Shown here: positions 1 to 64,000 of the stretch, piece by piece | How the letters are laid out: the number at the start of each line of letters is the position of its first letter | Numbering within the stretch: the first letter of the stretch is position 1 | Source: Candidatus Uhrbacteria bacterium RIFCSPLOWO2_01_FULL_47_25 | GTDB lineage: Bacteria > Patescibacteriota > Patescibacteriia > GWA2-46-9 | NCBI GenBank assembly: GCA_001791325.1 | Contig: MGEK01000039.1 | Location: 1,175 to 65,174 of the forward strand | Reading direction: 5' to 3' | DNA length: 64,000 bases | The notes under the pieces: generated by a model | Database searches by the model: none | The model's input: the letters and a program-made list of their open reading frames with translations, nothing else | What the model was told of the DNA's origin: nothing | Position numbers and translations under genes: made by a program

Positions 1-117
1 ACCAACGTGAGCAGGCGATTCATCATAACTTATCCTAACCACATCGGTTATCTTGACTGGATATATGTATTTATTCTTTGTTTTCATGCCACATGACACT
101 TTTTATACTTATTCCCA

Positions 118-639
118 CTACCATCCAATTAGTGCATAAGCCATTGAAACAATATTTAGATTCCCGTGTTGCTTTTCTACTAAATGAGCCAACTTCTTGG
201 CAACGCCTTTATAAAGTTCAATTTTCATATTAAGCTTTTGGTCCCAATCTAACAAATTAGAAACCATATCATACAACTTTAACAATTGCGCTTCTTCACT
301 TTTCTGAAAAATTTTTTCAAGACCTTCGGTTGGAGTTTCAAAAGTAAGCTCTTGAATCAATTTTACAACTTCGTCCGATATATTACTCGGCAAAGTCGCG
401 GTAGTATCCTCCACAACATCATGCAAAAGAAGGGCTTGGGCTCCGCGCCATCTTAATTCCTCTGACAATGTTGTTTCGGTCAACAGTGTCATTGCGCACC
501 AAATTGGATGGATGCTGTATGGAGTTCGCTTATCCCAAAATCTAAAAGAATTATCTGGCTGTTTTGGATACTCCTCGTGAGCAGTAATGACAAATAGAAT
601 TAGTTCTGAAAGTTTCTTAGTGTTTATATTATCCGCCAT
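118..639 (-). CDS. HD-domain phosphohydrolase (YfbR-like nucleotidase family)
   Basis: Translation contains the H...HD metal-binding signature (LLHDVVEDT) in the context typical of HD hydrolases; full-length ORF. Confidence 0.55.
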   Translation of the reverse strand: MADNINTKKLSELILFVITAHEEYPKQPDNSFRFWDKRTPYSIHPIWCAMTLLTETTLSEELRWRGAQALLLHDVVEDTTATLPSNISDEVVKLIQELTFETPTEGLEKIFQKSEEAQLLKLYDMVSNLLDWDQKLNMKIELYKGVAKKLAHLVEKQHGNLNIVSMAYALIGW

Positions 640-738
640 AATATCCTTTTATTAATTTTTTAGATATATCATGTGGATTTATATTTTTGTTCTTATTGAT
701 CAGTTTTTGTTCTAAGAGCATATTTAAAAATGTTAGTA

Positions 739-1272
739 TTAAGGACGCAAAAATTCTTTCAGTTTATTTAGGGCGATTCTTCTCATACTGATTTCATTTT
801 TTTCTTCTCGACTCATTTCTGCGAATGTCTTTTTATGACCACTTGGCAAAAATATTGGATCCCATCCAAAGTTAATTTCTCCTTTTGGCTTGACTATCGT
901 GCCTTTTGTTACTCCTTCAAAATAATATATCTCTGCACGATTTTTTGCATATCCAATAAGCGTTTTTGCCTCTGCGCTAGTATCTCCTAATTTTTCAGCG
1001 ATTTTAGCTAATCCGTCATTTCCGACTGTTTTCAGAAACCACTTGATTAACGGACCTGGCAACCCATTTAAGCAATCAAGATACAAAGACGTGTCCTCTA
1101 CTATAAATTCTCCTTTCGAATGGTTCAGTGCTTCAAATAATTTCTTTTTTATTATTTCCTTTGCGTCAATTTCTTGAATTTCAAGCAGATCAATATCCAA
1201 CTGCCTTACTTCTGGCAGAATTGCCTTTACTTCCTCAAATTTATTCTTATTTCCAGTGATGAAGTAGATCAT
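739..1272 (-). CDS. rdgB: non-canonical purine NTP pyrophosphatase (RdgB/Ham1/ITPase family)
   Basis: N-terminus MIYFITGNKNKFEE and FGWDPIF motif are hallmarks of the Ham1/RdgB family; ~180 aa is the typical size. Confidence 0.8.
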   Translation of the reverse strand: MIYFITGNKNKFEEVKAILPEVRQLDIDLLEIQEIDAKEIIKKKLFEALNHSKGEFIVEDTSLYLDCLNGLPGPLIKWFLKTVGNDGLAKIAEKLGDTSAEAKTLIGYAKNRAEIYYFEGVTKGTIVKPKGEINFGWDPIFLPSGHKKTFAEMSREEKNEISMRRIALNKLKEFLRP

Positions 1273-1304
1273 AATTTATTTCTCCTCATACCCCATGACA
1301 CTTC

Positions 1305-1733
1305 TTATATATATTTCCGTCTCTTTAAATATTCTTCAAACACCGGCGTGAGGTTATCAATAATATTATACTTTTTATATTCCTTCGGGTCTATCCATTC
1401 ATAAGCATCATGATCGGTGCTTACTATTACTTTAGGTGACAGTGCGTAACATTCAAAAAATATTCCAACAATCTGCCACTGTTCTCCGCGAACAACCGGA
1501 CGCCACTCATTTACTGTTATTGGATTTCCAATTTGGATACTTAAACCCGTCTCTTCAAGGACTTCACGAGCCAAAGCTTCATTAAAGCGTTCGCCGGGCT
1601 TCAACCGACCACCCGGAAGATCATAACGTCCCTCGTTCGTACCATCTGCGTATAAGCTTGCCTCACGAAGAATTAGAATTTTCTCATCATGAATAATTAC
1701 AGCTTTTGTCGCAATAAAAAGTTTTAGTTCCAT
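1305..1733 (-). CDS. NUDIX hydrolase
   Basis: Nudix box GG(R)LKPGERFNEALAREVLEETGL present. Confidence 0.75.
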   Translation of the reverse strand: MELKLFIATKAVIIHDEKILILREASLYADGTNEGRYDLPGGRLKPGERFNEALAREVLEETGLSIQIGNPITVNEWRPVVRGEQWQIVGIFFECYALSPKVIVSTDHDAYEWIDPKEYKKYNIIDNLTPVFEEYLKRRKYI

Positions 1734-1883
1734 ATTATTGTAGCCCTACGCCCCGCGGCACTTCTGCTATTTATTGCCAGCCCCGTGCGCGCCTTTACGT
1801 TTGGCCAACAAGGTCATCCCGTCTTTAATGATGACCACCCCTGCTCCAACTTTTGGCACAGAATTTTCCATAGTCTATTAAAA

Positions 1884-2408
1884 TTATATTTCTTCAACTT
1901 CCTTTAATCTATACTCCAGAATAACATCCGATTTGCCAAAAAGGAACTTACCCTTAAATTTCTTCCCGCTCAAGAATAATGGCATCCAATATATATCGTC
2001 AGACCACATATTGCCAAACGGAATTTCGTCTGTATGGAACCATTGCGGTTTCATTTCGTCGCTTTCAATTGGCTCTCCTAAAAAATTATCTGCCTTGAAA
2101 ATATGAACCTCTAAAATTTCAGGATTACCATTAAATTCAAAATTTATAATTCCCCTACGTTCTATTCCAGTGGCAATAACCCCAACCTCTTCTTTAGTTT
2201 CCCTCAAGACCGCTTCTTCAATGGGTTCTCCTTCTTTCACCTTTCCGCCAAATCCATTCCATCGTCCCGCTCCAAGTCCGCGTTTTTTCATTCCGAGTAA
2301 AATCTTGGGGTGCTGATGAATTATGCAGAGTGTAAATAGATTTTTCATAATCTTTTGATCCTTATGCCCATGACCCTCCTTCGCTAAAGCTTCGAACAGG
2401 CACAGCAC
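1884..2408 (-). CDS. NUDIX hydrolase (MutT-like)
   Basis: Nudix box GFGGKVKEGEPIEEAVLRETKEEVGV present. Confidence 0.7.
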   Translation of the reverse strand: MLCLFEALAKEGHGHKDQKIMKNLFTLCIIHQHPKILLGMKKRGLGAGRWNGFGGKVKEGEPIEEAVLRETKEEVGVIATGIERRGIINFEFNGNPEILEVHIFKADNFLGEPIESDEMKPQWFHTDEIPFGNMWSDDIYWMPLFLSGKKFKGKFLFGKSDVILEYRLKEVEEI

Positions 2409-2457
2409 TTTTTATCCCAGTAGTAGAAGCTTCGCTTCACTACGGGATTGCGCGTTG

Positions 2458-5202
2458 TCATGCGCCATGACAACGCTTATATTTCTTGCCTGATCCGCAC
2501 GGACAGGGTTCATTGCGGCCTATTTTTTGATGCCGTACGGTTCCACCACCAGACACTTCCTGTCCACCTTCTGGCATATCGGCGTTCATACCCGCTGATC
2601 GCTCGGACATTGTTTTAGCTGGCGCGCTAAATGTTAAATTACGACGCTGCATTGAAGGAGCCATATCCACAGCCACGCTTATTTTATAGATGCTGTAAAC
2701 CACTTGCTTTCTGATAAGATCCAGCAACTCTTGAAACAAACGATAGGCCTCTCGCTTGTATTCCACCAAAGGATCGCGCTGACCGTATCCGCGAAGCCCA
2801 ATCCCCTGCCGCAGATGATCAATAGCTTCCAAATGCTCAATCCAAAGCGTATCAATGGCTCGGAGCATCATGGAGCGCTCAATTGACAAAAAAGCGGCTG
2901 GGTCATTAATTTTGCGCTTAATATTTTCGCGCAAAGCGCCGTAAGCATTTTTAGCGTCATCAATAATTGCCTCAATAAGTTTAGTGCGCTCAACCGCCCC
3001 CAAGGCGCGGTCAGAACCGGCTGAAGATATTTCCTTTAGAGCCGTTTCTGTATTGGCTGAAACCGGATAAATTGTCCGCAAAACTTCAATAATTTCCGGT
3101 ATATTCCAATCGCCGTCCCCTTCTAAATGAGTGTGAAACCCAACAACTTGCTCTATTTCTTGCTCAATCATGCCCAAAATTTCCTCCTCCAAAATATCCG
3201 CTTCGCCATTTTTACTCTCGCTAAATTTTTCTAAAATTCTACGACGCAATCCGTAAACTACTTCCCGATGCTTATTTATTACATCATCGTATTCCACCAA
3301 GTATTTTCTGATATCAAAGTTGTGTCCTTCAACTTTGTGCTGGGCTGATTCAAGGGCTTTAGAAACCATTCTATTCTCAATTGGCATATCTTCTGGCACG
3401 CCCAAGCGCTCCATCATGTTTCTTATGCGCTCGGAGCCAAAAATGCGCATTAAGTCATCGTCTAAAGAAACATAAAACTGCGATGAGCCCGGGTCGCCCT
3501 GTCGGCCGGCGCGACCTCGCAACTGATTATCAATACGCCGCGACTCATGGCGCTCTGTACCAATAACATGAAGACCGCCCAAAGCGACGACTGCTTCATG
3601 GTCTTTTTGCCATTGCTCTTGCGCTGTATGGTCAGCAATGGCCTCACCACCTTCTGAACTTGTCAGAGGCGGCGGCGTACCCCCCAAGATAATGTCCACA
3701 CCGCGACCGGCCATGTTGGTGGCTAAGGTAACCGCGCCTCGACGTCCGGCTTCAGTAATAATCTGCGCTTCACGTTCATGGTTTTTAGCGTTTAAGACTT
3801 CATGCGGAATACCTTCAGTCTCTAAAAGCGCGCTTAATGTTTCATTTTTCTCAATGGAAATAGTGCCAATAAGCACGGGCTGTCCTCGTTCATGCCGCTC
3901 TTTTACTTCACGCATCACCGCCGTGAATTTCCCCATTTCAGTTTTATAAATTCTGTCCGCTAAATCAGCGCGGATCATGGGTTTGTGCGTTGGAATCACC
4001 ACTACTTCTAATTTGTAAATTTTATGGAATTCTTCGGCTTCGGTTTCGGCCGTACCGGTCATGCCCGCTAACTTTTCGTACAATCTGAAATAATTTTGAA
4101 AAGTAATAGTCGCCAAAGTCTGACTCTCACGCTGAATTTCCACGCCTTCTTTTGCCTCAATGGCCTGATGCAGACCCTCTGAATAGCGGCGGCCAAACAT
4201 AAGGCGGCCGGTAAATTCATCAACAATGATAATCTCTCCATCCTTAACCACATAGTCACGGTCTTTTTTGTAAAGAGTTTCCGCTCGCAGGGCCTGCTCA
4301 ATGTGATGAACCGACGAAAGGCCACTAACCGTGTAAATATTTTCAACGCCTAGCCATTTTTCCAACTTGGCGATACCTTCGGCGGTTAATGTCGCCGCGC
4401 GCATTTTTTCATCAATGTTAAAATCAGCTTTCTCCTCCAGCTTTTTTATCAAATCAGCAAACTTGTAATAAAGATCAGTTGATTCTTCAGCAGGCGCGGA
4501 AATAATGAGCGGCGTGCGCGCTTCGTCAATCAAAATACTGTCCACCTCATCAACAATAGCGTAATGCAGTTTGCGCTGAACCATATCTTCCAGCCGCGCC
4601 ACCATATTATCGCGCAAATAGTCAAAACCGAATTCGTTGTTAGTGCCGTAGGTAACATCAGCCGCGTACGCCTCACGACGAGGCACGGGAACTAATGAAC
4701 GTGTTGGATGATCATATCTAAACGCGCTATCGTGCTGAATGCAGCCAACAGTCAAACCAACCGCATCATAAACTGGCCCCATCCATTCAGCGTGAAACTT
4801 AGCCAAGTAATCGTTGACCGTGACCAAATGCGCCCCCTTACCGGTTAAAGCATTCAAATATAGCGGCGCTGTGGCGGTCAAAGTTTTTCCTTCACCAGTT
4901 CTCATCTCGGCAATTTGACCGCGATGCAAAACCGCGCCGCCAATCAACTGCACGTCAAAATGGCGCTGACCCAAAGTGCGTCGCGCCGCTTCACGAATGA
5001 CGGCAAAGGCCTCGGGCAAAAGATCATCTATAGTCTCCCCTTCTTGAAGGCGTTTTTTAAATTCGTGAGTTTTAGCGCGTAATGCTTCGCTGGTTAAGGC
5101 TGTAAACGAAGGCTCAAGCTCGTTAATTCTCTCAATAATTGGCCTAATTGACTCCACGACCTTAGCATTTGGATCACCAAAGATTTTTGTTAAAAATGAC
5201 AT
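2458..5202 (-). CDS. secA: preprotein translocase ATPase SecA
   Basis: 914 aa; DEAD-like motor motifs ([23 protein letters not shown]); C-terminal zinc-binding tail [14 protein letters not shown]. Confidence 0.95.
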
Positions 5203-5261
5203 GTAAGCAACTATAGCGGCTTCTCAATAAAATGTGAAGCACTCCACAAGCTCACCCCTAT

Positions 5262-5396
5262 GGCGTCAGCCATGTCGCGGTTTCGTGAGGCGCCTGCCTG
5301 CCGCAGGCAGGAAACCCCATACCGTCCCGATGGCCATCGGGACCGGTGCGCGAGTGAAGAAGCCCGCGATGTCATGCACCGCGGGCTTCTGTGTAG
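5262..5396. ncRNA. GC-rich structured element, copy 1 (conserved core CAGGAAACCCCAYACCGTCC flanked by covarying hairpins)
   Basis: Intergenic between secA start and the decarboxylase stop. Contains the perfect hairpins GTCCCGATGG/CCATCGGGAC and AGAAGCCCGCG...CGCGGGCTTCT. A second copy with compensatory stem changes lies at 15408-15512. Confidence 0.3.
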
Positions 5397-5417
5397 CGAA
5401 AAAAACCAAGTTAAATC

Positions 5418-6782
5418 TTACCACCCAAACAACTTCCCCACCTCCTCCGGTGTCTCGCGCCGCCGAGCCAGCGTAATATCGCCGTCTTGGACGATAATCT
5501 TGGCCGGTGAGGAAAGTAAACAGTGATGAGAAGCCAGAGCGTCTTGATAAGCTCCGGTATCAAAAATCGCTATGTATTGTTGCTCTCCATCTTCAAGCTC
5601 CTCAAGACGCGGCAAACGAATATATGTGCCCGAGGCCGTGTATTTGTCATCAGAATCGCAGGAACTACCGGTCAGCCAAACCGGTACGAGTTTTTTCGCA
5701 TCCATGTGGTTCACTGGAGCAACGTGCCACTTTTGATGAATCGCCCATGTATCAAGAAGATCATTCATAAAACTGCCGTCAATAATGTACCAAAGTTTTC
5801 TTGATCCATTAGAGACGGGTTTCGCATGGATAATTCTAAAAATAGAAATTTGCGCCGGCGCCACGGCATAACGACCCCACTCTACAATGAGATGGGGCGG
5901 GGGCACGCCGGCACGAGCGGCCATTTTCCCAATCGTCCCGACGATGCCGTTGGCCACGCTCTCAACGCTATAAAGTCTGCGGCTGCCATAGGGCACGGCA
6001 AACCCTCCCCCTAGATCAAGAGTATCAAGGCTGGGATTTGTTTTACGCAACTGGATATAGAGTTCCATCAACTTTTTGGCCGCCCGTACGAGATCACTCC
6101 CTTGTTCAATTTGCGATCCAAGATGATAATGAAGAATTTTTAAATTTCGAATACGCCCTAATTCTAAAATTTCTTCCGGGGATGTTCCGAATTGATCAAA
6201 TTTCTTGTCCCAGTGAGAGCGAACTTTTATATTGATATTAGCGCGGATACCCACATCACCCTTAAAACTTTTGAGCATCGGTATTTCTCCAAGATCTTCA
6301 ATAATGGGTGTAATGTAAACGCCGAGATTCCTAAGTTCGGTTATTAAGTCTATATATTTTGCCACTTTGGGACCATTGCAGATAACCCGAATACGCGCGT
6401 TGAAGTGATTTTGCCCCCACAATTTTTTCAACAGCCAAAGTTCATTATGAGAGGCAACTTCTAAATTTGCTCCCTCGGAAAGAAGCGGAATCACAAATTC
6501 TTTGTTCTGGTTTACCTTCATGGGGTAGTGATAGGAAAACCGACCGCGGTACTTACGGCGCCTCATAGTATTCTGAAAAACCGTAAAAAGATCCTCAACC
6601 TTTTGCTCCAAAATGTGGGGAAAAACAATTTCTAAAGGCGAACCGTATTTTTTGACTAATTCAAAAACGTTATACTGATAGTTACCCTCCTTAACGATAA
6701 GATGGCCATCCCGACTCACATCAAACCACTGCGTATTCAGCTCCGGACGTCCTAATTTCCAAAACTGGCGAACGTTTTTCAC
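5418..6782 (-). CDS. PLP-dependent arginine decarboxylase-like enzyme (SpeA family, short form)
   Basis: The N-terminal region (IVFPHILEQ...YHYPMKVNQNKEFV...ANLEVASHNEL) aligns to the SpeA/Orn-DAP-Arg decarboxylase fold-III pattern. 454 aa is shorter than E. coli SpeA. Confidence 0.6.
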   Translation of the reverse strand: MKNVRQFWKLGRPELNTQWFDVSRDGHLIVKEGNYQYNVFELVKKYGSPLEIVFPHILEQKVEDLFTVFQNTMRRRKYRGRFSYHYPMKVNQNKEFVIPLLSEGANLEVASHNELWLLKKLWGQNHFNARIRVICNGPKVAKYIDLITELRNLGVYITPIIEDLGEIPMLKSFKGDVGIRANINIKVRSHWDKKFDQFGTSPEEILELGRIRNLKILHYHLGSQIEQGSDLVRAAKKLMELYIQLRKTNPSLDTLDLGGGFAVPYGSRRLYSVESVANGIVGTIGKMAARAGVPPPHLIVEWGRYAVAPAQISIFRIIHAKPVSNGSRKLWYIIDGSFMNDLLDTWAIHQKWHVAPVNHMDAKKLVPVWLTGSSCDSDDKYTASGTYIRLPRLEELEDGEQQYIAIFDTGAYQDALASHHCLLSSPAKIIVQDGDITLARRRETPEEVGKLFGW

Positions 6783-7138
6783 GACTGTACCTCCCTTTGC
6801 CGACGGCGCGGACTGACCAACCTAGCTTGGCGAACGCTAATGCTCCGTTTCTCTTTCAGGCCATGTAATTCACGCTTTAATTCGTCTTTAACGGCATCAA
6901 CTGCCGCATAAATATCGGTAGATACAGCCTCGGCTCTAAATAAGTGCTTTGGTCCATGGAGATTGGCTTCGGCACGCCAAACATCGCCCTTATGATGGTG
7001 TTTAGTAGTCCGCTCCAGCTCTACTCTGGCGTGCGTTAAACCGGGAAAAAATTTTGCCAGAGAAAGAATTTTTTGTTCCGCGTACCTCTTTAGGGCTGGA
7101 GTAAGGTCAAGATTCGTTCCTTTGATACTAATAACCAT
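6779..7138 (-). CDS. hpf: ribosome hibernation promoting factor / RaiA (sigma-54 modulation protein family)
   Basis: 119 aa; MVISIKGTNLDLTPALKRYAEQKI...ARVELE is the typical HPF/YfiA N-terminus. Confidence 0.85.
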   Translation of the reverse strand: MVISIKGTNLDLTPALKRYAEQKILSLAKFFPGLTHARVELERTTKHHHKGDVWRAEANLHGPKHLFRAEAVSTDIYAAVDAVKDELKRELHGLKEKRSISVRQARLVSPRRRQREVQS

Positions 7139-7140
7139 AC

Positions 7141-7345
7141 CCCCGCACCTTTACGGCGTTAGCGTTCTTTGGTCAGCCCGCACTAGAGCTAGCGACCACA
7201 AAGAATCAATAGCTGAAACTGTAAGCTTATAACATTCCTGACGAACGCCTGTTACTATACCGGATTGAATTAAATGATAATGATAATTGATCATAAGTTA
7301 AGTTTTGGTTCAGCTGTGGCGTTCGTAACGCCGAAAGGTGCGGGG
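7141..7345 (-). promoter_or_regulatory. long structured 5' leader of hpf (20-bp long-range stem enclosing ~165 nt)
   Basis: CCCCGCACCTTTACGGCGTTA (7141-7161) is a near-perfect reverse complement of TAACGCCGAAAGGTGCGGGG (7326-7345). It sits immediately upstream of the hpf start codon on the coding strand. Confidence 0.3.
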
Positions 7346-7393
7346 CATATTCACAAGAATAATAACATGGTCAAATAAATAAACACAAGAAAA

Positions 7394-8458
7394 TTAGTGG
7401 ATAACTTTGACCCCGGCGAGTTCATCAACCAGGCTCTCAATAAGAGCCATAGCGCTATCATTGCCGGGGTGATGATAGGCCTCCAAGCGTTCTTCAAAAA
7501 CATCAAGATTCCGAAGGAATTCCGCTATACCATCTATCTCTGCCACGCGCAGCATTTTGCCGTAACCTAATCGCTCAAGCTCCAAGGCATTATCAATCTG
7601 CTCAAATTGACCGGCGATCGGTATCGCCAAATATGGCTTTTTTAAAACAAGACTCTCGGAAATTAAGGTAAACCCGCCAGTGCCGATAATCGCCCGACAG
7701 CCCAGAAGATCATCCAAAAATCCTTGCTCGCTAAAAGCACGAAAATCTAAATTACCCTGCCGCCCTATCGCTCCATGGCCGTAAATACGATAAAGCTGAT
7801 TGGTTTTTTGCAATATGACCGGCAAACGTTCGTTCTTAAACGAATCATAAACTAAAATATGCTCGCCGCGATGCGGCCGCGCCCCCAAAATAGACGGCCG
7901 GATAATCGGCGGCACTATATGAACATGACTTTTTTTGACTGGCTCACTGGCCAAAGTGGTAACAACATAATGATCAGCTCGCGGCACAATCAAACGTACG
8001 ACGGCCTTAGACACAAGCCAATCATGGCGATAGCGCCAAGGCACCCTTGAACCACGAAACAACACATGATGAATATTGCCTATGGAAATGATGGGCACGC
8101 CGAAGCGCAGAGCCGTCAGGGCCGTCACCGGCTCAAAGTCAGTGCAAACGACGTCTGGCCGCGTTGTTTGAAAAAGATTGGCCGCCAATTCTAAACTCTT
8201 TACCGCCTCGGGAGCTCTAATTAAATTTCTCCAAATTGTTGACAAATATCGGATCGCGTTATGCTGATAATCAAAATGCAATCCAAAAACTTCGGTGACG
8301 GAAAATTCCTCCCCCAGCAAATCCTTGCCTCGGTCATAGGTTACCACTTGCACTTCATGCCCCTCATTGATTAAATAACGAATTACTTCGCGCGAACGAA
8401 TGGCGTGGCCAGAGCCCTCTCCGGAAACTCCGTAAATAATTTTTATGTTGGCAGACAT
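7394..8458 (-). CDS. glycosyltransferase (GT1/GT28-like, uncharacterised MJ1255-type family)
   Basis: N-terminal G-rich loop YGVSGEGSGHAIRSREV, ~350 aa, two Rossmann-like halves; distinct from the MurG encoded further on. Confidence 0.5.
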   Translation of the reverse strand: MSANIKIIYGVSGEGSGHAIRSREVIRYLINEGHEVQVVTYDRGKDLLGEEFSVTEVFGLHFDYQHNAIRYLSTIWRNLIRAPEAVKSLELAANLFQTTRPDVVCTDFEPVTALTALRFGVPIISIGNIHHVLFRGSRVPWRYRHDWLVSKAVVRLIVPRADHYVVTTLASEPVKKSHVHIVPPIIRPSILGARPHRGEHILVYDSFKNERLPVILQKTNQLYRIYGHGAIGRQGNLDFRAFSEQGFLDDLLGCRAIIGTGGFTLISESLVLKKPYLAIPIAGQFEQIDNALELERLGYGKMLRVAEIDGIAEFLRNLDVFEERLEAYHHPGNDSAMALIESLVDELAGVKVIH

Positions 8459-8468
8459 ATTGCTCCGG

Positions 8469-9122
8469 TCAAATTTTTTTCAAAGTTATCTTATGACGTT
8501 CCAATGTCCCGACGTATTGCCGTAGAGAAACGTCAAATATCTGCAAGCTTATATCAAACGAATTAACCCAAAACGATTTCCCCGCGGTTTTTAGAAGATT
8601 TCTCTTTAGTTCATTAAACTGCCGCCTATCATTAAGCACAGCCAAACCAATGGTAATGTGCGGCTGAAACTGACTTTTAACCATAGGATAACCGTATTTT
8701 TTTACCATTCTAGTCTCCATGGCGGAATAAAGCCCAAGAGACAAGCGCTCGTGATCCACGGAGCGAATAAAACCATTTCTCAAACTATTAGCGGAGCGCA
8801 CAATATCATTATGCAATAAAAACAAATTTTGATTGCCTTTAATCTTCAAAAAATAATAAGGTCGTTCGGCCGTTAATCCTTTTGACGCACTTTCTATGGT
8901 TAGGGCAAAATGGCGCCTTTTCAGCTTTTGCGCGGCACGCAACAAAGCTGGCATATTGCTTCTTGGAAAACGACATAGATATAAAGTAATGTGAGGACTA
9001 AAACGATAACCCGAGAAACTAACAATACCCGCCAACTTTTTAGCGCGCATAATAATTTTAGAAAATTGCGAAGGAACTGATATTTTGATGAATAAGATTA
9101 TTTCTCTGTTAACATGAGGCAT
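8469..9122 (-). CDS. 2H phosphoesterase superfamily protein (LigT-like 2'-5' RNA ligase / cyclic phosphodiesterase)
   Basis: Two H-x-T-x motifs (SPHITLYL and QPHITIGL) at the spacing expected for the 2H fold. Confidence 0.6.
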   Translation of the reverse strand: MPHVNREIILFIKISVPSQFSKIIMRAKKLAGIVSFSGYRFSPHITLYLCRFPRSNMPALLRAAQKLKRRHFALTIESASKGLTAERPYYFLKIKGNQNLFLLHNDIVRSANSLRNGFIRSVDHERLSLGLYSAMETRMVKKYGYPMVKSQFQPHITIGLAVLNDRRQFNELKRNLLKTAGKSFWVNSFDISLQIFDVSLRQYVGTLERHKITLKKI

Positions 9123-9126
9123 AATT

Positions 9127-10251
9127 TTATGACGACTCCTTCAGCAGTTCTCCGACTGTTTTGTTAAAACCGACAAAAACTGGCTCTGGCTCAAGCACCA
9201 CTCCAAAAACATCGCGAACACGTTGACGAATTTGGCCGGCCAAAGCCACAACGTCTGATGCTTTTGCTCCGCCGCGATTGATAATGGCCAGCGTATGATT
9301 GGCGGAGATTCCAACTCGCCCAAACACGTCCCCGCGCTGAAACCCGGCTGATTCAATTAGCCAGGCGGCTGAAAGTTTTACCAATTCGCCGCCCATTGGC
9401 CAGCGCGGCATAACTTTGCTCGGGAACAAACGCGCGGACGCTCGCTGCAGCTCGTCGGACGTATCCCTGGTTACGATTGGATTTACAAAAAATGAACCAA
9501 CACCGCGGCTATTGGGATCGTCCTTATCAATTACCATAGATTTGCGACGGCGTATCGCCAAAACTGTTTGACGAACATCACCAAGCGTCGGTTTAACTAT
9601 GTGCTGTGCGCTTAACTCACGCGCCACATCGTCATATAGCACCGCCCCGTCATTAATACGAGATAAACGAAATATCACTTTCGTAATTAAATACCCTCCA
9701 GTTTTTTTAAAGCGACTCTGGCGATAGCCAAAACCACATTCTTGCCTGGAAAATTGACGCCTTGTGCCGGTCTGACAATCTATCGTTTCAACCGTCTCAA
9801 TAGTGGCAGCCGCCTCCTGACCATAACAGCCAATGTTCTGCACTGGCGCTGCGCCAACAAGCCCGGGCACGCCGCTCAAGCACTCTATCCCCGCGAGCCC
9901 CCTAGCAACAGTGGCTACCACTAAGTCATCCCAGTTAAGTCCGGCTGACGCTTCTACTATTGTATCATCGCTGTTGTGAAAAATGAGTTGACGATTCGTG
10001 TATCTCAAAACCAAACCACGCCAACCGCTATCAGCTACCACTATATTACTGCCGGCGCCCAGAACGAACACGGGCAATTTGCATTGATGCGCGTAACGTA
10101 AAATCTCCGCGGCCTCATCATCCTTATCTGTTTCAATATAATAATCAACTGGTCCGCCAATTCCCAAGGTCGTATGCGGCGCCAATGGCTCATTCTTTTT
10201 GACAAGCGAAACGAATTTTGTCCCGCTAAAAAAATTAACCGCATCTGTCAT
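9127..10251 (-). CDS. murB: UDP-N-acetylenolpyruvoylglucosamine reductase MurB
   Basis: FAD-binding N-terminus (GIGGPVDYYIE...FVLGAGSNIV) and MurB C-terminal domain; adjacent to murC/murG. Confidence 0.85.
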   Translation of the reverse strand: MTDAVNFFSGTKFVSLVKKNEPLAPHTTLGIGGPVDYYIETDKDDEAAEILRYAHQCKLPVFVLGAGSNIVVADSGWRGLVLRYTNRQLIFHNSDDTIVEASAGLNWDDLVVATVARGLAGIECLSGVPGLVGAAPVQNIGCYGQEAAATIETVETIDCQTGTRRQFSRQECGFGYRQSRFKKTGGYLITKVIFRLSRINDGAVLYDDVARELSAQHIVKPTLGDVRQTVLAIRRRKSMVIDKDDPNSRGVGSFFVNPIVTRDTSDELQRASARLFPSKVMPRWPMGGELVKLSAAWLIESAGFQRGDVFGRVGISANHTLAIINRGGAKASDVVALAGQIRQRVRDVFGVVLEPEPVFVGFNKTVGELLKESS

Positions 10252-10254
10252 ACG

Positions 10255-11643
10255 CTAACTCATTATCATCTCCGCCAAGCGCCAAATGTCCCCGGCCCCC
10301 ATCGTCACCACCACATCGCCTTCTTTTAAAACTCCGCGTAAAATGTCGGCCGCTTCTTCAAGCGTACGGACTGGACGAGCTCGAGAGGCTGTTAGTTGAT
10401 TAACGGCCTCGGCTATAATGTTGTTGTCAACTTCACCGCCCTTCTCGCGGGCTGAAGAATATATGGGGGGTAAAATTATTTGATCGGCATGATTCAGCGC
10501 CGCGGCAAAATTTTTTAAAAAAGCGGCTGTGCGGCTAAAAGTATGGGCTTGGAAAACACACCATAAACGGCGTTGAGGATAGCGCGCTCGCAAGGCGGCA
10601 ATGGTCGCGGTAATTTCCGTTGGATGATGAGCATAGTCATCAATGATAATCGCTTTATTAAATTCGCCGCGATACTCCAGGCGCCTGGCCGTGCCGCGAA
10701 AGTTAATAAGCGCCCGAGCAATGGCCTCCAGATTAACGCCAGCCGCGTCAGCCATGGCTATTGCCCCCAGAGCATTAAGAGCATAATGGAAACCGGTCGT
10801 AGGAATATTAAATTCGCCATAAGGATTGCCATTATGAATAACTTTAAAACTAGTGTTCTCCGCTAAAACCACGTCTGTTAAGCGCCAATCGTTGTTTTTG
10901 GCCGTGCCATAAGTTAAAAATTTACCACGGCAAACGGACTGTAACTTTAACCTCAAGGGTTCCTCTCCCCAAGCAATCAAAGTCCCATCTGTTGGGATTT
11001 TAGCGGCAAAGTCAAGAAATACAGTTTGATAGCTTTTAATGTCAGGAAAATAATCTGGATGGTCATAATCAACATTAGTAATAATTAGATGGCGCGGCGC
11101 ATAATATTGAAATTTATTTTGGTATTCATCGGCCTCCAGCACAAACCATGGACTAGAGCCCAAGCGGGCGTTGCCTCCCCAGTCCATAACCGTACTGCCG
11201 ACGATAGCCGTGGGATCCAGTCCGCCCTCTTCAAGCATGCGGGCAAGCATGGCCGTGGTCGTGGTTTTACCATGCGATCCGGCCACGGCAATACTGTGCG
11301 CATACATGGCCAATAAAAATCCAACAACCTCCGGGTAACTCCATTCAGAAATACCCCGCACCTGCACCGCTCGGCGTTCAATATGATCATCCGCGTAGGC
11401 CGTTGAATAAATAACAGCGGCGACTCGGGGACCAATGTTGCCAGCTTCAAATCCGTTAGCGCAGTGGATGTTGAGGCGCTTCAAAACTGAATCCGTCGTA
11501 AACACTTCAGATGTATCTGATCCGGAAATTACGTAACCCTGCCCCTGCAGAATTTCCGCCAGGGCAGTCATAGCCACTCCCTTCAAACCAATCAAATGCA
11601 AATGAGCCGGAGGATCAGGAAATTGTTTGCCGGTTTTAAGCAT
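10255..11643 (-). CDS. murC: UDP-N-acetylmuramate--L-alanine ligase MurC
   Basis: IHLIGLKGVAMTALAEIL N-terminus, Mur ligase P-loop GSHGKTTTT, 462 aa. Confidence 0.9.
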   Translation of the reverse strand: MLKTGKQFPDPPAHLHLIGLKGVAMTALAEILQGQGYVISGSDTSEVFTTDSVLKRLNIHCANGFEAGNIGPRVAAVIYSTAYADDHIERRAVQVRGISEWSYPEVVGFLLAMYAHSIAVAGSHGKTTTTAMLARMLEEGGLDPTAIVGSTVMDWGGNARLGSSPWFVLEADEYQNKFQYYAPRHLIITNVDYDHPDYFPDIKSYQTVFLDFAAKIPTDGTLIAWGEEPLRLKLQSVCRGKFLTYGTAKNNDWRLTDVVLAENTSFKVIHNGNPYGEFNIPTTGFHYALNALGAIAMADAAGVNLEAIARALINFRGTARRLEYRGEFNKAIIIDDYAHHPTEITATIAALRARYPQRRLWCVFQAHTFSRTAAFLKNFAAALNHADQIILPPIYSSAREKGGEVDNNIIAEAVNQLTASRARPVRTLEEAADILRGVLKEGDVVVTMGAGDIWRLAEMIMS

Positions 11644-11646
11644 ATT

Positions 11647-12702
11647 CTAATTTATGAAAATCGTTTCCAGATGTTCTAAGAATTGTTTAGACCCGTCAGC
11701 AATCAATTCATGAAGGGCGCGCCCGTAATGTTCCCTAATTGCTTGGTTATTGACGAGATTGAGTACTTCTTGCGCAAATTTATTTGCCGTCAAATTTATT
11801 TGCTCCAAAACTATGGCGGCTCCTCGTTGGGCTATGGCTTGGGCGTTTGCTTCCTGGTGTGAATCAGGGATTGGTATAACGATAGCGGCTTTGCCAAGAC
11901 AGGCAAGTTCTGAAATAGTGCCCATGCCGGCGCGACTAACCACCACTTCGGCGGCGGCATAGAAATCCGGCAGTTCTGCCCTGGCAAATGCTTGTTGATG
12001 ATAATAGATTGACGGCTGTACACTAATTTGTTTGCCCGCTCCGGTCAAATGAATTAATAAAACTCTTTCTGCTAAAAATGGCAGGGCCTCAATAATCAGC
12101 CGATTCAAAGCCAGAGCGCCAGTGCCGCCGCCCATAACGAGTACTAACGACAAATCAGAACCAGTCTGAAAATGCCGTCGGGCGGCCAAGGGGTTTCCGT
12201 TCAGCACTGACGGACGAACAAGATTTCCAATAACTACGGAGTTTTTATCATGACCTGGCCAAACACTTGTTTTTAAAGAGGCAAAGGGACTCATTAATTT
12301 GTTGGCCAGTCCGCGCTCTACATCCTGCTCGTGCACTGTTACCGGTATCCTCAAGCACCACGAGGCCCAAACAAGAGGTACGCTGACAAATCCGCCCGCT
12401 GTTAACACGGCGTCGGGATGCAATTTTTGCAATAACCAAATAGACTTCAAAAATCCAGCCGCCACTAAAAATGGCGCGGCCACATTGCGCCAATCCCAAT
12501 AACGACGCCACTTGCCGGCCGGCAAAATAAAAAAAATAATCCCATAATTTTCAACCATGTGCCGCTCCGGCCCATGGGCCGTGCCAGCCCAAAAAAATTC
12601 ATACGACAATTTTTTTAAGCGCGCCTGTTCTACTATTGCCAAAAGCGGCGTCACTGAACCGCCTGTTCCACCACCAGACAAAAGGAGTTTTCGTTTTTTC
12701 AT
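11647..12702 (-). CDS. murG: undecaprenyldiphospho-muramoylpentapeptide beta-N-acetylglucosaminyltransferase MurG
   Basis: LLSGGGTGGSVTPLLAI G-loop, GT28 N- and C-domains, 351 aa. Confidence 0.9.
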   Translation of the reverse strand: MKKRKLLLSGGGTGGSVTPLLAIVEQARLKKLSYEFFWAGTAHGPERHMVENYGIIFFILPAGKWRRYWDWRNVAAPFLVAAGFLKSIWLLQKLHPDAVLTAGGFVSVPLVWASWCLRIPVTVHEQDVERGLANKLMSPFASLKTSVWPGHDKNSVVIGNLVRPSVLNGNPLAARRHFQTGSDLSLVLVMGGGTGALALNRLIIEALPFLAERVLLIHLTGAGKQISVQPSIYYHQQAFARAELPDFYAAAEVVVSRAGMGTISELACLGKAAIVIPIPDSHQEANAQAIAQRGAAIVLEQINLTANKFAQEVLNLVNNQAIREHYGRALHELIADGSKQFLEHLETIFIN

Positions 12703-13802
12703 ATATCGCGCCGTCGAGTTGAGATATTAGCTAAGATGCCGGCGGCGGCCAATAAAACAACCATGGAAGAACTGCCATAGCTAAGAAAAGGTAAAGTAAT
12801 CCCGGTCAACGGCAAAAGGCCAACCATAGCTGAAACATTCACCAGAGACTGCCCTGTAATCCATAAAATAATGCCGCCGCCCAAAAGACGGCCAAAATCG
12901 TCAGGCGCCAAACGAGACACCTTAAAACCGTGAAACAAAAAATAAAGAAGTAAGGCTAGCCACAACGCTACCACGATAAATCCGAGTTCTTCGGCCACCA
13001 CCGCAAAAATTGAATCTCCATACACTTCGGGAAGATACTGAAACTTAGCGCGTGACTGCCCAAAGCCGCGACCAAAAAGGCCTCCGGAACCAATCGCCAA
13101 ATAAGCCTGATTAATGTGGTACCCGATTCCTTTTGGGTCAAGTTCTGGATGTAAAAAAATTTTAAAACGATCGGCGGCGTGAGGTTTAAATTGGATAAGG
13201 AGCATAAAAACAACCATGCCGATCAACACCAATGAAAATAAATATGCCAAACGACCGCCCGCTAAAAAATAAACACCCGAGGCAATAAGAGCGATCATAA
13301 AGGCCGTGCCAATATCTGGTTCAATAATAATTAAACCGGCCACCACCGCGATAATCGCTGTTAAAGGCAAAAATGTGAGCTTAAAATCATTGATTCTCCG
13401 TCCGCGCTTAGTTAACCACACTGAAAGATAAATCAACATGCTTAACTTAACTATTTCGCTGGGCTGAAAGGTAATGGGGCCAAGACGCACCCAACGCCTG
13501 GCGAATGTACCATACGACTGACCGATGTTCGGAATAAAAACAAGCAATAGCAACAAAAGAGACGCAATAAATAAAGGGAGGGCGAAACGCTTGAGATGCC
13601 TATAATCAAACCGTAGGAAGAAGATGAATAACAACAAGCCTATCCCCGTGGCTATTAGTTGGCGCTTCAAAAAATAATAACTATCTCCAAAACGATCAAA
13701 GCCAACTACCGCGCTGGCTGACGACAACATCACCAGCCCAAAAATTAAGAGCACGCCCAAAACGGCCAACAATCTGTAATCTGGATTCTGACGCGCCTTC
13801 AT
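12699..13802 (-). CDS. ftsW: peptidoglycan glycosyltransferase FtsW/RodA (SEDS family)
   Basis: Polytopic membrane protein with SEDS-family motifs, lying between murG and mraY. Confidence 0.85.
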   Translation of the reverse strand: MKARQNPDYRLLAVLGVLLIFGLVMLSSASAVVGFDRFGDSYYFLKRQLIATGIGLLLFIFFLRFDYRHLKRFALPLFIASLLLLLLVFIPNIGQSYGTFARRWVRLGPITFQPSEIVKLSMLIYLSVWLTKRGRRINDFKLTFLPLTAIIAVVAGLIIIEPDIGTAFMIALIASGVYFLAGGRLAYLFSLVLIGMVVFMLLIQFKPHAADRFKIFLHPELDPKGIGYHINQAYLAIGSGGLFGRGFGQSRAKFQYLPEVYGDSIFAVVAEELGFIVVALWLALLLYFLFHGFKVSRLAPDDFGRLLGGGIILWITGQSLVNVSAMVGLLPLTGITLPFLSYGSSSMVVLLAAAGILANISTRRRDI

Positions 13803-14854
13803 GTTATAAGACGATCAATCAGAAAAATAGCTAGTCCCAACATAACCATCACCCCGCTTATCACCCAAAAACGCATCACCACCTTAGGCTCCGGCCAACC
13901 GCTGGCTTCCAAATGATGATGAAGAGGGGCTGATAAAAATATCTTGCGCCCCAAAATTCTTTTAGCGCTGACTTGAAGAATCACAGACAGAGACTCAACA
14001 ACCAAAAGGAATCCAAAAATCGGCAAAAGCAAAGCAGTATTGGTGAGCATGGCCAATATCCCCAAAGTAACTCCTAGCGCCATGGCTCCGGTATCCCCCA
14101 TAAAAAAACGAGCCGGGTAAATATTAAACCAAAGAAAGGCTAAAAGGGAGCCGATAATTACCGCTGTTAAGGCCGCCAAATCAAAACGATGCAGAACAAA
14201 AGCAATAACGCTGTAAGCCCCCATAATAATCAAACTAACGCCGCCCGCTAAACCATCCAACCCGTCAATCAAATTGAGTGAATGGGCAGTTGAGATTATG
14301 ACCAGCAAAAAAAGCGGAATATACCACCAACCAATTATGATATCCCCAAATAATGGAACATGAATTGTATCCCAATCAAGTTTGAAATAGAACCACCACG
14401 CGCCAACGGCGGCAATGACCGCGTATAAAATCATCCTATGTCTTACTCTAAGGCCGCCGGTCTTGGCCCCTACTCCCCAAACATTCATCAAATCATCAAC
14501 CAGCCCAACAAGAGCGGCTGCCACCAGAGCGAAAAGTGGCAACCATGTCTCTGATCTAGATAAAAAATTCAATGTCCCAAAGATATTCGGTGCTAAATAA
14601 CCCAAAAACCAAAAGAACAAAGTTACTGATAATGTAGTTAACCATATCAACACCCCTCCCATGGTAGGAGTGCCACTTTTAGCGGCATGAAGAGTTGAAT
14701 ACACCGGTGTCTCTCCAGTATCGCGGATATTCTTGCCGAGGTTGTACTTATAAAGAAAAAAAGTAAGCACTGGAGTCCAAGCCATGGCCAGCGCAAACGC
14801 CAGAATGGCCAAAAAAAGCATTCGCAAAATTGCAAAAATAGCAACCGACTCCAT
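13799..14854 (-). CDS. mraY: phospho-N-acetylmuramoyl-pentapeptide transferase MraY
   Basis: 351-aa polytopic membrane protein with DDxxN-type motif (VDDLMNVWG) and the HHHLE-like segment typical of MraY. Confidence 0.9.
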   Translation of the reverse strand: MESVAIFAILRMLFLAILAFALAMAWTPVLTFFLYKYNLGKNIRDTGETPVYSTLHAAKSGTPTMGGVLIWLTTLSVTLFFWFLGYLAPNIFGTLNFLSRSETWLPLFALVAAALVGLVDDLMNVWGVGAKTGGLRVRHRMILYAVIAAVGAWWFYFKLDWDTIHVPLFGDIIIGWWYIPLFLLVIISTAHSLNLIDGLDGLAGGVSLIIMGAYSVIAFVLHRFDLAALTAVIIGSLLAFLWFNIYPARFFMGDTGAMALGVTLGILAMLTNTALLLPIFGFLLVVESLSVILQVSAKRILGRKIFLSAPLHHHLEASGWPEPKVVMRFWVISGVMVMLGLAIFLIDRLIT

Positions 14855-14857
14855 AAC

Positions 14858-15220
14858 TTAACGGTTAAGGTAAACCAGTAGTGAGGTCGCAACAATAACT
14901 ACAAACGATAAAATTACTGTACCAAAGCCCAATAGATAACTAATGACCCTATCTCGCCTCCACACAAAACTACCAACAACCGCATTCAAAATAACAAGAA
15001 TTAAACCCGCCAGGGGAATAAATAAAACCTCGTACCAATTGCCTAATAAATCTATGCCGAAATAAATATTGTAATGAAGAACGAGGTTTTCTTCACGAGG
15101 CATTATAAAGACAATAAGACCGACTGCCAACAAACACAAAATAAGAGCGGGAATGAGGGTCGCTCGCGTCCATGTATCTTTGAAATAAAGGCGAATGGCC
15201 GGGGACAAGAGAATTCTCAT
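14858..15220 (-). CDS. hypothetical small membrane protein
   Basis: Four predicted hydrophobic segments; no recognisable family. Confidence 0.35.
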   Translation of the reverse strand: MRILLSPAIRLYFKDTWTRATLIPALILCLLAVGLIVFIMPREENLVLHYNIYFGIDLLGNWYEVLFIPLAGLILVILNAVVGSFVWRRDRVISYLLGFGTVILSFVVIVATSLLVYLNR

Positions 15221-15407
15221 AAGTTATAGCCCCATCATAGCACAACCTACAATCAAGATGAATCCCGCGCCATGCTGGCCGGCAGGTAACGGATATACGC
15301 AACAATATCAACCTTCTATGTTCTCAACTCCCCACCAAGAATCAAAAAGCGCATTGTTATGCAACCAGTCGCGAATATCTTCCCAATATTGTGAAGCTCC
15401 ACGGCTT

Positions 15408-15512
15408 AACCCGCCTTGGGCGGATGGCCTCCACAGAGATTGGGGGTGGAGCGTCCGCCCGAGGCGGACAGGAAACCCCACACCGTCCGCCCTGGGTGGA
15501 CTGGTGCGTGGG
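15408..15512. ncRNA. GC-rich structured element, copy 2 (same core CAGGAAACCCCACACCGTCC as copy 1)
   Basis: Shares the ~20-nt core and flanks (GAGCGYC...YGGTGCGYG) with 5262-5396. The intervening hairpins differ but stay self-complementary (GTCCGCCCGAGGCGGAC; GTCCGCCCTGGGTGGAC). It overlaps the 3' half of ORF 15357..15704, which is therefore probably not a genuine full-length CDS. Confidence 0.3.
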
Positions 15513-15753
15513 CAATTCAGTAATGCTGCCTTTTTCTCGTGATTTTTCAATAATCTCTAAATCATCTCGAGCATATTTAGTTAGCTTGCGAAAAATTTTT
15601 TTATTACCCTTAATCTTTTCAAAAATTCCTCTAATTTGATTCACCCACTCGGGCAATCGCTCTCCGCTCGGCATTTCCCCTTCTGGCAATTTTCCGACAG
15701 ACATAAATCAATTACCCCGCCCCAAGGGGCAGGGAAAGAAATTTACATGCATA

Positions 15754-16014
15754 TCATGATTCAAGCGCGGCAATCAAACTTTTTGCGGTTTTGTGAGTAG
15801 TATAGTTACCTAAAGCATAATCAAGCCGCGCTTCATTGATGATTTCATCAAACGTTTCGGCTTCATTTACACGTCTGATGTCGTCTGTAGAAATCTCCAA
15901 TATAATCTTCTTTTCACGAGGATACCGAGAAAGATAGCGCAAAGCAGACAATGGTAAGTTTATCGTTGCCTCGTGGGTTCTTTTTGAATTAGCCTTACTT
16001 ATTTTGGTTCTCAT
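15754..16014 (-). CDS. hypothetical protein (terminal cassette-like ORF)
   Basis: 86-aa ORF at the distal end of the repeat-punctuated island; no family recognised. Confidence 0.35.
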   Translation of the reverse strand: MRTKISKANSKRTHEATINLPLSALRYLSRYPREKKIILEISTDDIRRVNEAETFDEIINEARLDYALGNYTTHKTAKSLIAALES

Positions 16015-16089
16015 ATCGAGAGTGCTTATAAAAATATCATGGCACGAAAGAAAAATTCAAGCAAATTTGGACGATGGTCTGTAAGAGCC

Positions 16090-16270
16090 AAGTCAGGTAC
16101 ACGCTGTTATGCGAAGTAGGTTACGGGATAAATTAATTAAAAATCGCCTAACGGCTCGCGGCTATGCGGAGTCCTGAAGGAATTGTATCACAATTCCTGA
16201 GGGATTACGTATACACACGCTGTTATATGATGTAATGAAAAATTCTTAATTCGCCGATAGGCGAATTATT
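16090..16270. repeat. attC-like modular palindromic repeat, copy A (short form)
   Basis: CACGCTGTTATGCGAAGTA ... CGCCTAACGGCTCGCGG-hairpin-CGTATACACACGCTGTTATATGATGTA, followed by the hairpin ATTCGCCGATAGGCGAAT. Confidence 0.6.
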
Positions 16271-17393
16271 TAATCGGGGCAATTTTTTTAAATTTTTTCA
16301 AAATTTCTCTTTCGAATTCGTCAATACCAAAAATCTTCTCAAATTCTTTTATAGTTTCTATGAGTTTCCCGTGCGGAAAAATGCCTTGCAGAAGTGGTTT
16401 ATTTTTAACTCGTGCTATCATTTCATCAGTTGGTTGCCAGTCGATTTTTGCCTTATCAAATAACTTTTTAAATTGATAACATTCTTGCTTCATTACCAAT
16501 AATTTTAACTTCTCAAAATTCATTTTGCGAATTTGTTTATAGATTTCGGTAGCTTTTATTGAAAATTCATCAACAAGGTTGTTTATTTCGTCTATTTTGA
16601 GAAATTCTCCATCGGCCCGTACAGCAAATTTTTTCATACCTGCCACAGGACTTTGTCCTTTAGAAATTGTATGACAGCCGACAAAGGATATTTTCCATAA
16701 AACATTTTCATAAATCGCGTAAATAACAACCTCTTTTACGTTTGCCAACAACTTTTCCGTCCATAATTCTTTCGGTCGGAGATTGGGGAAATGCCGGATT
16801 AATAGTACTTGATTAGATTTTAATGTGTATGGACCATAAACATCCCAACCGAGGTCAGTTACTACATCATTATAAAGCCCATGGACAAGCGAGCCAGCGG
16901 CCGTTATGAGCTGTCCAATTTTGCGAGCGCTTTGAATATCGGCTTTGTTCCATTTTATGTGAGATATGAACGTGCCAATTTCGGAGTTTGTATGACGTGG
17001 ATTCGATTTCAATGCGAAAGGATCGTCTGGACAACTTTCCTTGAGCATACGTGCGAAAAAATTTGCTACTGATTTATAATCCTTTTTATTCTCCGTTGGC
17101 TTAGCGTGGTAGGAAGGAATAAGTTTTATGAGAATTGCCCGCAGGTTAGAGGGTGGCGGGAGTATTCCTTTAATTTCACTAAAATGTTTTGATTCCAAAT
17201 CTAATTTTTTGATTGCATGCGCAATACTTGCTACCCATAAATCATACCAAAGAGGAAAAAAATGATAAAAATCAAGTGGTTGAAATCCCTCTAACACCTG
17301 CCCTTTAAAAACGTTTGAAGCGGATTTTGAAAATTCTTTAATCCAAGACATATACTTTTCCTTTTTGGCCGTCAACGCGGATGCGCATGCCAT
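16266..17393 (-). CDS. hypothetical protein (cassette ORF; 3' gene of a three-gene unit)
   Basis: 375 aa, no recognised family; its probable start (MSWIKEF) overlaps the upstream gene by a few nt. Confidence 0.45.
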   Translation of the reverse strand: MACASALTAKKEKYMSWIKEFSKSASNVFKGQVLEGFQPLDFYHFFPLWYDLWVASIAHAIKKLDLESKHFSEIKGILPPPSNLRAILIKLIPSYHAKPTENKKDYKSVANFFARMLKESCPDDPFALKSNPRHTNSEIGTFISHIKWNKADIQSARKIGQLITAAGSLVHGLYNDVVTDLGWDVYGPYTLKSNQVLLIRHFPNLRPKELWTEKLLANVKEVVIYAIYENVLWKISFVGCHTISKGQSPVAGMKKFAVRADGEFLKIDEINNLVDEFSIKATEIYKQIRKMNFEKLKLLVMKQECYQFKKLFDKAKIDWQPTDEMIARVKNKPLLQGIFPHGKLIETIKEFEKIFGIDEFEREILKKFKKIAPIK

Positions 17394-17667
17394 TTTTTAT
17401 CTTTTGGGTTGCTTCTTTGGTGTTGACAACGCAGGGAATACCCATCTCCCTGCTTAAAATAGCAGGATGTGAAGTGATGCCGCCAATATCCGTGATAATT
17501 GCCGCTGCCCTTACCATTGCGGTCACCATCGTCGGATCGGTTATCGTGGTTACTAAAATATTTCCCTCTTCAAATGAAGAAGGGTCGTCGCCAGAATAAA
17601 ATAATCTGGCGGTGCCTTCTATGTTTCCCGGGCTTGCGCCCATGCCTGTGAGTAATATTTTAGCCAT
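17338..17667 (-). CDS. stand-alone PEP-utilising enzyme mobile (swivelling phosphohistidine) domain protein
   Basis: GGITSHPAILSREMGIPCVV is the phosphohistidine swivel-domain signature of PEP synthase, PPDK and rifampin-phosphotransferase-type enzymes. Only 109 aa. Confidence 0.7.
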   Translation of the reverse strand: MAKILLTGMGASPGNIEGTARLFYSGDDPSSFEEGNILVTTITDPTMVTAMVRAAAIITDIGGITSHPAILSREMGIPCVVNTKEATQKIKNGMRIRVDGQKGKVYVLD

Positions 17668-17669
17668 AG

Positions 17670-18626
17670 TTATTGTAGTGAGTCGACTTTTTTAGGTTTT
17701 ATGTTGTTGGCTTTAATATACTCTTTTGCCAACTCAGTTAATGCGGGGATGTTCAGTTTGTATTCCTGTGTTTCTCCATTTTCACGTCGCAATATAATTG
17801 TAACTTGTTTTTCTCCTTGGTTATCGTTTTGTATCCGCAAATCCCAACTATCAAGTATTTTTAAACTCCCGCCAATTTCTTCCAAATTTTCAAAACCTAC
17901 TACGCTTTCTTTATTTTTTTCTCTTTCTATAGCATATTTCAGAAATGCTTCGGTTGATGTTTTGTGTCCCGAGCTAACCAGATTAATTGATTTACCGCCT
18001 GGCATATAATCTGGCAAATGGACAAGGCGATTAATCTTGAAAGCGACAGAAGCGGCTTGCTCCCGCGGACTCGGCGTTTCTTCATCTGGTCGCTTGTCGC
18101 CAAAAGAAAGATACCACTCTAAAGCTGGCTCTTCTGCATATTCTGCGGCTGCTTCCTGTTCATCGGGCGGTAGTTCATCAAATTTTTTTCCCGAATAATG
18201 CTCGTCGATGTATTGTTGTCTTTTTGGTAACATGATTGCATCGTACTGCTGCATAAATTTTTTGCTTGCGGCTAAGGCAGGCAGAGAAAAAAATGCCTGC
18301 GTAGTTTCTGACCTTTGTAAAATATTGGGGTTAACTTCTGCGGCTTGAAATACAGAAGTTAGTGTTTCTTTGGTTCTGTCTATTGCGGTAGCGTATGCCT
18401 TAGTAATTTTGCGACCAGCTAGTTGACTTTTTCCATAAGTTTCTGCGCGTTGTTTTCCTGTTTCTGAAATGCTTGACGTCGATAGTCCTTGAATTCCTTC
18501 CGCAAAGACTTGCCCAGACGCTTTTTGCGAATGGCGGACAAAAGTAAATCTTATTTCTGTATTATGCCCTCGTTCTTCTTTTAGTTCTTCAGGTTGTTCA
18601 ATTTGTGGTCTTCGTTCGTTAATCAT
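17670..18626 (-). CDS. hypothetical protein, possibly histidine-phosphatase (PGAM-like) superfamily
   Basis: The N-terminal RHSQ motif (FTFVRHSQKA...LSETGKQRAE) and a later SSGHKTSTEA segment resemble the RHG...H catalytic motifs of branch-1 histidine phosphatases; the similarity is weak. Confidence 0.4.
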   Translation of the reverse strand: MINERRPQIEQPEELKEERGHNTEIRFTFVRHSQKASGQVFAEGIQGLSTSSISETGKQRAETYGKSQLAGRKITKAYATAIDRTKETLTSVFQAAEVNPNILQRSETTQAFFSLPALAASKKFMQQYDAIMLPKRQQYIDEHYSGKKFDELPPDEQEAAAEYAEEPALEWYLSFGDKRPDEETPSPREQAASVAFKINRLVHLPDYMPGGKSINLVSSGHKTSTEAFLKYAIEREKNKESVVGFENLEEIGGSLKILDSWDLRIQNDNQGEKQVTIILRRENGETQEYKLNIPALTELAKEYIKANNIKPKKVDSLQ

Positions 18627-18659
18627 ATTGGTTGGTAAAAAATTTAAAAAAATTGCCCC

Positions 18660-19040
18660 GATTAATTTGCCCGATAGGGCAAAAAAAAATTTTCATTATT
18701 TCACATAACGGCTCGCGGCTATGCGGAGTCCTGAAGGAATTGTATCACAATTCCTGAGGGATTACGTATAGCCGCTGTTCGGCGATGTGCGCCGCGCGCA
18801 CGCCTGCCCGCCGAAGTATGGGGTGTTTGAATTCAGCATCTTAGTGAATAAGGAACGAAGGCGGGAGCCGAACAGCGGGAACCGCGAGCCGTTAGGCAAA
18901 ATGCGCGGCGCATTTTGCCTAACGTTCGCGTATATCTGATGTTTTGCGGAGCGTAGCGGAGCAAAATATGGGTGAGTATTTGGCGTTAGCCAAGCGCGAA
19001 CCAGATATACGCTGTTATATGATGTATGCTTTTCTTTTTG
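18660..19040. repeat. attC-like modular palindromic repeat, copy B (long form)
   Basis: TTGCCCGATAGGGCAA hairpin, then ACATAACGGCTCGCGG...GCTGTTCGGCGATGTGCGCCGCGCGCAC...GCCGAACAGCGGGAACCGCGAGCCGTTAGGCAAAATGCGCGGCGCATTTTGCCTAACGTTCGCGTATATCTGATGTTTTGCG...CAAAATATGGGTG...CCAGATATACGCTGTTATATGATGTA. Confidence 0.65.
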
Positions 19041-19145
19041 TCTCGCCTCAACGAGACCACTTTTCTATAATGAACAAATTTTATTTTTGTCTTGGCGTAG
19101 GGGCAGAGGGGCTGGGGGTGAATGCCACGAAGCCAAGACACCTTA

Positions 19146-20294
19146 TTATTCGTTGTCGGTGAATATATCAATGTAGTTCTTATACATATATGACTGCCTG
19201 TACTTCTTGCCCTTATCCTTTGGAATTAAAATACCCATTTTGATAAATCTATCAATAACTGTTTGTGCGCCAGCGCGAGTAAAGCCAGTCCATTTTTGAA
19301 TAACACTAACAGTTACAATGGGCTGCGCATATAATTTTGGTAACACCAAAGCTGCGCTTTCAGAAGCGCGTTTGCCAAGAGTTTGAATTTCGAGCAGGTC
19401 TTTCTCGCGCAAGATAGTGATTTTACCGACAGTATCTATTGCTTCGTTAGCAATTTCAATGACACCCTCAAGAAAGAAATCTATCCAATCCGATATGTTA
19501 CCATTATGGTAACTCAACAACTTTTCGTAATACAATTTTTGGTATTTTTTGAAAAAAGACGACAAAAACAAGACCGGCTTTTCCAAGTAGCCCTCTTTCC
19601 AAAGGTAAAAGGTAATCAACATTCTTCCGGTTCTGCCATTGCCATCCAAAAACGGGTGAATGGTTTCAAATTGAGCATGAATTAGTCCGGCTTTTATTAC
19701 GGTTGGTATTGCGTCGTCGGTATGAATAAACTTTTCCAAATCATTAAGCGCGCGATGCATTTCATCAACTGGCGGCGGAACAAAATTTGCGTTATCTGGG
19801 CGAGTACCGCCAATCCAATTTTGACTTTTACGGAATTCGCCCGGGTCGGAAAAATGTGTTGCGCGTGCTTTCTGCATAAGTTGCTTGTGCAGTTCACGAA
19901 TAAACCGGAGGACCATTGGAAAACCGTCTGTTCTCATTCTTTTTATTCCATAGTTGAGCGCCTTGATGTAGTGAAGAATGTCATCTACATCATCCGGTAT
20001 TTTCGTATCTATTTTTGCTTCCGCCGCGATTGCATCTATCATGGTCGCTCTCGTACCTTCAATTTGGCTGGAGGAAGCTGCGTCTTTTCGTAAATACATC
20101 AAAAGAAAAAAGTCAGCGTCCGGTAGTAATTTGGTAATGCCGTCCAATTTGCCAAGCAGGCGAGTGGCTTCATTGTTCTTTTTAAGGATATTTTGATCAA
20201 AACCAACCCCCTCCTTTGGTGGAAAGGGGTGCGGAATAAAAGCTTTAAATCCAGCAGGTTGCGCTTTGTATACGCCCATCTCAATGTTTTGCAT
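19146..20294 (-). CDS. Fic/DOC family protein (AMPylation-type Fic motif; class II with an N-terminal inhibitory motif)
   Basis: Canonical Fic motif IHPFLDGNGRTGR. An SxxxEG-type inhibitory motif (SSQIEG) lies N-terminal in the same chain. Confidence 0.85.
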   Translation of the reverse strand: MQNIEMGVYKAQPAGFKAFIPHPFPPKEGVGFDQNILKKNNEATRLLGKLDGITKLLPDADFFLLMYLRKDAASSSQIEGTRATMIDAIAAEAKIDTKIPDDVDDILHYIKALNYGIKRMRTDGFPMVLRFIRELHKQLMQKARATHFSDPGEFRKSQNWIGGTRPDNANFVPPPVDEMHRALNDLEKFIHTDDAIPTVIKAGLIHAQFETIHPFLDGNGRTGRMLITFYLWKEGYLEKPVLFLSSFFKKYQKLYYEKLLSYHNGNISDWIDFFLEGVIEIANEAIDTVGKITILREKDLLEIQTLGKRASESAALVLPKLYAQPIVTVSVIQKWTGFTRAGAQTVIDRFIKMGILIPKDKGKKYRQSYMYKNYIDIFTDNE

Positions 20295-20401
20295 AGTTTG
20301 TTTACATCTTTAGTTAATGTATACAAAGTATATCAGTTTGTATATTTTATGTCAAGTAAAGTTTACAAACTGCGAGGTGAATACCCCGAAGCCAAGACAC
20401 C

Positions 20402-21451
20402 TCATTTCGTTCTCTCAATAATTTTGACTATTCCATTATTAGCGTCTAATTCCACCAAATCGTTGTTTTGTAAAATTTTAGTGGCATTTTTTGTGCCAAC
20501 AATACAAGGAATATTTAGCTCTCTGCTGATTATAGCGGCGTGGCAGGCGATTCCGCCTTCGTTTGTTACTATACCCAAAACATTTTTCAAATAAGGCGTG
20601 AATTTTATGGAAGTCATCGGCGCCACCACTATTTTGTTGTCTAAATTATTCAGATCCGATTCTCTCAAGATCAGCCGAACTCGGCCTTTTATTAAACCCT
20701 TGTTGGCGACACTACCTTTAATAAAATCGGTTTGATTTTTTTCTTCTTTAATATTGCTTTTTAAAATTTGCTTGGCTTTTGCACCAGTTAAAATTTTTGT
20801 TTTACCGCCATTAACAGTTAAAAATAAAATAAGTTTTTTTCTTTCTCCTAAAATATTTTCTTTTATCTTTTTGTTATCTTTTAGCAAGTCAATTATTTCG
20901 TCTGGTAAGGCGTAAAATAATAGGTCGCTCTTAATTTTCTTTCTTTTTCCTATTTCTTGAAAAAAAAGTGGTAAAAAATCTTTCTGAATTTTTTCATAGT
21001 CAGCTATTCCTCTCGCTTCTCTTAATTTGTCTTTTATCGCCTGCGACAAATCATTCTCGTTTAATACCATGCCAAAATATTTTGGCAATGTAAAAAGAGG
21101 AAAATAATTTTGATAAATATTAACAAAATCAGTAAAAATTTTCAGCAGTTGTTTGTCTGTAAAATTATCTAATTTTTTACATTCTAAAAATTTTTTCAGC
21201 CTTTCGTTTTGCTTCTTCAGTTTGTCAAGTATTTTTTCAAAAATTTCAAGCTTCTTAGTTTTTAATTCATTCAGAAACTCATCATATTCGCTCTTTAAAC
21301 GCCATGAATGGACAATGCCATTTTCATGCATCATTAAAAAATTTTTCAGATTTTTTCCAATATTTTTTTTGTAATTCTTAAGATAGCCTATCATTATGCA
21401 ATAGGTTGTGAATAAATCGCATTCTCTCTCGGTAAATTTTGTCCATTCCAT
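20402..21451 (-). CDS. hypothetical protein with a C-terminal PEP-utilising enzyme mobile domain
   Basis: C-terminus NEGGIACHAAIISRELNIPCIVGTKNAT is the swivel-domain signature. The N-terminal ~240 aa is Lys/Asn-rich and unassigned. Confidence 0.6.
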   Translation of the reverse strand: MEWTKFTERECDLFTTYCIMIGYLKNYKKNIGKNLKNFLMMHENGIVHSWRLKSEYDEFLNELKTKKLEIFEKILDKLKKQNERLKKFLECKKLDNFTDKQLLKIFTDFVNIYQNYFPLFTLPKYFGMVLNENDLSQAIKDKLREARGIADYEKIQKDFLPLFFQEIGKRKKIKSDLLFYALPDEIIDLLKDNKKIKENILGERKKLILFLTVNGGKTKILTGAKAKQILKSNIKEEKNQTDFIKGSVANKGLIKGRVRLILRESDLNNLDNKIVVAPMTSIKFTPYLKNVLGIVTNEGGIACHAAIISRELNIPCIVGTKNATKILQNNDLVELDANNGIVKIIERTK

Positions 21452-21458
21452 AGGTTTG

Positions 21459-22268
21459 TTATAATTTAATTTTTTCTGTCCCGACTAGCTCTCTTTTTTT
21501 ATCAAAATGAAATTCCTCACAGAAATGTGGTACCTCATCAATTGAAAATTGACCTTGCTGTTTTTCATAGCTCATTTGGCCCAATGGGCCACTATGGCCA
21601 ACGGCAAACAAAATGATAGGCGACTGTCGCTGGTCGGATTGCGGTCTTTCAGACTTTGTAACAACGCTATGTACTAATTCCATAAACTGTTTATATCTTT
21701 CGGCCGCTTTTTTCGGCAGTTTTGTTTTTTCAAATTTAACATTGGGTTCATTCATTGCGTGAAAATATTGTAAAAGCGCTTCCATTTCGTTTATGGCATT
21801 TGGGCCCTTTGTCATTTCTGCGTACGGCTTCCAAGTGTCAGGGTGCGCGTCGGCTAGTAATTTAACTAGTTCTGTACTGTCAATTTCCAACATATCAATT
21901 CGTTTTGCATTTTTCTTGTCTTGAGATTCGCCTTGTGCTTCCAGTTGAGCCAAGCGAGCCGTGGCAAGATGTCTGGTCAGTTGCGTGCGGTCTTTTCCGC
22001 TATCCATCACAACTAAAATACTCTCTTTGGGCAATTGTGCGTAAAGATTGTCAGCTAACCGTAAACTGCGGATAATACCGTCTAATTTTAGTGGTGCTTC
22101 TCCCAATTTAACAACTTCCGGAAAATCGTTTTCCAAAACAGATATAACCAAGTTAAATTCTTTCGCCGTCAATTTTGATTTCAATTCCTCCGGATTCAAT
22201 TTCCACGTTCCTTTGTCGGCATGACGAGTGATTATAGATTCTTGATTTTCAAGAAATTTTTCAGTCAT
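21459..22268 (-). CDS. hypothetical protein (co-oriented immediately upstream of the swivel-domain protein)
   Basis: 269 aa; no confident family. Confidence 0.45.
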   Translation of the reverse strand: MTEKFLENQESIITRHADKGTWKLNPEELKSKLTAKEFNLVISVLENDFPEVVKLGEAPLKLDGIIRSLRLADNLYAQLPKESILVVMDSGKDRTQLTRHLATARLAQLEAQGESQDKKNAKRIDMLEIDSTELVKLLADAHPDTWKPYAEMTKGPNAINEMEALLQYFHAMNEPNVKFEKTKLPKKAAERYKQFMELVHSVVTKSERPQSDQRQSPIILFAVGHSGPLGQMSYEKQQGQFSIDEVPHFCEEFHFDKKRELVGTEKIKL

Positions 22269-22384
22269 ATTTTTGAGTTAGTAATATTTATAAAATCGTT
22301 TTCTGAGCGACGAGAGGAGCGAAGAAAACACCATATACCCCCCTCTTAAAAAATAAAAATAAAATTTATTCATTATAGAAAAGT

Positions 22385-22580
22385 GTTAGGCGTTAGCCGT
22401 AAAAAGAAAAGCATATTTCGTATAACGTTTAAGTGTATGCGAAGTTGAAAAACCCCGCTGCCTTGATTTAATTGTATCAAAAAAAGCGGGGTTTTTCAAC
22501 TTGGGTGAAAGACATGGCACAATTCTTTAGTTACATTAAAAAGTGTGCCAGTCCTAAACCGCATACACTTTGTTAGGCGA
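22385..22580. repeat. attC-like repeat, diverged copy H
   Basis: GTGTTAGGCGTTAGCC ... CGTATAACGTT-GTGTATGCGAAGT-[16-bp perfect stem AGTTGAAAAACCCCGC/GCGGGGTTTTTCAACT]-TGGGTGAAAG ... CCGCATACACTTTGTTAGGCGATGTA. Confidence 0.5.
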
Positions 22581-22626
22581 TGTAAAAACAAGTTCTTTCC
22601 TTAATTCGGGAATAAGGAAAATTATA

Positions 22627-22884
22627 TTAAGCGCCCTTCTCAGCAAGTCTTTTTATTACTGCTTTGTCAATAACATCCCTCACTACGGAGTGTATTTTTT
22701 TCCCGCCATCTTCAGTGAACAATGCTTCGACTTTGGGGAACCATGGCTTGTCTTCGCACATTTTTCTTGCATCACCAGACTCCCATCCCAAAAAATTATT
22801 AAATGCCGCTAGCTCACCATCAGTTAATTGATTAAGAGCCATGTTCGCAGCAGCCTCCAACTGCGGTGGTTGTTCTCTGTTCAT
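22627..22884 (-). CDS. hypothetical protein (cassette ORF)
   Basis: 85-aa ORF bounded by attC-like repeats on both sides. Confidence 0.4.
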   Translation of the reverse strand: MNREQPPQLEAAANMALNQLTDGELAAFNNFLGWESGDARKMCEDKPWFPKVEALFTEDGGKKIHSVVRDVIDKAVIKRLAEKGA

Positions 22885-22974
22885 AGGTTTGTATGATTAA
22901 AATTTATAAGTGTCTTTTGTATAAATAGCTTAATATAATTTTCGTTAAAATTCAATAGAACTTGTTTTTATTTC

Positions 22975-23330
22975 ACCTAAGGTCCGCGGCATATCCCTGC
23001 AGTGACGCGAGCCCCGCCCTACGGGGCGAGTGGCATTGCGGATATGCCGCTGTTATGCGATGTGCGCCGCGCGCACGCCTGCCCGCCGAAGTATGGGGTG
23101 TTTGAATTCAGCATCTTAGTGAATAAGGAACGAAGGCGGGAGCAGAACAGCGGGAACCGCGGACCTTATGCAAAATGCACGGCGCATTTTGCATAACGTT
23201 TCGGCATATCTGATGTTTGCCGTAGCGTAGCGAAGGCAAATATGGGTGAATAAATTTTGCATTCCTTAGCATTATTATAGCGCAAAATTTATGAACCAGA
23301 TATGCCGTGTTATGCGATGCTGCAAAAATA
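22975..23330. repeat. attC-like modular palindromic repeat, copy C (long form)
   Basis: AAGGTCCGCGG...GCTGTTATGCGATGTGCGCCGCGCGCAC...CAGAACAGCGGGAACCGCGGACCTTATGCAAAATGCACGGCGCATTTTGCATAACGTTTCGGCATATCTGATGTTTGCCG...CAAATATGGGTG...CCAGATATGCCGTGTTATGCGATGC. The outer stem is the covariant GGTCCGCGG/CCGCGGACC. Confidence 0.65.
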
Positions 23331-23336
23331 TTTTAT

Positions 23337-24110
23337 TTATTTGTAAAGATAACCTACTCCTAGAATCATTGATTGTCCAAATTTTTTCTTATCTTTATTA
23401 TCGACAAACGTTAGCAACGGTACCCCCTTCTTTTTACACTCCTCATGTTGATAAATGTTTTGACCCAAAATTATTTTTTTCCACGCTTTATTTACTTCCT
23501 CGTATGCGATAATGTCGTGAAATGCGGCCAGCCCATTTTTATCCAAAAAATAATTATAGTTTTTCCAATCATTTAATACCGACTTACATGTATGATCTCC
23601 ATCAATAAATAAAAAATCCACCTTCCTATTGCCCAAATACTCTTTTAGGTCTTCTCGTGCTTTTTTAGAGGTAGACTTCCTTCTAATATGCAAATAGTTA
23701 TTTTTTAGATAAAAATGCCTAAGTTTATTAATCGTGTCTTCATATGTATAGAACTGTTTTTCATATTTAGATCCCGTTATATAAGGATCAATAGTGATGA
23801 AGGTTGTTCCCGAATTACCAAGAGCTGCAGATAATAGGTAAATAAAGCCACCACGTGCCGATCCTATTTCTAAAATAATTTTGGGTCTTCTTCTTCTTAT
23901 TTTTTCTAAGGTGTGAACAATCTCAAGCGGGGTTTGCCCCACGTCTGGACACTCAAAATTTGGACAATCAATTCTTAGTTTTTCTGTAATGTATTTTATT
24001 CTTTTGTTCATAATTAAATATTTTTGCAGTTTCACATAACGTCCGGGTATCATGCGCTCGTACTCGTATGGCGCATATACCCTGTTAGGCGATGTAAATA
24101 TTTTGCTCAA
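23337..24110 (-). CDS. class I SAM-dependent methyltransferase (TylF/MycF-like Methyltransf_24-type family)
   Basis: Motif I ILEIGSARGG and LFIDGDHT. The track ORF begins with TTG and overlaps attC-like copy D, so the true start is probably an internal ATG (MIPGRY or MNKRIK). Confidence 0.6.
   Translation of the reverse strand: MSKIFTSPNRVYAPYEYERMIPGRYVKLQKYLIMNKRIKYITEKLRIDCPNFECPDVGQTPLEIVHTLEKIRRRRPKIILEIGSARGGFIYLLSAALGNSGTTFITIDPYITGSKYEKQFYTYEDTINKLRHFYLKNNYLHIRRKSTSKKAREDLKEYLGNRKVDFLFIDGDHTCKSVLNDWKNYNYFLDKNGLAAFHDIIAYEEVNKAWKKIILGQNIYQHEECKKKGVPLLTFVDNKDKKKFGQSMILGVGYLYK
24030..24100. repeat. attC-like repeat, copy D (minimal ~70-bp form)
   Basis: CACATAACG-TCCGGGTATCATGCGC-loop-GCGCATATACCC-TGTTAGGCGATGTA. 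Confidence 0.55.
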
Positions 24111-24177
24111 TGAGATAAAAAATGAGAGTTGGGCGAGAGGGTTGGGTTTCCTCTCGCGCCCGTGAGCTGATTGTACA

Positions 24178-24411
24178 CTACGCAGATTGATCGAGGCGAC
24201 GCAAGCTCTTCACGGTAACGCCATGGGAGACCGTTTCGCCATCCCAGACGATCGGTACCTCCCAAGGATCGTAGAGACATTTCGGGCCTCCGAATGCTGC
24301 TTGCACCGTCCCGATTTTCTTCGCGTCGACGTGCTGAACTCGAAGCCCCGCAGGAAAATCATCGTCGATTTGTGCCATGAGTGACTCCTTACTGTCTGTG
24401 GTGGTGCCCAA
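24178..24411 (-). CDS. hypothetical protein (visibly GC-richer cassette ORF)
   Basis: 77-aa ORF whose composition differs from the AT-rich neighbours; flanked by attC-like repeats. Confidence 0.35.
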   Translation of the reverse strand: MGTTTDSKESLMAQIDDDFPAGLRVQHVDAKKIGTVQAAFGGPKCLYDPWEVPIVWDGETVSHGVTVKSLRRLDQSA

Positions 24412-24439
24412 CTCTCATTTTTTATCAATATCAATGGAC

Positions 24440-24745
24440 AAAATATTTATTTCGCCTAACGGCTCGCGGCTATGCGGAGTCCTGAAGGAATTGTATCACA
24501 ATTCCTGAAGGATTACGTATAGCCGCTGTTAGGCGATGTGCGCCGCGCGCACAAGCATAACAGCGGGAACCGCGAGCCGTTATGCAAAATGCGCGGCGCA
24601 TTTTGCCTAACGTTCGCGCATATCTGATGTTTGCGGCTGGTATAATATAACGCCGATAGGCGTTTTACCAGCCGCAAATATGGGTGGAGGCTTGGCGTCA
24701 GCCAAGCCGTAGCCAGATATGCGCTGTTATATGATGTAACAATAC
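24440..24745. repeat. attC-like modular palindromic repeat, copy E (long form)
   Basis: CGCCTAACGGCTCGCGG-hairpin-GCTGTTAGGCGATGTGCGCCGCGCGCAC-AAGCATAACAGCGGGAACCGCGAGCCGTTATGCAAAATGCGCGGCGCATTTTGCCTAACGTTCGCGCATATCTGATGTTTGCGGCTGG...CCAGCCGCAAATATGGGTG...CCAGATATGCGCTGTTATATGATGTA. Confidence 0.65.
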
Positions 24746-24793
24746 ATTCTTAACTCCGACCGAAGAGAGGAGTTATGGAAATCAGGGTAATTT

Positions 24794-25288
24794 TTAATCA
24801 AAAAATTCGCAACGTTTATTGTACAGTAGCTCATTAACCTCAACCATAATTGCTTTTAACTCCGCAAAAAGTGCAAGGATGGGATGACCGTCGGAAACCT
24901 CGTAATGAGGGTAACCACTGGCAGGTGTTATTAGTGTGAGGCTTTTTGCGGCTTCCTGTATTTGTTTGTGAAGAGCATCGGCCCTGTCAGCTAGTTGATT
25001 GTATCTTTCTCCTTTTTCTTTTTGCTCTGCCTCCAAAGCGTCTATATCAACCTTTGGAATGAGGCGAGCTATTTTAACTTGCTCCACCTCCGCATATGTG
25101 TGCTTGCCTCTAACTTCTTTTAATTCTTCTGGTGTTGTGTTTTGATGACCACGCCTTCTGCTAGGTTCAAGCGCATAAATTAGATCACCTGCTGTCCCGA
25201 TCCAGTCATTCCAAAGGTGGCCTGAAAATTGTTTCCGTTTGAATGGTTCGTAATATTCTGGTGGCGGTTTAAGGTCTTCTGTAGACAT
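24794..25288 (-). CDS. hypothetical protein (cassette ORF)
   Basis: 164 aa, no family recognised; bounded by repeats. Confidence 0.45.
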   Translation of the reverse strand: MSTEDLKPPPEYYEPFKRKQFSGHLWNDWIGTAGDLIYALEPSRRRGHQNTTPEELKEVRGKHTYAEVEQVKIARLIPKVDIDALEAEQKEKGERYNQLADRADALHKQIQEAAKSLTLITPASGYPHYEVSDGHPILALFAELKAIMVEVNELLYNKRCEFFD

Positions 25289-25354
25289 ATTTTTTGATTA
25301 CAATAAAATTGCCCTGATTTCCAGCCGCCGCGTCAGCGGCGGAAAGAATGTATT

Positions 25355-25460
25355 GTTATTTCATATAACGTTCGCATATATCTGATGTTGCGACTGAAAG
25401 GAGCGATATGGACAAAACGAAGCGGAGCCAGATATACGCTTGTTGTGCGATGTTAGCGAG
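25355..25460. repeat. attC-like repeat, copy F (partial: 3' modules only)
   Basis: CATATAACGTTCGCATATATCTGATGTTGCG...GAGCCAGATATACGCTTGTTGTGCGATGTTAG. Confidence 0.5.
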
Positions 25461-25463
25461 CAT

Positions 25464-25745
25464 TCATCGATAGACGCACGGATAGCACCGACTCGTTTCC
25501 GTATTGCAGGAGTGCGACACTTTTTCTCCCGGAATGAATTTTGCCCCCGTAAAAGAGGCACACCAGCAGTCATCATCTGATTGACACACCGTGTTTTCAT
25601 TAGTTTCTGAAATTTCCACATTCACTGCCTCGGGCTGAGGCTGTACGAATTGAAATCTAAGAAAAAGTGCCGCTCCGATTGCTACCACAATCAGAATCAC
25701 TATTCCTAACGCCGTTTTAATTATCATAGTGTTTATATAATGCAA
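25464..25745 (-). CDS. hypothetical small Cys-rich membrane-anchored/secreted protein (cassette ORF)
   Basis: N-terminal hydrophobic anchor followed by a Cys-rich C-terminal domain (CQSDDDCWC...CNTETSRCYPC). Confidence 0.4.
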   Translation of the reverse strand: MHYINTMIIKTALGIVILIVVAIGAALFLRFQFVQPQPEAVNVEISETNENTVCQSDDDCWCASFTGAKFIPGEKVSHSCNTETSRCYPCVYR

Positions 25746-25784
25746 AACCTTTTTAAATCAGCAGAACAAGCTCGCCAATTTCGT

Positions 25785-26075
25785 ACAAGGTCCGCGGCAT
25801 ATCCTTGCAGTGACGCGAGAGCGCGTACGCTCGAGCGGCATTGCGGATATGCCGCTGTTATGCGATGTGCGCCGCGCGCACGAGCAGAACAGCGGGAACC
25901 GCGGACCTTATGCAAAATGCGCGGCGCATTTTGCATAACGTATCGGGATAAGCGAAGTTTTTACGAAGTGAAACGAAGTAAAAATTTGGGTGAAGGGCAA
26001 ATGCAACTCATTAATGTAAGTAATAAATCGCATTTGCCCTGAACCGCTTATCCCGTGTTAGGCGATGAATTTTTG
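25785..26075. repeat. attC-like modular palindromic repeat, copy G
   Basis: CAAGGTCCGCGG...GCTGTTATGCGATGTGCGCCGCGCGCACGAGCAGAACAGCGGGAACCGCGGACCTTATGCAAAATGCGCGGCGCATTTTGCATAACGTATCGGGATAAGCG...CGCTTATCCCGTGTTAGGCGATGAA. Confidence 0.6.
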
Positions 26076-26081
26076 AAACTA

Positions 26082-26390
26082 TTAGACGGGTAATTTTTTA
26101 ATATCGTTGTGCGGATGTAGATTGATACGAATTGCATCAACTATATCAATTTTACTCTCGTCGATACCACCGACATCTGGAAGGCTGCTTAATTCATGTT
26201 CTATATCTGTTTGTGTCAATTCGTCCTTTTCTAATTTTTTTAAAAGACGCTTTTTTGCTTGTTCCGCCACGCCCAAAGTAATGGATAGTCTATGCTCTAA
26301 TTTTGGAGGCGGAAGTTCTCTCAATATTTTGTCTAAAATTGGCGTGGCGGAAGCAGCCTGCTCCCTTCCTTCGTGTCCCATATTTTCCAT
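26082..26390 (-). CDS. hypothetical protein (integrase-proximal cassette ORF)
   Basis: 102 aa; first minus-strand ORF next to the divergently transcribed recombinase. Confidence 0.4.
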   Translation of the reverse strand: MENMGHEGREQAASATPILDKILRELPPPKLEHRLSITLGVAEQAKKRLLKKLEKDELTQTDIEHELSSLPDVGGIDESKIDIVDAIRINLHPHNDIKKLPV

Positions 26391-26538
26391 ATGATTTATG
26401 TTAGAAATTAGTTAATAGTTTCAAAAATTTTTCGCCTAACTCGTTTATATGCGACGTGTTTTCGTATATGATACACAATATTGCTTAATGAACGAATATC
26501 GTTTATAATGACAATATGTCATTATAATATCACTAAAA
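26391..26538. promoter_or_regulatory. divergent intergenic region between first cassette and recombinase (candidate attI / cassette promoter region)
   Basis: AT-rich. Contains GCCTAACTCG and CGTGTT boxes resembling the repeat cores, plus -10-like TATAAT/TATGAT hexamers on both strands. Confidence 0.3.
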
Positions 26539-27354
26539 ATGATAGATGCATATTTAAAAAGAACGGAAGACGAATTGAGATTGCGCAATTACAGCCCCAA
26601 GACTATAAAAAGCTACCTAGCCTGCCTCGCTGGTTACCTGCGCGCGAAGAAGAGCAATTTAGAATCCATTGACACTGATTTTATCAAGCGGTTTTTGTTG
26701 AGTAAAAAGGACGCGGGAAAATCCCCACGAACGATCAATCAGAGCTTGCAAGCAATTAATTTCTTCTGTCGCAATGTTTTAAAAAGTCATTGCGATATAG
26801 ATATTAAATTCGCCAAAACCCCTAGCAAGTTGCCGATAGTATTATCGCGCGATGAGATAAAGTTGATCATTGATTCCATTAGCAACGAGAAACATTGTTT
26901 AATGATCGCACTGGCTTATGCTGGTGGATTGCGGGTAAGCGAGATCATCAATCTAAGAATTAAAGATTTGAATATAAACGAGCTGACGATCCACATTAAA
27001 GGCGCCAAGGGGAATCGCGACCGTCTTACTATATTATCTGATAAGTATAAAAATAGGCTTGAAAAAATCATTATCGGCGGGAACCCCAATGATTATGTTT
27101 TCGCGAGCGAACGCGGCGGTAAACTAACAGAGCGCACGGCCCAAAAGATTTTTGAAAATGCGCGGCGAAAAGCGAATATAACCAAAGACGCGACGTTTCA
27201 CTCCTTGCGGCACAGTTTTGCCACCCATTTATTGGAGAACGGCGTGGATGTGCGCTATGTGCAGGAATTATTGGGGCATCAAAATATCAGAACGACCCAG
27301 CTTTACACGCAAGTCACGAATCCACAGCTTAAAAATATCAAGAGTCCGCTATAA
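26539..27354 (+). CDS. tyrosine site-specific recombinase (Xer-like; no IntI-specific insertion)
   Basis: Catalytic residues are present: R in LAYAGGLRVSE, K in KGAKGNRDR, HxxR in HSLRHSFATHLL, H in LLGH, and the Y nucleophile in TTQLYTQV. The spacing between the catalytic K and the HxxR box is ~64 aa, so the ~35-aa IntI-specific insertion is absent. Confidence 0.85.
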   Translation: MIDAYLKRTEDELRLRNYSPKTIKSYLACLAGYLRAKKSNLESIDTDFIKRFLLSKKDAGKSPRTINQSLQAINFFCRNVLKSHCDIDIKFAKTPSKLPIVLSRDEIKLIIDSISNEKHCLMIALAYAGGLRVSEIINLRIKDLNINELTIHIKGAKGNRDRLTILSDKYKNRLEKIIIGGNPNDYVFASERGGKLTERTAQKIFENARRKANITKDATFHSLRHSFATHLLENGVDVRYVQELLGHQNIRTTQLYTQVTNPQLKNIKSPL

Positions 27355-27458
27355 TGATAAAAGTTACGGCGAGCCAAAAATATCATTAAACAACTGGAAC
27401 TGTAAACTGTTACCTATGCAAATTTCCTCAAATATCAAAAATATGATATAATAACTGC

Positions 27459-29201
27459 ATGTTTACACAGCGACAACTTGAACACATTTTAATTGGTTCT
27501 AAGACCTTCTCTCCTGAAGATTTTAAGAAGCACGTAGCGGCGGCGGAAGCCAAAAAACAAGAGATGGAAGACTATTTGACTTCCGAACACATCCTCTCGG
27601 AGGATAATTTATATGAAACAGCGGCCAGTCTTTTTCAGTTGCCATTTGTTAAAATTAAAAATCAACCGATCAGAAAAGACGTTTTATTCCTGATCCCAGA
27701 GCCGCTCGCTCAACATTACCAAATAGCAGCCATTGACACAGAAGGTGATAATATTTTAAAAATCATAACCACTGACCCAGAAAATTTACAAGCCTTTGAA
27801 TTTCTCAAAAAAAAGACTGGCCGCGACCTTTCCATATCCATTACCACGCCGAGCGCCTTCAAAGAAATAATGAAGCAATACCACAAGAGCCTGCAGGCAG
27901 AATTTCAGGCATTCACTAACATTGACAAGGCCAAAAGTGAAGGAAAGGCCGGTGGAGAAAAAAATCTTCAGGAATTGGCTGAAGATCTCCCGATCATACG
28001 CATCGTTGATACAATGATGGAATACGCAATTTTTGAAGGAGCGTCAGATATACATATTGAGCCGGAAGAACAGCAAATTGACATACGCTACCGCCTTGAT
28101 GGAATACTAAAAAGCGTAATGACGCTTCCCAAGGCGGTACAATCTGGCGTTATAGCCAGAATTAAGGTTTTATCAAATCTAAAGCTGGATGAACATCGTT
28201 TGCCCCAAGATGGACGCTTTAAAATACAAACGCGCGATTACAACATTGCTTTTAGGGTTTCTATAATCCCCGCTTTTGATGGTGAAAAGATAGTGCTGCG
28301 TTTGCTCAATGAAAGCGCACAAGTGCGTTCACTTGAACAAATTAGCATGCAGTCTAATCAATTCGCGATTCTCAAAAAAAATATTCACAAACCGCACGGC
28401 ATGATTCTGGTCACCGGTCCCACTGGTTCGGGAAAAACAACTACTCTCTATACGATCCTGAATGTTCTCAACGTTCCTGAAGTCAATATTTCAACCATTG
28501 AAGACCCCATTGAATACCGCATGCCGCACGTCAATCAAAGCCAAGTTAATCCCAAAATAGGCTACACTTTTTCTATCGGCCTAAGAGCGCTCCTGCGTCA
28601 AGATCCTAATATTATCATGGTTGGTGAAATACGCGATACGGAAACCGCCGAAATAGCGGTGAACGCCGCCATGACCGGACACCTCTTATTGTCCACCCTG
28701 CACACCAATGACGCCGTGACGGCCATTCCACGACTTTTCGATATGGGCATTCCTCCGTTCCTGGTGGCCTCCACAACCAATATGATTATGGCCCAACGGC
28801 TAGTTCGCAAAATCTGCCCCTATTGCATTACCAGCTATAATCTTGGCAAGGCGGCGCTTGAAGAATTAACCCGCCAATTTGATCTCAAAACTATCTTGGG
28901 CATGCTTATTCAACAAGGCAGTGTCACAAAAAACATAAAATCATTTGAGACTCTTCTATTTTACAGGGGCAAGGGCTGCAAACAATGCAACAATGACGGC
29001 TATCGTGGCCGAGCCGGCATCTATGAAGTGTTGGATATCTCTAAGGAATTAAACGATGCCATTGTCAAAAAAGCCACTCGCGAAGACTTAATGACCATTG
29101 CCCGACAACAAGGCATGCTCACAATGGTTGAAGACGGATTCCTGAAGGCCAAGGCTGGCATCACAACAATTGAGGAAGTGCTTCGCGTTACGCAGGAATA
29201 G
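27459..29201 (+). CDS. pilB: type IV pilus assembly / type II secretion ATPase PilB/GspE
   Basis: Walker A GPTGSGKTTTLY, Asp/His boxes, and the C-terminal tetracysteine motif (CPYC...CKQC). Confidence 0.9.
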   Translation: MFTQRQLEHILIGSKTFSPEDFKKHVAAAEAKKQEMEDYLTSEHILSEDNLYETAASLFQLPFVKIKNQPIRKDVLFLIPEPLAQHYQIAAIDTEGDNILKIITTDPENLQAFEFLKKKTGRDLSISITTPSAFKEIMKQYHKSLQAEFQAFTNIDKAKSEGKAGGEKNLQELAEDLPIIRIVDTMMEYAIFEGASDIHIEPEEQQIDIRYRLDGILKSVMTLPKAVQSGVIARIKVLSNLKLDEHRLPQDGRFKIQTRDYNIAFRVSIIPAFDGEKIVLRLLNESAQVRSLEQISMQSNQFAILKKNIHKPHGMILVTGPTGSGKTTTLYTILNVLNVPEVNISTIEDPIEYRMPHVNQSQVNPKIGYTFSIGLRALLRQDPNIIMVGEIRDTETAEIAVNAAMTGHLLLSTLHTNDAVTAIPRLFDMGIPPFLVASTTNMIMAQRLVRKICPYCITSYNLGKAALEELTRQFDLKTILGMLIQQGSVTKNIKSFETLLFYRGKGCKQCNNDGYRGRAGIYEVLDISKELNDAIVKKATREDLMTIARQQGMLTMVEDGFLKAKAGITTIEEVLRVTQE

Positions 29202-29207
29202 TTCTCT

Positions 29208-30290
29208 ATGCCCATTTTAACCATGCCGTCTATTAATTTTCGCATTTTAAAAAGACGAGTTAAGACGACACAAAAAATATTCTTGATGCAGCAAATGCGG
29301 ATTATGGCCAGGGCTGGCGTACCCCTGACCACCACCATCCGAACCCTGCAAGCCCAAACTGGCTCTCGCCGTCTCAAAACAATTCTCACTAATGTCGCTG
29401 ATAAGATAGAAAAGGGGCAAACTCTGTCGCAAGCTCTATTGCCATATATCTCTGATTTTGGTGAATTGATGATCAATATGATCGCCGCCGGCGAGGCCAG
29501 TGGTCGTCTGGAGGAAGTATTTGGACAAATTTATTTACAAATGAAAAAAGATCATGAAATCATCTCGCGAGTACGCGGAGCTCTTATGTATCCAGCCATT
29601 GTAGTATTAGCCATGATCGGCATCGGTATAGGCATGATTGTTTTTGTGATTCCTAAATTAACGGATATTTTTAAAGAATCTAATGTTGCCCTACCCTTGC
29701 CGACAGTCATTCTAATATCCGTGAGTGATTTTATTGTGAACAATGGCTTGCTGGTAGGCATTGGCACAGTCGCTATAATCAGTGCGTTCATCTGGACCAT
29801 TCATCGTCCAAAAGGAAAATACGTTTGGCATTGGTTTTTGCTAAGGTTACCCATTGTGGGTTCAATTATACAAGAAATTAATTTGGCTCGCTTTGCCCGA
29901 ACAACTAGCTCTTTTTTAAAAACTGACATTCCTATAGTCAAAACTTTGACAACTACCGCTCATGTTTTGAGCAATGTTCATTACCAAAATGCCTTGTTGG
30001 CCGCCTCTGAACGCATCGTTAAGGGAGTCACTTTAAAAGAGGCGCTGGAACCATACCCAAATTTATTTAATCCAACTATAATGCAGATGATCGCAGTGGG
30101 TGAACAATCCGGATCATTGGATGATATTCTTGCTGAAGCGGCGGAATTTTATGAAACAGAAGTGTCGCAAACTATGACTACCCTCCCCTCCCTCCTTGAA
30201 CCGGTCTTAATGGTGATATTGGGCATTGGAGTAGGCGGCATGGCCGTAGCCATTATGATGCCCCTTTATACTCTGACTCAAGCTTTTTAA
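29208..30290 (+). CDS. pilC: type IV pilus inner-membrane platform protein PilC/GspF
   Basis: 360 aa with two T2SS-F repeats and three TM segments, immediately downstream of pilB. Confidence 0.85.
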   Translation: MPILTMPSINFRILKRRVKTTQKIFLMQQMRIMARAGVPLTTTIRTLQAQTGSRRLKTILTNVADKIEKGQTLSQALLPYISDFGELMINMIAAGEASGRLEEVFGQIYLQMKKDHEIISRVRGALMYPAIVVLAMIGIGIGMIVFVIPKLTDIFKESNVALPLPTVILISVSDFIVNNGLLVGIGTVAIISAFIWTIHRPKGKYVWHWFLLRLPIVGSIIQEINLARFARTTSSFLKTDIPIVKTLTTTAHVLSNVHYQNALLAASERIVKGVTLKEALEPYPNLFNPTIMQMIAVGEQSGSLDDILAEAAEFYETEVSQTMTTLPSLLEPVLMVILGIGVGGMAVAIMMPLYTLTQAF

Positions 30291-30295
30291 ACGAT

Positions 30296-31351
30296 ATGTT
30301 GTTCGCCCTAAAAAATGCACCCATAGCGTTTGGCCTTGATATTTCAGACACCACGGTCAAAATTGCCCAGTTGCGTCGCTCTGGACGATCTTTTGTTGCC
30401 GAACTTATAAAAGAAATTATTATTCCTCAAGGACTTGTTAAAAACGGAGAGATACAAAATGTCCAACAACTGGCATCGGAATTAACAAAATTACTTTCTC
30501 CGTTCAGAAAACAACTCACAGATGGGGTGATAGCCTCTTTGCCAGAATCAAAAACATTCATTCAAACAATCATCATTCCCAAGGGCAATGAATCAACTCT
30601 GCCCGTGCAACTAGCGGAATCTCTGCCGGAATACTTGCCTCTGCCGCTTGAAGAAATGTACCAAGATAACGCAATGATTAGTGAAACAAATAATAATTGG
30701 CAAATTGTTATTGGCGCAGCTCCCAAAACAATCGTTGATAACTATATTCAGCTACTGGAAAGTATGCATTTAATTCCGGTTGCTTTAGATATTCAAGCCA
30801 TGGCCATGGCCAGAACATTGCTGCCCGTCAAGGAGCCGCAATACCGCACACGGGCCATAATAGATATTGGACGGCATCACGCTAGTCTCATCGTACATGA
30901 CCAGAATACAATCCAGTTTACTATGAGCCTGCCAATCTCGGGCGATCAAATTACAGACAACATCGCCAAGGAGTTAAATTTATCCAGCGATCAGGCCGAA
31001 AAAGCAAAAATTATTTGCGGCCTTGACCCAAATAAATGTGAGGGTGTCCTGCGCACCGTACTGGAAGGTATAATTGACAACCTTGTTAAAAAAATCAGCG
31101 AGGCGCTAGATTTTTATCAAGATCACTTTATAAATTCGCGCGACATTGAAGAAATAATTCTCACCGGAGGAGGCGCTTACTTATTAAATCTTGATCAAGT
31201 GCTTTCGGAAATTCTTAGAGTGCCCACAAAATTGGGTGATCCCTGGGAAAATACGCATATCACGTCATTCCCCAACCTAAAGGCGCCGCTGCAATATTCC
31301 ACGGTTATTGGCTTGGCCTTAAGGGGAGCTAATGGAGAAGAGACTGTATGA
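30296..31351 (+). CDS. pilM: type IV pilus assembly protein PilM (actin-like ATPase fold)
   Basis: 351 aa; FGLDISDTTVKIAQL N-terminus typical of PilM; position in the operon. Confidence 0.75.
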   Translation: MLFALKNAPIAFGLDISDTTVKIAQLRRSGRSFVAELIKEIIIPQGLVKNGEIQNVQQLASELTKLLSPFRKQLTDGVIASLPESKTFIQTIIIPKGNESTLPVQLAESLPEYLPLPLEEMYQDNAMISETNNNWQIVIGAAPKTIVDNYIQLLESMHLIPVALDIQAMAMARTLLPVKEPQYRTRAIIDIGRHHASLIVHDQNTIQFTMSLPISGDQITDNIAKELNLSSDQAEKAKIICGLDPNKCEGVLRTVLEGIIDNLVKKISEALDFYQDHFINSRDIEEIILTGGGAYLLNLDQVLSEILRVPTKLGDPWENTHITSFPNLKAPLQYSTVIGLALRGANGEETV

Positions 31352-31893
31352 AGAATCTAAATCTTATTCCGCCAGCCTTTAAAGACCGACTGCGCTTACG
31401 ACGCGTCTACGCCCTGTTGCGAGAAATGATAATGGCCATAATGCTTTACACAATTTTTCTTGGCATCACGCTGCTGATTGCCCGTCTTGTGCTCGTCAAT
31501 AATTTTACCCGTATTGTTAATGAGACTACGCTGGTAACAAGAGAGAATCGCGCAGTTGAACAGCAAATAGCAAATATGAACAAACAAATCAGCGCGGCTC
31601 AAACAATCCAAAAAACGGTTGTTCCGTGGGCGGAATTTCTGGTCGCTTTTTCAAAAATCGTGCCCGAAGGCGTGGTAATTAATTCTATGCAACTGGAGAC
31701 GGATGCCAATGAGCGCTCAACCATTAATGGCAAAGCTAGTACCAGAGAAGCTCTCTTGGACTTTGAAAGTAAATTAGTAGAAACTCCCTTCATAGAAAAG
31801 GTTAATTTACCGTTTAAAAACAAGCTAGATAAAACAAACGCTTATTTTACCATTACCTTAAGCGTGAGATTTGAAAAGGTTCCATTATTTTGA
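31348..31893 (+). CDS. pilN: PilN-like fimbrial assembly protein
   Basis: Single N-terminal TM followed by a coiled-coil; overlaps the pilM stop by 4 nt. Confidence 0.55.
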   Translation: MKNLNLIPPAFKDRLRLRRVYALLREMIMAIMLYTIFLGITLLIARLVLVNNFTRIVNETTLVTRENRAVEQQIANMNKQISAAQTIQKTVVPWAEFLVAFSKIVPEGVVINSMQLETDANERSTINGKASTREALLDFESKLVETPFIEKVNLPFKNKLDKTNAYFTITLSVRFEKVPLF

Positions 31894-31902
31894 TTTAGCG
31901 TC

Positions 31903-32466
31903 ATGACCATACAACGCGTCCCATTTTTAATAATAGTTTTTCTTGTCATCATTGTGGTGGTGCCATTAGGTATTATTTGGCCAAGCGTGAAACAAATTCG
32001 CTCAACCAGCCAAATGATTTATCAAGAATACCAATTTTTAGAGGATCGCAGTCAGCGCAGCAAAAACATCAAGCAGGCCAAAAAAGAATATGAGGAATTG
32101 CGTACGCATCTGCCAGCTTTAAGAGCCCTGGCAATTGAGCCCAATGAAGAGCTGAAATTTATTACCGCCGTTGAGGCTTTGGCCGAAGCAAATCGCGTGA
32201 CCGAAAAAATCAATCTTGATGTTGATAAACCAAGGCCAGCCGGCAATTACAACGCTCTGCCCATGGAACTGACTATCAGCGGCTCATACCGCGATGTTGT
32301 CAAATACTTGGCCGCCCTGCGTAATATCCAAATAGTAACAACCTTGAGTAACATTTCGCTTGTCAGTGGACGGACGACAGACGCGCTCGGCGTCATCGGT
32401 CAAAACTCCGACATCAAGATTGAAGCCCGCCTCACTGGCGTTGTTTACGAACACAAAAACAATTAA
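31903..32466 (+). CDS. pilO: PilO-like pilus assembly protein
   Basis: N-terminal TM, coiled-coil segment, and position after pilN. Confidence 0.5.
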   Translation: MTIQRVPFLIIVFLVIIVVVPLGIIWPSVKQIRSTSQMIYQEYQFLEDRSQRSKNIKQAKKEYEELRTHLPALRALAIEPNEELKFITAVEALAEANRVTEKINLDVDKPRPAGNYNALPMELTISGSYRDVVKYLAALRNIQIVTTLSNISLVSGRTTDALGVIGQNSDIKIEARLTGVVYEHKNN

Positions 32467-32469
32467 TTT

Positions 32470-32832
32470 ATGCCCAATCAAGCAAATTTTTCCGTTATCT
32501 TGGCAGTTCGCTACGCCAAAATTACAATCGCTCTTTTGATGCTGGTGGGTGTTATCTGGGTTGCTTTTTTTCTTTACGACAATTTGTATAAACCAATAAC
32601 TCAAGCTATGGTCACTGCCGAACTAAAGGCAAAGGTAGTTCTTACTAATGTAAATAAAAAAGAGCTGACTGAGGTAATAGACTTAATTGAGAAAAACACA
32701 AAATTGCCCACCCTTGACTGGTCGTCATTGGCGGATCCATTTGCCGGCAACCGTCTGCCGCCATCTTCGTCGAGCTCCTCAACTAATAATAAAGCGCCCA
32801 CTACTTCGCCAGCAGTTACGGCACCGCAATAA
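32470..32832 (+). CDS. hypothetical membrane protein (pilus-operon associated)
   Basis: N-terminal TM helix and a Ser/Thr-rich C-terminus; last gene of the pil operon. Confidence 0.3.
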   Translation: MPNQANFSVILAVRYAKITIALLMLVGVIWVAFFLYDNLYKPITQAMVTAELKAKVVLTNVNKKELTEVIDLIEKNTKLPTLDWSSLADPFAGNRLPPSSSSSSTNNKAPTTSPAVTAPQ

Positions 32833-33052
32833 CTTCTTGAACCTCTGACAGATGTTCTTTGAGAGTTGCCTCAACTCCCATTTTAAGCGTTAACTCGGCA
32901 AAACCGCATCCCCGGCACATACCCTTGAACCGCACTTCAACCACCCCAGTTTTTTCATCAAAACTGACAAACTCAATATCTCCACGATCGCGAAGAAATG
33001 CCGGCCGCATGTCTGCCATCAATTCCTGAATTTTAACAACCGTATTATCCAT
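32816..33052 (-). CDS. NifU-like Fe-S cluster scaffold domain protein (Nfu-type)
   Basis: 78 aa with the GMCRGCGFAELTLKMGVE CxxC motif of NifU C-terminal domains. Confidence 0.7.
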   Translation of the reverse strand: MDNTVVKIQELMADMRPAFLRDRGDIEFVSFDEKTGVVEVRFKGMCRGCGFAELTLKMGVEATLKEHLSEVQEVIAVP

Positions 33053-33127
33053 AGCTATTGACTAAATATATCAATAAAAATATAATATTGCTAATCAGCT
33101 AATAAGCTAATCCCTAATTCCTAACTT

Positions 33128-33412
33128 ATGGCCCATAAAAAAGCGGGCGGCTCCACAGCCCTCGGGCGAGAATCTCAATCAAAACGATTGGGCGTCAAAA
33201 TTACGCACGGCGGCTATGCCAAAGCCGGCAGTATTATTGTGCGCCAGCGAGGCACGAAATTTCGCCCTAGCGATAATGTCGGCCGCGGTAGTGATGATAC
33301 ACTCTTTGCTCTGACAACTGGCGTTGTTCAATTTGCCACCAAAAAAGTCCGCCGCTACACCGGTGTCCTAAAACCAGCAACATACGTGAGCGTCGCACCG
33401 ACTGTGAGTTAA
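33128..33412 (+). CDS. rpmA: 50S ribosomal protein L27
   Basis: [10 protein letters not shown]...KRLGVK...[12 protein letters not shown] matches the L27 consensus. Confidence 0.9.
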
Positions 33413-33499
33413 ACAATAAAATGAGGGGGTCGCCACCGCAACCCCCTTGAGCTAGTCTTCTACCGTGACTCAATCGTCACGGTAATGGTCGGCGCTGTA

Positions 33500-33679
33500 T
33501 CAGTAGTCGTAGTTGACGTAGACTATGTGACGGCGCAAAACGTAACGCCAGATGAGCATTACCATGGCGACGCCGCAGATGACGAGGTCAACGACAAGAC
33601 GCCCTCCCGTCAAAAGATCGGCGACCAAGGACAGCCACCCGAACGCCAAGACAATCCACGGAATAAATCTGAAAAACAT
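33500..33679 (-). CDS. possible 59-aa two-TM small membrane protein (below the ORF-track threshold)
   Basis: Translation by eye: MFFRFIPWIVLAFGWLSLVADLLTGGRLVVDLVICGVAMVMLIWRYVLRRHIVYVNYDY. It is antisense to track ORF 33485..33700 and GC-rich, with no RBS checked. Confidence 0.2.
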   Translation of the reverse strand: MFFRFIPWIVLAFGWLSLVADLLTGGRLVVDLVICGVAMVMLIWRYVLRRHIVYVNYDY

Positions 33680-33796
33680 CGTTCGCCCCTCCTGTTTTAG
33701 ACCAGGTTATCAAATAATCGACCCTCCTTGCAGGTAAAACTACACCCGTCCTCTGATAGGTGCAAGAGCAAACTCACCTTACTACACGAGTTTTAG

Positions 33797-35425
33797 CTAG
33801 TCTTTCTGTCGTTTTGTTGATGCCGCTTTAGCAAACGCCAAAAATAACGGATGCGGCGCGAGGGGCCGAGACTTAAATTCGGGATGAAACTGAACGCCAA
33901 CAAAGAATGGGTGGTCTTTAAGCTCAATAATCTCCACGAGCTCTCCATCGGGCGAGGTGCCAGAAAAACGCATTCCTTTTTTCTCAAAGCGCGCGCGATA
34001 ATCATTGTTAAACTCGTAGCGATGGCGATGACGTTCTGAAACTCTAGTGACGCCATAAGCCTTGGCCACAAGCGAATCTTTTTCCAGCTTGGCCGGATAA
34101 GCCCCCAGCCGCATAGTGGCGCCATAAAGTTTGCGAGCAAGGTGCTTTAATTGTTCGGGCATCAAATGAATAACCGGGTACCTGGTTTTAGGATTAATTT
34201 CAGTAGTATGCGCGTCTTTAAGGCCGCAAACATTACGGGCAAACTCCACTGCCGCGAGCTGCATGCCATAGCAGAGCCCAAAATATGGAATTTTTTTCTC
34301 CCGCGCGTACTGAATAGCTCTAATTTTGCCTTCTATTCCCCTACTACCAAAACCACCGGGCACAATAATACCCTGAAAATTATCAAGCTCTTTCAGAGCC
34401 CGGCGATCTTTCTCATAGGCTTCGGAATTTAGCCAGGTAATCTCCGGCCGGCGGCCCAGAGCGGCCGCGGCGTGACGAATTGATTCAATGACAGAGATAT
34501 ATGAGTCAGCCAGCGTAAAGTCCCCTGTGCCAAAATATTTGCCAACAATACCTATTTTTAAGGGCTCGGCCGCTCCTCTAATGCGGCGAGCAAGCTTTTG
34601 CCAATTTTTAAGATCACGCTCTCTGGGCTTTAAGAAAAGTTTTTTCAAAAGTTTGTCCGAAAGATTTTCGCGTTCAAAATTAATTGGAATTTCATAAATT
34701 GACTCAACGTCAGACGCCGAAATTATTGCCCATTCCTCAAGACCACAGTTAATGGCTAGCTTACGGCGGCGAGGCGCGTCAATTGGTCGCTCGGCCCGGC
34801 AAAGAATAAAATCAGCCTGCAACCCGGCGGCATTGAGCGAGCGAGCCGCGTATTGGGTGGGCTTGGTCTTCATCTCGCCAACAGATTTTGGTATTGGCAA
34901 ATAACTCACTAAAACAAGAGCAACATCCTCGGGATGTTTCAGCTTCATCATACGAATAGCTTCCAGAAAAAGAATGTTTTGATATTCCCCCACCGTGCCG
35001 CCGATCTCTATGATGACTACCTCTGCCTTACCCTTGCGAGCGGCTATATTAATGCGGCGAATAATCTCGTTCGGAATATCAGGAACTACTTCCACGTTTG
35101 CTCCGGCAAACTCAAGATTACGCTCTCGCTCAATAATGCTTTGATAAACCTGGCCGGTAGTAATGTAATTATCGCGAGTGGTCGTAATATCGGTGAAACG
35201 TTCATAGTTGCCTAAATCCTGATCTGCTTCTATTCCATCTTCGCCTACAAAAACCTCGCCATGTTCGGTCGGCCTCATAGTTCCGGCGTCAATGTTGACG
35301 TACATATCACACTTAACAAGCTGAACGCGATAACCGCGGCTCTGCAGAATGCGACCAATAGAGGCGGTGGAGACGCCCTTGCCAACGCTAGACATCACTC
35401 CGCCAGTAACAAAAATGTACTTCAT
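33797..35425 (-). CDS. pyrG: CTP synthase
   Basis: MKYIFVTGGVMSSVGKG synthetase N-terminus and a GATase C-domain (GLCYGMQL, HPEF). The track ORF extends 49 codons upstream, so the start is set at MKYIF. Confidence 0.9.
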   Translation of the reverse strand: MKYIFVTGGVMSSVGKGVSTASIGRILQSRGYRVQLVKCDMYVNIDAGTMRPTEHGEVFVGEDGIEADQDLGNYERFTDITTTRDNYITTGQVYQSIIERERNLEFAGANVEVVPDIPNEIIRRINIAARKGKAEVVIIEIGGTVGEYQNILFLEAIRMMKLKHPEDVALVLVSYLPIPKSVGEMKTKPTQYAARSLNAAGLQADFILCRAERPIDAPRRRKLAINCGLEEWAIISASDVESIYEIPINFERENLSDKLLKKLFLKPRERDLKNWQKLARRIRGAAEPLKIGIVGKYFGTGDFTLADSYISVIESIRHAAAALGRRPEITWLNSEAYEKDRRALKELDNFQGIIVPGGFGSRGIEGKIRAIQYAREKKIPYFGLCYGMQLAAVEFARNVCGLKDAHTTEINPKTRYPVIHLMPEQLKHLARKLYGATMRLGAYPAKLEKDSLVAKAYGVTRVSERHRHRYEFNNDYRARFEKKGMRFSGTSPDGELVEIIELKDHPFFVGVQFHPEFKSRPLAPHPLFLAFAKAASTKRQKD

Positions 35426-35459
35426 AGATAACTCAAAATTCAAAAGGCAAAATTCAAAA

Positions 35460-35912
35460 CTAATGATCGCGCAAAGGAATAATGGAAATCGTAATGACGG
35501 CTCGTTTCTGATCGCCAAAATCAATGGCGACCTTGTGGTCACCAGTGTGTTTGAGGGGCTGGGGTAATTCAATCATACTTGGCTGAATTTCATATCCCTT
35601 AGTCTTGAGTATATCAGAGATGGCGGAGGCCGTCACGCCAGCAAACAAAGTCCCTTGCGCGTTGGCCATGGCCTTAAGCGTGAATAGCCTGCCATCTAGC
35701 GCCTGTTTAGTTTGTTTGGCTGACAACAATGATTTACGCGCCAACCGTTCTTGCCGTGATTTATCAGACTGGAGTTCCACCAGCCTCTGTTGAGTTACCA
35801 ATGAGGCCAGCTGGTTTGGCAGTAAATAATTTCTGGCATAGCCATCGGATACGTCTTTAACTTCGCCGGCCTGCCCAAGCTTTGACACTGATTTTAATAA
35901 AATCACTTTCAT
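35460..35912 (-). CDS. rplI: 50S ribosomal protein L9
   Basis: MKVILLKSVSKLGQAGEVKDVSDGYARNYLLP matches the L9 N-domain. Confidence 0.85.
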   Translation of the reverse strand: MKVILLKSVSKLGQAGEVKDVSDGYARNYLLPNQLASLVTQQRLVELQSDKSRQERLARKSLLSAKQTKQALDGRLFTLKAMANAQGTLFAGVTASAISDILKTKGYEIQPSMIELPQPLKHTGDHKVAIDFGDQKRAVITISIIPLRDH

Positions 35913-36023
35913 TGATTGATGAATTAAGAATTATGAATAGCGAATTACGAATCTTGAATATGCGATTTGATTAAGAAGGTAATCAACCCAATTCCTACTT
36001 CCTGATTCATGATTCTTGCTTCA

Positions 36024-37292
36024 TCACTTCAACAGCTCCAATGCTCTCTCTAGCACCGGATCTTTCCCATCATCCAACTTGGCACGATCCACCGTCACAA
36101 CGATATCAGGTTCAATACCCTCTCCTTCAATGCTTCTACCTTTTGGCGTAAACCACTTGGCAACAGTTATCTTCACGGCTGAACCGTCTGGCAAGCTCTG
36201 CAACTCCTGCACTGACCCTTTACCGAAAGTCTTTTCGCCTATCACGGTGGCCAAATTATAATCCTGCAGCGCTCCGGCCACAATCTCCGAAGCGCTGGCG
36301 CTTCCAGCGTTTACTAACACGATTGTTTTCTGACCCTTCAATGGGGATTTGCCGCGAGCTGGAAATTCCGTGCGCTCCTCACTGTGCGTCTGCTGAAGAA
36401 CCACTGGATTATTGGCGACCCAATAGCTCGCCACATCTACCGCTGTTTCTAAAAAACCGCCCGGGTTATTCTGAAGATCAAGAATGATGGCTCTGGGATT
36501 TTCATTTAATGCCTTGTTTACAGCTGCAGAAAAATTACTCAACGTGTCTTCATTGAAATGACTGATTTTGATATAAGCAATATCGGCTTGCTTGGAATCT
36601 GACGCCGACTTCATGGAAAATTCAACGCTTTTGATAGAGATTTTATCCCTAACAATTTTCACTTCAAATGGCTCGCTAATTCCCTCTCTAATTATTTTTA
36701 AAGTTACTTCGGTTCCGCGCTTCCCGCGAATAGCCGCCACCGCCGACTCTAAAGTCATGCCACTTGTGTCCCTGCCATTAATAACAATAATGCGATCTTT
36801 TGGTTTTAAACCAGCTTTTTCTGCCGGTGTGCCGGGCAACGGAGCAATAATAACAATTTGAGAATCCCTCAAGCCAATTTCCGCGCCAATCCCCTCAAAG
36901 CTCCCGGCCAATTCTTGATTAAAATCAGCAGCGGTTTTTGGGTCAAGAAAAACCGTATAGGGATCACCGATGCCAGCCACCAAACCGCTTAAGGCTCCGT
37001 AAAAGAGTTTGGTTTCGGCTATGGGACGATCAACATACTGCTCCTGTAATAATTTCCAGACCTGCCAAAAAAGGCTAAAATTCACATCTGATTTGAGGTA
37101 ACCGGCTGGTGGATCACTTTCCTTGCCAAAAACTTGACCACTGCCAATAGCTTTCTGTAAGCCGCTTTCTTCGCCCGCATAGTAACCCGCACCAAAAGAA
37201 AAAATGACTACAAGCAAAAGGCCGACCAGCGGCAAAATTTTCCGCCGACGAGGCGGTGATGGAATTGTATTAAATTCTTCCATGTACGCCAT
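36024..37292 (-). CDS. ctpA: carboxyl-terminal processing protease (S41 family, PDZ-containing)
   Basis: N-terminal TM, PDZ segment, and the S41 catalytic region (VLVNAGSASASEI ... K). Confidence 0.85.
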   Translation of the reverse strand: MAYMEEFNTIPSPPRRRKILPLVGLLLVVIFSFGAGYYAGEESGLQKAIGSGQVFGKESDPPAGYLKSDVNFSLFWQVWKLLQEQYVDRPIAETKLFYGALSGLVAGIGDPYTVFLDPKTAADFNQELAGSFEGIGAEIGLRDSQIVIIAPLPGTPAEKAGLKPKDRIIVINGRDTSGMTLESAVAAIRGKRGTEVTLKIIREGISEPFEVKIVRDKISIKSVEFSMKSASDSKQADIAYIKISHFNEDTLSNFSAAVNKALNENPRAIILDLQNNPGGFLETAVDVASYWVANNPVVLQQTHSEERTEFPARGKSPLKGQKTIVLVNAGSASASEIVAGALQDYNLATVIGEKTFGKGSVQELQSLPDGSAVKITVAKWFTPKGRSIEGEGIEPDIVVTVDRAKLDDGKDPVLERALELLK

Positions 37293-37378
37293 TGTATCAA
37301 ATCATACACAAAATCGTCAAAAAAGAGACTCAAGATTGCTTAATTAACCTTGTTTTGCTATTATAACTGCCAATCGCT

Positions 37379-38650
37379 ATGAATTCGCATGCCACATTCG
37401 TTATTCGCGGCGGCCGTGAACTTAAGGGGGAAATAGAAGTGAAGGGCGCAAAAAACGCGGCTTTAAAAATATTAGCGGCGGCGGTGCTGTCTCGTGAACC
37501 ATGCGTGATTAAGAATTTGCCGGACATAGAAGATGTGCAACGCATGGAAGAATTACTTCGTTCAATTGGCGTAAAAATCTCAAAAACAAAACAGCATACC
37601 ACCATTGAAACAAGCGAAGTGCAAGCTGGTCCGTTGGATAGAAGCTTGGTAGAAAGTATTCGTGCCTCAATATTGCTCGCTGGTCCGTTATTGGCGCGCC
37701 ACGGTGAAGTAATTATGCCGCATCCGGGCGGAGACAAAATTGGACAGCGACCAATTGACATATTTCTTGATGGATTCAAGGCCTTAGGAGTCACAGTAGA
37801 AGTGCGGGACAGGAGCTATCGTCTGACTACAAAAAAACTGACTGGCGGCGTCATACTACTGCCGCGGGTCAGTGTCACGGTTACTGAAGAAATGATTATG
37901 ACCGCGGTTCTGGCCGAAGGCGAAACGATCATTAAAAACGCGGCGATGGAACCAGAAATAATAGCTCTCGCTGATTATCTTAACGCCCAAGGGGCGCGCA
38001 TTAGGGGCGCCGGTACGCCAACAATCATCATTAACGGTGTCAAACAAATTAGTGGCGGCACATATACGGTCATACCTGATAGAATTGAGGCCGGCACGTT
38101 CATTATCCTCGGCCTCCTCACCAACAGCGAAATCAAAGTCACGAGATGCAACCCAAGTCATCTGGAAAGTCTGCTCTGGCATCTTGAGAAAGCTGGTGCG
38201 GTTGTTGAGGTAGGCTCTGATTTTGTTGTTACGCGCCGCCATCAAACACTAAAAGCCCAAAGCATGATTACTCACGAATACCCCGGATTCACAACCGACC
38301 TGCAGCCACCCTATACCGTGCTTATGACCCAAGCAGAAGGGCCGTCCATTATTCATGATCCAATACATCAGGGCGGACGGCTTTTCTATACTGACCTTTT
38401 AAATAGCATGGGCGCGAATATCATTATGTGCGATCCCTATCGCGTGGTGGTCAACGGGCCGACAATTCTGCGCGGACGTTATTTAACCAGTCCGGATATA
38501 CGCGCCGGCATGGCCCTCATACTCGCCGCCCTAATCGCCGAGGGTGAAACAATTATTGACAATGTATATCAAGTTGACCGCGGCTACGAACACATAGCGG
38601 AAAGATTAGCTGGCCTGGGAGCTGATATCAAAAGGTCTGAAGGAGAATAG
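37379..38650 (+). CDS. murA: UDP-N-acetylglucosamine 1-carboxyvinyltransferase MurA
   Basis: 423 aa; FVIRGGRELKGEIEVKGAKNAALKIL N-terminus; EPSP-synthase-like fold. Confidence 0.9.
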   Translation: MNSHATFVIRGGRELKGEIEVKGAKNAALKILAAAVLSREPCVIKNLPDIEDVQRMEELLRSIGVKISKTKQHTTIETSEVQAGPLDRSLVESIRASILLAGPLLARHGEVIMPHPGGDKIGQRPIDIFLDGFKALGVTVEVRDRSYRLTTKKLTGGVILLPRVSVTVTEEMIMTAVLAEGETIIKNAAMEPEIIALADYLNAQGARIRGAGTPTIIINGVKQISGGTYTVIPDRIEAGTFIILGLLTNSEIKVTRCNPSHLESLLWHLEKAGAVVEVGSDFVVTRRHQTLKAQSMITHEYPGFTTDLQPPYTVLMTQAEGPSIIHDPIHQGGRLFYTDLLNSMGANIIMCDPYRVVVNGPTILRGRYLTSPDIRAGMALILAALIAEGETIIDNVYQVDRGYEHIAERLAGLGADIKRSEGE

Positions 38651-38656
38651 CCATTT

Positions 38657-40024
38657 ATGACCTTAAGAGCGAGGCGAATAGTTTATTCGCTCTTTATCGC
38701 CGCCTTTATAGTTACTGCGCCGCTAGTTATTATTTACACGCAGGGCTATCGCTATAACCTGAAGCATCAACGACTTGAGCCAACGGGCACCCTGGTATTG
38801 TCAACTATACCAAAGGGGGCGACAATCTCGCTGAATGGTCAAGTCATAAAATTTTTAACTCCCAAAACTTTGCAGGCTGTGCTGCCGGGCACGTATACAA
38901 TACGCCTAAGCAAAGATAGTTATAAAACCTGGGAGAAACGCTTGAAAGTCAAAGCTGGCGAAGCTATCTTTGTAAGCAATGTCCGCTTATGGCGCGAGAC
39001 AATGCCAAAAAGACTCTCTCAAGCCATCTATCAAATTTTTTCTCCAAATCCAGACACCACCGCGATTCTTCTTACTACCTGGAGCGCTAACAAAGAGCAA
39101 CTCCTGCTCTTTGATAAATTATCAGGCAAACCGCCAACGGTGATCGCCGAAAGGCCAATGCGTAATCCCTCCGATCAAATCATCTGGTCAGCGCAAGCCA
39201 CCAGAGCTCTTGTCGCAGGGCCTGACGAAACTGCTATAGTAGAGCTTAACCAAAACCCCTCCTGGCAATCTCTTTCCAGTTTTGTACCAAAAACGATCAG
39301 CGATTTTCGTTGGGATCCTGAATACGATGATTTACTTTATGGAAGCGACGGGGCTAGTGTCTATCGCCTTGATTTATCCTCTAAAAAAATTACCCCCCTC
39401 GTCCCTCTTACTAACGTTAAACAGAGCAAACAAACATTGACGGGCTACTGGATAGAAAATAATACCCTCTATGAACTGATTCAACGCGATGATGATCATT
39501 CCATTTTGCGCTCAACGCCGCTCCTCACCACAAATTCAGGGCGAGAGATGATCTTGCCGACGAACTACCCCTACAAACTGCTTGACCAAAAAGATGACTT
39601 AATCGCTCTTATTGACTCGGCTAAGACCATGTCTCTTTGGCGGCTAGCTGGAGAATCCCTGCTGCCGGTCTTCAGCGCGCCCAACGTCAAACAAGCTATT
39701 TTTCTCAAAACTACCGGCGATTTGCTATATTCATCACCGTTTGAATTATGGACTTATAGTCCAAAAACAGGCGCTCAAACCCTCCTCACCCGTATCGCCG
39801 CTGAAGTGGACCAGGCGGCTTGGTTCCCTGATGGTTCACATGTAATATTTGCGTCTAACCACGCTGTCTTTTTTCTGGAGAGAGACGAACGCGATATTAG
39901 AAATCAATGGATGATGATGCCGTTTCAAGATCTTGTAGGATATGCTGTAAGTCAAGACGGTAAGGAGATGTACTTTGCCGGGACTATCGGTTCAGATTCC
40001 GGCCTCTGGCGCCTTGATTTATGA
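38657..40024 (+). CDS. hypothetical membrane-anchored protein with PEGA-like domain and beta-propeller-like C-region
   Basis: N-terminal TM; the PEGA-type segment (LSTIPKGATISLNGQ...TPKTL..LPGTYTIRLSKDSYKTWE) followed by WD/TolB-like repeats. Confidence 0.5.
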   Translation: MTLRARRIVYSLFIAAFIVTAPLVIIYTQGYRYNLKHQRLEPTGTLVLSTIPKGATISLNGQVIKFLTPKTLQAVLPGTYTIRLSKDSYKTWEKRLKVKAGEAIFVSNVRLWRETMPKRLSQAIYQIFSPNPDTTAILLTTWSANKEQLLLFDKLSGKPPTVIAERPMRNPSDQIIWSAQATRALVAGPDETAIVELNQNPSWQSLSSFVPKTISDFRWDPEYDDLLYGSDGASVYRLDLSSKKITPLVPLTNVKQSKQTLTGYWIENNTLYELIQRDDDHSILRSTPLLTTNSGREMILPTNYPYKLLDQKDDLIALIDSAKTMSLWRLAGESLLPVFSAPNVKQAIFLKTTGDLLYSSPFELWTYSPKTGAQTLLTRIAAEVDQAAWFPDGSHVIFASNHAVFFLERDERDIRNQWMMMPFQDLVGYAVSQDGKEMYFAGTIGSDSGLWRLDL

Positions 40025-40038
40025 CCTCCGCACCCTTT

Positions 40039-40767
40039 CTAGGCGGATAACTTGTGGGCCACTAGATTACCGGCTTTCAGTAATGATTCAAAAGTGCCGG
40101 CGTCAGTCCATTCGCCAGCCACAATTTCAAAAGTCATTGTTCCGGCGGCGATATAAGCGTTATTGACATCGGTTATTTCTAATTCGCCACGGCCTGACGG
40201 ACGCAGGGTTTTTATGATATCAAAAACATGACGGTCGTAGAAATATAGACCAGTTACTATTAAATTGCTTTTTGGATGTTTTGGTTTTTCTTCAATCCCA
40301 ATAATTTTCTGTCCCACCACCTCAGCAACTCCAAAACGCTCTGGGTCGCGAACTTCTTTGAGCATAATCTTGGAGCCTCTTTCCTGGGCGATAAAATCTT
40401 TAGCGGCTTTGATAATTTGTTGATGATCTTCAAAGATATTATCCCCTAAAATTACGGCTAGTTTACCGCCATCAGCAAAATCTTCGGCGAGCCCTAAAGC
40501 TTCGGCAATACCACCAGCCTCTTCCTGCACTTCATAAGATAGACGCACGCCAAAATCTTTGCCCGACCCCAAGAGGTGCAAAAAATGCCCGGCATGCTCG
40601 CGGCCGGATACAATCAAAATGTCTTTGAGCCCCATGCCTATGAGCGTTTCCAGAGGATAATAAATCATCGGTTTGTTATAAACCGGCAAAAGATGCTTGT
40701 TGGTCACCAAAGTAAGCGGGCGAAGACGCGTACCATTTCCCCCCGCCAAAATAACTCCTTTAATCAT
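40039..40767 (-). CDS. rfbA: glucose-1-phosphate thymidylyltransferase (sugar nucleotidyltransferase)
   Basis: MIKGVILAGGNGTRLRPLT...NKPMIYYPL signature; first gene of the rfbABCD set. Confidence 0.8.
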   Translation of the reverse strand: MIKGVILAGGNGTRLRPLTLVTNKHLLPVYNKPMIYYPLETLIGMGLKDILIVSGREHAGHFLHLLGSGKDFGVRLSYEVQEEAGGIAEALGLAEDFADGGKLAVILGDNIFEDHQQIIKAAKDFIAQERGSKIMLKEVRDPERFGVAEVVGQKIIGIEEKPKHPKSNLIVTGLYFYDRHVFDIIKTLRPSGRGELEITDVNNAYIAAGTMTFEIVAGEWTDAGTFESLLKAGNLVAHKLSA

Positions 40768-41654
40768 AAATGATTGGATATTATATATTCACGCAAGGCC
40801 TCACGCCAATGGCGCAAAGGCGCGAGTTTAGTAGATTGTAACACGGAATAAGCCGGACGTCTTGCTGGTCGCGGCAAATCCTTGCTGGCTATCGGCCGAA
40901 GATTGATATATTTACGATCAGGTGTGGCATGATTAATAGAATAAGCACCACTCTCATTTAAAACTGTTTTGGCAAGCTCATACCAACTGCAATATCCGTC
41001 GTTAGTGCGATGATAAACACCAAAGGCAGGCCGACTCATTAGCATCTCTTTTACGGCCATAGCCAAATCACTAACAAAGGTTGGGCTGGCAATTTCGTCG
41101 TCAATAAATTGCAGTTCACTTTTTTGAGCGGCGGCCTCAAGCACAATATCAACGAATGTTTTCTTGCCGGCGCCAGAAGATTTTCCAAAAAGACGCGAAG
41201 TACGAATTATATAATATTTAAGACCATGCTCTGCTAAGCGCAAAATAGCCTCCTCGCCTCCGAGCTTAGAGCGGCCATAGACACTGATTGGCTTTGGGTG
41301 ATCGGCTTCAATATAAGGCGAGTCCTTGGCGCCATCAAAAACATAATCAGTGCTAAAATGAATTAAAAGCGCTTTGTTCTCAATACTGGCTTTAGCCAAA
41401 TAGCCAACTGCTTCAGCATTAATCACAAAAGCCTGCTTCGCCGCTTCGTCATTTTTTTCTATCTCATCAACGGCATTATACGCCGCCGCATTAACAACGA
41501 TTTCTGGGCGAACCTCATGGCAAAATTTCTGCAGAGCTACCTTGTCGGTAATATCAATAACGTCACGATCTACGGCCACCAAATCTTCTGTGGAAAAAGT
41601 CGCTGCCAGCGCTTGACCCAATAGACCCTTAGCGCCAATCAAAAGAACACGCAT
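40764..41654 (-). CDS. rfbD: dTDP-4-dehydrorhamnose reductase
   Basis: MRVLLIGAKGLLGQALA Rossmann N-terminus; ~296 aa. Confidence 0.85.
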   Translation of the reverse strand: MRVLLIGAKGLLGQALAATFSTEDLVAVDRDVIDITDKVALQKFCHEVRPEIVVNAAAYNAVDEIEKNDEAAKQAFVINAEAVGYLAKASIENKALLIHFSTDYVFDGAKDSPYIEADHPKPISVYGRSKLGGEEAILRLAEHGLKYYIIRTSRLFGKSSGAGKKTFVDIVLEAAAQKSELQFIDDEIASPTFVSDLAMAVKEMLMSRPAFGVYHRTNDGYCSWYELAKTVLNESGAYSINHATPDRKYINLRPIASKDLPRPARRPAYSVLQSTKLAPLRHWREALREYIISNHL

Positions 41655-41663
41655 TGGTCAAAA

Positions 41664-41697
41664 AGTATTCTCATATTCTTAAGAATATGAGAATACT
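41664..41697 (-). terminator. 34-bp perfect palindrome (AGTATTCTCATATTCTTAAGAATATGAGAATACT) between rfbC and rfbD
   Basis: A perfect inverted repeat followed on the coding (minus) strand by TTTTGACC. It is an intercistronic hairpin or intrinsic terminator/attenuator candidate. Confidence 0.4.
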
Positions 41698-41706
41698 ACT
41701 AGATAA

Positions 41707-42243
41707 TCAAATAGTAATGCCATATGATTTAAGTAAATTACTAACATCGGGCACTTCATCTGGGCGAAGCCGCACATAATCGGCATTATCGTGCGGCGTG
41801 GTGGCTACACATACAACACGCACCGGTGTATCAGTTAAGGCCCAATAAACGTGATAGACGCCGTGCGGCACAATCACATAGGGCATACCTGACTCTCCCA
41901 CGCGATATACTGGGGCCGGACCATCAGGTTTTGCCTCATCAGTAAAGACCATCGCCTGCAGGGCGCCGAATGTTTTTGAACCTTCACGGTAATCTCTAAA
42001 AGCCCAAAGCGCCGTGCCGGTGATGGTGAAAAAAAGTTCAGACTGCCGATAATGATAGTGCCCGGCGCGCGCGATATTTTTTCCGACAGCCACAGAAAGA
42101 TAGATATTCCCTAAACCATCTTTAACATCAGAATTAGAAACGCCACCCGGCACTAATTCGCCAAGCCACCCGCGCTCGTCTCCGATGGCGCGATTCATAA
42201 CAATCGTGAGGCCGTCAATCGCAGTGGAAATTCGTTCAGTCAT
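41707..42243 (-). CDS. rfbC: dTDP-4-dehydrorhamnose 3,5-epimerase (cupin)
   Basis: ~178-aa cupin between rfbB and rfbD; assignment rests on the fold and gene context. Confidence 0.65.
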   Translation of the reverse strand: MTERISTAIDGLTIVMNRAIGDERGWLGELVPGGVSNSDVKDGLGNIYLSVAVGKNIARAGHYHYRQSELFFTITGTALWAFRDYREGSKTFGALQAMVFTDEAKPDGPAPVYRVGESGMPYVIVPHGVYHVYWALTDTPVRVVCVATTPHDNADYVRLRPDEVPDVSNLLKSYGITI

Positions 42244-42285
42244 AGCTCTAAAATTCAGAAGATCAGAATCAACGATTTTCTATCC

Positions 42286-42325
42286 AACCAAAAGTATCAT
42301 ACTATATAGTATGATACTTTTGGTT
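42286..42325. repeat. 40-bp palindrome AACCAAAAGTATCATACTATATAGTATGATACTTTTGGTT (core shared with 63955-63982)
   Basis: Perfect inverted repeat between the rfbB stop and the rfbC start; a candidate operator/terminator motif family. Confidence 0.45.
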
Positions 42326-42379
42326 AAAATGTCACAAGAGGATAGCCATCTCATAAAATCATAAACTATCAATCATCAA

Positions 42380-43387
42380 CTATACAAGATGCGCGTTGAT
42401 GCCCTTAGCGCGGGCTTTGATTCTATTCACCCAGTCCTGATTGTCGCGATACCACTGAATAGTTTCTTTAACCGCCTCGGAAAAATGATATCTCGGCTTC
42501 CAGCCAAGTTCTTTGGCAATTTTACTCGCGTCAATGGCATAACGTCGATCATGCCCCGGACGGTCTGTCACAAAAGTAATAAGAGATTCCGGCTTGCCCA
42601 AAGCCTTCAAAATTAATCGGGCAATTTCTAAATTAGGCCTCTCAAAGTGCCCGCCGATATTATAAACCTCTCCGGCCTTGCCTTGGCGTAAAACTAAGTC
42701 AATCGCTTCACAATGATCGCGAACATACAGCCAATCACGCACATTCTTGCCATCACCATAGAGCGGCAGAGGCTGGTCGTTCATCGCTCTATCAATAAAA
42801 AATGGTATAAGTTTTTCGGGATATTGATACGGACCATAGTTGTTAGAACAGTGAGTGACGACAACATCCAAGCCAAAAGTTTTGAAAAAAGCGCGACACA
42901 AAAGATCTCCGCCGGCTTTAGCCGCGGCATAGGGCACATTTGGCTGGAATGGCCAATTCTCGTGGAATTGCCGAGCGTCTTCCAGCTCTAATGAGCCATA
43001 TACTTCATCAGTAGAAATTTGCACGTGCCTTTTGATTGTCCCGAGCTGACGTTCTGCATCCAATAAAGTTTGCACGCCAAGCGTATTGGTCAGAACAAAA
43101 TCACGCGAGCCGATATGAATACTTCGGTCAACATGGGTCTCGGCCGCAAAGTTGACTACGACGTCAATTCCTTGCTTAAGTACTTTTTCAACAGCCTCTG
43201 AGTCGGCGATGTCGCCCTTGACGAACGAATATCGCGCGTTACCAGCAAGATCCTTAAGATTCTCAAGATTGCCAGCATACGTAAGTTTATCAAAATTCAC
43301 TACCTCGTCCTCCAGATAGTTTTCAATCAGGTAATGAATAAAATTGGAGCCAATGAACCCCGCCCCACCGGCAACGAGTATTTTCAT
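42380..43387 (-). CDS. rfbB: dTDP-glucose 4,6-dehydratase
   Basis: MKILVAGGAGFIGSNF, the YxxxK SDR motif, 335 aa from the MKIL start. The track ORF has a 14-codon upstream extension. Confidence 0.9.
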   Translation of the reverse strand: MKILVAGGAGFIGSNFIHYLIENYLEDEVVNFDKLTYAGNLENLKDLAGNARYSFVKGDIADSEAVEKVLKQGIDVVVNFAAETHVDRSIHIGSRDFVLTNTLGVQTLLDAERQLGTIKRHVQISTDEVYGSLELEDARQFHENWPFQPNVPYAAAKAGGDLLCRAFFKTFGLDVVVTHCSNNYGPYQYPEKLIPFFIDRAMNDQPLPLYGDGKNVRDWLYVRDHCEAIDLVLRQGKAGEVYNIGGHFERPNLEIARLILKALGKPESLITFVTDRPGHDRRYAIDASKIAKELGWKPRYHFSEAVKETIQWYRDNQDWVNRIKARAKGINAHLV

Positions 43388-43549
43388 AAAATCAGCATAA
43401 CGGAAAATTTCACTTAAAACAAGATTCATAACGAACGGAGAGTGAAACCGAAAATAATGAAACGCGTTTAAAAAATTATATCGTGAAAAAGGAAAACGGC
43501 CGCACTTCGCGTACGGCCGTCGTCCCTCCTTATTCTTATCGCCACCTCC

Positions 43550-46500
43550 TTACCACTGCTCGCACCAGGTACGAGCGTTCTGAACCATTTGTAAGTATGG
43601 GCTTACCTCTAGCCATGTCCACTCCGATGAAACGTAAGCCCCTTGCCACATTCTAAAGCCTCGGTCCACTGCGTGAGGCATCATGAAGAATTTCCGTCCG
43701 TCCGGTGAACAAAGTGCCGTTATACCACCCGGACTTCCGTTGGGGTTGAACGGGTATTCTTCCGTTGGCTCACCGTCTGGCCCCACGTAAAAGATAGGCG
43801 CCAGGTCGTTCGTGAGCACAAATTGCAACACTTCTGGGTCGGGGAAGGTGAGGCGACCTTCTTTGTGGGCGACCCAGGCTCCGAAGATAGAGCCTTCCAT
43901 GCCGCGGAGCATGATCGCTGGGCTTTTCCGGAAACCCAATGTTACGAAGCGGCATTCAAATCGGCCCGAGACATTTTCCGTAAACCACGGCAGTTTTTCC
44001 TCGGGGAAAAGATGACCGAGAGTGAGTCCGAGACTGGCGTCGACTTGCGCACCATTGCAGACGCCGAAAGTGAAAGTATCCGGTCGCGAACAAAATTCCA
44101 GATACTGATCGGCTAGCGCGGGTCCTTTCATGACGGCCGCCCAGCCCTGACCAGCGCCAAAAACATCACGGAACGACCAGCCCCCCGGAAGAACCCTTCC
44201 GCGGAATCCATGGAGAGTGATTTTTCCACGTTCGAGGTCGTCTGTGGCCACATCAACCGGATCAAAACCGCCATCATAGAAAGCGGCGGCCATTTCCGGT
44301 TCTCCTCGCGTCCCTTCTTCGCGAAGCATGGCGATGCGAATTTTGCTTTTGGCGGTCAGGATGGCGGTCGGTGTCGGTTTGGGAGTAAACGTAAGTTTGT
44401 ATGGAGGCGAGGTGAGCATCTTGCGCCGCGCCCTACTTTCAGCGTCAACGCAGGCGGAATTTGCCTTCATCTTGTCGATGATGCTGCTGAGCTCCTCCCA
44501 TTTTGCCCGAAGATCGACCATCTGCTCATCGAGCACGATTGAGCCATTTACCGATACCTTGATCTCCGGGGTTGACAAGGAGTGACCGATGGTCTGGGCC
44601 GTCACGCCATGACGATGAAGAACTTCCTGAACTGCGTCTATCCTGACGCATTCCACGATGGCGCCCGGTTCTTGTGCAAACAACGTGGCCCGCGCTTCGT
44701 GCTGACTCCGGAAGTCGAGATCAAGTCCAAGATTTGCCGCGAAGGCCATTTCGAGCGCTGTCACCAGGGAGCCATCACCGGCCGTGTCATGATAGGCGGA
44801 AATGAGACCCAAGTCGACAAGTTCTTGCGCGGCCTCAAACAGGTGCTTGAGATCGGCCGCTTTGACGTCCGGACACTCGTCGCCGATTTGACCATGCCCC
44901 TGAGCTAAAGCTGATCCGCCCAAGCGGTGTTGATGAGGATTACACTCCAGCCAGAGCAGCTCTCTCCCAGCCTCTTTCAGGTCGGGAGTGACTTTGACGG
45001 TAATGTCCGGGACCGGTGCGTTGGTTGAAATAACGATTTCCCGCGGCGCCCTAACTTCTTGAAGCTGACCGTCGGGGTTTACGCGGAGGTCGAACATGGC
45101 GCTTGAATCCTTGCCTCCATCCGGTTCGCAGCCCTGAAATTCGGCGAGGAATTGGCGTAATGCCTGCATAGCCTCTTCAAGCCAAATGCCTTCGCCAGGG
45201 AGTTTGGTGGCCAACATGGCGTTAAGCGAACACTTGACGTCTCCGAGGCCGATGATTTTCACGCCACCCAGGTTGAGAATGGCTTCGGCTGCCGCTAGGC
45301 GGACGCTCGCTCCTGGTGAGATGAGACTAGAGAGCGGTTGTTCCCCAATACTATGGGCCGTGCCACGCAGGCTGAAATGGCTAGCGGCCTTGATTGAGCA
45401 GTCGGCTATCGGCGCTTGGTACGGACCGACATCCTGTTGTTGGGCTACCAGGCCACCCACACTGCGGTCGCCTTCAATGGTCGTCCACCGCTTGCTGCAA
45501 ACGGAAAGAAGACCGAAAACGAGATCAAGACTTTCCCGAATTGTTTCTTCGGGCGGCATAGAAAGCGGTTGGCGCCTCTCTTTCTTCGGTGTGAGAACGA
45601 AAGTCTTTTGTCGCTCGGTGCCGAGCATAGGTTCAAGCGGCGCGTTGACGATGACCTGTCCGCGACTTTTCATGACGAGCCGTCCGTCGCCGGTCACCGT
45701 TCCGATCACGGCGCAAGGCAAATGCTCGCGTTGGCAGATGGCCTGGATGAGCGGCCAATCTGTGGGCCAGGCAAGCATCACAGCCGATTCCTGGCTTTCA
45801 TTACCTACTCTTTCAACATCACTCAAGGTATCGTCTCCCCACGGCACCTGGTCAAGGTCGAACACCGCTCCGGCCGGATACACTATTTCTGGTGGACCGT
45901 TGCTTAAGCCGCCCGCCCCCAAATCGCTAGACTTTTGTACAGGATTGCGCCGGCCAAGCCAGAAGCACGTTCGGAAGAAGTTACCGAAACAGCGTCGCAT
46001 CAAAGCGTCGCCGCGCTGTACCGAACGAAGAAGGATGGCCATATCGACATCATAGCCGATGGCCGATGACGAAGCGGTTCCTCCGCCAATGCCGAGACGG
46101 AAACGCGGACCGCCAACGTAACCAACGAGCATGCCCGCTTGTGGTTCAACTGGCGCGACATCTTCATGGTTCATGACACCGGCGCCAACCGTGAAAAGGA
46201 TCGGCTTTTCCCACCCCCAAGCTTGTCCGTCTGGGGTCACAACAAAGAGGGTGCGAACGAAGCCATAGGTGAGCGCTTCGCCCGAAGCATTGCCGTAACG
46301 ACGGGTGCCATGGCTGGCTCCCAGCATTATTTGGAGAGGCGTTGGATATCCTGGTCGGGACGACCATCCATCCTTTTCCCACGGTTGCAGGTGGCCCGGG
46401 ATACAGAGATTGCCAGTACAATATCCTGCCCCCGCTACTCCCAAATCTGCGCCACGTCGGGTGACATAATTGTCCGCCTGTCGTCCACCGACGCCGGTAT

Positions 46501-47458
46501 CCGCGCCAGCTGGGGGGGAGATGCGGCAGGGGTGGTTGTGGGTTTCTGCCGTCAACGTGTCATCAAGGTCGCGCGTAACAATAACCCATGAGCTTGGCTC
46601 GCCCGGTTTTTCCGGAATGAGCATTTCGGTCAAGCCACCCCGAATGGCAGAACTATCACAGTCGAAGGCCACGGTTGAGTTGCTTCGATGAAGTATTAGC
46701 GGATCCTTGATGATTTGCATCAGGGTTTGTAGAAGTAGCCGGCCGTTGCGTGTTCTCTTACCTTTGTAGTAACCGTGCCTTGAGTGTTCCGAAATCAATT
46801 GAGCCACGATCATTAAAAAGGCGTCGGTTGGATTCTCGTCGCGCTCCAACGACAGTTCAAATGCCAGGGCTTCGTCGTACTCGTCCCACTTGATGCCCCA
46901 GTCTCTTTCGAACTCGCGTAGTGCTTCTACACCACGTTCGCGCACCGCATACACTTTGGTGGCTTGTCGAACTAAGCCATGGTCGAAGCTCTTGAGCGGT
47001 TCACGATACGGCATTTCCAACATGGGATCGTACAAGGCGGCGGCAAAACGTTCGGCTGTCTCCGGATCAAGTGCTCGGTTCAAGGCGAACCGATGCGAGA
47101 GCTCAACGCGATGAATTTTGCCAAGTCCGCAGCGCTGACAGATCCTGACGGCTTGACTTGAGTAGGGCGTATCGAAGTTTAGTCTGGGACCAAACTCGAA
47201 TACCCAAGGGAAGCTGGACAGCCAGCTCGTATCCGGCGTTCGAGCAATTTCTCTAAACAGACGGACGGGCAGTTTAGTGAAAGCGAGTACTTCCTCTGTT
47301 GTCAACGCCTCCGTCGCTCCAATGTTGAAACATGACTCGGTGTGTATTACTTCCTCCTGGAGGCCTGCAGCTTCAAGGGCTAGGGTCAGGACTTGTACGG
47401 GGAACTCAGCGGGATAGGCGTAAAGATGATGCAGGGTGGTTATTGTCGAGATAGCCAT
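43550..47458 (-). CDS. purL: phosphoribosylformylglycinamidine synthase, large single-chain type (FGAM synthase)
   Basis: 1302 aa with AIRS-like repeats (AETHNHP core, DLGAGGLSN, GNESQES) and a C-terminal glutaminase domain (GVCNGAQ). Visibly GC-richer than the flanks. Confidence 0.9.
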   Translation of the reverse strand: MAISTITTLHHLYAYPAEFPVQVLTLALEAAGLQEEVIHTESCFNIGATEALTTEEVLAFTKLPVRLFREIARTPDTSWLSSFPWVFEFGPRLNFDTPYSSQAVRICQRCGLGKIHRVELSHRFALNRALDPETAERFAAALYDPMLEMPYREPLKSFDHGLVRQATKVYAVRERGVEALREFERDWGIKWDEYDEALAFELSLERDENPTDAFLMIVAQLISEHSRHGYYKGKRTRNGRLLLQTLMQIIKDPLILHRSNSTVAFDCDSSAIRGGLTEMLIPEKPGEPSSWVIVTRDLDDTLTAETHNHPCRISPPAGADTGVGGRQADNYVTRRGADLGVAGAGYCTGNLCIPGHLQPWEKDGWSSRPGYPTPLQIMLGASHGTRRYGNASGEALTYGFVRTLFVVTPDGQAWGWEKPILFTVGAGVMNHEDVAPVEPQAGMLVGYVGGPRFRLGIGGGTASSSAIGYDVDMAILLRSVQRGDALMRRCFGNFFRTCFWLGRRNPVQKSSDLGAGGLSNGPPEIVYPAGAVFDLDQVPWGDDTLSDVERVGNESQESAVMLAWPTDWPLIQAICQREHLPCAVIGTVTGDGRLVMKSRGQVIVNAPLEPMLGTERQKTFVLTPKKERRQPLSMPPEETIRESLDLVFGLLSVCSKRWTTIEGDRSVGGLVAQQQDVGPYQAPIADCSIKAASHFSLRGTAHSIGEQPLSSLISPGASVRLAAAEAILNLGGVKIIGLGDVKCSLNAMLATKLPGEGIWLEEAMQALRQFLAEFQGCEPDGGKDSSAMFDLRVNPDGQLQEVRAPREIVISTNAPVPDITVKVTPDLKEAGRELLWLECNPHQHRLGGSALAQGHGQIGDECPDVKAADLKHLFEAAQELVDLGLISAYHDTAGDGSLVTALEMAFAANLGLDLDFRSQHEARATLFAQEPGAIVECVRIDAVQEVLHRHGVTAQTIGHSLSTPEIKVSVNGSIVLDEQMVDLRAKWEELSSIIDKMKANSACVDAESRARRKMLTSPPYKLTFTPKPTPTAILTAKSKIRIAMLREEGTRGEPEMAAAFYDGGFDPVDVATDDLERGKITLHGFRGRVLPGGWSFRDVFGAGQGWAAVMKGPALADQYLEFCSRPDTFTFGVCNGAQVDASLGLTLGHLFPEEKLPWFTENVSGRFECRFVTLGFRKSPAIMLRGMEGSIFGAWVAHKEGRLTFPDPEVLQFVLTNDLAPIFYVGPDGEPTEEYPFNPNGSPGGITALCSPDGRKFFMMPHAVDRGFRMWQGAYVSSEWTWLEVSPYLQMVQNARTWCEQW

Positions 47459-47583
47459 GTTGTCTGTCTCCTCTCTTTCGTTTTGGTTTCTGGTTTACGT
47501 TATAAAAATGTTAAGGCGCGAGCCTTGTCTACTGGGTTTTCCGGTTTACAGCACGCCTACTTTACTATTTTTTAAAGAAAATT

Positions 47584-47660
47584 ACAACCTCAAATCCAAA
47601 ATAGCTTATCTAACACTTTCCAAAATGCCCCATAGTAAAAATGTTGAACCCACCTCTCAA
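47584..47660. repeat. direct repeat R1 (~75% identical to 48257-48332), promoter-like region upstream of purL
   Basis: ACAACCTCAAATCCAAAATAGCTTATCTAACACTTTCCAAAATGCCCCATAGTAAAAATGTTGAACCCACC aligns with ACAACCCCAAATCTAAAATAGTTTATCCAGCACCTTCCCAAATACCCGATGGTGAAAATGTTGAATCCACT. Confidence 0.5.
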
Positions 47661-47682
47661 TACATCTCTCGTCTCTATATCA

Positions 47683-47704
47683 CCATACTAGTATACTAGT
47701 ATGG
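47683..47704. repeat. 22-bp perfect palindrome CCATACTAGTATACTAGTATGG upstream of purL
   Basis: Related to the CATACTATATAGTATG palindrome family at 42286 and 63955. Confidence 0.4.
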
Positions 47705-47843
47705 TAGTAGATAATGCAACCAGCTCTAAATATCAAACAGGACGACATTAACCAGCCAAGCGTATAATTTCAACGCTCAACGGCAACGTCGTCCTATTAC
47801 TCCCCTCCCATCTCCTCCACGTTATGGGAAAAACTCTCCCATC

Positions 47844-48149
47844 TTACCCGACGAGGCCGACCGCCGCCCGGCTTGGCCCAGCGCACGGAATCCGAAGCTC
47901 GACCAAACGATTGGCCAAACCATCAGCCAATGGTTTCTCTGGGCCAACCACCACGAGATCGGGCCCCAGACTAGCTGCCAGTGCTATCAAACCGACTACG
48001 TCAGATGCCTCGACTGGATAGAGCACGGCATTCCGCGCGATACCGGGGTTGCCAGGAGCCCAGTAGAGTTCTCCACAATTCGACGAACTCACAATCGCTA
48101 GCGCCATCGCAGCCTCACGTCCACCGCCACCAATTCCTAACACTTTCAT
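47844..48149 (-). pseudogene. purD: truncated phosphoribosylamine--glycine ligase (purD) N-terminal fragment
   Basis: The 101 aa MKVLGIGGGGREAAMALA...APGNPG...DLVVVGPEKPLADGLANRL...PCAGPS match the PurD N-domain. A stop follows where ~320 aa of ATP-grasp domain should be, and the fragment is GC-rich. Confidence 0.65.
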
Positions 48150-48256
48150 TAGTCTCTCCTTTTTTCTTTTGCTGTATGTGGTTGTGACTGTTCATTCCAA
48201 ACTGAAAGAAATACTAAATCAGAACGGCAATACTTTATCACCCCGACACGATATTG

Positions 48257-48332
48257 ACAACCCCAAATCTAAAATAGTTTATCCAGCACCTTCCCAAATA
48301 CCCGATGGTGAAAATGTTGAATCCACTAAATT
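48257..48332. repeat. direct repeat R2 (partner of 47584-47660), upstream of the purD remnant
   Basis: See R1; each copy lies ~100 nt upstream of an RBS+ATG (AAGGAGAG-ATG for the purD remnant, GAGGAGACAGA-ATG for purL). Confidence 0.5.
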
Positions 48333-48334
48333 GT

Positions 48335-48799
48335 TTAATTAATTGTTCTTGAATTTTCCACCGATGTCCTAATGCGTTCGGCAATTTTCAACGCCTCGCC
48401 CTCACCATACTTTCGATGACCCCATGATTTATAACCGTCACCGCTCAAACGAGGAATCACGTGAAAATGCATATGCGGCACAATTTGCCCCGCCGCCGCT
48501 CCGTTATTGACGCCTATATTAAAACCATCGGCGCCAACGGCCCACATAATGGCTTTAGCAATCTTGGGCAAGACCTTGACCACGACGATCAAAGAACTCT
48601 CGGTAGTATCAAGGAAGTCGCTGGAATGTGTTTTTGGTATCACTAAAGTATGGCCAGGATTAACCGGCGCAATATCCAAGAAAGCCAGAACATGTTCATC
48701 TTCGTACACTTTTTCGGACGGTATCTCCCCGGCTATAATTTTGCAAAAAATGCAATCGCTCATATTACCTCTAATTTTAAAATCACAAAATGAAGGCAA
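48335..48799 (-). CDS. HIT family (histidine triad) nucleotide hydrolase
   Basis: HTLVIPKTH and the HxHxHxx triad HMHFHVIPR. Confidence 0.85.
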   Translation of the reverse strand: MPSFCDFKIRGNMSDCIFCKIIAGEIPSEKVYEDEHVLAFLDIAPVNPGHTLVIPKTHSSDFLDTTESSLIVVVKVLPKIAKAIMWAVGADGFNIGVNNGAAAGQIVPHMHFHVIPRLSGDGYKSWGHRKYGEGEALKIAERIRTSVENSRTIN

Positions 48800-49127
48800 A
48801 AAACAGCATGGCCGCGAAACTAACTATCCCTAAAATAAATCTCTCCAACGGCGCGACCGCAGAAATTGTCATTATTATAACACTGATAAGAAGCGCCGCC
48901 AATATAAACAGCGAGCGCGGCAAACGATGGTTAGACTGACCATTAGCTAACGCCAAAATCAAACTCAAACCAATGCTTATAATAAACAGCAAAAAAATAT
49001 TTATGGCCGAGCTGATTGACCCCGGGCGAACAAGTTCAATCAAAACAAAGCTAAGGGTCGTTAAAAATAACGCGGCAAAAACGTCATTAACGATTTCTTT
49101 CCAAGAATAATTATGGCTGTCTAACAT
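48783..49127 (-). CDS. hypothetical small membrane protein
   Basis: Three hydrophobic helices; no family. Confidence 0.35.
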   Translation of the reverse strand: MLDSHNYSWKEIVNDVFAALFLTTLSFVLIELVRPGSISSAINIFLLFIISIGLSLILALANGQSNHRLPRSLFILAALLISVIIMTISAVAPLERFILGIVSFAAMLFFAFIL

Positions 49128-49854
49128 ACTGGATGAAACGTTCCGCCTTGCGCCCGATGATGCCCCTCAAATCTGCCAACTGCAAGGGTTGATCAATCAG
49201 TGTTACTTCAACACGCCTAACCTCCAACATGATTCCTTGGTCATTTACAGTCGGAGCAGAAATCATAAAACGCAGACTGCCGTCTTCAACCGCAGCTCCC
49301 GCCAATCTAAATATGACCTCGCCAGCCGTCCAGTTATCAGCCATGGAAATGGTTGATAGTGATTGTAAATCATAAGACCAATTACCGATTTGTCCGATTT
49401 TTAAACCCAGGCGCGGCGAAGGACCATTAGTCTGATACAGCAATCGCACTCTTGCCTGCTCCATTCGGCGCGGCAACCTAACGTCAAAATACACGGGCTC
49501 GGCGTTGACTTGCCGTTTCCACACGCCCTCAATCGCCACTGGCTCGCCTAAACGACCCAAAGGATACAACGATGAAATATAAGGGTGATAATGCTTAAGA
49601 TCGTTCGCCACAAACAATTGTCCATTCGGAGCAAAATCGCGCCATATTAACCAAGCTACGACTGCGACTGGCGTGAGCACAAGTAAACCCCGCACCACGA
49701 TTTTAAACCAGTGGCCTTGGGGTATTGCTCTTTGGGTTTGATTTTCCAATTCATCCATGGTTTTATCTCTGCCCGCCGGCTGATGTGGCACCTCGGACGG
49801 ATGGCTTTCTGTGGTGCGGGGTAAACTTCTAATAACAATCTTTTTGGACAACAC
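49111..49854 (-). CDS. hypothetical membrane-anchored protein
   Basis: N-terminal TM after a proline-rich leader; no family recognised. Confidence 0.4.
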   Translation of the reverse strand: MLSKKIVIRSLPRTTESHPSEVPHQPAGRDKTMDELENQTQRAIPQGHWFKIVVRGLLVLTPVAVVAWLIWRDFAPNGQLFVANDLKHYHPYISSLYPLGRLGEPVAIEGVWKRQVNAEPVYFDVRLPRRMEQARVRLLYQTNGPSPRLGLKIGQIGNWSYDLQSLSTISMADNWTAGEVIFRLAGAAVEDGSLRFMISAPTVNDQGIMLEVRRVEVTLIDQPLQLADLRGIIGRKAERFIQYVRQP

Positions 49855-49857
49855 AAT

Positions 49858-51450
49858 TTATAGGCGAATTAACCGATAGAGAAAGGCACCATCCGGCAGC
49901 ATTATCGGCGAGCGTAAATTAAATCGCCATTGTTGTAATTTCTGCCTAAGCTCTAAATTCGGCTGCTCAACCGTATAAAAATAAACCGGCACAACCTCAA
50001 CCAAGCGGACAACGGCCTCCAATACTGGCGGAATGGAAAAAACTGGACGGCCGTCTGAAATGATTACCCGACGTTCAGGGGAAAAAACTTTATCAGCGCG
50101 GTCGCCAATAATAACAGAGCTAGGAGCAACCACGCTCTCGGTAGTAATTATAGCGCGGCGGTATTTTTGCAAACGTTCAGCCACATAAGTCAAACCTTCC
50201 GGGTAGTCAAAAAATACTTGGGTAAAGCTTGCACCGGCCAAAAGTAAAATCACGACGGCGAGCCAAATCCGACCGGTAAGGCCTTTAAGATATCGCTGAA
50301 TGGCCAAAAGCGCTAAGGCGGCATAGGGCAGCCAGATAGCGTAAAGCGGCAACCAATAACGAACATAGGAAGAGCCTACTGTTATACCACCCGCCCCAAC
50401 CGTATCTGAAATATTCCAACTTCCGTAATAAATAGCCAGCCAAAGCGTCACCCAACCGGCCGCTAAAACATATGAACGATTAATCTTTTGGTCACGATTA
50501 TATAAAAATCCACCCACAACCAATAACCAAAAAGGTAAAAATAAAACTACCACATAACGCAAAAAATTACTGGCAATATTAAAGAGCGAAAAGCCAAACG
50601 GTACCACCACCCAAAGCGATGTCTTTATAAATAAAGGCAATTTAGAAGAAATTATGTTTTGTCCATTCGCCACTTGATAACCCAACGGCCAAACTTGACC
50701 GTAAACAGAGATGGCCAGCCAAAACCAAAATATGATTAACAGTCCGCCCGTAAGCAAAGCAGTAAATAAATGCGCCGGGCGTAACTCGCGACGATCAATG
50801 ATAATCGCGGCGCCAACAATAGGCAAAACCCATAAAGCTTCCGATGTGCGAACGAATAAAGCCGCGGCCAAAGCAAACAAACAAAATACCAACCATCCTT
50901 GAGGCCACTTAGATTCTCGCCAGCGCCAATATCCCCACCAAGTAAAAATAAGAAAATCAAAAAAAAGCGCGTTATGATAAAAACCGCGACTGGCGTAATA
51001 CCACACAGCCGGATGAATGGCCAAAAGAGTAGTCGCCAATAATGCCGTCGCCGACCCAAATAATCGCCGCCAGCACGCATAAGCCGCCAAGAGCGCCAAG
51101 ACTGTAAATAATGGCGTTAGAAACGACAATATGGCGCGGCCAAAAGCTAGGCCGATAATACCGTAAATAATAGGCAGTCCGATAAAACTAACCGGCACGA
51201 TAGCGCCGTTAACCACCCTTGTTGAACGAGGATGAATAAGGTTATTTGCCAAACCGTTTAAGGGTTCAGGAACAGCTATTGGTTGAGCGTTGATAATGCG
51301 TGTTGTAAAAAAATAATTGGCCGCTTCGTCGGGGGAGTTAAAGCGTATTATCTCCCTAGTTGTTGTCGCCCAGGGGAAAAAAGAATAAGCCATAAACGCC
51401 GCGCCGGCAATAATTCCTAAAATAATTTTGTCACGTTTTGCCATCATCAT
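49858..51450 (-). CDS. polytopic membrane protein, GT39/ArnT-like (PMT_2-type) glycosyltransferase candidate
   Basis: 530 aa with >10 TM segments and the size/topology typical of dolichyl/undecaprenyl-phosphate sugar transferases. Confidence 0.45.
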   Translation of the reverse strand: MMMAKRDKIILGIIAGAAFMAYSFFPWATTTREIIRFNSPDEAANYFFTTRIINAQPIAVPEPLNGLANNLIHPRSTRVVNGAIVPVSFIGLPIIYGIIGLAFGRAILSFLTPLFTVLALLAAYACWRRLFGSATALLATTLLAIHPAVWYYASRGFYHNALFFDFLIFTWWGYWRWRESKWPQGWLVFCLFALAAALFVRTSEALWVLPIVGAAIIIDRRELRPAHLFTALLTGGLLIIFWFWLAISVYGQVWPLGYQVANGQNIISSKLPLFIKTSLWVVVPFGFSLFNIASNFLRYVVVLFLPFWLLVVGGFLYNRDQKINRSYVLAAGWVTLWLAIYYGSWNISDTVGAGGITVGSSYVRYWLPLYAIWLPYAALALLAIQRYLKGLTGRIWLAVVILLLAGASFTQVFFDYPEGLTYVAERLQKYRRAIITTESVVAPSSVIIGDRADKVFSPERRVIISDGRPVFSIPPVLEAVVRLVEVVPVYFYTVEQPNLELRQKLQQWRFNLRSPIMLPDGAFLYRLIRL

Positions 51451-51519
51451 ATTTGATTATACATTTTTTAATGCACCGAGAACTAGCAATAAATTAAATA
51501 ATACTGGTACAATGAAAAT

Positions 51520-53706
51520 ATGTATATAACTTTCGTCTTCTTGGCCTTGGGGCTAAGCGGTTTTATCGCGATAAACCATTTCTTTTGGCAATCAGCGATT
51601 CTGGGGGCAGTGCTTGGCTCATGCTACTTAGTTGGAGGTGGGTGGTATTTAGGCAAACAAATAATATCCACTCAATCAATAATCATTAAAACAATAGCGG
51701 GAGCCCTTCTCTGGGTCGCCTTTCTTGCTGGATTTAGCGGACTTGTCTATCGCTTATGGAATCTGGAATCCATCACTGTTATGGTGATCATTGCGCTAGC
51801 GCCGCTTATAGTAATCTCTTTAGCGTCCCTAAAACCCGCCCCACTAACTGCGCCCTCGCGGCCAGACAATGACAGTATAACACAGGAAATACCTGCGCCC
51901 GAAAGCGACCCCCACTCCACACTTAACGGGCCTAGCGCGTGGATCAATTACTTCTTAATCATCGCTGTAGTTGCCATTTTAACAATTACTGTAGCGCTTC
52001 TTTTTATATCCCAAACTAATGAAGCTCTGCGCTCCCCTTGGACAATCGTGCCGCCAGCGTTTTTTCCACTAATTTTTCTTGCCAATCTTCTAGCGTTGGC
52101 CTTCGGCTTTGGCGCCATTATCAAACGCTCCTCATCCAACCATTGGATAATTCTCGTGCTGCTGACCGCCATTTCTTTAATCGTCGCTGTAATTATTTAC
52201 GAAGTCGGCTATGGCTTTGATCCATTTGTGCATCAAGCCACGGAATTACTAATTAAAAAGAATGGAATCGTTCTGCCAAGACAATGGTATTATTTGGGTC
52301 AATACGGTTTGGTGGTTAGTTTGTCCTATATCTTTCAAAATAATGTCATCTTCCTTGACAAACTACTCTTGCCCGTCATAGCCGCTATCACTCTGCCGAC
52401 AATTTTATTTTTATCATTAAGCAAATTATCTAACGATTGCAAAGTCGTTTTTTTGTCTAGTCTCGCTCTTTTAACCATACCCCTTAGGTGGTTTATCAAC
52501 ACGACACCGCAGGGTCTGGGCAATCTAGCGCTGTTAGCCATCATCTTCATTGGTTTTGCTTGGCCAAGCGATGAAAGGAGAAATATTAAATGGCTGCTCT
52601 GGGGGCTGGCATTCGTGGCCGCCACTATTCATCCTCTGGCTGGCCTGCCAGCTATAATATTTCTCACCCTAAGTGCTATTCTCAAAGAACGAAGAGCATA
52701 CTCACGATATTTAACCGCCGTTCTCCCCGTCGTTCTTGGCGCTATAATACCGTTGCTTTTCTGGATTCAAGAAAGAAAAAATTTGAACGCCATACCCGAT
52801 ATAATTTCGGTATTCAATCAAGGCGTCGTACCGATGTTCTCTGGCTGGATTTACTTTGAACAACGGTTCAACCTAATACTTGACGCTGTTTATCATTTTG
52901 AGTTCAATCTACCAATTATCATTCTGGTTCTTGCCGCCATAGGTATTATCTTAAGCTATCGCCCCAAACAATTGAGGGTGGCCTGGCCACACCTATTAAC
53001 AGCCGCCATTCTCGCTATTGACGGATTGATCCTCAATAATTTTTTGTCCTTTCGTTATCTCATTGACTACGAGAGAACGTGGTATGGCAACCGTCTTTGG
53101 GAAATGGCTATGTTTTTTCTTCTGCCCTACGCCGCCCTTGCTTTAATCGCATTTTTCAATAAGCTTTTGAAAGCTTCGCCCATGGTAATAATATTTTGGG
53201 CGCTCGTTCTAGCAACTCTCCGCACGGCTAGCGTCTATCTCACCTATCCGCGTTTTGACGGCTACGCTTATGATCGCGGATATAGCCCCAGCGTTCACGA
53301 CATTAAGGCCGTCCGCGCCATAGAAAACAAAGCCAAAGAGCCATATATAGTGCTGGCCAATCAGGCGACAAGCGCCGCGGCCTTGCGAGAACTTGGCTTC
53401 AAGAAATATTTCACGAGACGTGACGCGGAAAGCGCGGAACAAATATTTTTTTATCCAATCCCCACGGGCGGCAGTCTTTATCAATACTATTTAAAAATGG
53501 TATATGAGGAACCAAGCCGTAAAAATGTAGAAGTAGCCATGAATATGGTCGGCGTTAAGGAAGCGTATTTTGTTCTTAACGATTATTGGACTGATTCGCA
53601 AAAGATCGCGGTCTCGGCAAAGCAGGAAGCCGACAGCTGGGAAATTATTGATGGCGGAAAAATTTACATCTTCAAATACCAGCGGTCAAATTCAACATCT
53701 GACTAA
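51520..53706 (+). CDS. large polytopic membrane protein (glycan-assembly associated; unassigned)
   Basis: 728 aa, many TM segments plus a C-terminal soluble domain; lies within the glycosyltransferase cluster. Confidence 0.45.
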   Translation: MYITFVFLALGLSGFIAINHFFWQSAILGAVLGSCYLVGGGWYLGKQIISTQSIIIKTIAGALLWVAFLAGFSGLVYRLWNLESITVMVIIALAPLIVISLASLKPAPLTAPSRPDNDSITQEIPAPESDPHSTLNGPSAWINYFLIIAVVAILTITVALLFISQTNEALRSPWTIVPPAFFPLIFLANLLALAFGFGAIIKRSSSNHWIILVLLTAISLIVAVIIYEVGYGFDPFVHQATELLIKKNGIVLPRQWYYLGQYGLVVSLSYIFQNNVIFLDKLLLPVIAAITLPTILFLSLSKLSNDCKVVFLSSLALLTIPLRWFINTTPQGLGNLALLAIIFIGFAWPSDERRNIKWLLWGLAFVAATIHPLAGLPAIIFLTLSAILKERRAYSRYLTAVLPVVLGAIIPLLFWIQERKNLNAIPDIISVFNQGVVPMFSGWIYFEQRFNLILDAVYHFEFNLPIIILVLAAIGIILSYRPKQLRVAWPHLLTAAILAIDGLILNNFLSFRYLIDYERTWYGNRLWEMAMFFLLPYAALALIAFFNKLLKASPMVIIFWALVLATLRTASVYLTYPRFDGYAYDRGYSPSVHDIKAVRAIENKAKEPYIVLANQATSAAALRELGFKKYFTRRDAESAEQIFFYPIPTGGSLYQYYLKMVYEEPSRKNVEVAMNMVGVKEAYFVLNDYWTDSQKIAVSAKQEADSWEIIDGGKIYIFKYQRSNSTSD

Positions 53707-53840
53707 AAACTTATACCATCTCTAATTAACCGCTTCGCAATGGATACACGCTAACCCAAGATTTTGAGCCAAAAAATACAGGGTTAAGAGAAAGAGATCG
53801 TTTAAAGATGGTATTACTTAACAATTTAATCATAAAAATT

Positions 53841-53882
53841 TATATATACAAATTGTGACGATCGTCACGTTTTGTATATATG
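53841..53882. terminator. imperfect ~40-bp palindrome (TATATATACAAATTGTGACGATCGTCACGTTTTGTATATA) between convergent genes
   Basis: Contains the perfect 14-bp core GTGACGATCGTCAC and lies between the convergent 51520..53706 (+) and 54008..55240 (-); a bidirectional terminator candidate. Confidence 0.3.
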
Positions 53883-54007
53883 AAAAAATATCCATGATCT
53901 ACTACTTACAAGCAAAATCAATGGTATGGACCCCCAGGCAATCCTCGGATCCCGTTTTCTAAGCGGTATCCCCGCGGCAAGCCGCGGGGTATAACGGTTA
54001 ATAACGG

Positions 54008-55240
54008 TTAATTAATTAATGATTGATATACTTTCATTACCTCATCATGATATTGCTCTGTTGAAAAAATTGGAGCGGATTTTCGAGCTCCCTCTTGAAG
54101 CTGTCGGTAATCCACCGATACCGCCTCCTCCATAGCGGCCAGCAGCGCCGAGAGATCGGCTGGCGTAAACAGGAAACCGTTAACGCCACTCTTGATTAAT
54201 TCGGGGATTCCCCCTATTCGAGAAGCAATTACCGGCACGCCGGCTACAAAACTTTCACCGATACTGGTTGGAGAATTTTCATAAGCTAGGCTTGGTAATA
54301 CTAAATAATGAACGGCGGATAATATTTCATCTTTTTGCACAACGTCAACAAAACCGACATAGCGCACATTGCGGAGAGTTTTGGCGGCTTTTTCTACCTC
54401 TAATTTCAGACTGCCATCACCAGCAATAACCAATTCAGCGTCTTTGTGCGTAGCTGAAAATTTTTTCCAAACCTCAAGCAATAGCCGTACACCCTTGTAT
54501 ACTTCCATCTGACCTAAATATAAAAAATTAAAAGGCGGAGGAGGTTGCTTAGTTGACAATGAAACTATTTCAGAAATTACTGGATTGCGAATAATAGCAG
54601 TTTTTGACTTTGGGAAAAAGCCTTTGTCTTGATATTCCTTTAGCAAAAATTCAGAAGGTGAAATGATAACATCTGGCGAGCCGAATAACCAAGCGTTAAG
54701 ACGAGCATAAACGCTAACGAGTAGCATTTTTTGCGTAAACGAATTCTCTTGCCCGTATATTTTAAGGCCGGTTGGATGCAGAGCGCCAAGATCGTGAACA
54801 GTATGAAACCAAAGAGGTCTATGTGTTTTATTTTTGCTATGCTGAATCGCCGCCGGAACTGTATAGCCTAATCCTTTAAGATTATGAGTTAAAATCAAAT
54901 CTGGTTTCTCGCGCTTCAAAATACTACGCACTACAAAATAGGTATGCAAATTAAACATATCCAACCCGTGCCACAATAATCTGACTATGGCGTTATGTTT
55001 AGAAATGTTGAAAATTGCAAAGAGATTGATGGGCGCAAAGCGAAATACCCTCAAAGAACGGCTTTTGCCCCTTGTCAAATTGCCCCACCGCCCCCAGATG
55101 CTGTGCCAGCCACCAAATGGCTCCGCGCTAATAGCAAAGACTTCGTGTTCAGAAAAAGCCTGCATAGAAACAAAAGCCACGCTTTCGGCTCCACCGCGAC
55201 TATAGGGCGGCAAAATAGCGCTAATGACACAAATCTTCAT
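54008..55240 (-). CDS. glycosyltransferase family 4 (GT-B, 'glycos_transf_1')
   Basis: 410 aa with the C-terminal EX7E-type GT4 region (GFVDVVQKDEILSAVHYLVLPS...E). Confidence 0.75.
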   Translation of the reverse strand: MKICVISAILPPYSRGGAESVAFVSMQAFSEHEVFAISAEPFGGWHSIWGRWGNLTRGKSRSLRVFRFAPINLFAIFNISKHNAIVRLLWHGLDMFNLHTYFVVRSILKREKPDLILTHNLKGLGYTVPAAIQHSKNKTHRPLWFHTVHDLGALHPTGLKIYGQENSFTQKMLLVSVYARLNAWLFGSPDVIISPSEFLLKEYQDKGFFPKSKTAIIRNPVISEIVSLSTKQPPPPFNFLYLGQMEVYKGVRLLLEVWKKFSATHKDAELVIAGDGSLKLEVEKAAKTLRNVRYVGFVDVVQKDEILSAVHYLVLPSLAYENSPTSIGESFVAGVPVIASRIGGIPELIKSGVNGFLFTPADLSALLAAMEEAVSVDYRQLQEGARKSAPIFSTEQYHDEVMKVYQSLIN

Positions 55241-55294
55241 ATCAACAGAATAATTTCTAAATTCTAAGCACTAAATTAGCTGAATAAAGAATAA

Positions 55295-56132
55295 GGTAAT
55301 TAGTGTGTTTCGTAACCACGAGGTGTTAGAATACCCTTATGGTTACTGGGCAAAAGAATGTTTTCAACTGTGCGGCCAACTTTTTGAGGGGCAGAAAGTG
55401 CATATTCTGCGGTTCTTTTCACGTCTGTAAAACTCAGCGCGGCTATGTGAAGTGCCGGCACGCGGCTTGTGGAAAACAGAAGTCGCTCAAACGCCTGCGC
55501 AAAGAGATTGGCATTATCACCGGCTTCTACCAACAGCAGCCGGCCTATCGCGTGGCGAGCGATCTCGGCCTTGATTATCAGGTGGTGAGCCGCGTCTATC
55601 AACGCTTGCGCGAAGCGATCTATCATGTGGCTGAATTGGAAGCAGGCAAGCTCAAGGGAGAGATTGAGATTGATGAGGCTTACTTCGGCGGCAGAAGGAA
55701 GGGGAAGCGCGGCAGAGGCGCCGTCGGGAAAAGCATTGTTTTCGGCCTTTTGGAGCGCGATGGACGAGTTTATACCAAAGTTGTGGAACGGGTAACGGCC
55801 GATGAATTGATGGCCCATATTAGGAAGCATACGAGAAAGGGGTCGGTCTATTACACGGATACCTTTCGTAGCTACAACTCCTTGAAGCGCTGGGGCAAAC
55901 ACCACCGCTTGAACCACGGCAAGGTCTTTGCCCACAAAGGCCAGAACCACATCAACGGCATTGAGGGATTTTGGAGTTATGCCAAGCATATCCTGTACAA
56001 CTACCGAGGAGTTTCCAAATACCATTTTCCGATGTATCTTAAAGAGGTGGAATATCGTTTTAACCATAGACATGATAATTTATTCAAACTGTTTATGAAC
56101 ATCTATTTTGGTTACGTTTCGCACTAATTACC
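55295..56132 (+). mobile_element. IS1595-family insertion sequence with 24-bp terminal inverted repeats and an 8-bp target-site duplication
   Basis: IRL GGTAATTAGTGTGTTTCGTAACCA (55295-55318) and IRR (reverse complement of 56109-56132) GGTAATTAGTGCGAAACGTAACCA match 20/24. The direct repeat AAGAATAA sits at 55287-55294 and again at 56133-56140. A single transposase ORF lies inside. Confidence 0.8.
55339..56127 (+). CDS. IS1595-family (ISXO2-like) DDE transposase
   Basis: N-terminal Cys-rich zinc-finger region, then EIDEAYFGG...GRG...SVYYTDTFRSYNSL...HHRLNHG...NHINGIEGFWSYAKH, typical of ISXO2-like transposases. Confidence 0.8.
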   Translation: MVTGQKNVFNCAANFLRGRKCIFCGSFHVCKTQRGYVKCRHAACGKQKSLKRLRKEIGIITGFYQQQPAYRVASDLGLDYQVVSRVYQRLREAIYHVAELEAGKLKGEIEIDEAYFGGRRKGKRGRGAVGKSIVFGLLERDGRVYTKVVERVTADELMAHIRKHTRKGSVYYTDTFRSYNSLKRWGKHHRLNHGKVFAHKGQNHINGIEGFWSYAKHILYNYRGVSKYHFPMYLKEVEYRFNHRHDNLFKLFMNIYFGYVSH

Positions 56133-56180
56133 AAGAATAATGAATAGAGAATAATGCATAATTCTTTCTTCCCTCATAAT

Positions 56181-57446
56181 TCATGATTCGTATGGAATTA
56201 GTTTTCTATAAATCTCATCTAGCTTGCGCCCCACCACTTCCCAATCGTATTTTTGCACCATTCGTTCTCGCCCCCTGACTCCCATATCTTCACGTAATTT
56301 AGTGTCTTGGAGCAATGTGGCGAGTTTTTCCGTTAAATCCTTAATATCGCCCGGCCGTACTCTAAAACCAGTAACTCTGTCTTCAATAGTAACTCTGACT
56401 CCAGGAAAATCAGACACAATGGCCGGCAGTCCGCACGCCTGTGCTTCGGCCGCGGCGATGCAAAAAGATTCCACTCTGGCGGTTGAAGGCATAACAAAGA
56501 TATCCGCTGAACAATAATAATCCGGTAATTTTTCGTTCGGCACAAGCCCACCAAAGATTACCGCTCCTTCCAGCAATCCCAGCTTACCTGCTAGTGTCTC
56601 ATAATCTTTTTTCATATCTCCTCCGCCAACAATCAGACAGCGAAATTTCAATCCCTTTTTTCTTAATATTTCTAAGGATCGCAGCAATACTGGAATTCCT
56701 TTAAAATAATGTGCCCGATCAAGCCCGCCGACAAAAATGATGGCTTGCACATCATGATTCTTTTTCTCGGCTGGTTGAAATAAATTCGTGTCAACTCCCA
56801 GAGGCAAAAAATCCATAGGCACTTCAGCCCAAAGTTTTCGTGTTGCCCCAAAATCACTGCCCCGAAAAAAATCTTCTGACATATCCAGCACTAAATCGCT
56901 GTGGCGCAAAATGGTTGGCAGAAGATATCGGCGATGCCATGAAAAAAATTTACCGAGCCAACCTTCGGCCACGGCATCCATAATGTGATGAACAATAATT
57001 TTTGCCTTAGTCGTTCGCCTTATAATTGGTAAAAGCTCTGCCGCGCCAAAAAATGGATAAAACAAATGGATAATATCAAACGAACGCATTCGCCAAATTA
57101 ACTGCGGTAAAATTGCCGAATTGCCATATCTAACTAACGGAACAAGTTCGGTCGTCTTGACCACGCCGCGGAGTTGGGCGTCCGCCGCCATTTTTTCCCC
57201 CGCACCTTTCTCATTGGCATGAACCAATCGGAAATTATTAATTTTTACTCTTTCATTACCGTGATACGGCCGTGGCATATTTGTAACAAGGTGCGGGGCA
57301 AAAACCTCAACCTCATAGCCATGCCTTAGCGCCTCTTCAGCCATTCCTTTAGCGGCCATGCCCATACCGCCCGGATAAGGCGGATAAACGCAAGTTAAAA
57401 AGGCGACACGCGTTACCATACGATAAACAAACGAACTATGCGCCAA
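56181..57446 (-). CDS. glycosyltransferase family 4
   Basis: GT-B fold with GT4 C-terminal motif (FVMPSTARVESFCIAAAEAQACGLPAIVSD). Confidence 0.75.
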   Translation of the reverse strand: MAHSSFVYRMVTRVAFLTCVYPPYPGGMGMAAKGMAEEALRHGYEVEVFAPHLVTNMPRPYHGNERVKINNFRLVHANEKGAGEKMAADAQLRGVVKTTELVPLVRYGNSAILPQLIWRMRSFDIIHLFYPFFGAAELLPIIRRTTKAKIIVHHIMDAVAEGWLGKFFSWHRRYLLPTILRHSDLVLDMSEDFFRGSDFGATRKLWAEVPMDFLPLGVDTNLFQPAEKKNHDVQAIIFVGGLDRAHYFKGIPVLLRSLEILRKKGLKFRCLIVGGGDMKKDYETLAGKLGLLEGAVIFGGLVPNEKLPDYYCSADIFVMPSTARVESFCIAAAEAQACGLPAIVSDFPGVRVTIEDRVTGFRVRPGDIKDLTEKLATLLQDTKLREDMGVRGRERMVQKYDWEVVGRKLDEIYRKLIPYES

Positions 57447-58492
57447 TACAAGTTAAATATAGGATTTACAGCCCGCAGCAATAATGAAGGCTCCTCTTGG
57501 TAAGCGATAACTCCCGAAAAACCAGCCACCACTGCCCGCTCTTTGACAGTACGCATTGCTTGATGAAGTTTTCTGGTTTTCAGTATGGCTGATAAATTTT
57601 TAATAACATATAAATACCCGCTAATCTTTTCTGCCCACCAACCTTTGAGTAAGCTCATTGTAACGACGCCAATTTCCATCAACAACCAAGCTGGCAATAT
57701 CATAAACAAAGTCAAAATATGATAATTTTCTAACAAAACAATTAATCTGTTTCTTTCACCGTATTCATACTTAATTTTACTGGAACGATGAAACTCATAA
57801 CGGTGGTAAACACGGCTCTCCGGCACCAGCACGCTTTTATATCCGGCCAGACGCACTCGCCAGCCAAAATCCAAATCCTCGTGATACATAAAAAAATCAT
57901 CCTGAAATAAGCTCAACTCTTCTATGGCGGCCATTCTTATCATTGCCGCCGCGCCAGAGGCATAAGTAATTTCCACGGGTCCGCGCAAAAATTTTTGTAC
58001 CCGTGAATCGCCAAGCGAGCGACCATCACCTTCAGTGTAACCAAACCCTAAAAAATGAATACGATTGCCCGCGCTGTTAATTTTGCGACCGTCTGCCCTA
58101 AGAAGTAAAGACTGGACAGCCGCAACTTCGGCGTGATTTTCCAGATATTCCACCAGCGGTTCGGCCCAGCGCGGGTGAACAGTAGTATCTTGATTAAGAA
58201 GCATGACATATTTAACCTTCATCTTTCTTAATTCACTGACTCCCCTATTACAGGCGCGCGCAAAACCAGTATTAGTAGACTGTTCAATCAATAATATATT
58301 TGGCCAATGGGAACGCACATAACCGGCCGCACCGTCGCCAGAAGCATTGTCAACCACGATCATGGACAAATTTGAATAGGTGGAAAATTTTAGGCTGCCG
58401 AGACACGATTCAAGATCACTACGACTGTTATATGACGGTATCACCACTCCGACTTTTGGAACATCATTATCTTTGGTCTGGTTCGTGATCAT
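57413..58492 (-). CDS. glycosyltransferase family 2
   Basis: VVIPSYNSRSDLESCL...VVDNASGDG and DxD-type motifs of GT-A GT2 enzymes. Confidence 0.75.
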   Translation of the reverse strand: MITNQTKDNDVPKVGVVIPSYNSRSDLESCLGSLKFSTYSNLSMIVVDNASGDGAAGYVRSHWPNILLIEQSTNTGFARACNRGVSELRKMKVKYVMLLNQDTTVHPRWAEPLVEYLENHAEVAAVQSLLLRADGRKINSAGNRIHFLGFGYTEGDGRSLGDSRVQKFLRGPVEITYASGAAAMIRMAAIEELSLFQDDFFMYHEDLDFGWRVRLAGYKSVLVPESRVYHRYEFHRSSKIKYEYGERNRLIVLLENYHILTLFMILPAWLLMEIGVVTMSLLKGWWAEKISGYLYVIKNLSAILKTRKLHQAMRTVKERAVVAGFSGVIAYQEEPSLLLRAVNPIFNLYWRIVRLFIVW

Positions 58493-58814
58493 GTTTGGCG
58501 TTCTTCAAAGCAATCTCTCTTACTAAATCCGTTAAACTCTTTTCTAGTCTATCCACCTTACGCGACATCGCAAACAAAACGTAAAAAAGGACAACCACTG
58601 AAATATATAAAGCCAAATCAACGCCCCGCCCAACGCCAAGTATATTGGCTAAAAGGGTGGCCGTCTGCGGCAATAAAATAACGACCGCCGCGGCCAGCCA
58701 AAAAACTGTCCACCATAACAGCTTGCGCCTGTCTAATCCACCACCCGCGTAAGCTCGCCAAGCTTTAAAAATGGCGAACAGGATGAAGACGATGATAATC
58801 CATTGGATGGGCAT
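58467..58814 (-). CDS. small membrane protein (DUF2304-like, GT2-associated)
   Basis: 115 aa with two or three TM helices, co-operonic with GT2 genes as such small proteins often are. Confidence 0.4.
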   Translation of the reverse strand: MPIQWIIIVFILFAIFKAWRAYAGGGLDRRKLLWWTVFWLAAAVVILLPQTATLLANILGVGRGVDLALYISVVVLFYVLFAMSRKVDRLEKSLTDLVREIALKNAKHDHEPDQR

Positions 58815-58990
58815 ACCCCGTTAGAAAGCCTCCTCAGCCCCCCGCTTGGCGGGGCGGGGCTGAATAAGATAAGTAGCTAGATAAATAATCATAAAAGCGT
58901 TGGCGATTAAGGAGATGGAATTAACACATTCGGACGGCTTTCTAATGGGGTATAATTCAAAACGCAAAATTTAAAAGTCAATTACCGCTG

Positions 58991-59671
58991 TTAAAAAAAT
59001 TTGTTTATCAAAAGCCGCCACACAATTTGTACAGCATTGCCACTCCCCTGCCCCCGGCCGAGCGAATAAGCAGTGTAATGAATCGTCACTGGTACTTCCA
59101 CGTATCTTAAATTTTTGTCGGCGATAATATCTAAAATCTCTGAAGCGTGAGCCATGCCATCATGAGTCAAACTTATTTGCATAGCGGCCGCTCTGGAAAA
59201 CGCTCGAAAGCCATTATGTACATCAGTAAGTTTGAGTCCGGAGAAAAAGCAAGTAAACAAAATACCTAAGTGCAAAATAAGACGTCGACCAATCGGCAAA
59301 GAAACAGCTTTACCCAAAAAGCGCGATCCTAATACCACATCCATTTGCCTCTCAGTAATCGGCGCTATCATAGCGGCAATATCTTTAGAGTCATGCTGGC
59401 CATCAGCGTCAAAATGTATAATTACATCAGCACCAAAATCAAGAGCAAGACGCGTACCGGTTTCCAAGGCCGCGCCCTGCCCGCGATTTATCAAATGACG
59501 TACAACAAACGCTCCGGCTCGTTTAGCTAAATCGCCCGTACTATCACTTGAGCCGTCGTCAACCACCACCACCCGATCAACAAACGCATTAAGCCGGGCA
59601 ATCACATCGCTGATTACCGCTGCTTCATTGTAGGCCGGCAGAACCGCTATAACTTTCATATTTTTCCACAA
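58991..59671 (-). CDS. glycosyltransferase family 2 (polyprenol-phosphate sugar synthase-like, DPM1-type)
   Basis: MKVIAVLPAYNEAAVISDVI...VVVVDDGSSDST and the DAD motif; 226 aa. Confidence 0.8.
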   Translation of the reverse strand: MWKNMKVIAVLPAYNEAAVISDVIARLNAFVDRVVVVDDGSSDSTGDLAKRAGAFVVRHLINRGQGAALETGTRLALDFGADVIIHFDADGQHDSKDIAAMIAPITERQMDVVLGSRFLGKAVSLPIGRRLILHLGILFTCFFSGLKLTDVHNGFRAFSRAAAMQISLTHDGMAHASEILDIIADKNLRYVEVPVTIHYTAYSLGRGQGSGNAVQIVWRLLINKFF

Positions 59672-59701
59672 TGCCCCAAGTGGCCAGCCGGATATCTGCT
59701 G

Positions 59702-60730
59702 TTATGCTCCTTTTTCTAAATCAATCAAACCTTTACTCGCCTCAAGAAATTCCACCGTATGTCCAAGGCCATCTTTCAAAAGAGTAATGGGGAACCACCC
59801 CAATTTATCTTTAGCCAAACTGATATCCGGCAAATGCTGGCGATAATAATTGACCGGCAATTCTTCTTTAACTTCAACAGTTGAGTGGGAACCAATCAAC
59901 TCCACTATCTGGCGTGCCAAATCCACGATCGGCACTTCTTGTTCTTGCCCCAAATTAACAGGTGAGGCGTCGCCTTGTTCCATCAGCTTGACTAAGCCCT
60001 TTACTATATCATCAACAAAACAGTATGAACCCTTTGATTCAGCCCCGCCATAAACTATAATTGGTTCACTATTTATAGCCCGGCGGGTAAATTCAACAAT
60101 TAATCGCGTATCAGTGAATCTCATCCGCGGCCCAAAGGTATTAAAAACTCTAGCAATACGAACATTAAGATTATGCTTGCGATGATAGGCGGTAACCAAT
60201 GTTTCACCAAACCTTTTACCTTCAATATATTGGCTGCGCGGCCCCAAGGGATCAACGATGCCTAATCGCCCCTCATGCATACGCCAATTGCCATCAGTCG
60301 GTTCGCCATACACTAAATCACTGGAAGCATATAGTAATTTAGCCTGATTATTTTTCGCTAACTCCAAGGCATGATAAAGCCCTACTGAATTGACTAGCAA
60401 AGTTTCAATTGGATATTTTTGAAAATCCCCTTCAGCCGTCGGCGAAGCAAGATAATAAATTTCCTGAATTCCCTGCCACGCTACTTTAAATTTTTCTAGT
60501 CCTGCCTCTTTGTCTGTCAAGGCTAAAGATTCGGTAATATCTTGCCTGACAAATTCAAAATTTGGATTCATCAGTAAATGATCTATATTATGTTCACTGC
60601 CAGTAATAAAATTATCAAGACAGATGACCTTGTGGTCGCGCACCAATTCATCGCAAAGATGCGAGCCAATGAACCCCGCACCACCCACCACTAAAATATT
60701 TTTCTTGTCAAAAATAGGTTTGGCTGACAT
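59702..60730 (-). CDS. UDP-glucuronate decarboxylase / NAD-dependent sugar epimerase-dehydratase (UXS-like SDR)
   Basis: ILVVGGAGFIGSHLCDEL Rossmann motif, the YxxxK motif, 342 aa. Confidence 0.8.
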   Translation of the reverse strand: MSAKPIFDKKNILVVGGAGFIGSHLCDELVRDHKVICLDNFITGSEHNIDHLLMNPNFEFVRQDITESLALTDKEAGLEKFKVAWQGIQEIYYLASPTAEGDFQKYPIETLLVNSVGLYHALELAKNNQAKLLYASSDLVYGEPTDGNWRMHEGRLGIVDPLGPRSQYIEGKRFGETLVTAYHRKHNLNVRIARVFNTFGPRMRFTDTRLIVEFTRRAINSEPIIVYGGAESKGSYCFVDDIVKGLVKLMEQGDASPVNLGQEQEVPIVDLARQIVELIGSHSTVEVKEELPVNYYRQHLPDISLAKDKLGWFPITLLKDGLGHTVEFLEASKGLIDLEKGA

Positions 60731-60742
60731 AAATAGACAATA

Positions 60743-60829
60743 CTAATAAGGTACGATCAGGTAGTACGGGGCAGGCCCCGCAACGCTAACTATTAAAATA
60801 TTTTTCTTGTCAAAAATTGGTTTAGACAT
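60743..60829 (-). pseudogene. decayed duplicate of the 5' end of the adjacent UXS gene
   Basis: ATGTCTAAACCAATTTTTGACAAGAAAAATATTTTA encodes MSKPIFDKKNIL, against MSAKPIFDKKNIL in the real gene. The frame then diverges and stops after 26 codons. Confidence 0.5.
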
Positions 60830-60840
60830 AATAAAAATTA

Positions 60841-60938
60841 CATACGAAAGTACGAAAAATTACGAACGTACGAAATTGCGTTTAGTATGAGAACAATTCA
60901 TTTTTCGTACCTTTCGTATAATTTCGTAATTTCGTAAG
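60841..60938. promoter_or_regulatory. inverted arrays of ~8-bp TACGAAA(N) repeats upstream of the UXS/GT2 operon
   Basis: CATACGAAAGTACGAAAAATTACGAACGTACGAAATT ... spacer ... TTTTCGTACCTTTCGTATAATTTCGTAATTTCGTAAG, i.e. four units and then four reverse-complement units. Confidence 0.4.
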
Positions 60939-60986
60939 AGTATTTGATATTGTCAGCCCACGGCTGATCGGCCTAGGGCCGAGGAT

Positions 60987-61409
60987 TTAGTCATTGGGAT
61001 TTTCAATGACTCTATTATATCCAAAAACCCAAAATTTAGCCAGCATGAAATTCCAGCCATAGCCGACAATTAGCACGGCCAAAACCTTGGCTATTAAGTC
61101 GTGAATATTGGCCGCTTCTACAAAAATAACCAAAAGACTGTTGTGCCAAAGCACGCCGAGGCCGTAAACCGTAAAATATTTACTATATTGGCGGATTGAT
61201 ATACCGCTCTGGTCATTGAAAGTCCAGCGCCTATTAATAAGATAATTTACGGCAATAGCGCCAATTGAGCTCAAAATACTGGCGGCTACATAGTAAGTGC
61301 GAAAAACCGGCACTCCCCGTGTCAGCGTGAAATAAACGCTAAAATCAATAACAGCTGAAATTCCCCCCACAAACGAGAATTTAATAATTTGCTTTAAAAA
61401 ATTTATCAT
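60987..61409 (-). CDS. GtrA-family polysaccharide biosynthesis membrane protein
   Basis: 140 aa with four TM helices; FSFVGGISAVIDFSVYF N-terminus typical of GtrA-like proteins. Confidence 0.7.
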   Translation of the reverse strand: MINFLKQIIKFSFVGGISAVIDFSVYFTLTRGVPVFRTYYVAASILSSIGAIAVNYLINRRWTFNDQSGISIRQYSKYFTVYGLGVLWHNSLLVIFVEAANIHDLIAKVLAVLIVGYGWNFMLAKFWVFGYNRVIENPND

Positions 61410-61410
61410 A

Positions 61411-61543
61411 CCCCGTTAGAAGTCCTGGGAAGATAAAATTCTTAAGAGAATTTTATCTTCTGCGGTAATTATAGTATTCAATTGGTTAATGAATTGTATC
61501 ATGGATAAAAGATTGAACATTGTGCTGAATCAGACTTCTAACG
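61411..61543 (-). promoter_or_regulatory. structured leader of gtrA-like gene: 14-bp long-range inverted repeat that includes the 12 nt preceding the start codon
   Basis: CCCCGTTAGAAGTC (61411-61424, directly upstream of the ATG on the coding strand) is the perfect reverse complement of GACTTCTAACGGGG (61530-61543, directly after the peptidase stop codon). The perfect hairpin GATAAAATTCT-TAAG-AGAATTTTATC lies inside. The same 15-mer CATACCCCGTTAGAA also precedes the start of ORF 58467..58814. Confidence 0.4.
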
Positions 61544-61546
61544 GGG

Positions 61547-63829
61547 TTATCGCATTATCGCCAAACGCACGCCGCCGCGAAATTTTTCGTCATAGACTAA
61601 AAATTGACCAAGCAACTTGCCGCGCGGTGTGAACAGCCGCACCTGCGGTCCGCCCCGCGAAGCGGGGCCAATGGCAATTTCGCCCTTACCATCTCCATCT
61701 GTATCACCAATGGCTAAATTAATACCGCCGCGAAACTTGCTGTCCAAAACCATAAACTGACCGAGCAAATGACCCACGCCGTCAAAAATCATAATCTGCG
61801 GCCCTCCAAAGACGACTGGGGCGGTCACTATATTAGCTATGCCGCTGCCATCAAGATCGCCGGCGGCTACATTGATTCCTCCTTTGAATGTCGGATAAGG
61901 AAACCATTCAGAGACTAATTCTCCGCCATTTTTAAACACACGTACTGGTAAGTACTGGGTCGTACTACTTACGATAATTTCCGATTTTTTGTCCCCATCT
62001 ATGTCAGCCACGGCCACACTAAACCCACCGCGTAATTTTTTATCATAAGCAAAAAACTGCCCGCGCAAGCGTCCCCCTTTTTCAAAAATTCTGATCTGCG
62101 GTCCGCCTTGAGACATTGGCGCGACAACGACACTGCTCTCTCCTGTGCCATAAATATCCCCAGCCGCCACGATTACGCCGCCCTTAAACGGTTCGTCAAA
62201 AGCATACCATTGCGACTGCACGTTCCCAGCCACATCAAAAGTGCGCACTCTCCCCCGCCCGCCAGAACCCTCGCCAACCACAATTGTTTGTTCGCCACGA
62301 ATAATACCGCTTAATTTTACTTTCCGATTATCCTCCGGCTTCAAACGCGCCGCTTCACTGATAGCCACTGATCCACCGACACGACCGCGCTCATCAAATG
62401 ATAACCATTTAGATTTTATTTCTCCACGAAGAGTAAAAATGCGTACCTCCGGCACCATAACGCTGGCGGGCATGGTTATTAAACGGCTACCTTCGGCGAC
62501 GTTTTCTTGTGGCGGTTTTATACCCGGCGTAGACGCTCCCTTAAGGGCGCGAGCAACGTTCAAGCGACCGCGTCCCATTAATTTAGCCGCTGAGCGATTA
62601 ACTCCCACAATGCTGTCAGCGCTATCCATCAGAACCACCGCGACTTCAGCTGGCGATAGCTTGCGATTTTGCGCCCTGACTAAAGCCGCGGTTCCGGCAA
62701 CCATTGGAGCGGCGAGTGATGTGCCGGACCAGCCACCGCCATAAGCCTCACTTAAATTTTTTGCCAAATCGTAAACTTGCGTGCTGAAAATAGAATAGCC
62801 TGGAGCTGAAATATCAACACAATTTTCTCCATAATTAGCAAAGGGCGCTCTCTGATCTAATGTATCGGTTGCCGTCACCCCCAAAATCCAGTTGGAGCGG
62901 CTGTTAACGTCGTAACAAATTGGATAACGCGGCGATGTGTCCAGGTTTAACCCCCCTGATTCATCGGAATTACCAGCCGCCACCACAATCAAAACTCCGG
63001 CGGCATAAGCGCGTGCTAGAGCCGCTTCCAAGCGCTGACTCGCGCCAGTGCCAACAAAACTCAGGTTGATTATACTCGCGCCGTTATTGGTGGCGTATTC
63101 CACGGCTCGCGCAACATCTTCAACGTCTCCCTGTCCTTGCCTGTCTAAAACCCTAAGTGGCATAATACGTGTTCGCCAAGCGACACCGGCCACACCCTCC
63201 ACGTTATTACCCACGGCCGCGATAATGCCTGCTACAACAGTGCCGTGATGCAGGGCTGTGCGACTATAAGGAGGAGCGGCATCCGGACGCGGATCGCTTA
63301 AATTGTCCACAAAATCCCATCCTTGCGTATCGTCAATATAACCATTAGCGTCATTGTCAGCCCCGTCACCGGCGATCTCGCTCGGATTTGTCCAGATATT
63401 TTGTTTCAGATCAGGATGATTAATGTCAACGCCGGAATCCAAAACCGCCACCACCACATCCGGCGAGCCGGTAGTTACTTCCCAAGCTAAAGGCGCGCCA
63501 ATCTGCCGTAAATGCCACTGCTGTGGATAATAGACGTCATTTGGCTCAAAAGCAGAGAGAGAATAAATGTAATTCGGCTCGGCATATTCCACGTCCGGAT
63601 TTTGCGAATAAGCGGCGGCAATATCTGTCACCAACACATCATCGGTAAAATTAAATTTTAAAACATCATTATTGTCCTTAAGCTTAACCAGCACTTCACC
63701 CGGACGATAGTCAACAGCATCTGTGTCCCTTGGCACCATAACTTCGCGAGCCAAAGCCAGAAAGGGCAAAGCCGCAAGTCCGCCCACAACAATCCCCGCA
63801 AAAATACGATGAAATAATAATCGCTTCAT
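61547..63829 (-). CDS. secreted S8 family serine peptidase (subtilase) with C-terminal FG-GAP/beta-propeller repeats
   Basis: Signal/TM N-terminus; Asp (VAVLDSGVDINHPDL), His (HGTVVAGIIAA) and Ser (GTSLAAPMVAG) catalytic boxes. The C-terminal ~300 aa carries repeated DxDGDGxxE-like FG-GAP motifs. Confidence 0.85.
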   Translation of the reverse strand: MKRLLFHRIFAGIVVGGLAALPFLALAREVMVPRDTDAVDYRPGEVLVKLKDNNDVLKFNFTDDVLVTDIAAAYSQNPDVEYAEPNYIYSLSAFEPNDVYYPQQWHLRQIGAPLAWEVTTGSPDVVVAVLDSGVDINHPDLKQNIWTNPSEIAGDGADNDANGYIDDTQGWDFVDNLSDPRPDAAPPYSRTALHHGTVVAGIIAAVGNNVEGVAGVAWRTRIMPLRVLDRQGQGDVEDVARAVEYATNNGASIINLSFVGTGASQRLEAALARAYAAGVLIVVAAGNSDESGGLNLDTSPRYPICYDVNSRSNWILGVTATDTLDQRAPFANYGENCVDISAPGYSIFSTQVYDLAKNLSEAYGGGWSGTSLAAPMVAGTAALVRAQNRKLSPAEVAVVLMDSADSIVGVNRSAAKLMGRGRLNVARALKGASTPGIKPPQENVAEGSRLITMPASVMVPEVRIFTLRGEIKSKWLSFDERGRVGGSVAISEAARLKPEDNRKVKLSGIIRGEQTIVVGEGSGGRGRVRTFDVAGNVQSQWYAFDEPFKGGVIVAAGDIYGTGESSVVVAPMSQGGPQIRIFEKGGRLRGQFFAYDKKLRGGFSVAVADIDGDKKSEIIVSSTTQYLPVRVFKNGGELVSEWFPYPTFKGGINVAAGDLDGSGIANIVTAPVVFGGPQIMIFDGVGHLLGQFMVLDSKFRGGINLAIGDTDGDGKGEIAIGPASRGGPQVRLFTPRGKLLGQFLVYDEKFRGGVRLAIMR

Positions 63830-63954
63830 AGATAGTTACCCTATTATACCATGTCAAAACAATATTCTTGCGATGAAGTAATTATCACGAAATATTACTT
63901 GAAACTACCCATAATAATTCATTATCGCAAAATCACAAACTAATATCAGTCAAT

Positions 63955-63982
63955 AACTATCATACTATATAGTATGATAGTT
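63955..63982. repeat. 28-bp palindrome AACTATCATACTATATAGTATGATAGTT (core shared with 42286-42325)
   Basis: Perfect inverted repeat ~130 bp upstream of the S8 peptidase start; the same TATCATACTATATAGTATGATA core appears as in the rfbB/rfbC intergenic palindrome. Confidence 0.45.
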
Positions 63983-64000
63983 TCTGTATACTAAATAATA

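Follow-up and report, generated by a model that had tools for sequence, protein, structure and literature searches.

The interval from about position 16000 to 26500 of the analyzed window (the whole 64-kb stretch of DNA) is probably the array of cassettes in a chromosomal, integron-like platform for gene capture that works with an Xer-like recombinase in an ultra-small bacterium of the CPR (Patescibacteria). At least 13 co-oriented folded repeats are interspersed with minus-strand accessory genes between 16013 and 26067, and the array lies directly upstream of, and divergent from, a gene for a 271–amino acid (aa) tyrosine recombinase (26539 to 27354, plus strand). A first-pass annotation had proposed that covarying stems in the repeats reflect selection on folded structure; this observation was confirmed and extends well beyond the window.

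A co-oriented array of folded sites

With a covariance model built from the repeats (R1), 112 sites were detected in 60 related CPR and metagenome loci. When the 64-kb window was scanned, R1 matched 12 times, always on the plus strand and inside 16013 to 26067, with no site in the rest of the window. Five attC-type sites contain a three-way junction: G2 (25935 to 26067, 85.1 bits), E2 (24607 to 24736, 75 bits), C2 (23193 to 23319, 83.1 bits), D (22422 to 22582, 59 bits), and B2 (18919 to 19024, 93.3 bits). Site H (25365 to 25452, 46.8 bits) has a degenerate junction, and site F (24036 to 24094, 34.6 bits) is a simple hairpin. The distal end of the array is marked by the decayed site A (16148 to 16232, 16.8 bits, E = 0.08), which is 71% identical to the 5′ part of module B described below, and by a weak, most distal match at 16013 to 16116 (22.8 bits, E = 0.003).

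The open reading frames (ORFs) between the sites are on the minus strand without exception. According to the ORF list and Pfam, this block (16266 to 26390) comprises 12 cassette ORFs: 26082 to 26390, 25464 to 25745, 24794 to 25288, 24178 to 24411, 23337 to 24110 (a methyltransferase), 22627 to 22884, 21459 to 22268, 20402 to 21451 and 17338 to 17667 (both with a PEP-utilizer domain), 19146 to 20294 (Fic; PADLOC SoFic, 3.8e-109), 17670 to 18626 (His_Phos), and 16266 to 17393. The cargo includes SoFic in the window; in other arrays, NUDIX, methyltransferases, an acetyltransferase, and the toxin-antitoxin pair HepT/MNT were found. The array is flanked by housekeeping genes (SecA, Mur ligases, MraY, pilB/C/M, and CTP synthase). 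Promoter-like and terminator-like sites were not enriched over shuffles in a consensus scan, which, as regards a Pc promoter for the first cassettes, gave a weak minus-strand match at 26522 to 26495.

The same arrangement, i.e., same-strand cassettes, single-orientation repeats, a divergent tyrosine recombinase gene, and a conserved attI-like site, was found in all nine long CPR loci examined: the window and eight others (L001, L052, L056, L059, and L178 to L181), for which 12 to 21 kb were scanned per locus. As in integrons, the recombinase gene adjoins and diverges from a co-oriented cassette array in each of them. The sites are located ~0.2 to 8.5 kb upstream of the recombinase gene and on its strand; none was found elsewhere in these loci, save one weak opposite-strand match overlapping a plus-strand match. 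In L001, a Y1 transposase gene is present near the recombinase gene.

The sites consist of a short R box, (T)AAC/GTT(A), an asymmetric spacer (e.g., GTTC versus T), and an L stem of ~11 bp around an ATAT core. Of 107 sites, 98% have their AAC and GTT triplets paired, and a bulged C (GGCATCATCTG/CAGATATGCC) is present in many. L stems are perfect in several window sites, and the canonical extrahelical bases, which together with an unpaired central spacer confer strand selectivity on attC sites, are inconsistently present. Most sites also have a three-way junction, which carries two variable hairpins (median z-scores versus shuffles, −3.2 and −2.3); the second hairpin is closed by a conserved GTGA...GAAC. 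The repeats thus have the marks of attC sites, namely an imperfect hairpin, R and L boxes, and AAC/GTT triplets in an otherwise poorly conserved sequence.

The stems of the sites are paired in 96.8% of cells, compared to 76.4% in shuffled alignments and 28 to 50% with slid partners. Two-sided changes were observed at 14 of the 19 site pairs, including 10 of 11 pairs in the main (L) stem. The covariation score was 0.493 versus 0.121, a difference whose significance is overstated since the 112-site alignment was fitted to the model’s own structure and its member sequences are related. Compensatory change keeps the stems while the sequence drifts, and this accounts for the covariation noticed at first pass. 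One example given there, a small hairpin with a conserved loop and three different stems, has weak support. Its motif CCGATAGG (loop GATA, stem GCC/GGC) does occur at 16254, 18671, and 24653, slightly off the coordinates first reported, but three matches compare with 1.29 expected, 15 of 100 shuffles reach three, and the 10-mer is present in 1 of 176 related loci.

Composite modules and their helices

The four long copies, B (18706 to 18922), C (22978 to 23196), E (24457 to 24610), and G (25786 to 25938), all on the plus strand, are not one big site each but a composite of three sites and two small palindromes. They carry no ORF, and each directly precedes the next site. The order of parts is attC-1, palindrome P4, an inverted, collapsed copy of the attC-1 base that we call mini, and palindrome P5. 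The attC-1 of module G is located at 25785 to 25867 (R1, 19.9 bits), that of module E at 24456 to 24538 (R1, 33.8 bits), and that of module C at 22977 to 23062. Modules B and E are 96% identical over 106 nt. The mini is an exact reverse complement of the attC-1 base with the center replaced by GAA or a few nucleotides, and in the predicted fold, it pairs with both attC-1 arms to form a three-way junction with helices P1 and P3. In module B, this junction is the minimum–free energy fold, with P1 formed by 18706 to 18718 and 18882 to 18894, a P2 hairpin at 18719 to 18771, P3 formed by 18772 to 18783 and 18867 to 18878, P4 at 18787 to 18801, an insert at 18802 to 18866, GAA at 18879 to 18881, and P5 at 18895 to 18919. 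Within the module, the predicted probability of attC-1’s own R-box pairs is at most 0.012, while that of most P1 pairs is ~1.0.

The outer stem was correctly described at first pass: TAACGGCTCGCGG in copies B and E (18706 to 18718 and 24457 to 24469) pairs with CCGCGAGCCGTTA (18882 to 18894 in B), and AAGGTCCGCGG pairs with CCGCGGACCTT in copies C and G. The inner stem, also presented as a compensatory swap, is perfect in copy B (CTGTTCGGC/GCCGAACAG) but has one A·G mismatch in C and G (CTGTTATGC/GCAGAACAG) and one G·A in E; therefore, this example is compensatory only in part within the window. Of two central palindromes thought to be invariant, GTGCGCCGCGCGCAC is identical in all four copies, whereas GCAAAATGCGCGGCGCATTTTGC is identical in three and, given a G>A change at 23178 in copy C, is better called nearly invariant. 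The variable insert does sit in the loop that the inner stem closes (18802 to 18866 and, as a 65-nt insert in module C, 23077 to 23141), and its copies are 97 to 100% identical.

Alignment of more copies supported the covariation of P1 and P3. We analyzed 21 distinct modules from other loci, which were aligned by sequence anchors and not by complementarity. P1 was paired in 91.5% of cases and P3 in 80.7%; both sides had changed at 10 of 13 pairs in P1 and at 11 pairs in P3. The joint covariation score was 0.477 compared to 0.144 for shuffled alignments (none of 500 shuffles reached the observed value) and at most 0.11 with slid partners.

The P1 and P3 arms may instead be a relic of module origin by inverted site insertion, tip deletion, and concerted evolution, without selection on the fold, an account that is possible though not probable. 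The mini’s exact complementarity to the attC-1 base, the different collapse points among module families, and the resemblance of P4 to the P5 core within each module are all in line with it. So is the L123 module, whose mini is unrelated to its own attC-1 5′ arm, which also suggests that module units can be shuffled; P1 is absent from this module, as well as from three modules in L010 and from L079. However, P1 has changed on both sides among families that share the same collapse (...CGGGAACCG...), giving CCGCGAGCC, CCGCGGACC, CCGCGCGCC, CCGCCGCGC, and CCGCCGCCC, and P1 pairing at the 91.5% level was held across 14 distinct sequences. In the P3 core, G·T pairs greatly outnumber A·C (10 versus 2), an excess to be expected where folding is required of one strand; the same comparison in P1 (5 versus 13) is uninformative.

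In our reading, B, C, E, and G are ORF-less cassettes. In single-stranded form, their mini would pair with both attC-1 arms through P1 and P3, and the resulting three-way junction would abolish attC-1’s own R-box pairing. Our best guess is that the module masks or locks the attC-1 junction or else keeps a small selfish cassette stable in the form of folded single-stranded DNA.

The recombinase and the adjoining attI-like site

The recombinase (Pfam Phage_integrase, 1.4e-44) is of the “Cand” type, XerA-like and IntI-like, and judging from profile scores, it appears to resemble XerA as much as IntI. The NCBIfam XerA_Arch profile gave 216.4 bits, just under its cutoff of 220; the integron integrase profile TIGR02249 gave 207 bits in two stretches, under the cutoff of 265; XerD (189 bits) and XerC (183 bits) were both far under their own cutoffs. 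XerA was also among the best matches in a Protein Data Bank (PDB) search (142 bits). The IntI additional domain around patch III is missing: residues 183 to 194 of the query, 12 in number, stand for the 54 residues 187 to 240 of VchIntIA (2a3v). At least 7620 homologues were found at E ≤ 1e-20, with a length of about 270 aa (266 to 280), and those from Pace-, Moran-, Wolfe-, and Magasanikbacteria are 70 to 76% identical.

An attI-like site (26430 to 26471) separates the array from the recombinase gene and is conserved upstream of it, together with its TAAC, in 12 loci. It consists of an R arm, TTTCGCCTAA|C, followed by 5 nt and a palindrome, TTATATGCGACG-TGT-TTTCGTATATGA, whose center is oriented one way in some loci and the opposite way in others. 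The ~11-bp L stem of the array sites matches an arm of this site. The cassette boundary is the TAAC at 26437 to 26440, 5 nt outside the palindrome. In strains L004 and L008, 2996 of 3000 positions are identical downstream and 105 of 106 just upstream of the recombinase start, while to the left of |TAAC identity is just 28%. Near-identical strains thus diverge exactly left of TAAC, in agreement with cassette insertion at an attI site, which in integrons takes place at G|TT (AA|C on the bottom strand); here the point is resolved to the TAAC and not to a single bond.

The case against an integron-like reading is that the evidence is wholly comparative, that the enzyme lacks the IntI insertion, which PMC9668308, citing Messier & Roy 2001, reports to be necessary for integron recombination, and that it scores about equally with XerA. 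It could be argued that the recombinase is the CPR housekeeping Xer, that the palindrome is its dif site, and that the cassettes are IMEX-like elements stacked at dif. There are precedents: xerS adjoins difSL, and CTX phage uses a folded single strand to integrate at dif. The very strong conservation of the family across the CPR would fit a housekeeping Xer, and the classical arms of the site enclose a short central region that occurs in both orientations. The XerA scores (216 and 142 bits) and the missing IntI insertion point the same way, and the Cand group has been classed as Xer-related (PMC8138268). Nevertheless, this explanation is rather unlikely. On either side of 26.5 kb, GC skew stays negative or close to zero, and the cumulative skew runs essentially monotonically through the window; the lack of a sign change, the switch expected of dif at a terminus, speaks against a replication terminus there, if weakly, as a single window is concerned. 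Single-gene units, stereotyped co-oriented folded sites, and a TAAC boundary 5 nt outside the palindrome match integron anatomy better than that of phage-like IMEX. Moreover, the housekeeping-Xer explanation mostly concerns the enzyme’s name and origin and is compatible with the mechanism that we propose, in which the 271-aa recombinase would join the double-stranded attI-like site to attC-like sites acting as folded single strands. The computations show the anatomy, the link to the recombinase, the covariation, the strand asymmetry, and the replacement between strains at TAAC; catalysis by this enzyme, the single-strand route, and the role of the module are inferred.

Predicted single-strand folding and relation to known systems

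The attC-like sites would fold from the window plus strand, opposite the cassette ORFs, and by analogy with integrons, crossover would take place at AA|C on the folded strand. When fold support for the top and bottom strands was compared, the ORF-opposite strand gave the more stable fold in 98 of 107 sites, its mean advantage being 2.4 kcal/mol with DNA parameters, and the plus strand had an advantage of 6 to 7.5 kcal/mol in all four modules. G·T pairs exceed A·C pairs in the sites (41 versus 19). The GCGNAGC heptamer occurs 38 times on the folding strand and never on its complement, and CGNAG 148 versus 13 times. In these in silico folds, the folded strand would be the bottom strand, as it is in integrons. 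GCGNAGC is a DNA-specific ultrastable mini-hairpin; its one-strand bias and the strand stability point to single-stranded DNA and not RNA.

At first pass, both attC-like recombination-site DNA and a structured RNA had been considered; the former is now favored. The strong covariation, the three-way junction with conserved junction bases, the excess of G·T over A·C on one strand, and a TGA...GAA around a hairpin that recalls the hammerhead core could be ascribed to genes or cis-elements for a structured RNA (small RNA, leader, terminator, or ribozyme). Yet a search of Rfam 15 with the repeats returned no family at gathering score, and matches at E ≤ 5 were at chance level. The favored strand is antisense to every cassette ORF, the hairpin tips are of the DNA type, promoter- and terminator-like sites do not exceed shuffles, and the elements are positioned exactly at strain-variable cassette boundaries, which makes an RNA very unlikely. 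Equally improbable are selfish extragenic palindromes (REP/BIME-like or MITE-like) unlinked to the recombinase: the repeats are indeed short, intergenic, hairpin-forming, and multicopy, and L001 has its Y1 transposase gene, but they form one 10-kb, single-orientation array in 64 kb, occur only upstream of the recombinase in nine of nine long loci, and share their L stem with an arm of the adjoining site.

The system proposed here has most in common with sedentary chromosomal integrons such as the Vibrio cholerae superintegron with its VCR attC sites. Both have a divergent tyrosine recombinase with an adjacent att site; co-oriented single-gene cassettes, mostly promoterless, in an array whose cargo includes defense and toxin-antitoxin genes; and cassette ends that are imperfect hairpins with AAC/GTT R boxes, a spacer, and an L box, with a variable, sometimes branched terminal structure, folding of the ORF-opposite strand, and homogeneity within a lineage. 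In contrast to these integrons, the enzyme lacks the IntI insertion (12 aa versus 54) and is equally close to XerA and IntI, and the R boxes are shorter. A three-way junction with conserved GTGA/GAAC and with GCGNAGC mini-hairpins characterizes most sites, the palindrome of the attI-like site is nearly perfect and adjoins the crossover box, and the host belongs to the CPR. Archaeal integrons likewise take integron-type arrays outside the classical bacterial phyla, with sites defined by single-strand folding and not by sequence; however, Ghaly et al. 2022 (PMC9668308) report that archaeal IntIs retain the additional domain and that attC folding is canonical, whereas the enzyme described here has not kept that domain.

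Single-recombinase Xer systems and IMEX (XerS/difSL, XerH/difH, and XerA/dif) share with it an Xer-like enzyme of ~270 aa without the IntI insertion, encoded next to its own palindromic site. In CTX phage, too, an Xer-type enzyme uses a folded single-stranded substrate. Unlike these systems, the platform has many small gene cassettes in an ordered array, with a folded site for each, the crossover box is outside the palindrome, and the window has no sign of a replication terminus. The pdif modules of Acinetobacter plasmids are also small gene modules bounded by Xer-type sites and shuffled between replicons, but pdif sites are 28-bp duplexes, plasmid-borne and of alternating orientation, while the sites described here are chromosomal, folded, 60 to 200 nt long, and of a single orientation. 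The exact heptamers GCGAAGC and GCGTAGC at site hairpin tips, on a single strand only, correspond to the d(GCGAAGC)/d(GCGNAGC) ultrastable DNA mini-hairpins reportedly described by Hirao and colleagues. This mini-hairpin is a structural motif of phage origins and promoters; we know of no report of it as a recombination-site building block.

In the literature, we found no description of such a system and no reported integrons in the CPR. The platform would be integron-like and yet operate with an enzyme that lacks the domain defining integron integrases.

Repeats, cargo, and the adjacent recombinase

The + strand of the window carries four long repeats, B (18706–19024), C (22978–23319), E (24457–24736), and G (25786–26067), each composed of a module and the next site, and several short repeats, A (16148–16232), D (22422–22582), F (24036–24094), and H (25365–25452), all in one shared orientation. 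The open reading frames (ORFs) between them are all located on the minus strand and encode a Fic protein, two PEP-utilizer-domain proteins, a histidine phosphatase, a methyltransferase, and several products without a Pfam match. The Fic protein (19146–20294, −) matches the SoFic anti-phage defence model (PADLOC PDLC03963, 3.8e-109). The gene of a 271-aa tyrosine recombinase (26539–27354, +) adjoins the right end of the array and is oriented divergently. Since the flanks are pilB, pilC, and pilM on the right of the recombinase and mraY, mur genes, and secA on the left of the array, the array is chromosomal. The three type IV pilus genes (27459–31351, +) are directly 3′ of the recombinase gene; in CPR (Patescibacteria), such genes are tied to DNA uptake, a process that would deliver DNA in single-stranded form. 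Other loci have different downstream neighbours, so this gene order is not conserved.

On the + strand, a typical site reads ..ATTTC-RYN-TAAC, 3 to 4 nt, the 5′ arm of an L stem (e.g., GCGTATATCTG), AAG or ATG, hairpin 1, T(T/A)TGGGTGA, hairpin 2, GAAC, the 3′ arm of the L stem, and (T)GTTAKRY-GATG. R1, a covariance model trained on 14 typical sites, found 12 matches in the window, all on the + strand and inside 16013–26067, with none elsewhere in the 64 kb. When CPR and metagenome loci were included, there were 112 matches in 60 sources, co-oriented in each locus. In the site alignment, 96.8% of cells were paired, compared to 76.4% after shuffling and 28 to 50% with slid partners, and 14 of 19 pairs, including 10 of 11 in the L stem, had changed on both sides; these pair counts come from mutually related sequences in an alignment fitted to the R1 structure. 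The covariation score was 0.493, compared to 0.121 for shuffled alignments, and was reached by 0 of 500 shuffles. Given the effect size and the slid-partner controls, chance is an unlikely source of this covariation. Hairpin arms of the sites (9 to 115 nt and 12 to 326 nt) have no conserved sequence; both form much more structure than shuffled sequences do (median z-scores, −3.2 and −2.3). A hammerhead reading of the three-way junction (TGA-hairpin-GAA) was rejected because core bases C3, U4, and A6 are missing and there is no Rfam match; we read the TGA/GAA motif as tandem G·A pairs lengthening hairpin 2. A small CGATAGG-loop hairpin, which the first-pass annotation had listed among the covarying elements, did not hold up: it occurs three times (16254, 18671, and 24653) against 1.29 expected, 15 of 100 shuffles reach three, and it is essentially absent from related loci.

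Several other features of the window were recorded. Just upstream of the Fic gene is a strong promoter-like sequence (20355–20327; TTGACA-17-TATACT, preceded by TG); a promoter/terminator consensus scan showed no enrichment over shuffles. Some cassettes open with a conserved ~110-nt element (22290–22420, +; inverted at 19033–19110; also L125, 2330–2480, L086, and L026/L087), in the order ...ACACC(A/T)TATACCC..CCTCT, an A/T-rich run, TTCATTATAGAAAAGTG, a short hairpin, and AAAAAGAAAAGCATATTTC. Its minus strand has CTATAAT upstream of the ORF at 21459–22268, and the element may be a cassette-borne promoter or leader common to several metagenomes. A 26-nt repeat, GGTGAAT(G/A)CC(A/C)CGAAGCCAAGACACC (19117–19143 and 20377–20403), is located just 3′ of two minus-strand stop codons within one multigene cassette. 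Outside the array, there are two unrelated repeat pairs, 5285–5327/15446–15488 and 42281–42320/63944–63983, one a GC-rich hairpin-like 43-mer and the other the palindrome TATCATACTATATAGTATGATA.

The recombinase scored 216 bits against the archaeal XerA model (cut-off 220) and 207 bits against the integron-integrase model (cut-off 265), the latter match being split in two stretches. When aligned with the solved structure of V. cholerae IntIA, residues 6–182 correspond to IntIA 6–186 and residues 195–271 to IntIA 241–317. Thus, 12 residues replace the IntI-specific insertion of ~54 residues, which is regarded as a defining and indispensable feature of IntI (PMC9668308). At least 7620 homologues (E ≤ 1e-20) of ~270 aa are 70 to 76% identical across several CPR classes. 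The published “Cand” group comprises simple tyrosine recombinases of candidate phyla, called Xer-related, with no cassette association mentioned (PMC8138268). Such an enzyme could primarily be a housekeeping Xer, with the cassettes as IMEX-like guests, which is compatible with the mechanism proposed here; however, GC skew in the window shows no sign of a terminus.

The same layout was seen in every long contig examined (L001, Pacebacteria; L052, Moranbacteria; L056, Wolfebacteria; L059; and L178–L181), where 2 to 10 divergent small accessory genes with R1 sites between them are located directly upstream of the recombinase; no R1 matches were found elsewhere in the 12 to 21 kb of each long locus. 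The cargo includes NUDIX proteins, methyltransferases, KilA-N, Bro-N, an acetyltransferase, and a HepT/MNT toxin-antitoxin pair, the latter forming a cassette in L178 (8179–8800). L001 has a Y1 (IS200-like) transposase gene (6547–7218) close to its recombinase. Many short contigs stop just upstream of the recombinase, as expected for assembly breaks in repeats. The system appears to be widespread in CPR.

In 12 loci, the recombinase gene is preceded by a conserved block of ~110 nt. This block contains, in order, ATTTC-NNN-TAAC, 4 to 5 nt, TTATATACGAAG, a short center, TTCGTATAT, and a second inverted repeat overlapping a TATAAT box. The arm ATATACGAAG of this attI-like site (26430–26471) is the sequence of the L-stem 5′ arm plus AAG in many attC-type sites. 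The palindrome center (26457–26459; L004–L009) occurs in both orientations among loci, ...CGAAGTGTTTTCG... and ...CGAAAACACTTCA..., a pattern that a core site with an invertible or asymmetric center would show. The second inverted repeat (26472–26508), TACACAATATTG..N..CGAATAT(C/T)G(T)..TATAAT, is kept in 12 of 12 loci; it overlaps a −10-like box that precedes the recombinase start codon by ~35 nt, and it resembles an operator controlling the recombinase promoter. Two contig sets, L004/L005 and L007/L008, encode an identical recombinase. L004 and L008 are identical at 2996 of 3000 positions downstream of the recombinase start and at 105 of 106 just upstream, and they are unrelated (28% identity) left of |TAAC. 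This pattern is the hallmark of cassettes being replaced site-specifically at the predicted crossover box.

ORF-less self-complementary modules

The long copies consist of a first site (attC-1), GATG, the palindrome P4, an optional insert, a “mini” element, the palindrome P5, and the next site. The mini, e.g., GCCGAAC-AGCGG-GAA-CCGCGAGCC-GTTAGGC, is the reverse complement of the R box, the spacer, and the initial 3 bp of attC-1; GAA replaces the rest of the site. In single-stranded form, the mini pairs with the 5′ arm of attC-1 (P1, 11 to 14 bp) and with the 3′ arm (P3, ~12 bp). The outer stems are exactly as the first-pass annotation described them, and its inner stem is perfect in B, with one mismatch in E and one in C/G. 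Of the central palindromes that it called invariant, the first is so in all four long copies and the second except for one substitution in C. The variable insert that it placed inside a helix is indeed found in the loop closed by the inner stem, as 65 nt in B (18802–18866) and C (23077–23141). The insert reads CCCGCC-GAAG-TATGGGGTG-hairpin-GAAC-GAAGGCGGG, is without R boxes, and looks like the inner portion of a three-way-junction site. That the insert entered as a cassette at the AA|C of the mini was rejected, because the insertion point is located between CACG and AGCAGAA.

A metagenome scan with the P5 pattern yielded dozens of true modules, mostly from groundwater. A contig scan with the P4 palindrome GCGATGTGCGCCGCGCGCAC gave 42 matches, nearly all by chance in GC-rich genomes; L010, a Berkelbacteria genome, was confirmed as a related array, and L026 also has P5 and an R1 site. 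An identical module segment of ~40 nt (CTGTTATGCGATGTGCGCCGCGCGCACGAGCAGAAC) is present in L010 (1–60) and in the window (25857–25895), which fits horizontal spread of an ORF-less module between CPR lineages or close relatedness.

For 21 distinct modules, an alignment was anchored on sequence motifs chosen irrespective of complementarity (ATKKC-N4-AA, GTTNNGC-GAWG, the mini AAC, and the P5 start). In P1, 91.5% of cells were paired, 10 of 13 pairs had changed on both sides, and there were 14 different arm sequences; in P3, 11 pairs had changed on both sides. The covariation score was 0.477, compared to 0.144 for shuffled alignments (reached by 0 of 500) and at most 0.11 with slid partners, so the compensatory changes first noted among a few copies persist in a larger set. 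The complementarity could be purely historical, left over from a duplication that would have made each mini. However, module families with the same collapse point differ through two-sided changes, which argues for pairing that is maintained rather than repeatedly created by fresh duplication. In our assessment, P1 and P3 are probably maintained because the module folds.

In the minimum–free energy folds of all four window modules, P1, the hairpin P2, and P3 (with P4) form a three-way junction, followed by the P5 hairpin. In the ensemble, the R-box pairs of attC-1, with probabilities of 0.05–0.99 for the site alone, fall to ≤0.012 in the module, and most P1 pairs are at ~1.0. The third base of the attC-1 AAN is variable (T in 9, C in 7, A in 2, and G in 2) and always matched by the mini, not by the GTT of attC-1. 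The AAC of the mini is kept in 20 of 21 modules while that third base varies, and we considered whether it is the true crossover of the module; however, copies of the same module in different contexts (B and E, C and G, L073a and L073b) diverge at the attC-1 AA|N and at the TAA|C of the next site. Because of this divergence, the module behaves as a discrete ORF-less cassette. In an excised circle, two paralogous hairpins would be expected, one of ~21 bp from the fusion of P1 and P5 and the other from P3 and P4, leaving the circle almost entirely base-paired. The fold may mask attC-1 and make the junction recombinationally quiet, or keep a small selfish cassette stable as folded single-stranded DNA; we regard each as possible but rather doubtful, and the two are not exclusive.

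The folding strand

Top- and bottom-strand folds were compared with DNA energy parameters. In 98 of 107 distinct sites, the site strand was the more stable of the two (mean difference of 2.4 kcal/mol), and the + strand was more stable by 6 to 7.5 kcal/mol in all four window modules. G·T pairs outnumbered A·C pairs by 41 to 19 in site stems and by 10 to 2 in the P3 core; in P1, where the A·C cells are located at the helix end, this comparison gave no strand information. Hairpin tips are very often GCGAAGC or GCGTAGC, and GCGNAGC occurs 38 times on the site strand and 0 times on the complement. d(GCGNAGC) is a classic ultrastable DNA mini-hairpin. The favored strand is antisense to every cassette ORF. 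The alternative that the repeats are structured RNA is set against these observations and an Rfam search of the repeats, which gave no family match at the gathering score or at E ≤ 5. From strand stability, the G·T excess, the GCGNAGC tips, the antisense position, and the lack of an Rfam match, we conclude that the strand opposite the cassette genes is the one that folds, as a single-stranded DNA substrate, in line with the attC-like reading of the first-pass annotation. REP- or MITE-like repeats were a further, unlikely alternative for these array-confined elements.

A folded strand opposite the genes is the “bottom strand” arrangement of integrons (PMC5371416). The + strand has a negative GC skew to the left (1–16000) and to the right (28000–64000) of the array and a skew of approximately zero inside it. 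If this skew reflects the direction of replication, the + strand, which folds, serves as template for the leading strand, as has been reported for large sedentary integrons (PMC5371416).

A probable integron-like capture system in CPR

An integron-like capture system in which the adjacent recombinase recombines these sites as single-stranded DNA is, in our view, quite likely. By analogy with integrons, crossover would occur at AA|C, with replicative resolution. More tentatively, and with somewhat less than even confidence, we propose that the ~270-aa Xer-like “Cand” recombinase of CPR drives true integron-type capture on folded single-stranded sites without the IntI-specific domain and that arrays also hold ORF-less self-complementary cassettes whose three-way junction hides or rebuilds their own crossover box. 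The system works like a sedentary chromosomal integron. In contrast to canonical integrons, its enzyme is negative in the defining IntI-domain test, and we therefore do not class it as one. Comparative evidence suggests a variant of the integron kind that is apparently new; a literature search of incomplete coverage found no published link between integrons or attC sites and CPR lineages, and an earlier description may exist.

The prevailing view is that integrons depend on the IntI-specific domain, and the finders now in use demand it along with a canonical attC model. Therefore, a working integron equivalent based on a plain Xer-like enzyme would escape such surveys. If the proposal is true, the system would represent an ancestral Xer-based proto-integron or an independent invention and would offer a testable model of integrons arising from Xer/dif, of high interest to integron and CPR specialists. 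It would also provide a compact recombinase and site pair for methods based on single-stranded DNA recombination. The self-complementary modules would add a new cassette type, structured and protein-free, acting either as a built-in recombination switch or as a selfish MITE-like cassette. A large part of bacterial diversity belongs to CPR, whose genomes are tiny and which rely on DNA uptake; capture of this kind would explain much of their accessory-gene turnover, including that of defence and toxin-antitoxin genes.

Follow-up and report, generated by a model that had tools for sequence, protein, structure and literature searches.

The recombinase gene, the attI-like site and the cassette array

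The window (the whole 64-kb stretch of DNA analysed here, from an uncultured, ultra-small CPR bacterium) contains the gene for an IntI-like tyrosine recombinase of 271 aa without the I2/additional domain (26539..27354, + strand; protein end ...KNIKSPL). Divergent from this gene is an array of some 12 attC-bounded cassettes (16146..26440, - strand), which is transcribed away from the recombinase gene. The GC content of the array (0.36-0.42) is below that of its flanks, and its GC skew is approximately zero. Most of the cassette proteins have no Pfam family, the exceptions being a methyltransferase, a PEP-utiliser domain, Fic and His_Phos.

Between the first ORF of the array and the recombinase gene lies a divergent intergenic region of 148 nt (26391..26538), which contains an attI-like site and presumably holds the promoters of both flanking directions. 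One sigma-70-like match was found on the cassette strand (26522-26495), and promoter-like matches in the region are no commoner than in shuffled sequence. A palindrome, TTATAATGACATATTGTCATTATAA, is also present in the intergenic region (about 26503-26527). The attI-like site (26430..26499, - strand) is kept across CPR loci, with an nhmmer profile match at 26499-26430 (E = 8e-14). Read on the - strand, its parts are a distal copy of the arm in direct orientation, TTCGTTCAT (26496-26488), a copy in inverted orientation, TATACGAA (26468-26461), the L arm GTCGCATAT (26455-26447), the 7-nt spacer AAACGAG (26446-26440) and the R arm TTAGGCGAA (26439-26431). The core of the site is a 9-7-9 inverted repeat, similar to dif/lox, and there are four arm copies altogether; the crossover point was inferred to lie between G26440 and T26439. 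An earlier reading made from the sequence only had proposed this region, with its GCCTAAC box, as a candidate attI. The box is present on the + strand (26434-26440) and is the complement of the GTTAGGC R box of the conserved multi-arm site, which supports that proposal.

The attC sites, all on the - strand, begin with attC 1 (25933..26063), which has R'' GCCTAAC, L'' CGGGATAAGCG and L' CGCTTATCCCG, a GATAC bulge and R' GTTATGC. ORF-less cassettes are found at attC 2 (25783..25863; R'' GCATAAC, variant R' CTTGTAC; 32.6 bits), attC 5 (24454..24534; R'' GCCTAAC, R' GTTAGGC; 46.5 bits), attC 8 (22975..23058; R'' GCATAAC, variant R' CTTAGGT; 38.7 bits) and attC 11 (18703..18783; R'' GCCGAAC, R' GTTATGT; 42.4 bits). 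The array also includes attC 3 (25363..25448; R'' GCACAAC, R' GTTATAT; 45.2 bits), attC 4 (24605..24732; R'' ATATAAC, R' GTTAGGC; 53.3 bits), attC 7 (23191..23315; R'' GCATAAC, R' GTTATGC) and attC 9 (22420..22578; R'' GCCTAAC, R' GTTATAC), as well as the shortest site, attC 6, of 57 nt (24034..24090; R'' GCCTAAC, R' GTTATGT; 51.8 bits), and attC 10 (18917..19020; R'' ATATAAC, R' GTTAGGC; 55.8 bits), which closes a three-gene cassette that includes the Fic gene. At the distal end of the array, attC 12 (16146..16228; R'' ATATAAC, R' GTTAGGC; 17.3 bits) has an L'' that is unpaired with L' and looks degenerate or chimeric.

A covariance model built solely from the window sites, as truncated 'mini-attCs', had no matches in the 64-kb window outside 16140-26066. 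Sites with very long loops escape this model, as the window attCs at 26063, 23315 and 22578 were matched only partially, and therefore the lack of a match does not mean the lack of a site. Hand-written attC finders, combining R''/R' pairing with ViennaRNA energy, were rejected, having recovered 3 of the 12 sites or returned dozens of matches outside the array. None of the Rfam families matched anywhere in the window.

The attC sites fold as imperfect hairpins, in which the R'' and R' boxes are conserved (NNNTAAC ... GTTANNN) and the L'' and L' stems covary. Pairing in the L helix is 95%, and 10 of its 11 pairs show compensatory changes. At the variable positions of the R boxes pairing is often missing, as cassette shuffling would lead one to expect. 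Loop lengths between the boxes range from 11 to 84 nt, with the stems preserved. Between the R and L boxes there is a conserved 1 x 4-nt asymmetric internal loop, with one A opposite (G/A)AAC, and the L box itself is partly conserved in sequence, with a G.ATAT core. In canonical attCs, extrahelical bases are read by the I2 helix; conserved extrahelical bases were not found in the window attCs, and most of their L stems are bulge-free.

The first TTNNNN of the 12 window cassettes shows 6 mismatches against their own R'' boxes, compared with 24 against the physically adjacent R', and none of 20,000 permutations was as good as the match to the own R''. This match is the integron signature of a G|TT crossover, the cassettes behaving as circularly permuted units.

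Active site, missing domain and affinities of the recombinase

The 271-aa protein matches PF00589 (E = 1.4e-44) and has the active-site residues R132 (LRVSE), K157 (KGNRDR), H221 and R224 (HSLRH), H247 (LLGH) and Y256 (LYTQV). In an alignment with IntI1, VchIntIA, XerC, XerD and CPR homologues, these R-K-HxxR-H-Y residues are invariant columns, in agreement with the complete catalytic set described in the sequence-only reading. The interval from the catalytic K to HxxR, previously given as about 64 residues, was counted as 64, compared with 106 in IntI1, 107 in VchIntIA and 68 in XerC.

The additional domain of IntI consists of the I2 helix and an adjoining hairpin near patch III, and in IntegronFinder it is represented by the intI_Cterm profile. 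The earlier reading had claimed its absence from the window protein and had suggested alignment with IntI1/VchIntIA and XerC/XerD as a check. In the MAFFT alignment, the IntI1/VchIntIA insertions of about 26 aa and about 11 aa (HTHSTDPRSGV) are both missing from the window protein, which has gaps there just like XerC/D, and its matches to the HMMs and PDB entries of IntI are broken in two around the missing segment. Similarly, the AlphaFold model (pLDDT 83.9) passes from a beta-hairpin to the HxxR helix with no additional helix between them, and the Foldseek alignment with VchIntIA 2a3v takes 312 columns for the 271 residues. Sequence, profiles and predicted structure therefore bear out the absence of the domain, and no IntI-equivalent insertion is present in the alignment or the model.

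Identity of the protein is 34% to IntI1 and 33% to VchIntIA, against 28% to XerC/D. It has in common with IntI, and not with XerC/D, an extra residue before KGxxDR and the SPL end, and two Xer-specific insertions are missing from both it and IntI. Its scores are below the cut-offs of the IntI models TIGR02249 (206.7 bits, cut-off 265) and NF011946 (117.5 bits, cut-off 435), and far below those of TIGR02224 for XerC (182.6 bits, cut-off 335.15) and TIGR02225 for XerD (189.5 bits, cut-off 329.6). The top NCBIfam model is archaeal XerA, NF040815, a near miss at 216.4 bits with a cut-off of 220. XerA structures also lead the PDB matches (E = 2e-40), and the top Foldseek matches are XerA 5hxy and VchIntIA 2a3v. 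By these comparisons, the insertion aside, IntI and archaeal XerA are nearer to the window protein than XerC and XerD are. The label 'minimal Xer-like' given to it earlier understates the affinity to IntI seen in the identity values (33-34% vs 28%), the shared indels and the SPL end.

The archaeal XerA proteins (P. abyssi 4a8e, T. acidophilum 5hxy) are alike in size and have the same two-domain, insertion-free fold; however, their target is the chromosomal dif, whereas the window site lies away from a skew switch and has a cassette array beyond it. The SPL end was not seen in the XerA fragments that were aligned, whose C-termini were incomplete. In contrast to XerC/XerD, whose models the window protein matches poorly, the window system has a single recombinase gene. 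Xer-related recombinases of candidate phyla have been described as the 'Cand' subgroup and suggested to be an Xer replacement (Smyshlyaev et al. 2021, PMC8138268). The CPR recombinase family probably corresponds to this subgroup of simple tyrosine recombinases, which is treated there as a presumed Xer substitute, with no cassette arrays reported.

Recurrence of the unit in other CPR genomes

The recombinase gene is a member of a very large Patescibacteria (CPR) family, and the IntI insertion was found in none of the best 270 relatives retrieved. The gene, the attI and the attC array recur as one unit of fixed orientation in dozens of related genomes. The attI profile has 46 matches in about 0.9 Mb, one per locus, and all 46 share the strand of the cassettes and precede the recombinase gene by 36-121 nt. 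In 65 related loci, the covariance-model attC matches are all upstream of the gene on the - strand (43/43), with 467 kb of DNA searched downstream of the gene vs 240 kb upstream. For the 10 loci without covariance-model matches, an R'' box matching the locus's own attI R box was found in 5, with typical attC left-end context in 4. The attI R box also matches the first detected attC in L003, L016, L025, L027, L033, L038, L039, L042, L044 and L045. Together with the G|TT permutation signature, this recurring unit of fixed orientation gives strong comparative support to the earlier suggestion that the enzyme may serve the adjacent attC-like array.

One MAG has two divergent copies of the recombinase (L001, L014), each beside its own attI. 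Recombinase identity reaches at least 70% between different CPR classes, and no conserved gene neighbourhood was found around the recombinase across the related loci; the high identity across classes and the variable neighbourhoods suggest a mobile unit. The phage and plasmid collections contained no homologue of more than 60% identity, and plasmid relatives at about 39% identity are those of Clostridium and Chryseobacterium.

Proposed cassette platform, alternative explanations and implications

It is proposed here that the 271-aa recombinase is probably the integrase of an integron-type cassette platform widespread in Patescibacteria (CPR), and that it is cognate to the attI-like site located roughly 100 nt before its start codon and to the attC-bounded cassettes beyond. 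As in classical integrons (IntI1, VchIntIA; TIGR02249), the gene and the array diverge, and the multi-repeat attI ends in GTTRRRY. The R''-L''...L'-R' attC hairpins with RYYYAAC/GTTRRRY boxes, the G|TT crossover with its cassette-permutation signature, and the mostly small ORFs of unknown function accompanied by some ORF-less cassettes are also alike. The protein has indel characters and the C-terminal SPL in common with IntI, at 33-34% identity, but it is without the I2/additional domain (26 + 11 aa). The hosts also differ, being CPR here, and where the canonical attC has extrahelical bases, the window sites have an L box of partly conserved sequence and the 1 x 4-nt internal loop.

Gene modules bounded by recombinase sites and accumulating side by side are also known from Acinetobacter plasmids, in the form of pdif modules. 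In IMEX, such as the CTX phage hairpin at dif1, the substrate of an insertion-free Xer recombinase is a folded single strand resembling a duplex core site, and only one strand pair is exchanged (PMC7790495). Unlike IMEX and pdif modules, the window system has attC-like hairpins with integron core sequences instead of dif copies, and an ordered, unidirectional array from one attI.

In the proposed mechanism, recombinase monomers would bind 9-bp arms with the consensus TTCGCNTAA. The attI would be used as a duplex whose core has the 7-bp spacer between two inverted arms (TTCGCATAT-AAACGAG-TTAGGCGAA), and the two further arm copies upstream of this core would parallel the L, R, DR1 and DR2 arrangement of attI1. 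One strand of the attC would fold; pairing of R'' with R' would restore the R arm, and pairing of L'' with L', with the conserved G.ATAT core, would provide the second arm. Exchange at G|TT would then involve a single strand, with replication in place of a second exchange resolving the junction. Which strand folds, and that a single strand is exchanged, can here only be inferred. The 1 x 4-nt internal loop (A opposite (G/A)AAC) and sequence-specific reading of the L box may together determine the strand choice and silence the L-bound subunits, and I2 would thus be unnecessary. Set in register, the L arm of the attCs showed no convincing match to the L arm of the attI, so this model of arm recognition is incomplete.

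A different explanation, considered unlikely, is that the enzyme is a housekeeping single-recombinase Xer, the dimer resolvase of CPR (cf. XerS, XerH, XerA), with the upstream site as its dif. The cassettes would then resemble IMEX in hijacking dif through a folded mimic, as the CTX phage does with XerC, and the enzyme would either serve both functions or have the integron-like array as a by-product. XerA as the best NCBIfam model (216.4 vs 220 bits) and among the top PDB matches agrees with this, as does the resemblance of the 9-7-9 attI core to dif/lox. In the XerS and XerH systems, the recombination site is likewise next to the recombinase gene. The explanation also gains from the suggestion that the 'Cand' recombinases of candidate phyla replace Xer (PMC8138268) and from the ss-IMEX stage before I2 acquisition proposed by Escudero et al. 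(PMC7790495). However, GC skew in the 64-kb window is negative on either side of the attI with no switch at the site, and a skew of equal sign on both sides indicates that the attI is not at the terminus. The site has four arm copies in the manner of an attI, in contrast to a simple two-arm dif, and a single MAG contains two divergent recombinase genes that each have an attI of their own. The identity of at least 70% across CPR classes with variable neighbourhoods also speaks more for a mobile unit. A weak point in the same direction is the position of the gene about 118 kb into the record of a complete 984-kb Wolfebacteria genome. Even if the housekeeping explanation were true, the cassette platform would stay real. 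As for an ordinary XerC/XerD orthologue at a conserved position, which the sequence-only reading had raised against itself, the attI lies off a GC-skew switch and the neighbourhood of the gene is variable, and therefore this is not an ordinary XerC/D-dif locus; the XerC/D scores far below the cut-offs agree.

It is less probable still that only double-stranded DNA is involved, with ordinary duplex recombination at the cassette junctions and palindromes that are terminators, cruciforms or sites of replication pausing. This would suit an enzyme without a known hairpin-recognition device and an attI core laid out as an ordinary duplex, and the partly conserved L boxes (G.ATAT) do suggest sequence reading. 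However, a duplex attC offers no second arm resembling an inverted R arm at the proper spacing, and the L''/L' covariation at 10 of 11 pairs and the preservation of the stems over loop lengths of 11 to 84 nt both speak against it. The R'' box, moreover, matches the cassette's own distant 5' end, a match that can be understood only through pairing of R'' with R' once the cassette is excised or folded. The array could also be a relic or a CALIN, either immobile or served in trans by a canonical IntI elsewhere, with the adjacent recombinase as an unrelated bystander. This is very improbable given the fixed spacing and orientation in dozens of independent genomes (attI 46/46, attC 43/43), the conservation of the attI arm motif together with the protein, and the absence of the insertion from the best 270 relatives retrieved. 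The comparison covered the loci around the recombinase; elsewhere in these genomes there may be a canonical IntI or a further Xer, and the enzyme may also act in dimer resolution.

The significance of the preferred reading, that of an integrase with its own attI and cassettes, follows from the place given to I2 in the field. Integron integrases are defined by the I2 domain, both in the field and in standard detection software, and the domain is held to be the innovation by which ssDNA recombination became possible (PMC7790495, PMC4889954). It is held necessary for cassette recombination, and I2 deletion is reported to kill IntI1 (PMC7790495). No description of integrons in CPR/Patescibacteria, or of I2-less integron integrases, was found in the searchable literature, subscription-only papers aside. 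According to the analysis here, recombinases that lack I2 and are tied to attI and attC arrays with integron-type junctions appear to form a large natural family. Because a recombinase without the IntI domain lies beside an attI and a cassette array, cassette capture may be possible without this domain. If this is confirmed, integrons would be going unnoticed by current tools in a major portion of bacterial diversity, labelled as CALINs or Xer genes, and the family would be a natural experiment on hairpin recombination and on the avoidance of a second exchange without I2.

The same systems would be candidates for the ancestral state of integrons. More tentatively, they could be proto-integrons, in which folded-attC recombination arose in an I2-less Xer/XerA-like recombinase, with the canonical IntI derived later from the SPL-tailed family by gain of I2; this is a possibility to which we give less than even weight. 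An NJ bootstrap tree has IntI nested inside the I2-less family, a placement without usable support values that is a lead only. If the proto-integron scenario is true, I2 would be a refinement and not the enabling innovation, and the architecture of the DNA, by way of the 1 x 4-nt loop, could be enough by itself to select the strand and to suppress a second exchange. For the hosts, confirmation of the platform would mean a means of gene exchange in the genome-reduced, episymbiotic and ultra-small CPR bacteria.

Sequence and relationships of the recombinase

The open reading frame at 26539-27354 (+) exists as the sequence-only reading had it and encodes a 271-aa protein matching PF00589 (E = 1.4e-44) and the IntI/Xer-type N-terminal SAM-like domain PF13495. 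This was aligned with four references, namely IntI1 (100% identity to annotated intI1 on plasmids), VchIntIA (sequence from the PDB 2a3v alignment) and XerD and XerC of E. coli. The catalytic residues R132, K157, H221, R224, H247 and Y256 all fall in invariant columns. IntI1 and VchIntIA have insertions of ~26 and ~11 aa in the interval from the K-bearing beta-hairpin to the HxxR helix, and the window recombinase is gapped at both, as are XerC/D; its distance from the catalytic K to the HxxR box is 64 residues, versus 106 in IntI1, 107 in VchIntIA and 68 in XerC. Matches to TIGR02249 and to 2a3v each consist of two stretches that skip the insertion, and the AlphaFold2 model (pLDDT 83.9) has canonical helices only in this interval, with XerA 5hxy (E = 5.6e-16) and VchIntIA 2a3v (E = 7.5e-16; 312 alignment columns for 271 residues) as top Foldseek matches. 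Because alignment, profile and structure comparisons agree, the earlier observation of a minimal, Xer-like enzyme without the IntI-specific additional domain (I2) is confirmed.

Assignment as a XerC/D orthologue was rejected, the score being 183 bits with the XerC model (cut-off 335) and 190 bits with the XerD model (cut-off 330). The best profile matches were the archaeal XerA model (216.4; cut-off 220) and the integron-integrase model (206.7; cut-off 265). Identity is 34% to IntI1, 33% to VchIntIA and 28% to XerC/D. Common to IntI and the window recombinase, and not found in XerC/D, are the absence of two Xer-specific insertions, an extra residue ahead of KGxxDR and a C-terminal SPL. In a rough neighbor-joining tree, which is without usable support, the IntI pair is nested among I2-less proteins, branching after XerA.

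The family comprises > 7,600 proteins at E <= 1e-20, the best 120 of which have lengths of 266-298 aa and identities of 69-87%; the few with a name in a source are assigned to Pacebacteria, Moranbacteria, Wolfebacteria, Magasanikbacteria and other Patescibacteria (CPR). Clustering at 50% gave 2,197 clusters at E <= 1e-30; among the best 150, both motifs were located in 121, with a K-to-HxxR distance of 62-71 in 119 of these and of 80 and 85 in the other two, and 123 of the 150 end in SP[LIFVM]. Relatives with 36-45% identity, including those of loci L061-L064 (Leptospira/Leptospiraceae and Bacteroidales), carry a long extension at the N-terminus that brings them to 350-590 aa, are likewise without the IntI insertion and have SP[LI] at the C-terminus; the attC model had no match beside the four loci L061-L064. 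Additionally, I2-less relatives with ~39% identity occur frequently on Firmicutes and Bacteroidota plasmids (Clostridium estertheticum/tagluense, Chryseobacterium, Agathobacter and Persicobacter), where they are annotated as 'site-specific tyrosine recombinase/integron integrase'. These may be multimer-resolution enzymes, and they show that the NCBI name for their clade already blends Xer-like with integron labels.

Linkage of the gene to attI and attC sites

The GCCTAAC box (+) in the intergenic region 26391-26538, pointed out earlier as a candidate attI, is the complement of a GTTAGGC R box with its G at 26440 (-), and TTCGCATAT-like arm motifs lie ahead of this box. The core consists of two inverted 9-bp arms with a 7-bp spacer between them (TTCGCATAT-AAACGAG-TTAGGCGAA); crossover is predicted at the spacer edge, and two more arm copies lie upstream. 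The attI1 site carries L, R, DR1 and DR2 sites, which the four-arm layout of the window attI parallels. Across the upstream regions of relatives, the consensus reading away from the gene is TTCGnATAAtAtACAA-N~14-TTATACGAAAACAnTTCGCATAAaAACGA|GTTAnnnGAAAT. Between attI and the start codon of the recombinase, a perfect palindrome TTATAATGACATATTGTCATTATAA at about 26503-26527 overlaps -10-like TATAAT boxes on both strands and may be an operator for the integrase and cassette promoters; looser ACA-N-TGT palindromes occupy the same place in some other loci (e.g., TACAATTAAATTGTA in L004). Canonical intI promoters are described as LexA-controlled (PMC3108266).

The comparison set of relatives comprised 65 loci of species-representative genomes, almost all being CPR metagenome-assembled genomes (MAGs). 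An attI nhmmer profile built from 26 sites gave 46 matches at E <= 1e-3 in ~0.9 Mb, one per locus, all on the cassette strand and ending 36-121 nt ahead of the start codon. A covariance model made from nine truncated window attCs matched only within 16140-26066 in the window, and in the 65 loci it gave 43 matches at E <= 1, every one on the (-) strand and upstream of the gene; downstream DNA amounts to twice the upstream, yet none of the 43 lies there. Where more than 1 kb of upstream sequence was available, 21 of 31 CPR loci had an attC match, and five of the remaining 10 have an R'' box that complements the R box of the attI at the same locus, in four cases with the flanks usual for an attC (CATC-NNNTAAC-A-...ATATC...).

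Flanking chromosomal genes are not conserved: the pilB gene that lies downstream in the window turns up again in only 2 loci. In the complete 984-kb Wolfebacteria genome (CP011209.1), attI and 5-6 cassettes precede the gene and an MFS transporter follows it. Since the association with attI and attC recurs and the neighbourhood does not, the conserved unit is the gene, attI and cassettes. In many loci the contig ends 100-310 nt upstream of the gene start, at or just past attI (L002, L004, L005, L008, L013, L017, L019, L020, L031, L034, L037, L048, L049, L051, L054 and L074), which suggests that repeat-rich arrays systematically break short-read assemblies; such cassette platforms are probably under-represented in MAGs. 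A 66%-identical recombinase (gene 10001-10822) was found in L006, a 1.39-Mb record labelled as an archaeon ('Candidatus Altiarchaeales archaeon IMC4', MCBF01000001.1), accompanied by a typical attI (GTTATCC) and, after another 140 nt, by the R'' that matches it (GGATAAC); this could be a cross-domain transfer or a binning/scaffolding artefact. Matches labelled Gammaproteobacteria, Bdellovibrionales and Actinomycetota look like mis-binned CPR contigs.

Cassette crossover and proposed mechanism

Circular integron cassettes open at the G|TT of the attC, so each inserted cassette begins with six bases (TTRRRY) supplied by that attC; these are complementary to the R'' at the cassette's 3' end and not to the R'' of the attC lying upstream. 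For 12 window cassettes, the first six bases have 6 mismatches to the own-end R'' and 24 to the adjacent one, and none of 20,000 random reassignments reached 6. The attI-proximal TTNNNN likewise corresponds to the R'' of the first detected attC in L003, L016, L025 (GTTGTCG/CGACAAC), L027, L033, L038, L039, L042, L044 and L045. Variable positions of the R boxes are frequently left unpaired in an alignment of 45 attCs, consistent with cassette movement by integron-type crossover. Pairing in the L''/L' helix reaches 95%, and 10 of its 11 pairs have compensatory changes, which shows selection for intramolecular pairing. The layout common to the attCs of all these genomes is (T)ACATC-[NNNTAAC]-A-[L'' with a G.ATAT core], a loop of 11-84 nt, and then [AAC(A/T)TC...ATAT.C..]-(G/A)AAC-G|TTANNNGAAAT. 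Bulged bases are absent from most L stems; what is conserved is an asymmetry between the R and L boxes, where one A stands opposite a 4-nt (G/A)AAC loop. Canonical attCs, in contrast to this 1 x 4-nt loop, depend on extrahelical bases docking into I2 (PMC7790495).

The suggestion that the recombinase serves the adjoining array has strong comparative support from the attI and attC linkage and the own-end R'' match. Reading it as a bystander gene beside a CALIN is hard to reconcile with the positional associations of all 46 attI and all 43 attC matches, and a purely double-strand recombination mechanism does not explain the L''/L' covariation or the own-end R'' match. The most serious alternative is a housekeeping Xer whose adjoining dif is exploited by IMEX-like cassettes, which is compatible with service of the array. 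As its sole role, however, a housekeeping function is opposed by the lack of a GC-skew switch at the site within the 64-kb window, the variable neighbourhood, the two recombinase copies in one MAG and the four arms of the site. Strong comparative evidence favours the locus being an integron platform whose integrase fails the test that defines IntI.

Here it is proposed that the recombinase would bind the arm sequences in a Xer/Cre-type manner, and that the folded attC strand would mimic a core site, with the R''/R' duplex as R arm and the L''/L' duplex as L arm, a single strand being exchanged at G|TT with duplex attI. Strand choice and the blocking of a second exchange would depend on the asymmetric loop and on sequence-specific reading of the L box, in place of I2 and extrahelical bases. 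Mechanistically, the nearest precedent is the integration of CTX phage ssDNA by XerC (PMC7790495).

Escudero et al. regard I2 as necessary and present in no other protein, and speculate on an I2-less ancestor hijacked by ss-IMEXs (PMC7790495). Archaeal IntIs have been described as having the additional domain (Ghaly et al., PMC9668308), and Xer-related enzymes of candidate phyla form the 'Cand' subgroup of Smyshlyaev et al., presumed to stand in for Xer (PMC8138268). CPR go unmentioned in the IntegronFinder 2.0 survey, and no report of CPR integrons with I2-less integrases was found in the open-access PMC and bioRxiv literature, within which they appear to be undescribed.

Cassette content and surroundings

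The array (16146-26440, (-)) lies left of the recombinase gene on the opposite strand and holds ~12 cassettes with attC-like sites between them (R'' = NNNTAAC, R' = GTTANNN). It has a lower GC content than its flanks and a GC skew near zero. Most cassette proteins are without a Pfam family, the exceptions being a methyltransferase, a PEP-utiliser domain protein, Fic and His_Phos. Two intervals between consecutive attCs hold three genes each, all on (-): a 269-aa protein, the PEP-utiliser-domain protein and the Fic protein at 19146-22426, and the His_Phos protein, a 109-aa protein and a 375-aa protein at 16266-18709. Either these are multi-gene cassettes or their internal attCs have decayed. 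Directly downstream of the recombinase gene, the translations at 27459-33412 (+) read as a predicted type IV pilus-like set (PilB-like 580-aa ATPase, PilC-like 360-aa protein and small ORFs), which would fit a CPR genome.

A GC-rich, ORF-less mini-cassette of ~150-215 nt is present in four copies (25790-25939, 24461-24611, 22982-23197 and 18710-18923, (-)), two of them with a 63-nt insertion. It had no match in Rfam, and its possible roles include promoter, terminator, sRNA or recombination helper. It starts with GTTAKGC-AAAATGCGCCGCGCATTTT-GCATAA(C/G), after which comes a nested attC that is very stable (132 nt, -48 kcal/mol). Related mini-cassettes occur in other CPR genomes, directly at attI or interspersed in arrays, including L027 (1520-1702), L071 (5720-5930, 6510-6700 and 7710-7895) and L036 (five copies); the complete Wolfebacteria genome has three copies.

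What the first reader, a model, noticed from the sequence alone, without database searches (positions are those of the whole stretch)
43550..48332. Isolated, GC-richer single-chain FGAM synthase (purL) with a degraded purD stub and a duplicated promoter-like repeat
This window shows no other de novo purine genes. The only two purine genes present are a 1302-aa large-type PurL and a 101-aa PurD N-terminal fragment ending in a stop (47844..48149). Both are visibly more GC-rich than the surrounding genome. Both are preceded by ~75-bp direct repeats that are ~75% identical (47584-47660 and 48257-48332), each positioned ~100 nt upstream of an RBS+ATG.

The pattern suggests a horizontally acquired purine-biosynthesis fragment undergoing decay, consistent with a reduced genome that salvages purines. 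Alternatively, purL may be retained for a non-canonical role.
Basis: partly seen in the sequence, partly recalled or inferred. Interest (0 to 1): 0.55.

Follow-up and report, generated by a model that had tools for sequence, protein, structure and literature searches.

The report
Acquired purL island with purD relic
A tiny-genome groundwater bacterium (Candidatus Uhrbacteria) carries a 4.9-kb foreign DNA insert holding a dead stub of one purine-synthesis gene and an intact but very unusual copy of another, which is a clear but fairly ordinary example of gene gain and partial decay.

Summary
The region contains an intact 1302-aa single-chain PurL, a 101-aa PurD N-domain stub, and two 77-nt direct repeats (81% identical) upstream of them. 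Both genes are GC-richer and the least host-like in codon use of 51 ORFs.

New evidence shows that the block at 43390-48334 is a lineage-specific insertion. Relatives keep the same gene order but have HIT directly next to rmlB (18-nt spacer), or carry other small GC-rich inserts at that junction. Twelve contigs read here from public assemblies of several samples share the arrangement, so it is not an assembly artefact.

purD is a true relic. The ATP-grasp part is deleted with no trace.

purL is not a pseudogene: the ORF is intact and the Cys/His catalytic residues are kept. It is a singleton long branch, though. The best relative among billions of proteins is 46% identical, and it differs at 40 of 241 near-invariant family positions (typical homologue: 2). 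These include the triad Glu, the ATP loop and residues that couple the two active sites. Its nearest neighbours are other Patescibacteria PurLs, not phages.

Each repeat carries a -35 hexamer and is followed by an identical -10 hexamer, so the repeats look like duplicated promoter modules. They match no RNA family.

I could not inventory the rest of the pathway in the genome, so "working enzyme" versus "not-yet-decayed passenger" stays open.

The parts
43390..48334 (-). Lineage-specific inserted block (about 4.95 kb) between the HIT stop codon and the rmlB start
   Evidence: Relatives have HIT-18 nt-rmlB (L028/L029) or other inserts at this junction (L015/L016/L027, L017). GC and codon-usage outlier.
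43550..47458 (-). purL: intact single-chain (large-type) FGAM synthase homologue, 1302 aa, highly divergent
   Evidence: Pfam domains. NF003672 scores 937 against a cutoff of 783, but TIGR01735 scores 1059 against a cutoff of 1123. Best homologue 46% identical and 43% in the exhaustive search. 40 of 241 near-invariant columns changed.
43495..43521 (-). Intrinsic-terminator-like hairpin (11-bp stem, 7 G-C pairs) plus T-run, 29 nt after the purL stop
47459..47558 (-). purL 5' leader with AGGAG ribosome-binding site
   Evidence: Sequence. No significant fold (z = 0.14). No Rfam match.
47559..47587 (-). Promoter-like site upstream of purL: TTGTAA-17 nt-TAAAGT
   Evidence: Read. Exact match to the shared pattern, which occurs only at the two repeats in the window.
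47577..47653 (-). Direct repeat copy R1 (77 nt); its 3' end contains the -35 hexamer
47655..47843 (-). Hairpin-rich spacer after the stub: small hairpin at the stop codon, long imperfect hairpin (47736-47798), perfect 24-nt palindrome (47682-47705)
   Evidence: MFE -75.1 kcal/mol, z = -5.4 on the sense strand, for the 206-nt stretch 47655-47860 that was folded, which runs 17 nt into the stub; z = -7.0 on the other strand. Palindrome unique in the window. Such structured spacers are common in this genome.
47844..48149 (-). purD relic: 101-aa ORF equal to the GARS_N domain only; stop falls where the ATP-grasp domain should begin
48232..48260 (-). Promoter-like site upstream of the stub: TTGTCA-17 nt-TAAAGT (with TG before the -10)
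48250..48326 (-). Direct repeat copy R2 (77 nt), starting 9 nt after the HIT stop codon
48335..48763 (-). Host HIT-family gene (left flank of the insertion)
   Evidence: Pfam. Orthologues at 83%, 70% and 67% identity in relatives. Homology runs almost to the stop codon.
42380..43387 (-). Host rmlB (dTDP-glucose 4,6-dehydratase), right flank; first gene of rmlBCDA
   Evidence: Pfam. The start aligned with relatives is ATG 43387, not 43429.

Best explanation
A ~4.95-kb piece of foreign DNA was inserted exactly between the HIT gene and the rml operon in one Uhrbacteria population. That junction has also received other small GC-rich inserts in sister lineages.

The insert carries two purine-pathway genes. 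Each sits behind a paralogous upstream module: a 77-nt repeat containing a -35 hexamer, an identical TAAAGT -10 hexamer 17 nt downstream, and an A-rich leader with AGGAG.

purD lost everything after its N domain through a deletion and is a non-functional relic.

purL is a separate transcription unit with its own promoter module, RBS and intrinsic terminator, and it is kept as a full-length gene. I infer that it still makes an FGAM-synthase-type amidotransferase. The Cys nucleophile, the His, the ETHNxP His and the gate residues are all present. The glutaminase-synthetase coupling is atypical, because the triad Glu, the omega-loop Asn, the oxyanion-loop Phe, the C-loop LDF and the ATP-loop Asp are changed.

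I also infer that purL is retained because it is useful, while the co-transferred purD was redundant or useless and decayed.

Shown: the insertion, the truncation, the repeat and promoter-like anatomy, the intactness of purL, and its divergence. Inferred: expression, enzymatic activity and selection.
For: Insertion:
- Empty or alternative sites in syntenic relatives.
- Composition and codon usage.
- Not an artefact: 12 contigs from several samples and assemblers are 99.9-100% identical across the block.

purD relic:
- GARS_N only, with no residual ATP-grasp homology and only 385 nt before purL.

purL kept:
- 1302 codons with no stop, although 3.3-3.7% of possible point changes would create one.
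- Its difference from the family consensus rises from 17% at near-invariant columns to 76% at variable columns, which is a purifying-selection signature.
- GVCNG Cys, the PH His, ETHNHP, VQRGD, DRSV and the R after the triad are retained (mapped on PMC13013826).
- It passes the NF003672 equivalog cutoff.

Transcription unit:
- Promoter-like sites, AGGAG, terminator.

Timing:
- If the two repeat copies arose by duplication and drifted neutrally (0.097 substitutions per site per copy), an unconstrained purL would have collected about 13 nonsense hits (P of none = 1e-6). The 101-codon stub would stay open half the time.
Against: - No close relative exists, so dN/dS cannot be measured. All 12 contigs belong to one population.
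- The only polymorphism in purL is nonsynonymous (W1195L) at a position that is 90% or more conserved.
- purL deviates at 40 of 241 near-invariant positions, against a median of 2 and a maximum of 15 for 119 homologues. It also fails the TIGR01735 cutoff. Both fit relaxed constraint.
- The repeat clock is shaky. The stub keeps 23 of 24 near-invariant residues, fewer changes than that clock predicts for neutral DNA. The insert could therefore be young and purL simply not yet broken.
- No other pur gene lies within about 75 kb, and the rest of the genome could not be searched. A substrate supply for PurL is unproven.
Confidence: 0.5

Rival explanations
1. Passenger in decay. The whole block is useless DNA acquired recently. 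purD has already been hit by a deletion, and purL is open only because too little time has passed. Its odd residues reflect a divergent or already-relaxed donor copy.
For: - 40 of 241 near-invariant positions are changed, including the triad Glu, the ATP-loop Asp and GGRIRD->GGRQAD.
- It scores below the TIGR01735 cutoff.
- The single segregating change is nonsynonymous at a conserved Trp.
- There are no other pur genes in about 75 kb.
- CPR bacteria often lack nucleotide synthesis (PMC7304191).
- The stub is little changed, which suggests a young event.
- Composition has not drifted towards that of the host.
Against: - The 3.9-kb ORF is intact in every contig.
- The conservation gradient is retained.
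- The 17-19% divergence between the two repeat copies implies substantial time if they arose in place.
- A dedicated promoter-like module, RBS and terminator are all present.
Confidence: 0.3
2. Changed function. The PurL homologue is kept for a role outside canonical purine synthesis. Possibilities are an uncoupled or ammonia-dependent amide-to-amidine ATP-dependent amidotransferase acting on another substrate, or a non-catalytic role, as in herpesviral FGARAT homologues.
For: - The changes fall among residues that couple FGAR binding to glutaminase activation in the human enzyme: omega-loop Asn->Arg, oxyanion-loop Phe->Trp, C-loop LDF->ILL, PHPER->PHAVDR.
- All 40 derived states are unique to this protein; no homologue shares more than one.
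- The gene stands alone, with a dead purD beside it.
Against: - The core catalytic residues and the whole domain architecture are kept.
- The deviations are spread over all domains rather than concentrated at the substrate site.
- The position inside a glycan-synthesis cluster is explained by the insertion hotspot, not by functional linkage.
- There is no family of similar proteins; it is a singleton.
Confidence: 0.12
3. Vertical inheritance. purD-purL is ancestral at this site and was lost independently in the sister lineages.
For: The nearest PurL relatives include other Patescibacteria. purL is also GC-richer than its neighbours in three other loci with related purL genes.
Against: - Three different states are seen in relatives, one of them a tight 18-nt HIT-rmlB junction.
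- Codon usage is the least host-like in the window.
- The relative closest by HIT identity that could be read (83%; dS 0.57 on HIT) lacks the block.
- The purL terminal branch of 0.62 substitutions per site is far too long for that time span.
Confidence: 0.05
4. The repeats are a cis-regulatory RNA (riboswitch or leader) or a recombination site (attC-like), not promoter DNA.
For: Both copies lie in the same orientation upstream of purine genes. 10 of 12 differences are transitions. A small shared hairpin can be drawn. The window holds an integron-like array elsewhere.
Against: - No Rfam match even at E <= 10.
- Folding is no better than shuffles (z = +0.44 and -1.12).
- There are no compensatory pairs.
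- The repeats lie upstream of the -10 hexamer and would mostly not be transcribed if the predicted promoter is used.
- They have no similarity to the attC-like elements at 16-26 kb.
- They were not found anywhere else.
Confidence: 0.05

Closest known systems
Large single-chain FGAM synthase (lgPurL/FGAMS), e.g. human PFAS (PDB 9N9W) and Salmonella PurL (1T3T)
   Same: Same length and domain order: N-domain, duplicated PurM-like synthetase, triad glutaminase. Full-length alignment gives 826 bits to 9N9W and 580 bits to 1T3T. The nucleophile Cys, the His, the ETHNxP His, Q of VQRGD and the gate-3 Asp/Arg are kept.
   Different: At most 46% identity to any of billions of proteins. 40 of 241 near-invariant positions are replaced. 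The triad Glu is replaced by Asp shifted by one residue. GGRIRD->GGRQAD. The ATP-loop Asp, omega-loop Asn, oxyanion-loop Phe and C-loop LDF are changed. The Pfam linker domain is not detected. It scores below the TIGR01735 cutoff.
Patescibacteria/CPR lgPurL genes (e.g. P0006, P0010, P0013, P0016, P0071)
   Same: Closest named relatives and sister group in the NJ tree. They are also scattered singly in the genome and GC-richer than their neighbours.
   Different: Those proteins score 1420-1577 bits on TIGR01735 and deviate at 15 or fewer invariant positions. Some sit next to purB- or purM-like genes.
Herpesvirus tegument FGARAT homologues (TIGR01739)
   Same: A precedent for an FGAM-synthase homologue kept outside a purine pathway for another role.
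   Different: The window protein scores only 234 bits against a cutoff of 716 and keeps catalytic residues. No viral relative was found. It is a conceptual analogy only.
Gene relics in horizontally acquired islands (truncated co-transferred genes)
   Same: A compositionally foreign block that is absent from the syntenic site of relatives, with one gene reduced to a domain-sized stub.
   Different: There is no integrase, transposase, tRNA or flanking att-type repeat at the borders. The direct repeats are internal and sit upstream of each gene, not at the island ends.

Membership tests
lgPurL / FGAM synthase (TIGR01735, NF003672) | Single chain with N-terminal domain, linker, two PurM-like modules and a C-terminal class-I glutaminase | tested here: met
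   Pfam FGAR-AT_N, AIRS_C x2, FGAR-AT_PurM_N-like and GATase_5. The linker model PF18072 was not detected, but the region aligns.
lgPurL / FGAM synthase (TIGR01735, NF003672) | Score above the curated equivalog cutoff | tested here: inconclusive
   NF003672 scores 937.4, above its cutoff of 783 (pass). TIGR01735 scores 1058.7, below its cutoff of 1123.05 (fail). Three related purL proteins (two Patescibacteria-labelled, one unlabelled) score 1420-1577.
lgPurL / FGAM synthase (TIGR01735, NF003672) | Glutaminase triad Cys-His-Glu (GVCNG ... PHPE) | tested here: not met
   Cys1134 and His1262 are present. PHPER is replaced by PHAVDR, so there is no Glu at His+2 and an Asp sits at His+3.
lgPurL / FGAM synthase (TIGR01735, NF003672) | Synthetase-site and gate residues (ETHNxP His, VQRGD Gln, DRSV Asp, Arg after the triad) | tested here: met
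   All retained in the alignment. Roles are taken from PMC13013826.
lgPurL / FGAM synthase (TIGR01735, NF003672) | Near-invariant ATP-loop Asp (human D271), GGRIRD motif and coupling residues (omega-loop Asn, oxyanion-loop Phe, C-loop LDF) | tested here: not met
   D->C, GGRQAD, N->R, F->W and LDF->ILL.
lgPurL / FGAM synthase (TIGR01735, NF003672) | FGAR-to-FGAM activity, and the other pur genes present in the genome | not testable with these tools
   The genome is absent from the searchable genome collection. Only about 75 kb was inventoried.
PurD / GAR synthetase (TIGR00877) | N domain plus ATP-grasp (PF01071) plus C domain (PF02843), about 420 aa | tested here: not met
   Only GARS_N, residues 1-97. 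TIGR00877 scores 73.6 bits against a cutoff of 288 and covers positions 1-100 of 425. No downstream remnant. The His of the GGREHA motif is replaced by Ala.
Horizontally acquired genomic island | Absent from the syntenic site in close relatives | tested here: met
   L028/L029 have HIT-18 nt-rmlB. L015/L016/L027 and L017 carry different inserts.
Horizontally acquired genomic island | Atypical composition and codon usage | tested here: met
   GC3 z = +3.0 and codon usage z = -2.8. The control shows that purL is GC-rich elsewhere too.
Horizontally acquired genomic island | Mobility gene or att-type repeats at the borders | tested here: not met
   No integrase or transposase within the block. The nearest are IS1595 at 55.3 kb and a recombinase at 26.5 kb. 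The repeats are internal.
Known cis-regulatory RNA (Rfam) / riboswitch | Match to a covariance model, or a stable conserved fold | tested here: not met
   No hit at gathering threshold; only chance-level hits at E <= 10. Fold z = +0.44 and -1.12. No compensatory changes.
Integron cassette / attC | Imperfect palindrome with RYYYAAC...GTTRRRY cores at the 3' end of each cassette, next to an integrase | tested here: not met
   The repeats are 5' of the genes, do not fold and are unrelated to the attC-like family at 16-26 kb.

The most novel reading that the evidence does not exclude
This organism has no de novo purine pathway, and the lone, fast-evolved PurL homologue is kept by selection for something else. 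It could be an uncoupled (ammonia-using) or re-targeted ATP-dependent amide-to-amidine amidotransferase, or a non-catalytic protein. That would make it a bacterial counterpart of the viral FGARAT story.
Probability: 0.12. Interest if true: 0.7.

Novelty: new member of a known kind. Interest (0 to 1): 0.35.

Why it matters
CPR/Patescibacteria are thought to depend on hosts for nucleotides, and their patchy biosynthetic genes are attributed to loss and lateral transfer. This locus is a clean, dated-by-synteny example of that process caught midway. It has a precise insertion point, one gene already reduced to a domain stub, and the other kept full-length behind a duplicated promoter module.

If purL proves active, it shows how a single pathway step can be patched by transfer. 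If the genome lacks the rest of the pathway, the protein becomes a candidate for a new function of the FGAM-synthase fold.

As it stands, this is a well-documented but not surprising case.

Tried and rejected
**Regulatory RNA**
- Rfam on the whole window and, permissively, on the upstream regions gave nothing.
- The repeats do not fold better than shuffles and show no compensatory pairs.

**Repeat as coding sequence**
- Both copies are in frame within + strand ORFs. However, 13 of 25 codons differ nonsynonymously against 1 synonymous difference (translated by hand), so this was rejected.

**Repeat elsewhere**
- No copy in genome contigs.
- No copy in metagenome contigs with a 24-base pattern.
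- A 19-base pattern gave 9 hits that share nothing beyond the pattern itself.
- No copy in sibling loci or other purL loci.

**Promoter pattern**
- The TTGTNA-17-TAAAGT pattern occurs only at the two repeats.

**Other ideas rejected**
- Phage origin: no IMG/VR relative; the best phage hit is 34% identical. The spacer palindrome and hairpin are absent from viral contigs.
- Residual purD ATP-grasp sequence: none.
- Homology between the hairpin after the stub and the purL terminator (GGACGACG..GCCGT): not significant, P = 0.21.
- attC-like nature of the repeats: rejected.

**Analyses that could not be completed**
- dN/dS for purL: impossible, because all 12 contigs are 99.9-100% identical.
- Empty-site search in genome contigs with the PMT_2 neighbour: no relatives found.
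- Literature search for this genome or for Uhrbacteria purine metabolism: nothing specific.
- A first intergenic-fold scan timed out and was redone with mononucleotide shuffles.

Full report
**Source and reality of the sequence**

The PurL protein (one residue different) is annotated as hypothetical protein A3H10_03325 of Candidatus Uhrbacteria bacterium RIFCSPLOWO2_12_FULL_46_10. The 101-aa stub and the HIT protein are identical to A3H10_03330 and A3H10_03335. This is a member of the Candidate Phyla Radiation (CPR/Patescibacteria).

The same arrangement (HIT, stub, purL, rmlB) is present on all 12 public contigs that I read. They come from two NCBI assemblies plus ENA and JGI assemblies of several samples. 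Over the shared 10-20 kb they are 99.9-100% identical to the window. The locus is therefore not an assembly chimera, but all copies belong to a single population.

**The observation**

ORF 43550-47458(-) encodes 1302 aa with the domain set of a single-chain FGAM synthase. ORF 47844-48149(-) encodes 101 aa that match only the PurD N domain: GARS_N positions 1-97 of 100 and TIGR00877 positions 1-100 of 425.

Homology to PurD runs to the last residue (..RAAVGLVG against consensus ..RAAAQLEG), and the stop codon sits where the ATP-grasp domain should begin. No frame of the 385 nt before purL retains ATP-grasp similarity. The rest of purD was therefore deleted, not merely interrupted.

The direct repeats are real: 47577-47653 and 48250-48326, 77 nt at 81% identity, and only these two copies in 64 kb.

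Both genes are compositional outliers. GC3 is 0.586 and 0.549 against 0.417 +/- 0.057 for 52 other ORFs. They are also the two least host-like ORFs of 51 in synonymous codon choice.

One control tempers the GC argument. In three other loci with related purL genes, purL is also 7-9 GC points above its neighbours.

Pfam scans of the remaining window ORFs of 100 aa or more that do not lie inside a longer ORF found cell-wall, secretion, pilus and glycosylation genes and CTP synthase, but no other de novo purine gene. About 11 kb beyond the window ends also has none.

**The block is an insertion**

I searched for relatives of the flanking HIT protein and read their contigs.

- In a relative with 67% identical HIT (L028/L029), HIT is followed after 18 nt by rmlB.
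- In a relative from the same aquifer project (the ANAN16 assemblies) with 70% identical HIT (L015/L016/L027), the order 114-aa gene, HIT, rmlB, rmlC, rmlD, rmlA, murA, ctpB, L9, pyrG matches the window. Between HIT and rmlB there is only a 525-nt spacer holding a 79-aa GC-rich ORF on the opposite strand.
- In the relative closest by HIT identity that could be read (83%; dS 0.57 on HIT; L017), HIT is followed by yet another GC-rich reverse ORF.

HIT homology between the window and L017 runs almost to the stop codon. The foreign block therefore spans 43390-48334, about 4.95 kb.

The HIT|rmlB junction thus behaves as a hotspot that has taken up different GC-rich DNA in different lineages. The sibling inserts have GC 0.567 against 0.42-0.47 for the adjacent HIT. 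This supports lateral acquisition more strongly than composition alone does.

**Anatomy of the block**

Each repeat contains a -35-like hexamer at its 3' end: TTGTAA at 47582-47587 and TTGTCA at 48255-48260. After exactly 17 unrelated bases, each is followed by the same -10-like hexamer TAAAGT, at 47559-47564 and 48232-48237. I read this; the scan tool reports the purD site. The combined pattern occurs nowhere else in the window.

Leaders of about 94 nt and 76 nt follow, ending in A-rich stretches with AGGAG. The last 30 nt or so of the two leaders are also similar (P = 0.006 against shuffles; alignment).

purL ends 29 nt before a strong terminator-like hairpin with a T-run at 43495-43521.

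Between the stub and repeat R1 lies a 200-nt stretch that folds far better than shuffles (z = -5.4). It contains a long imperfect hairpin and a perfect 24-nt palindrome that is unique in the window. Hairpin-rich spacers are common in this genome, so I read this one as a terminator or stability region and not as something special.

The repeats themselves match no Rfam family. They do not fold better than shuffles and show no compensatory changes. They are not conserved as coding sequence on the other strand, and they were not found in any other locus or collection I could scan.

The simplest reading is a duplicated promoter region that gives each gene its own transcription start. Two origins remain possible: duplication in place together with the purD deletion, or a Campbell-type integration of a second fragment through a shared upstream region. 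I cannot distinguish them.

**What kind of PurL this is**

It aligns end to end with solved FGAM synthases, better with the human enzyme (9N9W, 826 bits) than with Salmonella PurL (580 bits).

Among 5.8 billion clustered proteins the best non-self hit is 46% identical. An exhaustive HMMER pass over 1.84 billion cluster representatives, using residues 103-1302, found nothing above 43%.

Several of the closest hits are labelled Patescibacteria. A neighbour-joining tree puts the protein next to a Patescibacteria clade. The placement is unstable, appearing in 7 of 30 bootstraps. The terminal branch of 0.62 substitutions per site is 5-6 times the median. Phage or plasmid-like donors are not indicated.

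In an alignment with 119 homologues, the protein differs at 40 of the 241 columns that are at least 97% conserved. A left-out homologue differs at a median of 2 and a maximum of 15. No homologue shares more than one of these 40 derived states.

I mapped these changes on the human cryo-EM study (PMC13013826).

Retained residues:
- the nucleophile Cys (GVCNG)
- the triad His
- the ETHNxP His (gate 4)
- the Gln of VQRGD
- the gate-3 Asp and Arg

Changed residues:
- PHPER becomes PHAVDR (no Glu at His+2)
- the omega-loop Asn that holds the oxyanion loop becomes Arg
- the oxyanion-loop Phe becomes Trp
- the C-loop LDF becomes ILL
- the invariant Asp of the ATP loop becomes Cys
- GGRIRD becomes GGRQAD

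The protein passes the NCBI equivalog model NF003672 but falls below the cutoff of TIGR01735, on which three related purL proteins score 400-500 bits higher.

**Decaying or maintained?**

Three points favour maintenance.

- The ORF is 1302 codons long with no stop, although 3.3-3.7% of all possible point changes would create one.
- The probability of differing from the family consensus rises smoothly from 17% at near-invariant columns to 76% at variable ones. Neutral drift would not leave that pattern.
- The gene has a complete set of expression signals.

If the two repeat copies arose by duplication in this lineage and drifted neutrally (JC distance 0.195), an unconstrained purL would by now carry about 13 nonsense mutations (P of none about 1e-6). 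The 101-codon stub would stay open half the time.

Other points weaken this case.

- That clock is uncertain. The stub has lost only 1 of 24 near-invariant residues (the His of GGREHA), fewer than the clock predicts for neutral DNA.
- The excess of changes at invariant positions is 23-fold over a typical homologue.
- The only polymorphism in purL among the 12 contigs is nonsynonymous (W1195L) at a Trp that is at least 90% conserved. The window carries the consensus Trp.
- The closest relative lacks the block and is only dS 0.57 away. Most of the 0.62-substitution branch must therefore predate the transfer, so the donor lineage itself is unsampled and divergent.

**Verdict**

Its main interpretation is half right.

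The block is horizontally acquired, and purD is a dead relic. purL is not visibly decaying. It is an intact, separately expressed and extremely divergent member of the large FGAM synthase family.

I put about 0.5 on it still being a useful FGAM-synthase-type enzyme. I put 0.3 on it being a passenger that has not yet broken, and about 0.1 on a changed function.

The decisive missing datum is the pur-gene inventory of the whole genome. I could not obtain it, because the genome is not in the searchable genome collection. About a third of CPR genomes in one survey have a complete de novo purine pathway (PMC11608272), so either outcome is plausible.

As a piece of biology this is a tidy example of gene gain and partial loss in a reduced genome, of moderate interest only.

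Outside the finding, the window contains what looks like an integron-like cassette array at 16-26.5 kb. It deserves its own examination.

Noticed in passing
window 16000-27354: Candidate integron-like cassette array. The motif TGTTAKRYGATG, which contains the canonical core GTTAGGC/GTTATGC, occurs 10 times, all on the + strand and all between 16221 and 26067 (0.05 expected). The motifs bound highly structured repeated intergenic elements of 80-360 nt whose other end carries the inverse core (..CATAACG / GCCTAAC). The ORFs there are all on the - strand, have low GC (0.30-0.43) and are mostly without Pfam hits (Fic, a methyltransferase, PEP-utiliser fragments). A divergently oriented 271-aa tyrosine recombinase at 26539-27354 scores best on 'XerA/integron integrase' (216 bits, cutoff 220) and on TIGR02249, but lacks the IntI-specific insert. 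No paper describing this was found.
   Followed up: partly
window 25789-25988, 22369-22568, 24411-24710, 18627-19026, 61410-61546, 42244-42379: Intergenic stretches that fold far better than shuffles (z = -8 to -12; up to -104 kcal/mol per 200 nt), yet there is no Rfam family at gathering threshold and no tRNA in the whole 64 kb. Most belong to the repeat family above. 61410-61546 and 42244-42379 (between rmlC and rmlB) do not.
   Followed up: partly
L015 502-1026; L017 464-967; L028 1503-1519 (relatives of the window's HIT-rmlB junction): The HIT|rmlB junction is a variable hotspot. One relative has an 18-nt spacer. Two others carry different GC-rich (0.567) small ORFs on the opposite strand (79 aa with a C-terminal hydrophobic stretch; 93 aa). 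L015 also has a 32-nt duplicate of the rmlB start (918-949) fused to a hairpin just upstream of the real start.
   Followed up: partly
L004 7378-11313, L013 10001-13906, L014 10001-13789: In three other loci with related purL genes, purL is 7-9 GC points (GC3 +7 to +15) above its neighbours. In L013 the adjacent Lyase_1 (purB-like) gene and the next ORF share the high GC3. This suggests either a gene-intrinsic bias or repeated lateral acquisition of purine genes in CPR.
   Followed up: partly
window 43875 (purL codon 1195): The only polymorphism in purL among 12 contigs is TGG (Trp, in the window; this is the family consensus) against TTG (Leu, in the NCBI RIFCSPLOWO2_12_FULL_46_10 record and four other loci). 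The database protein P0001 therefore differs from the window protein by one residue.
   Followed up: yes
window 55339-56127 (+): IS1595-family DDE transposase ORF inside the glycosyltransferase cluster. Some assemblies call a 257-aa ORF on the opposite strand instead. Three SNPs cluster here in two contigs.
   Followed up: no
window 17338-17667 and 20402-21451 (-): Two separate ORFs (109 aa and 349 aa) each carry only the PEP-utilising-enzyme mobile domain. Both lie in the low-GC cassette-like region.
   Followed up: no
window 39217-39226: One contig (L001) differs from the window at ten consecutive bases inside the PEGA-domain gene. This is a local block substitution or an assembly difference, not scattered SNPs.
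   Followed up: no
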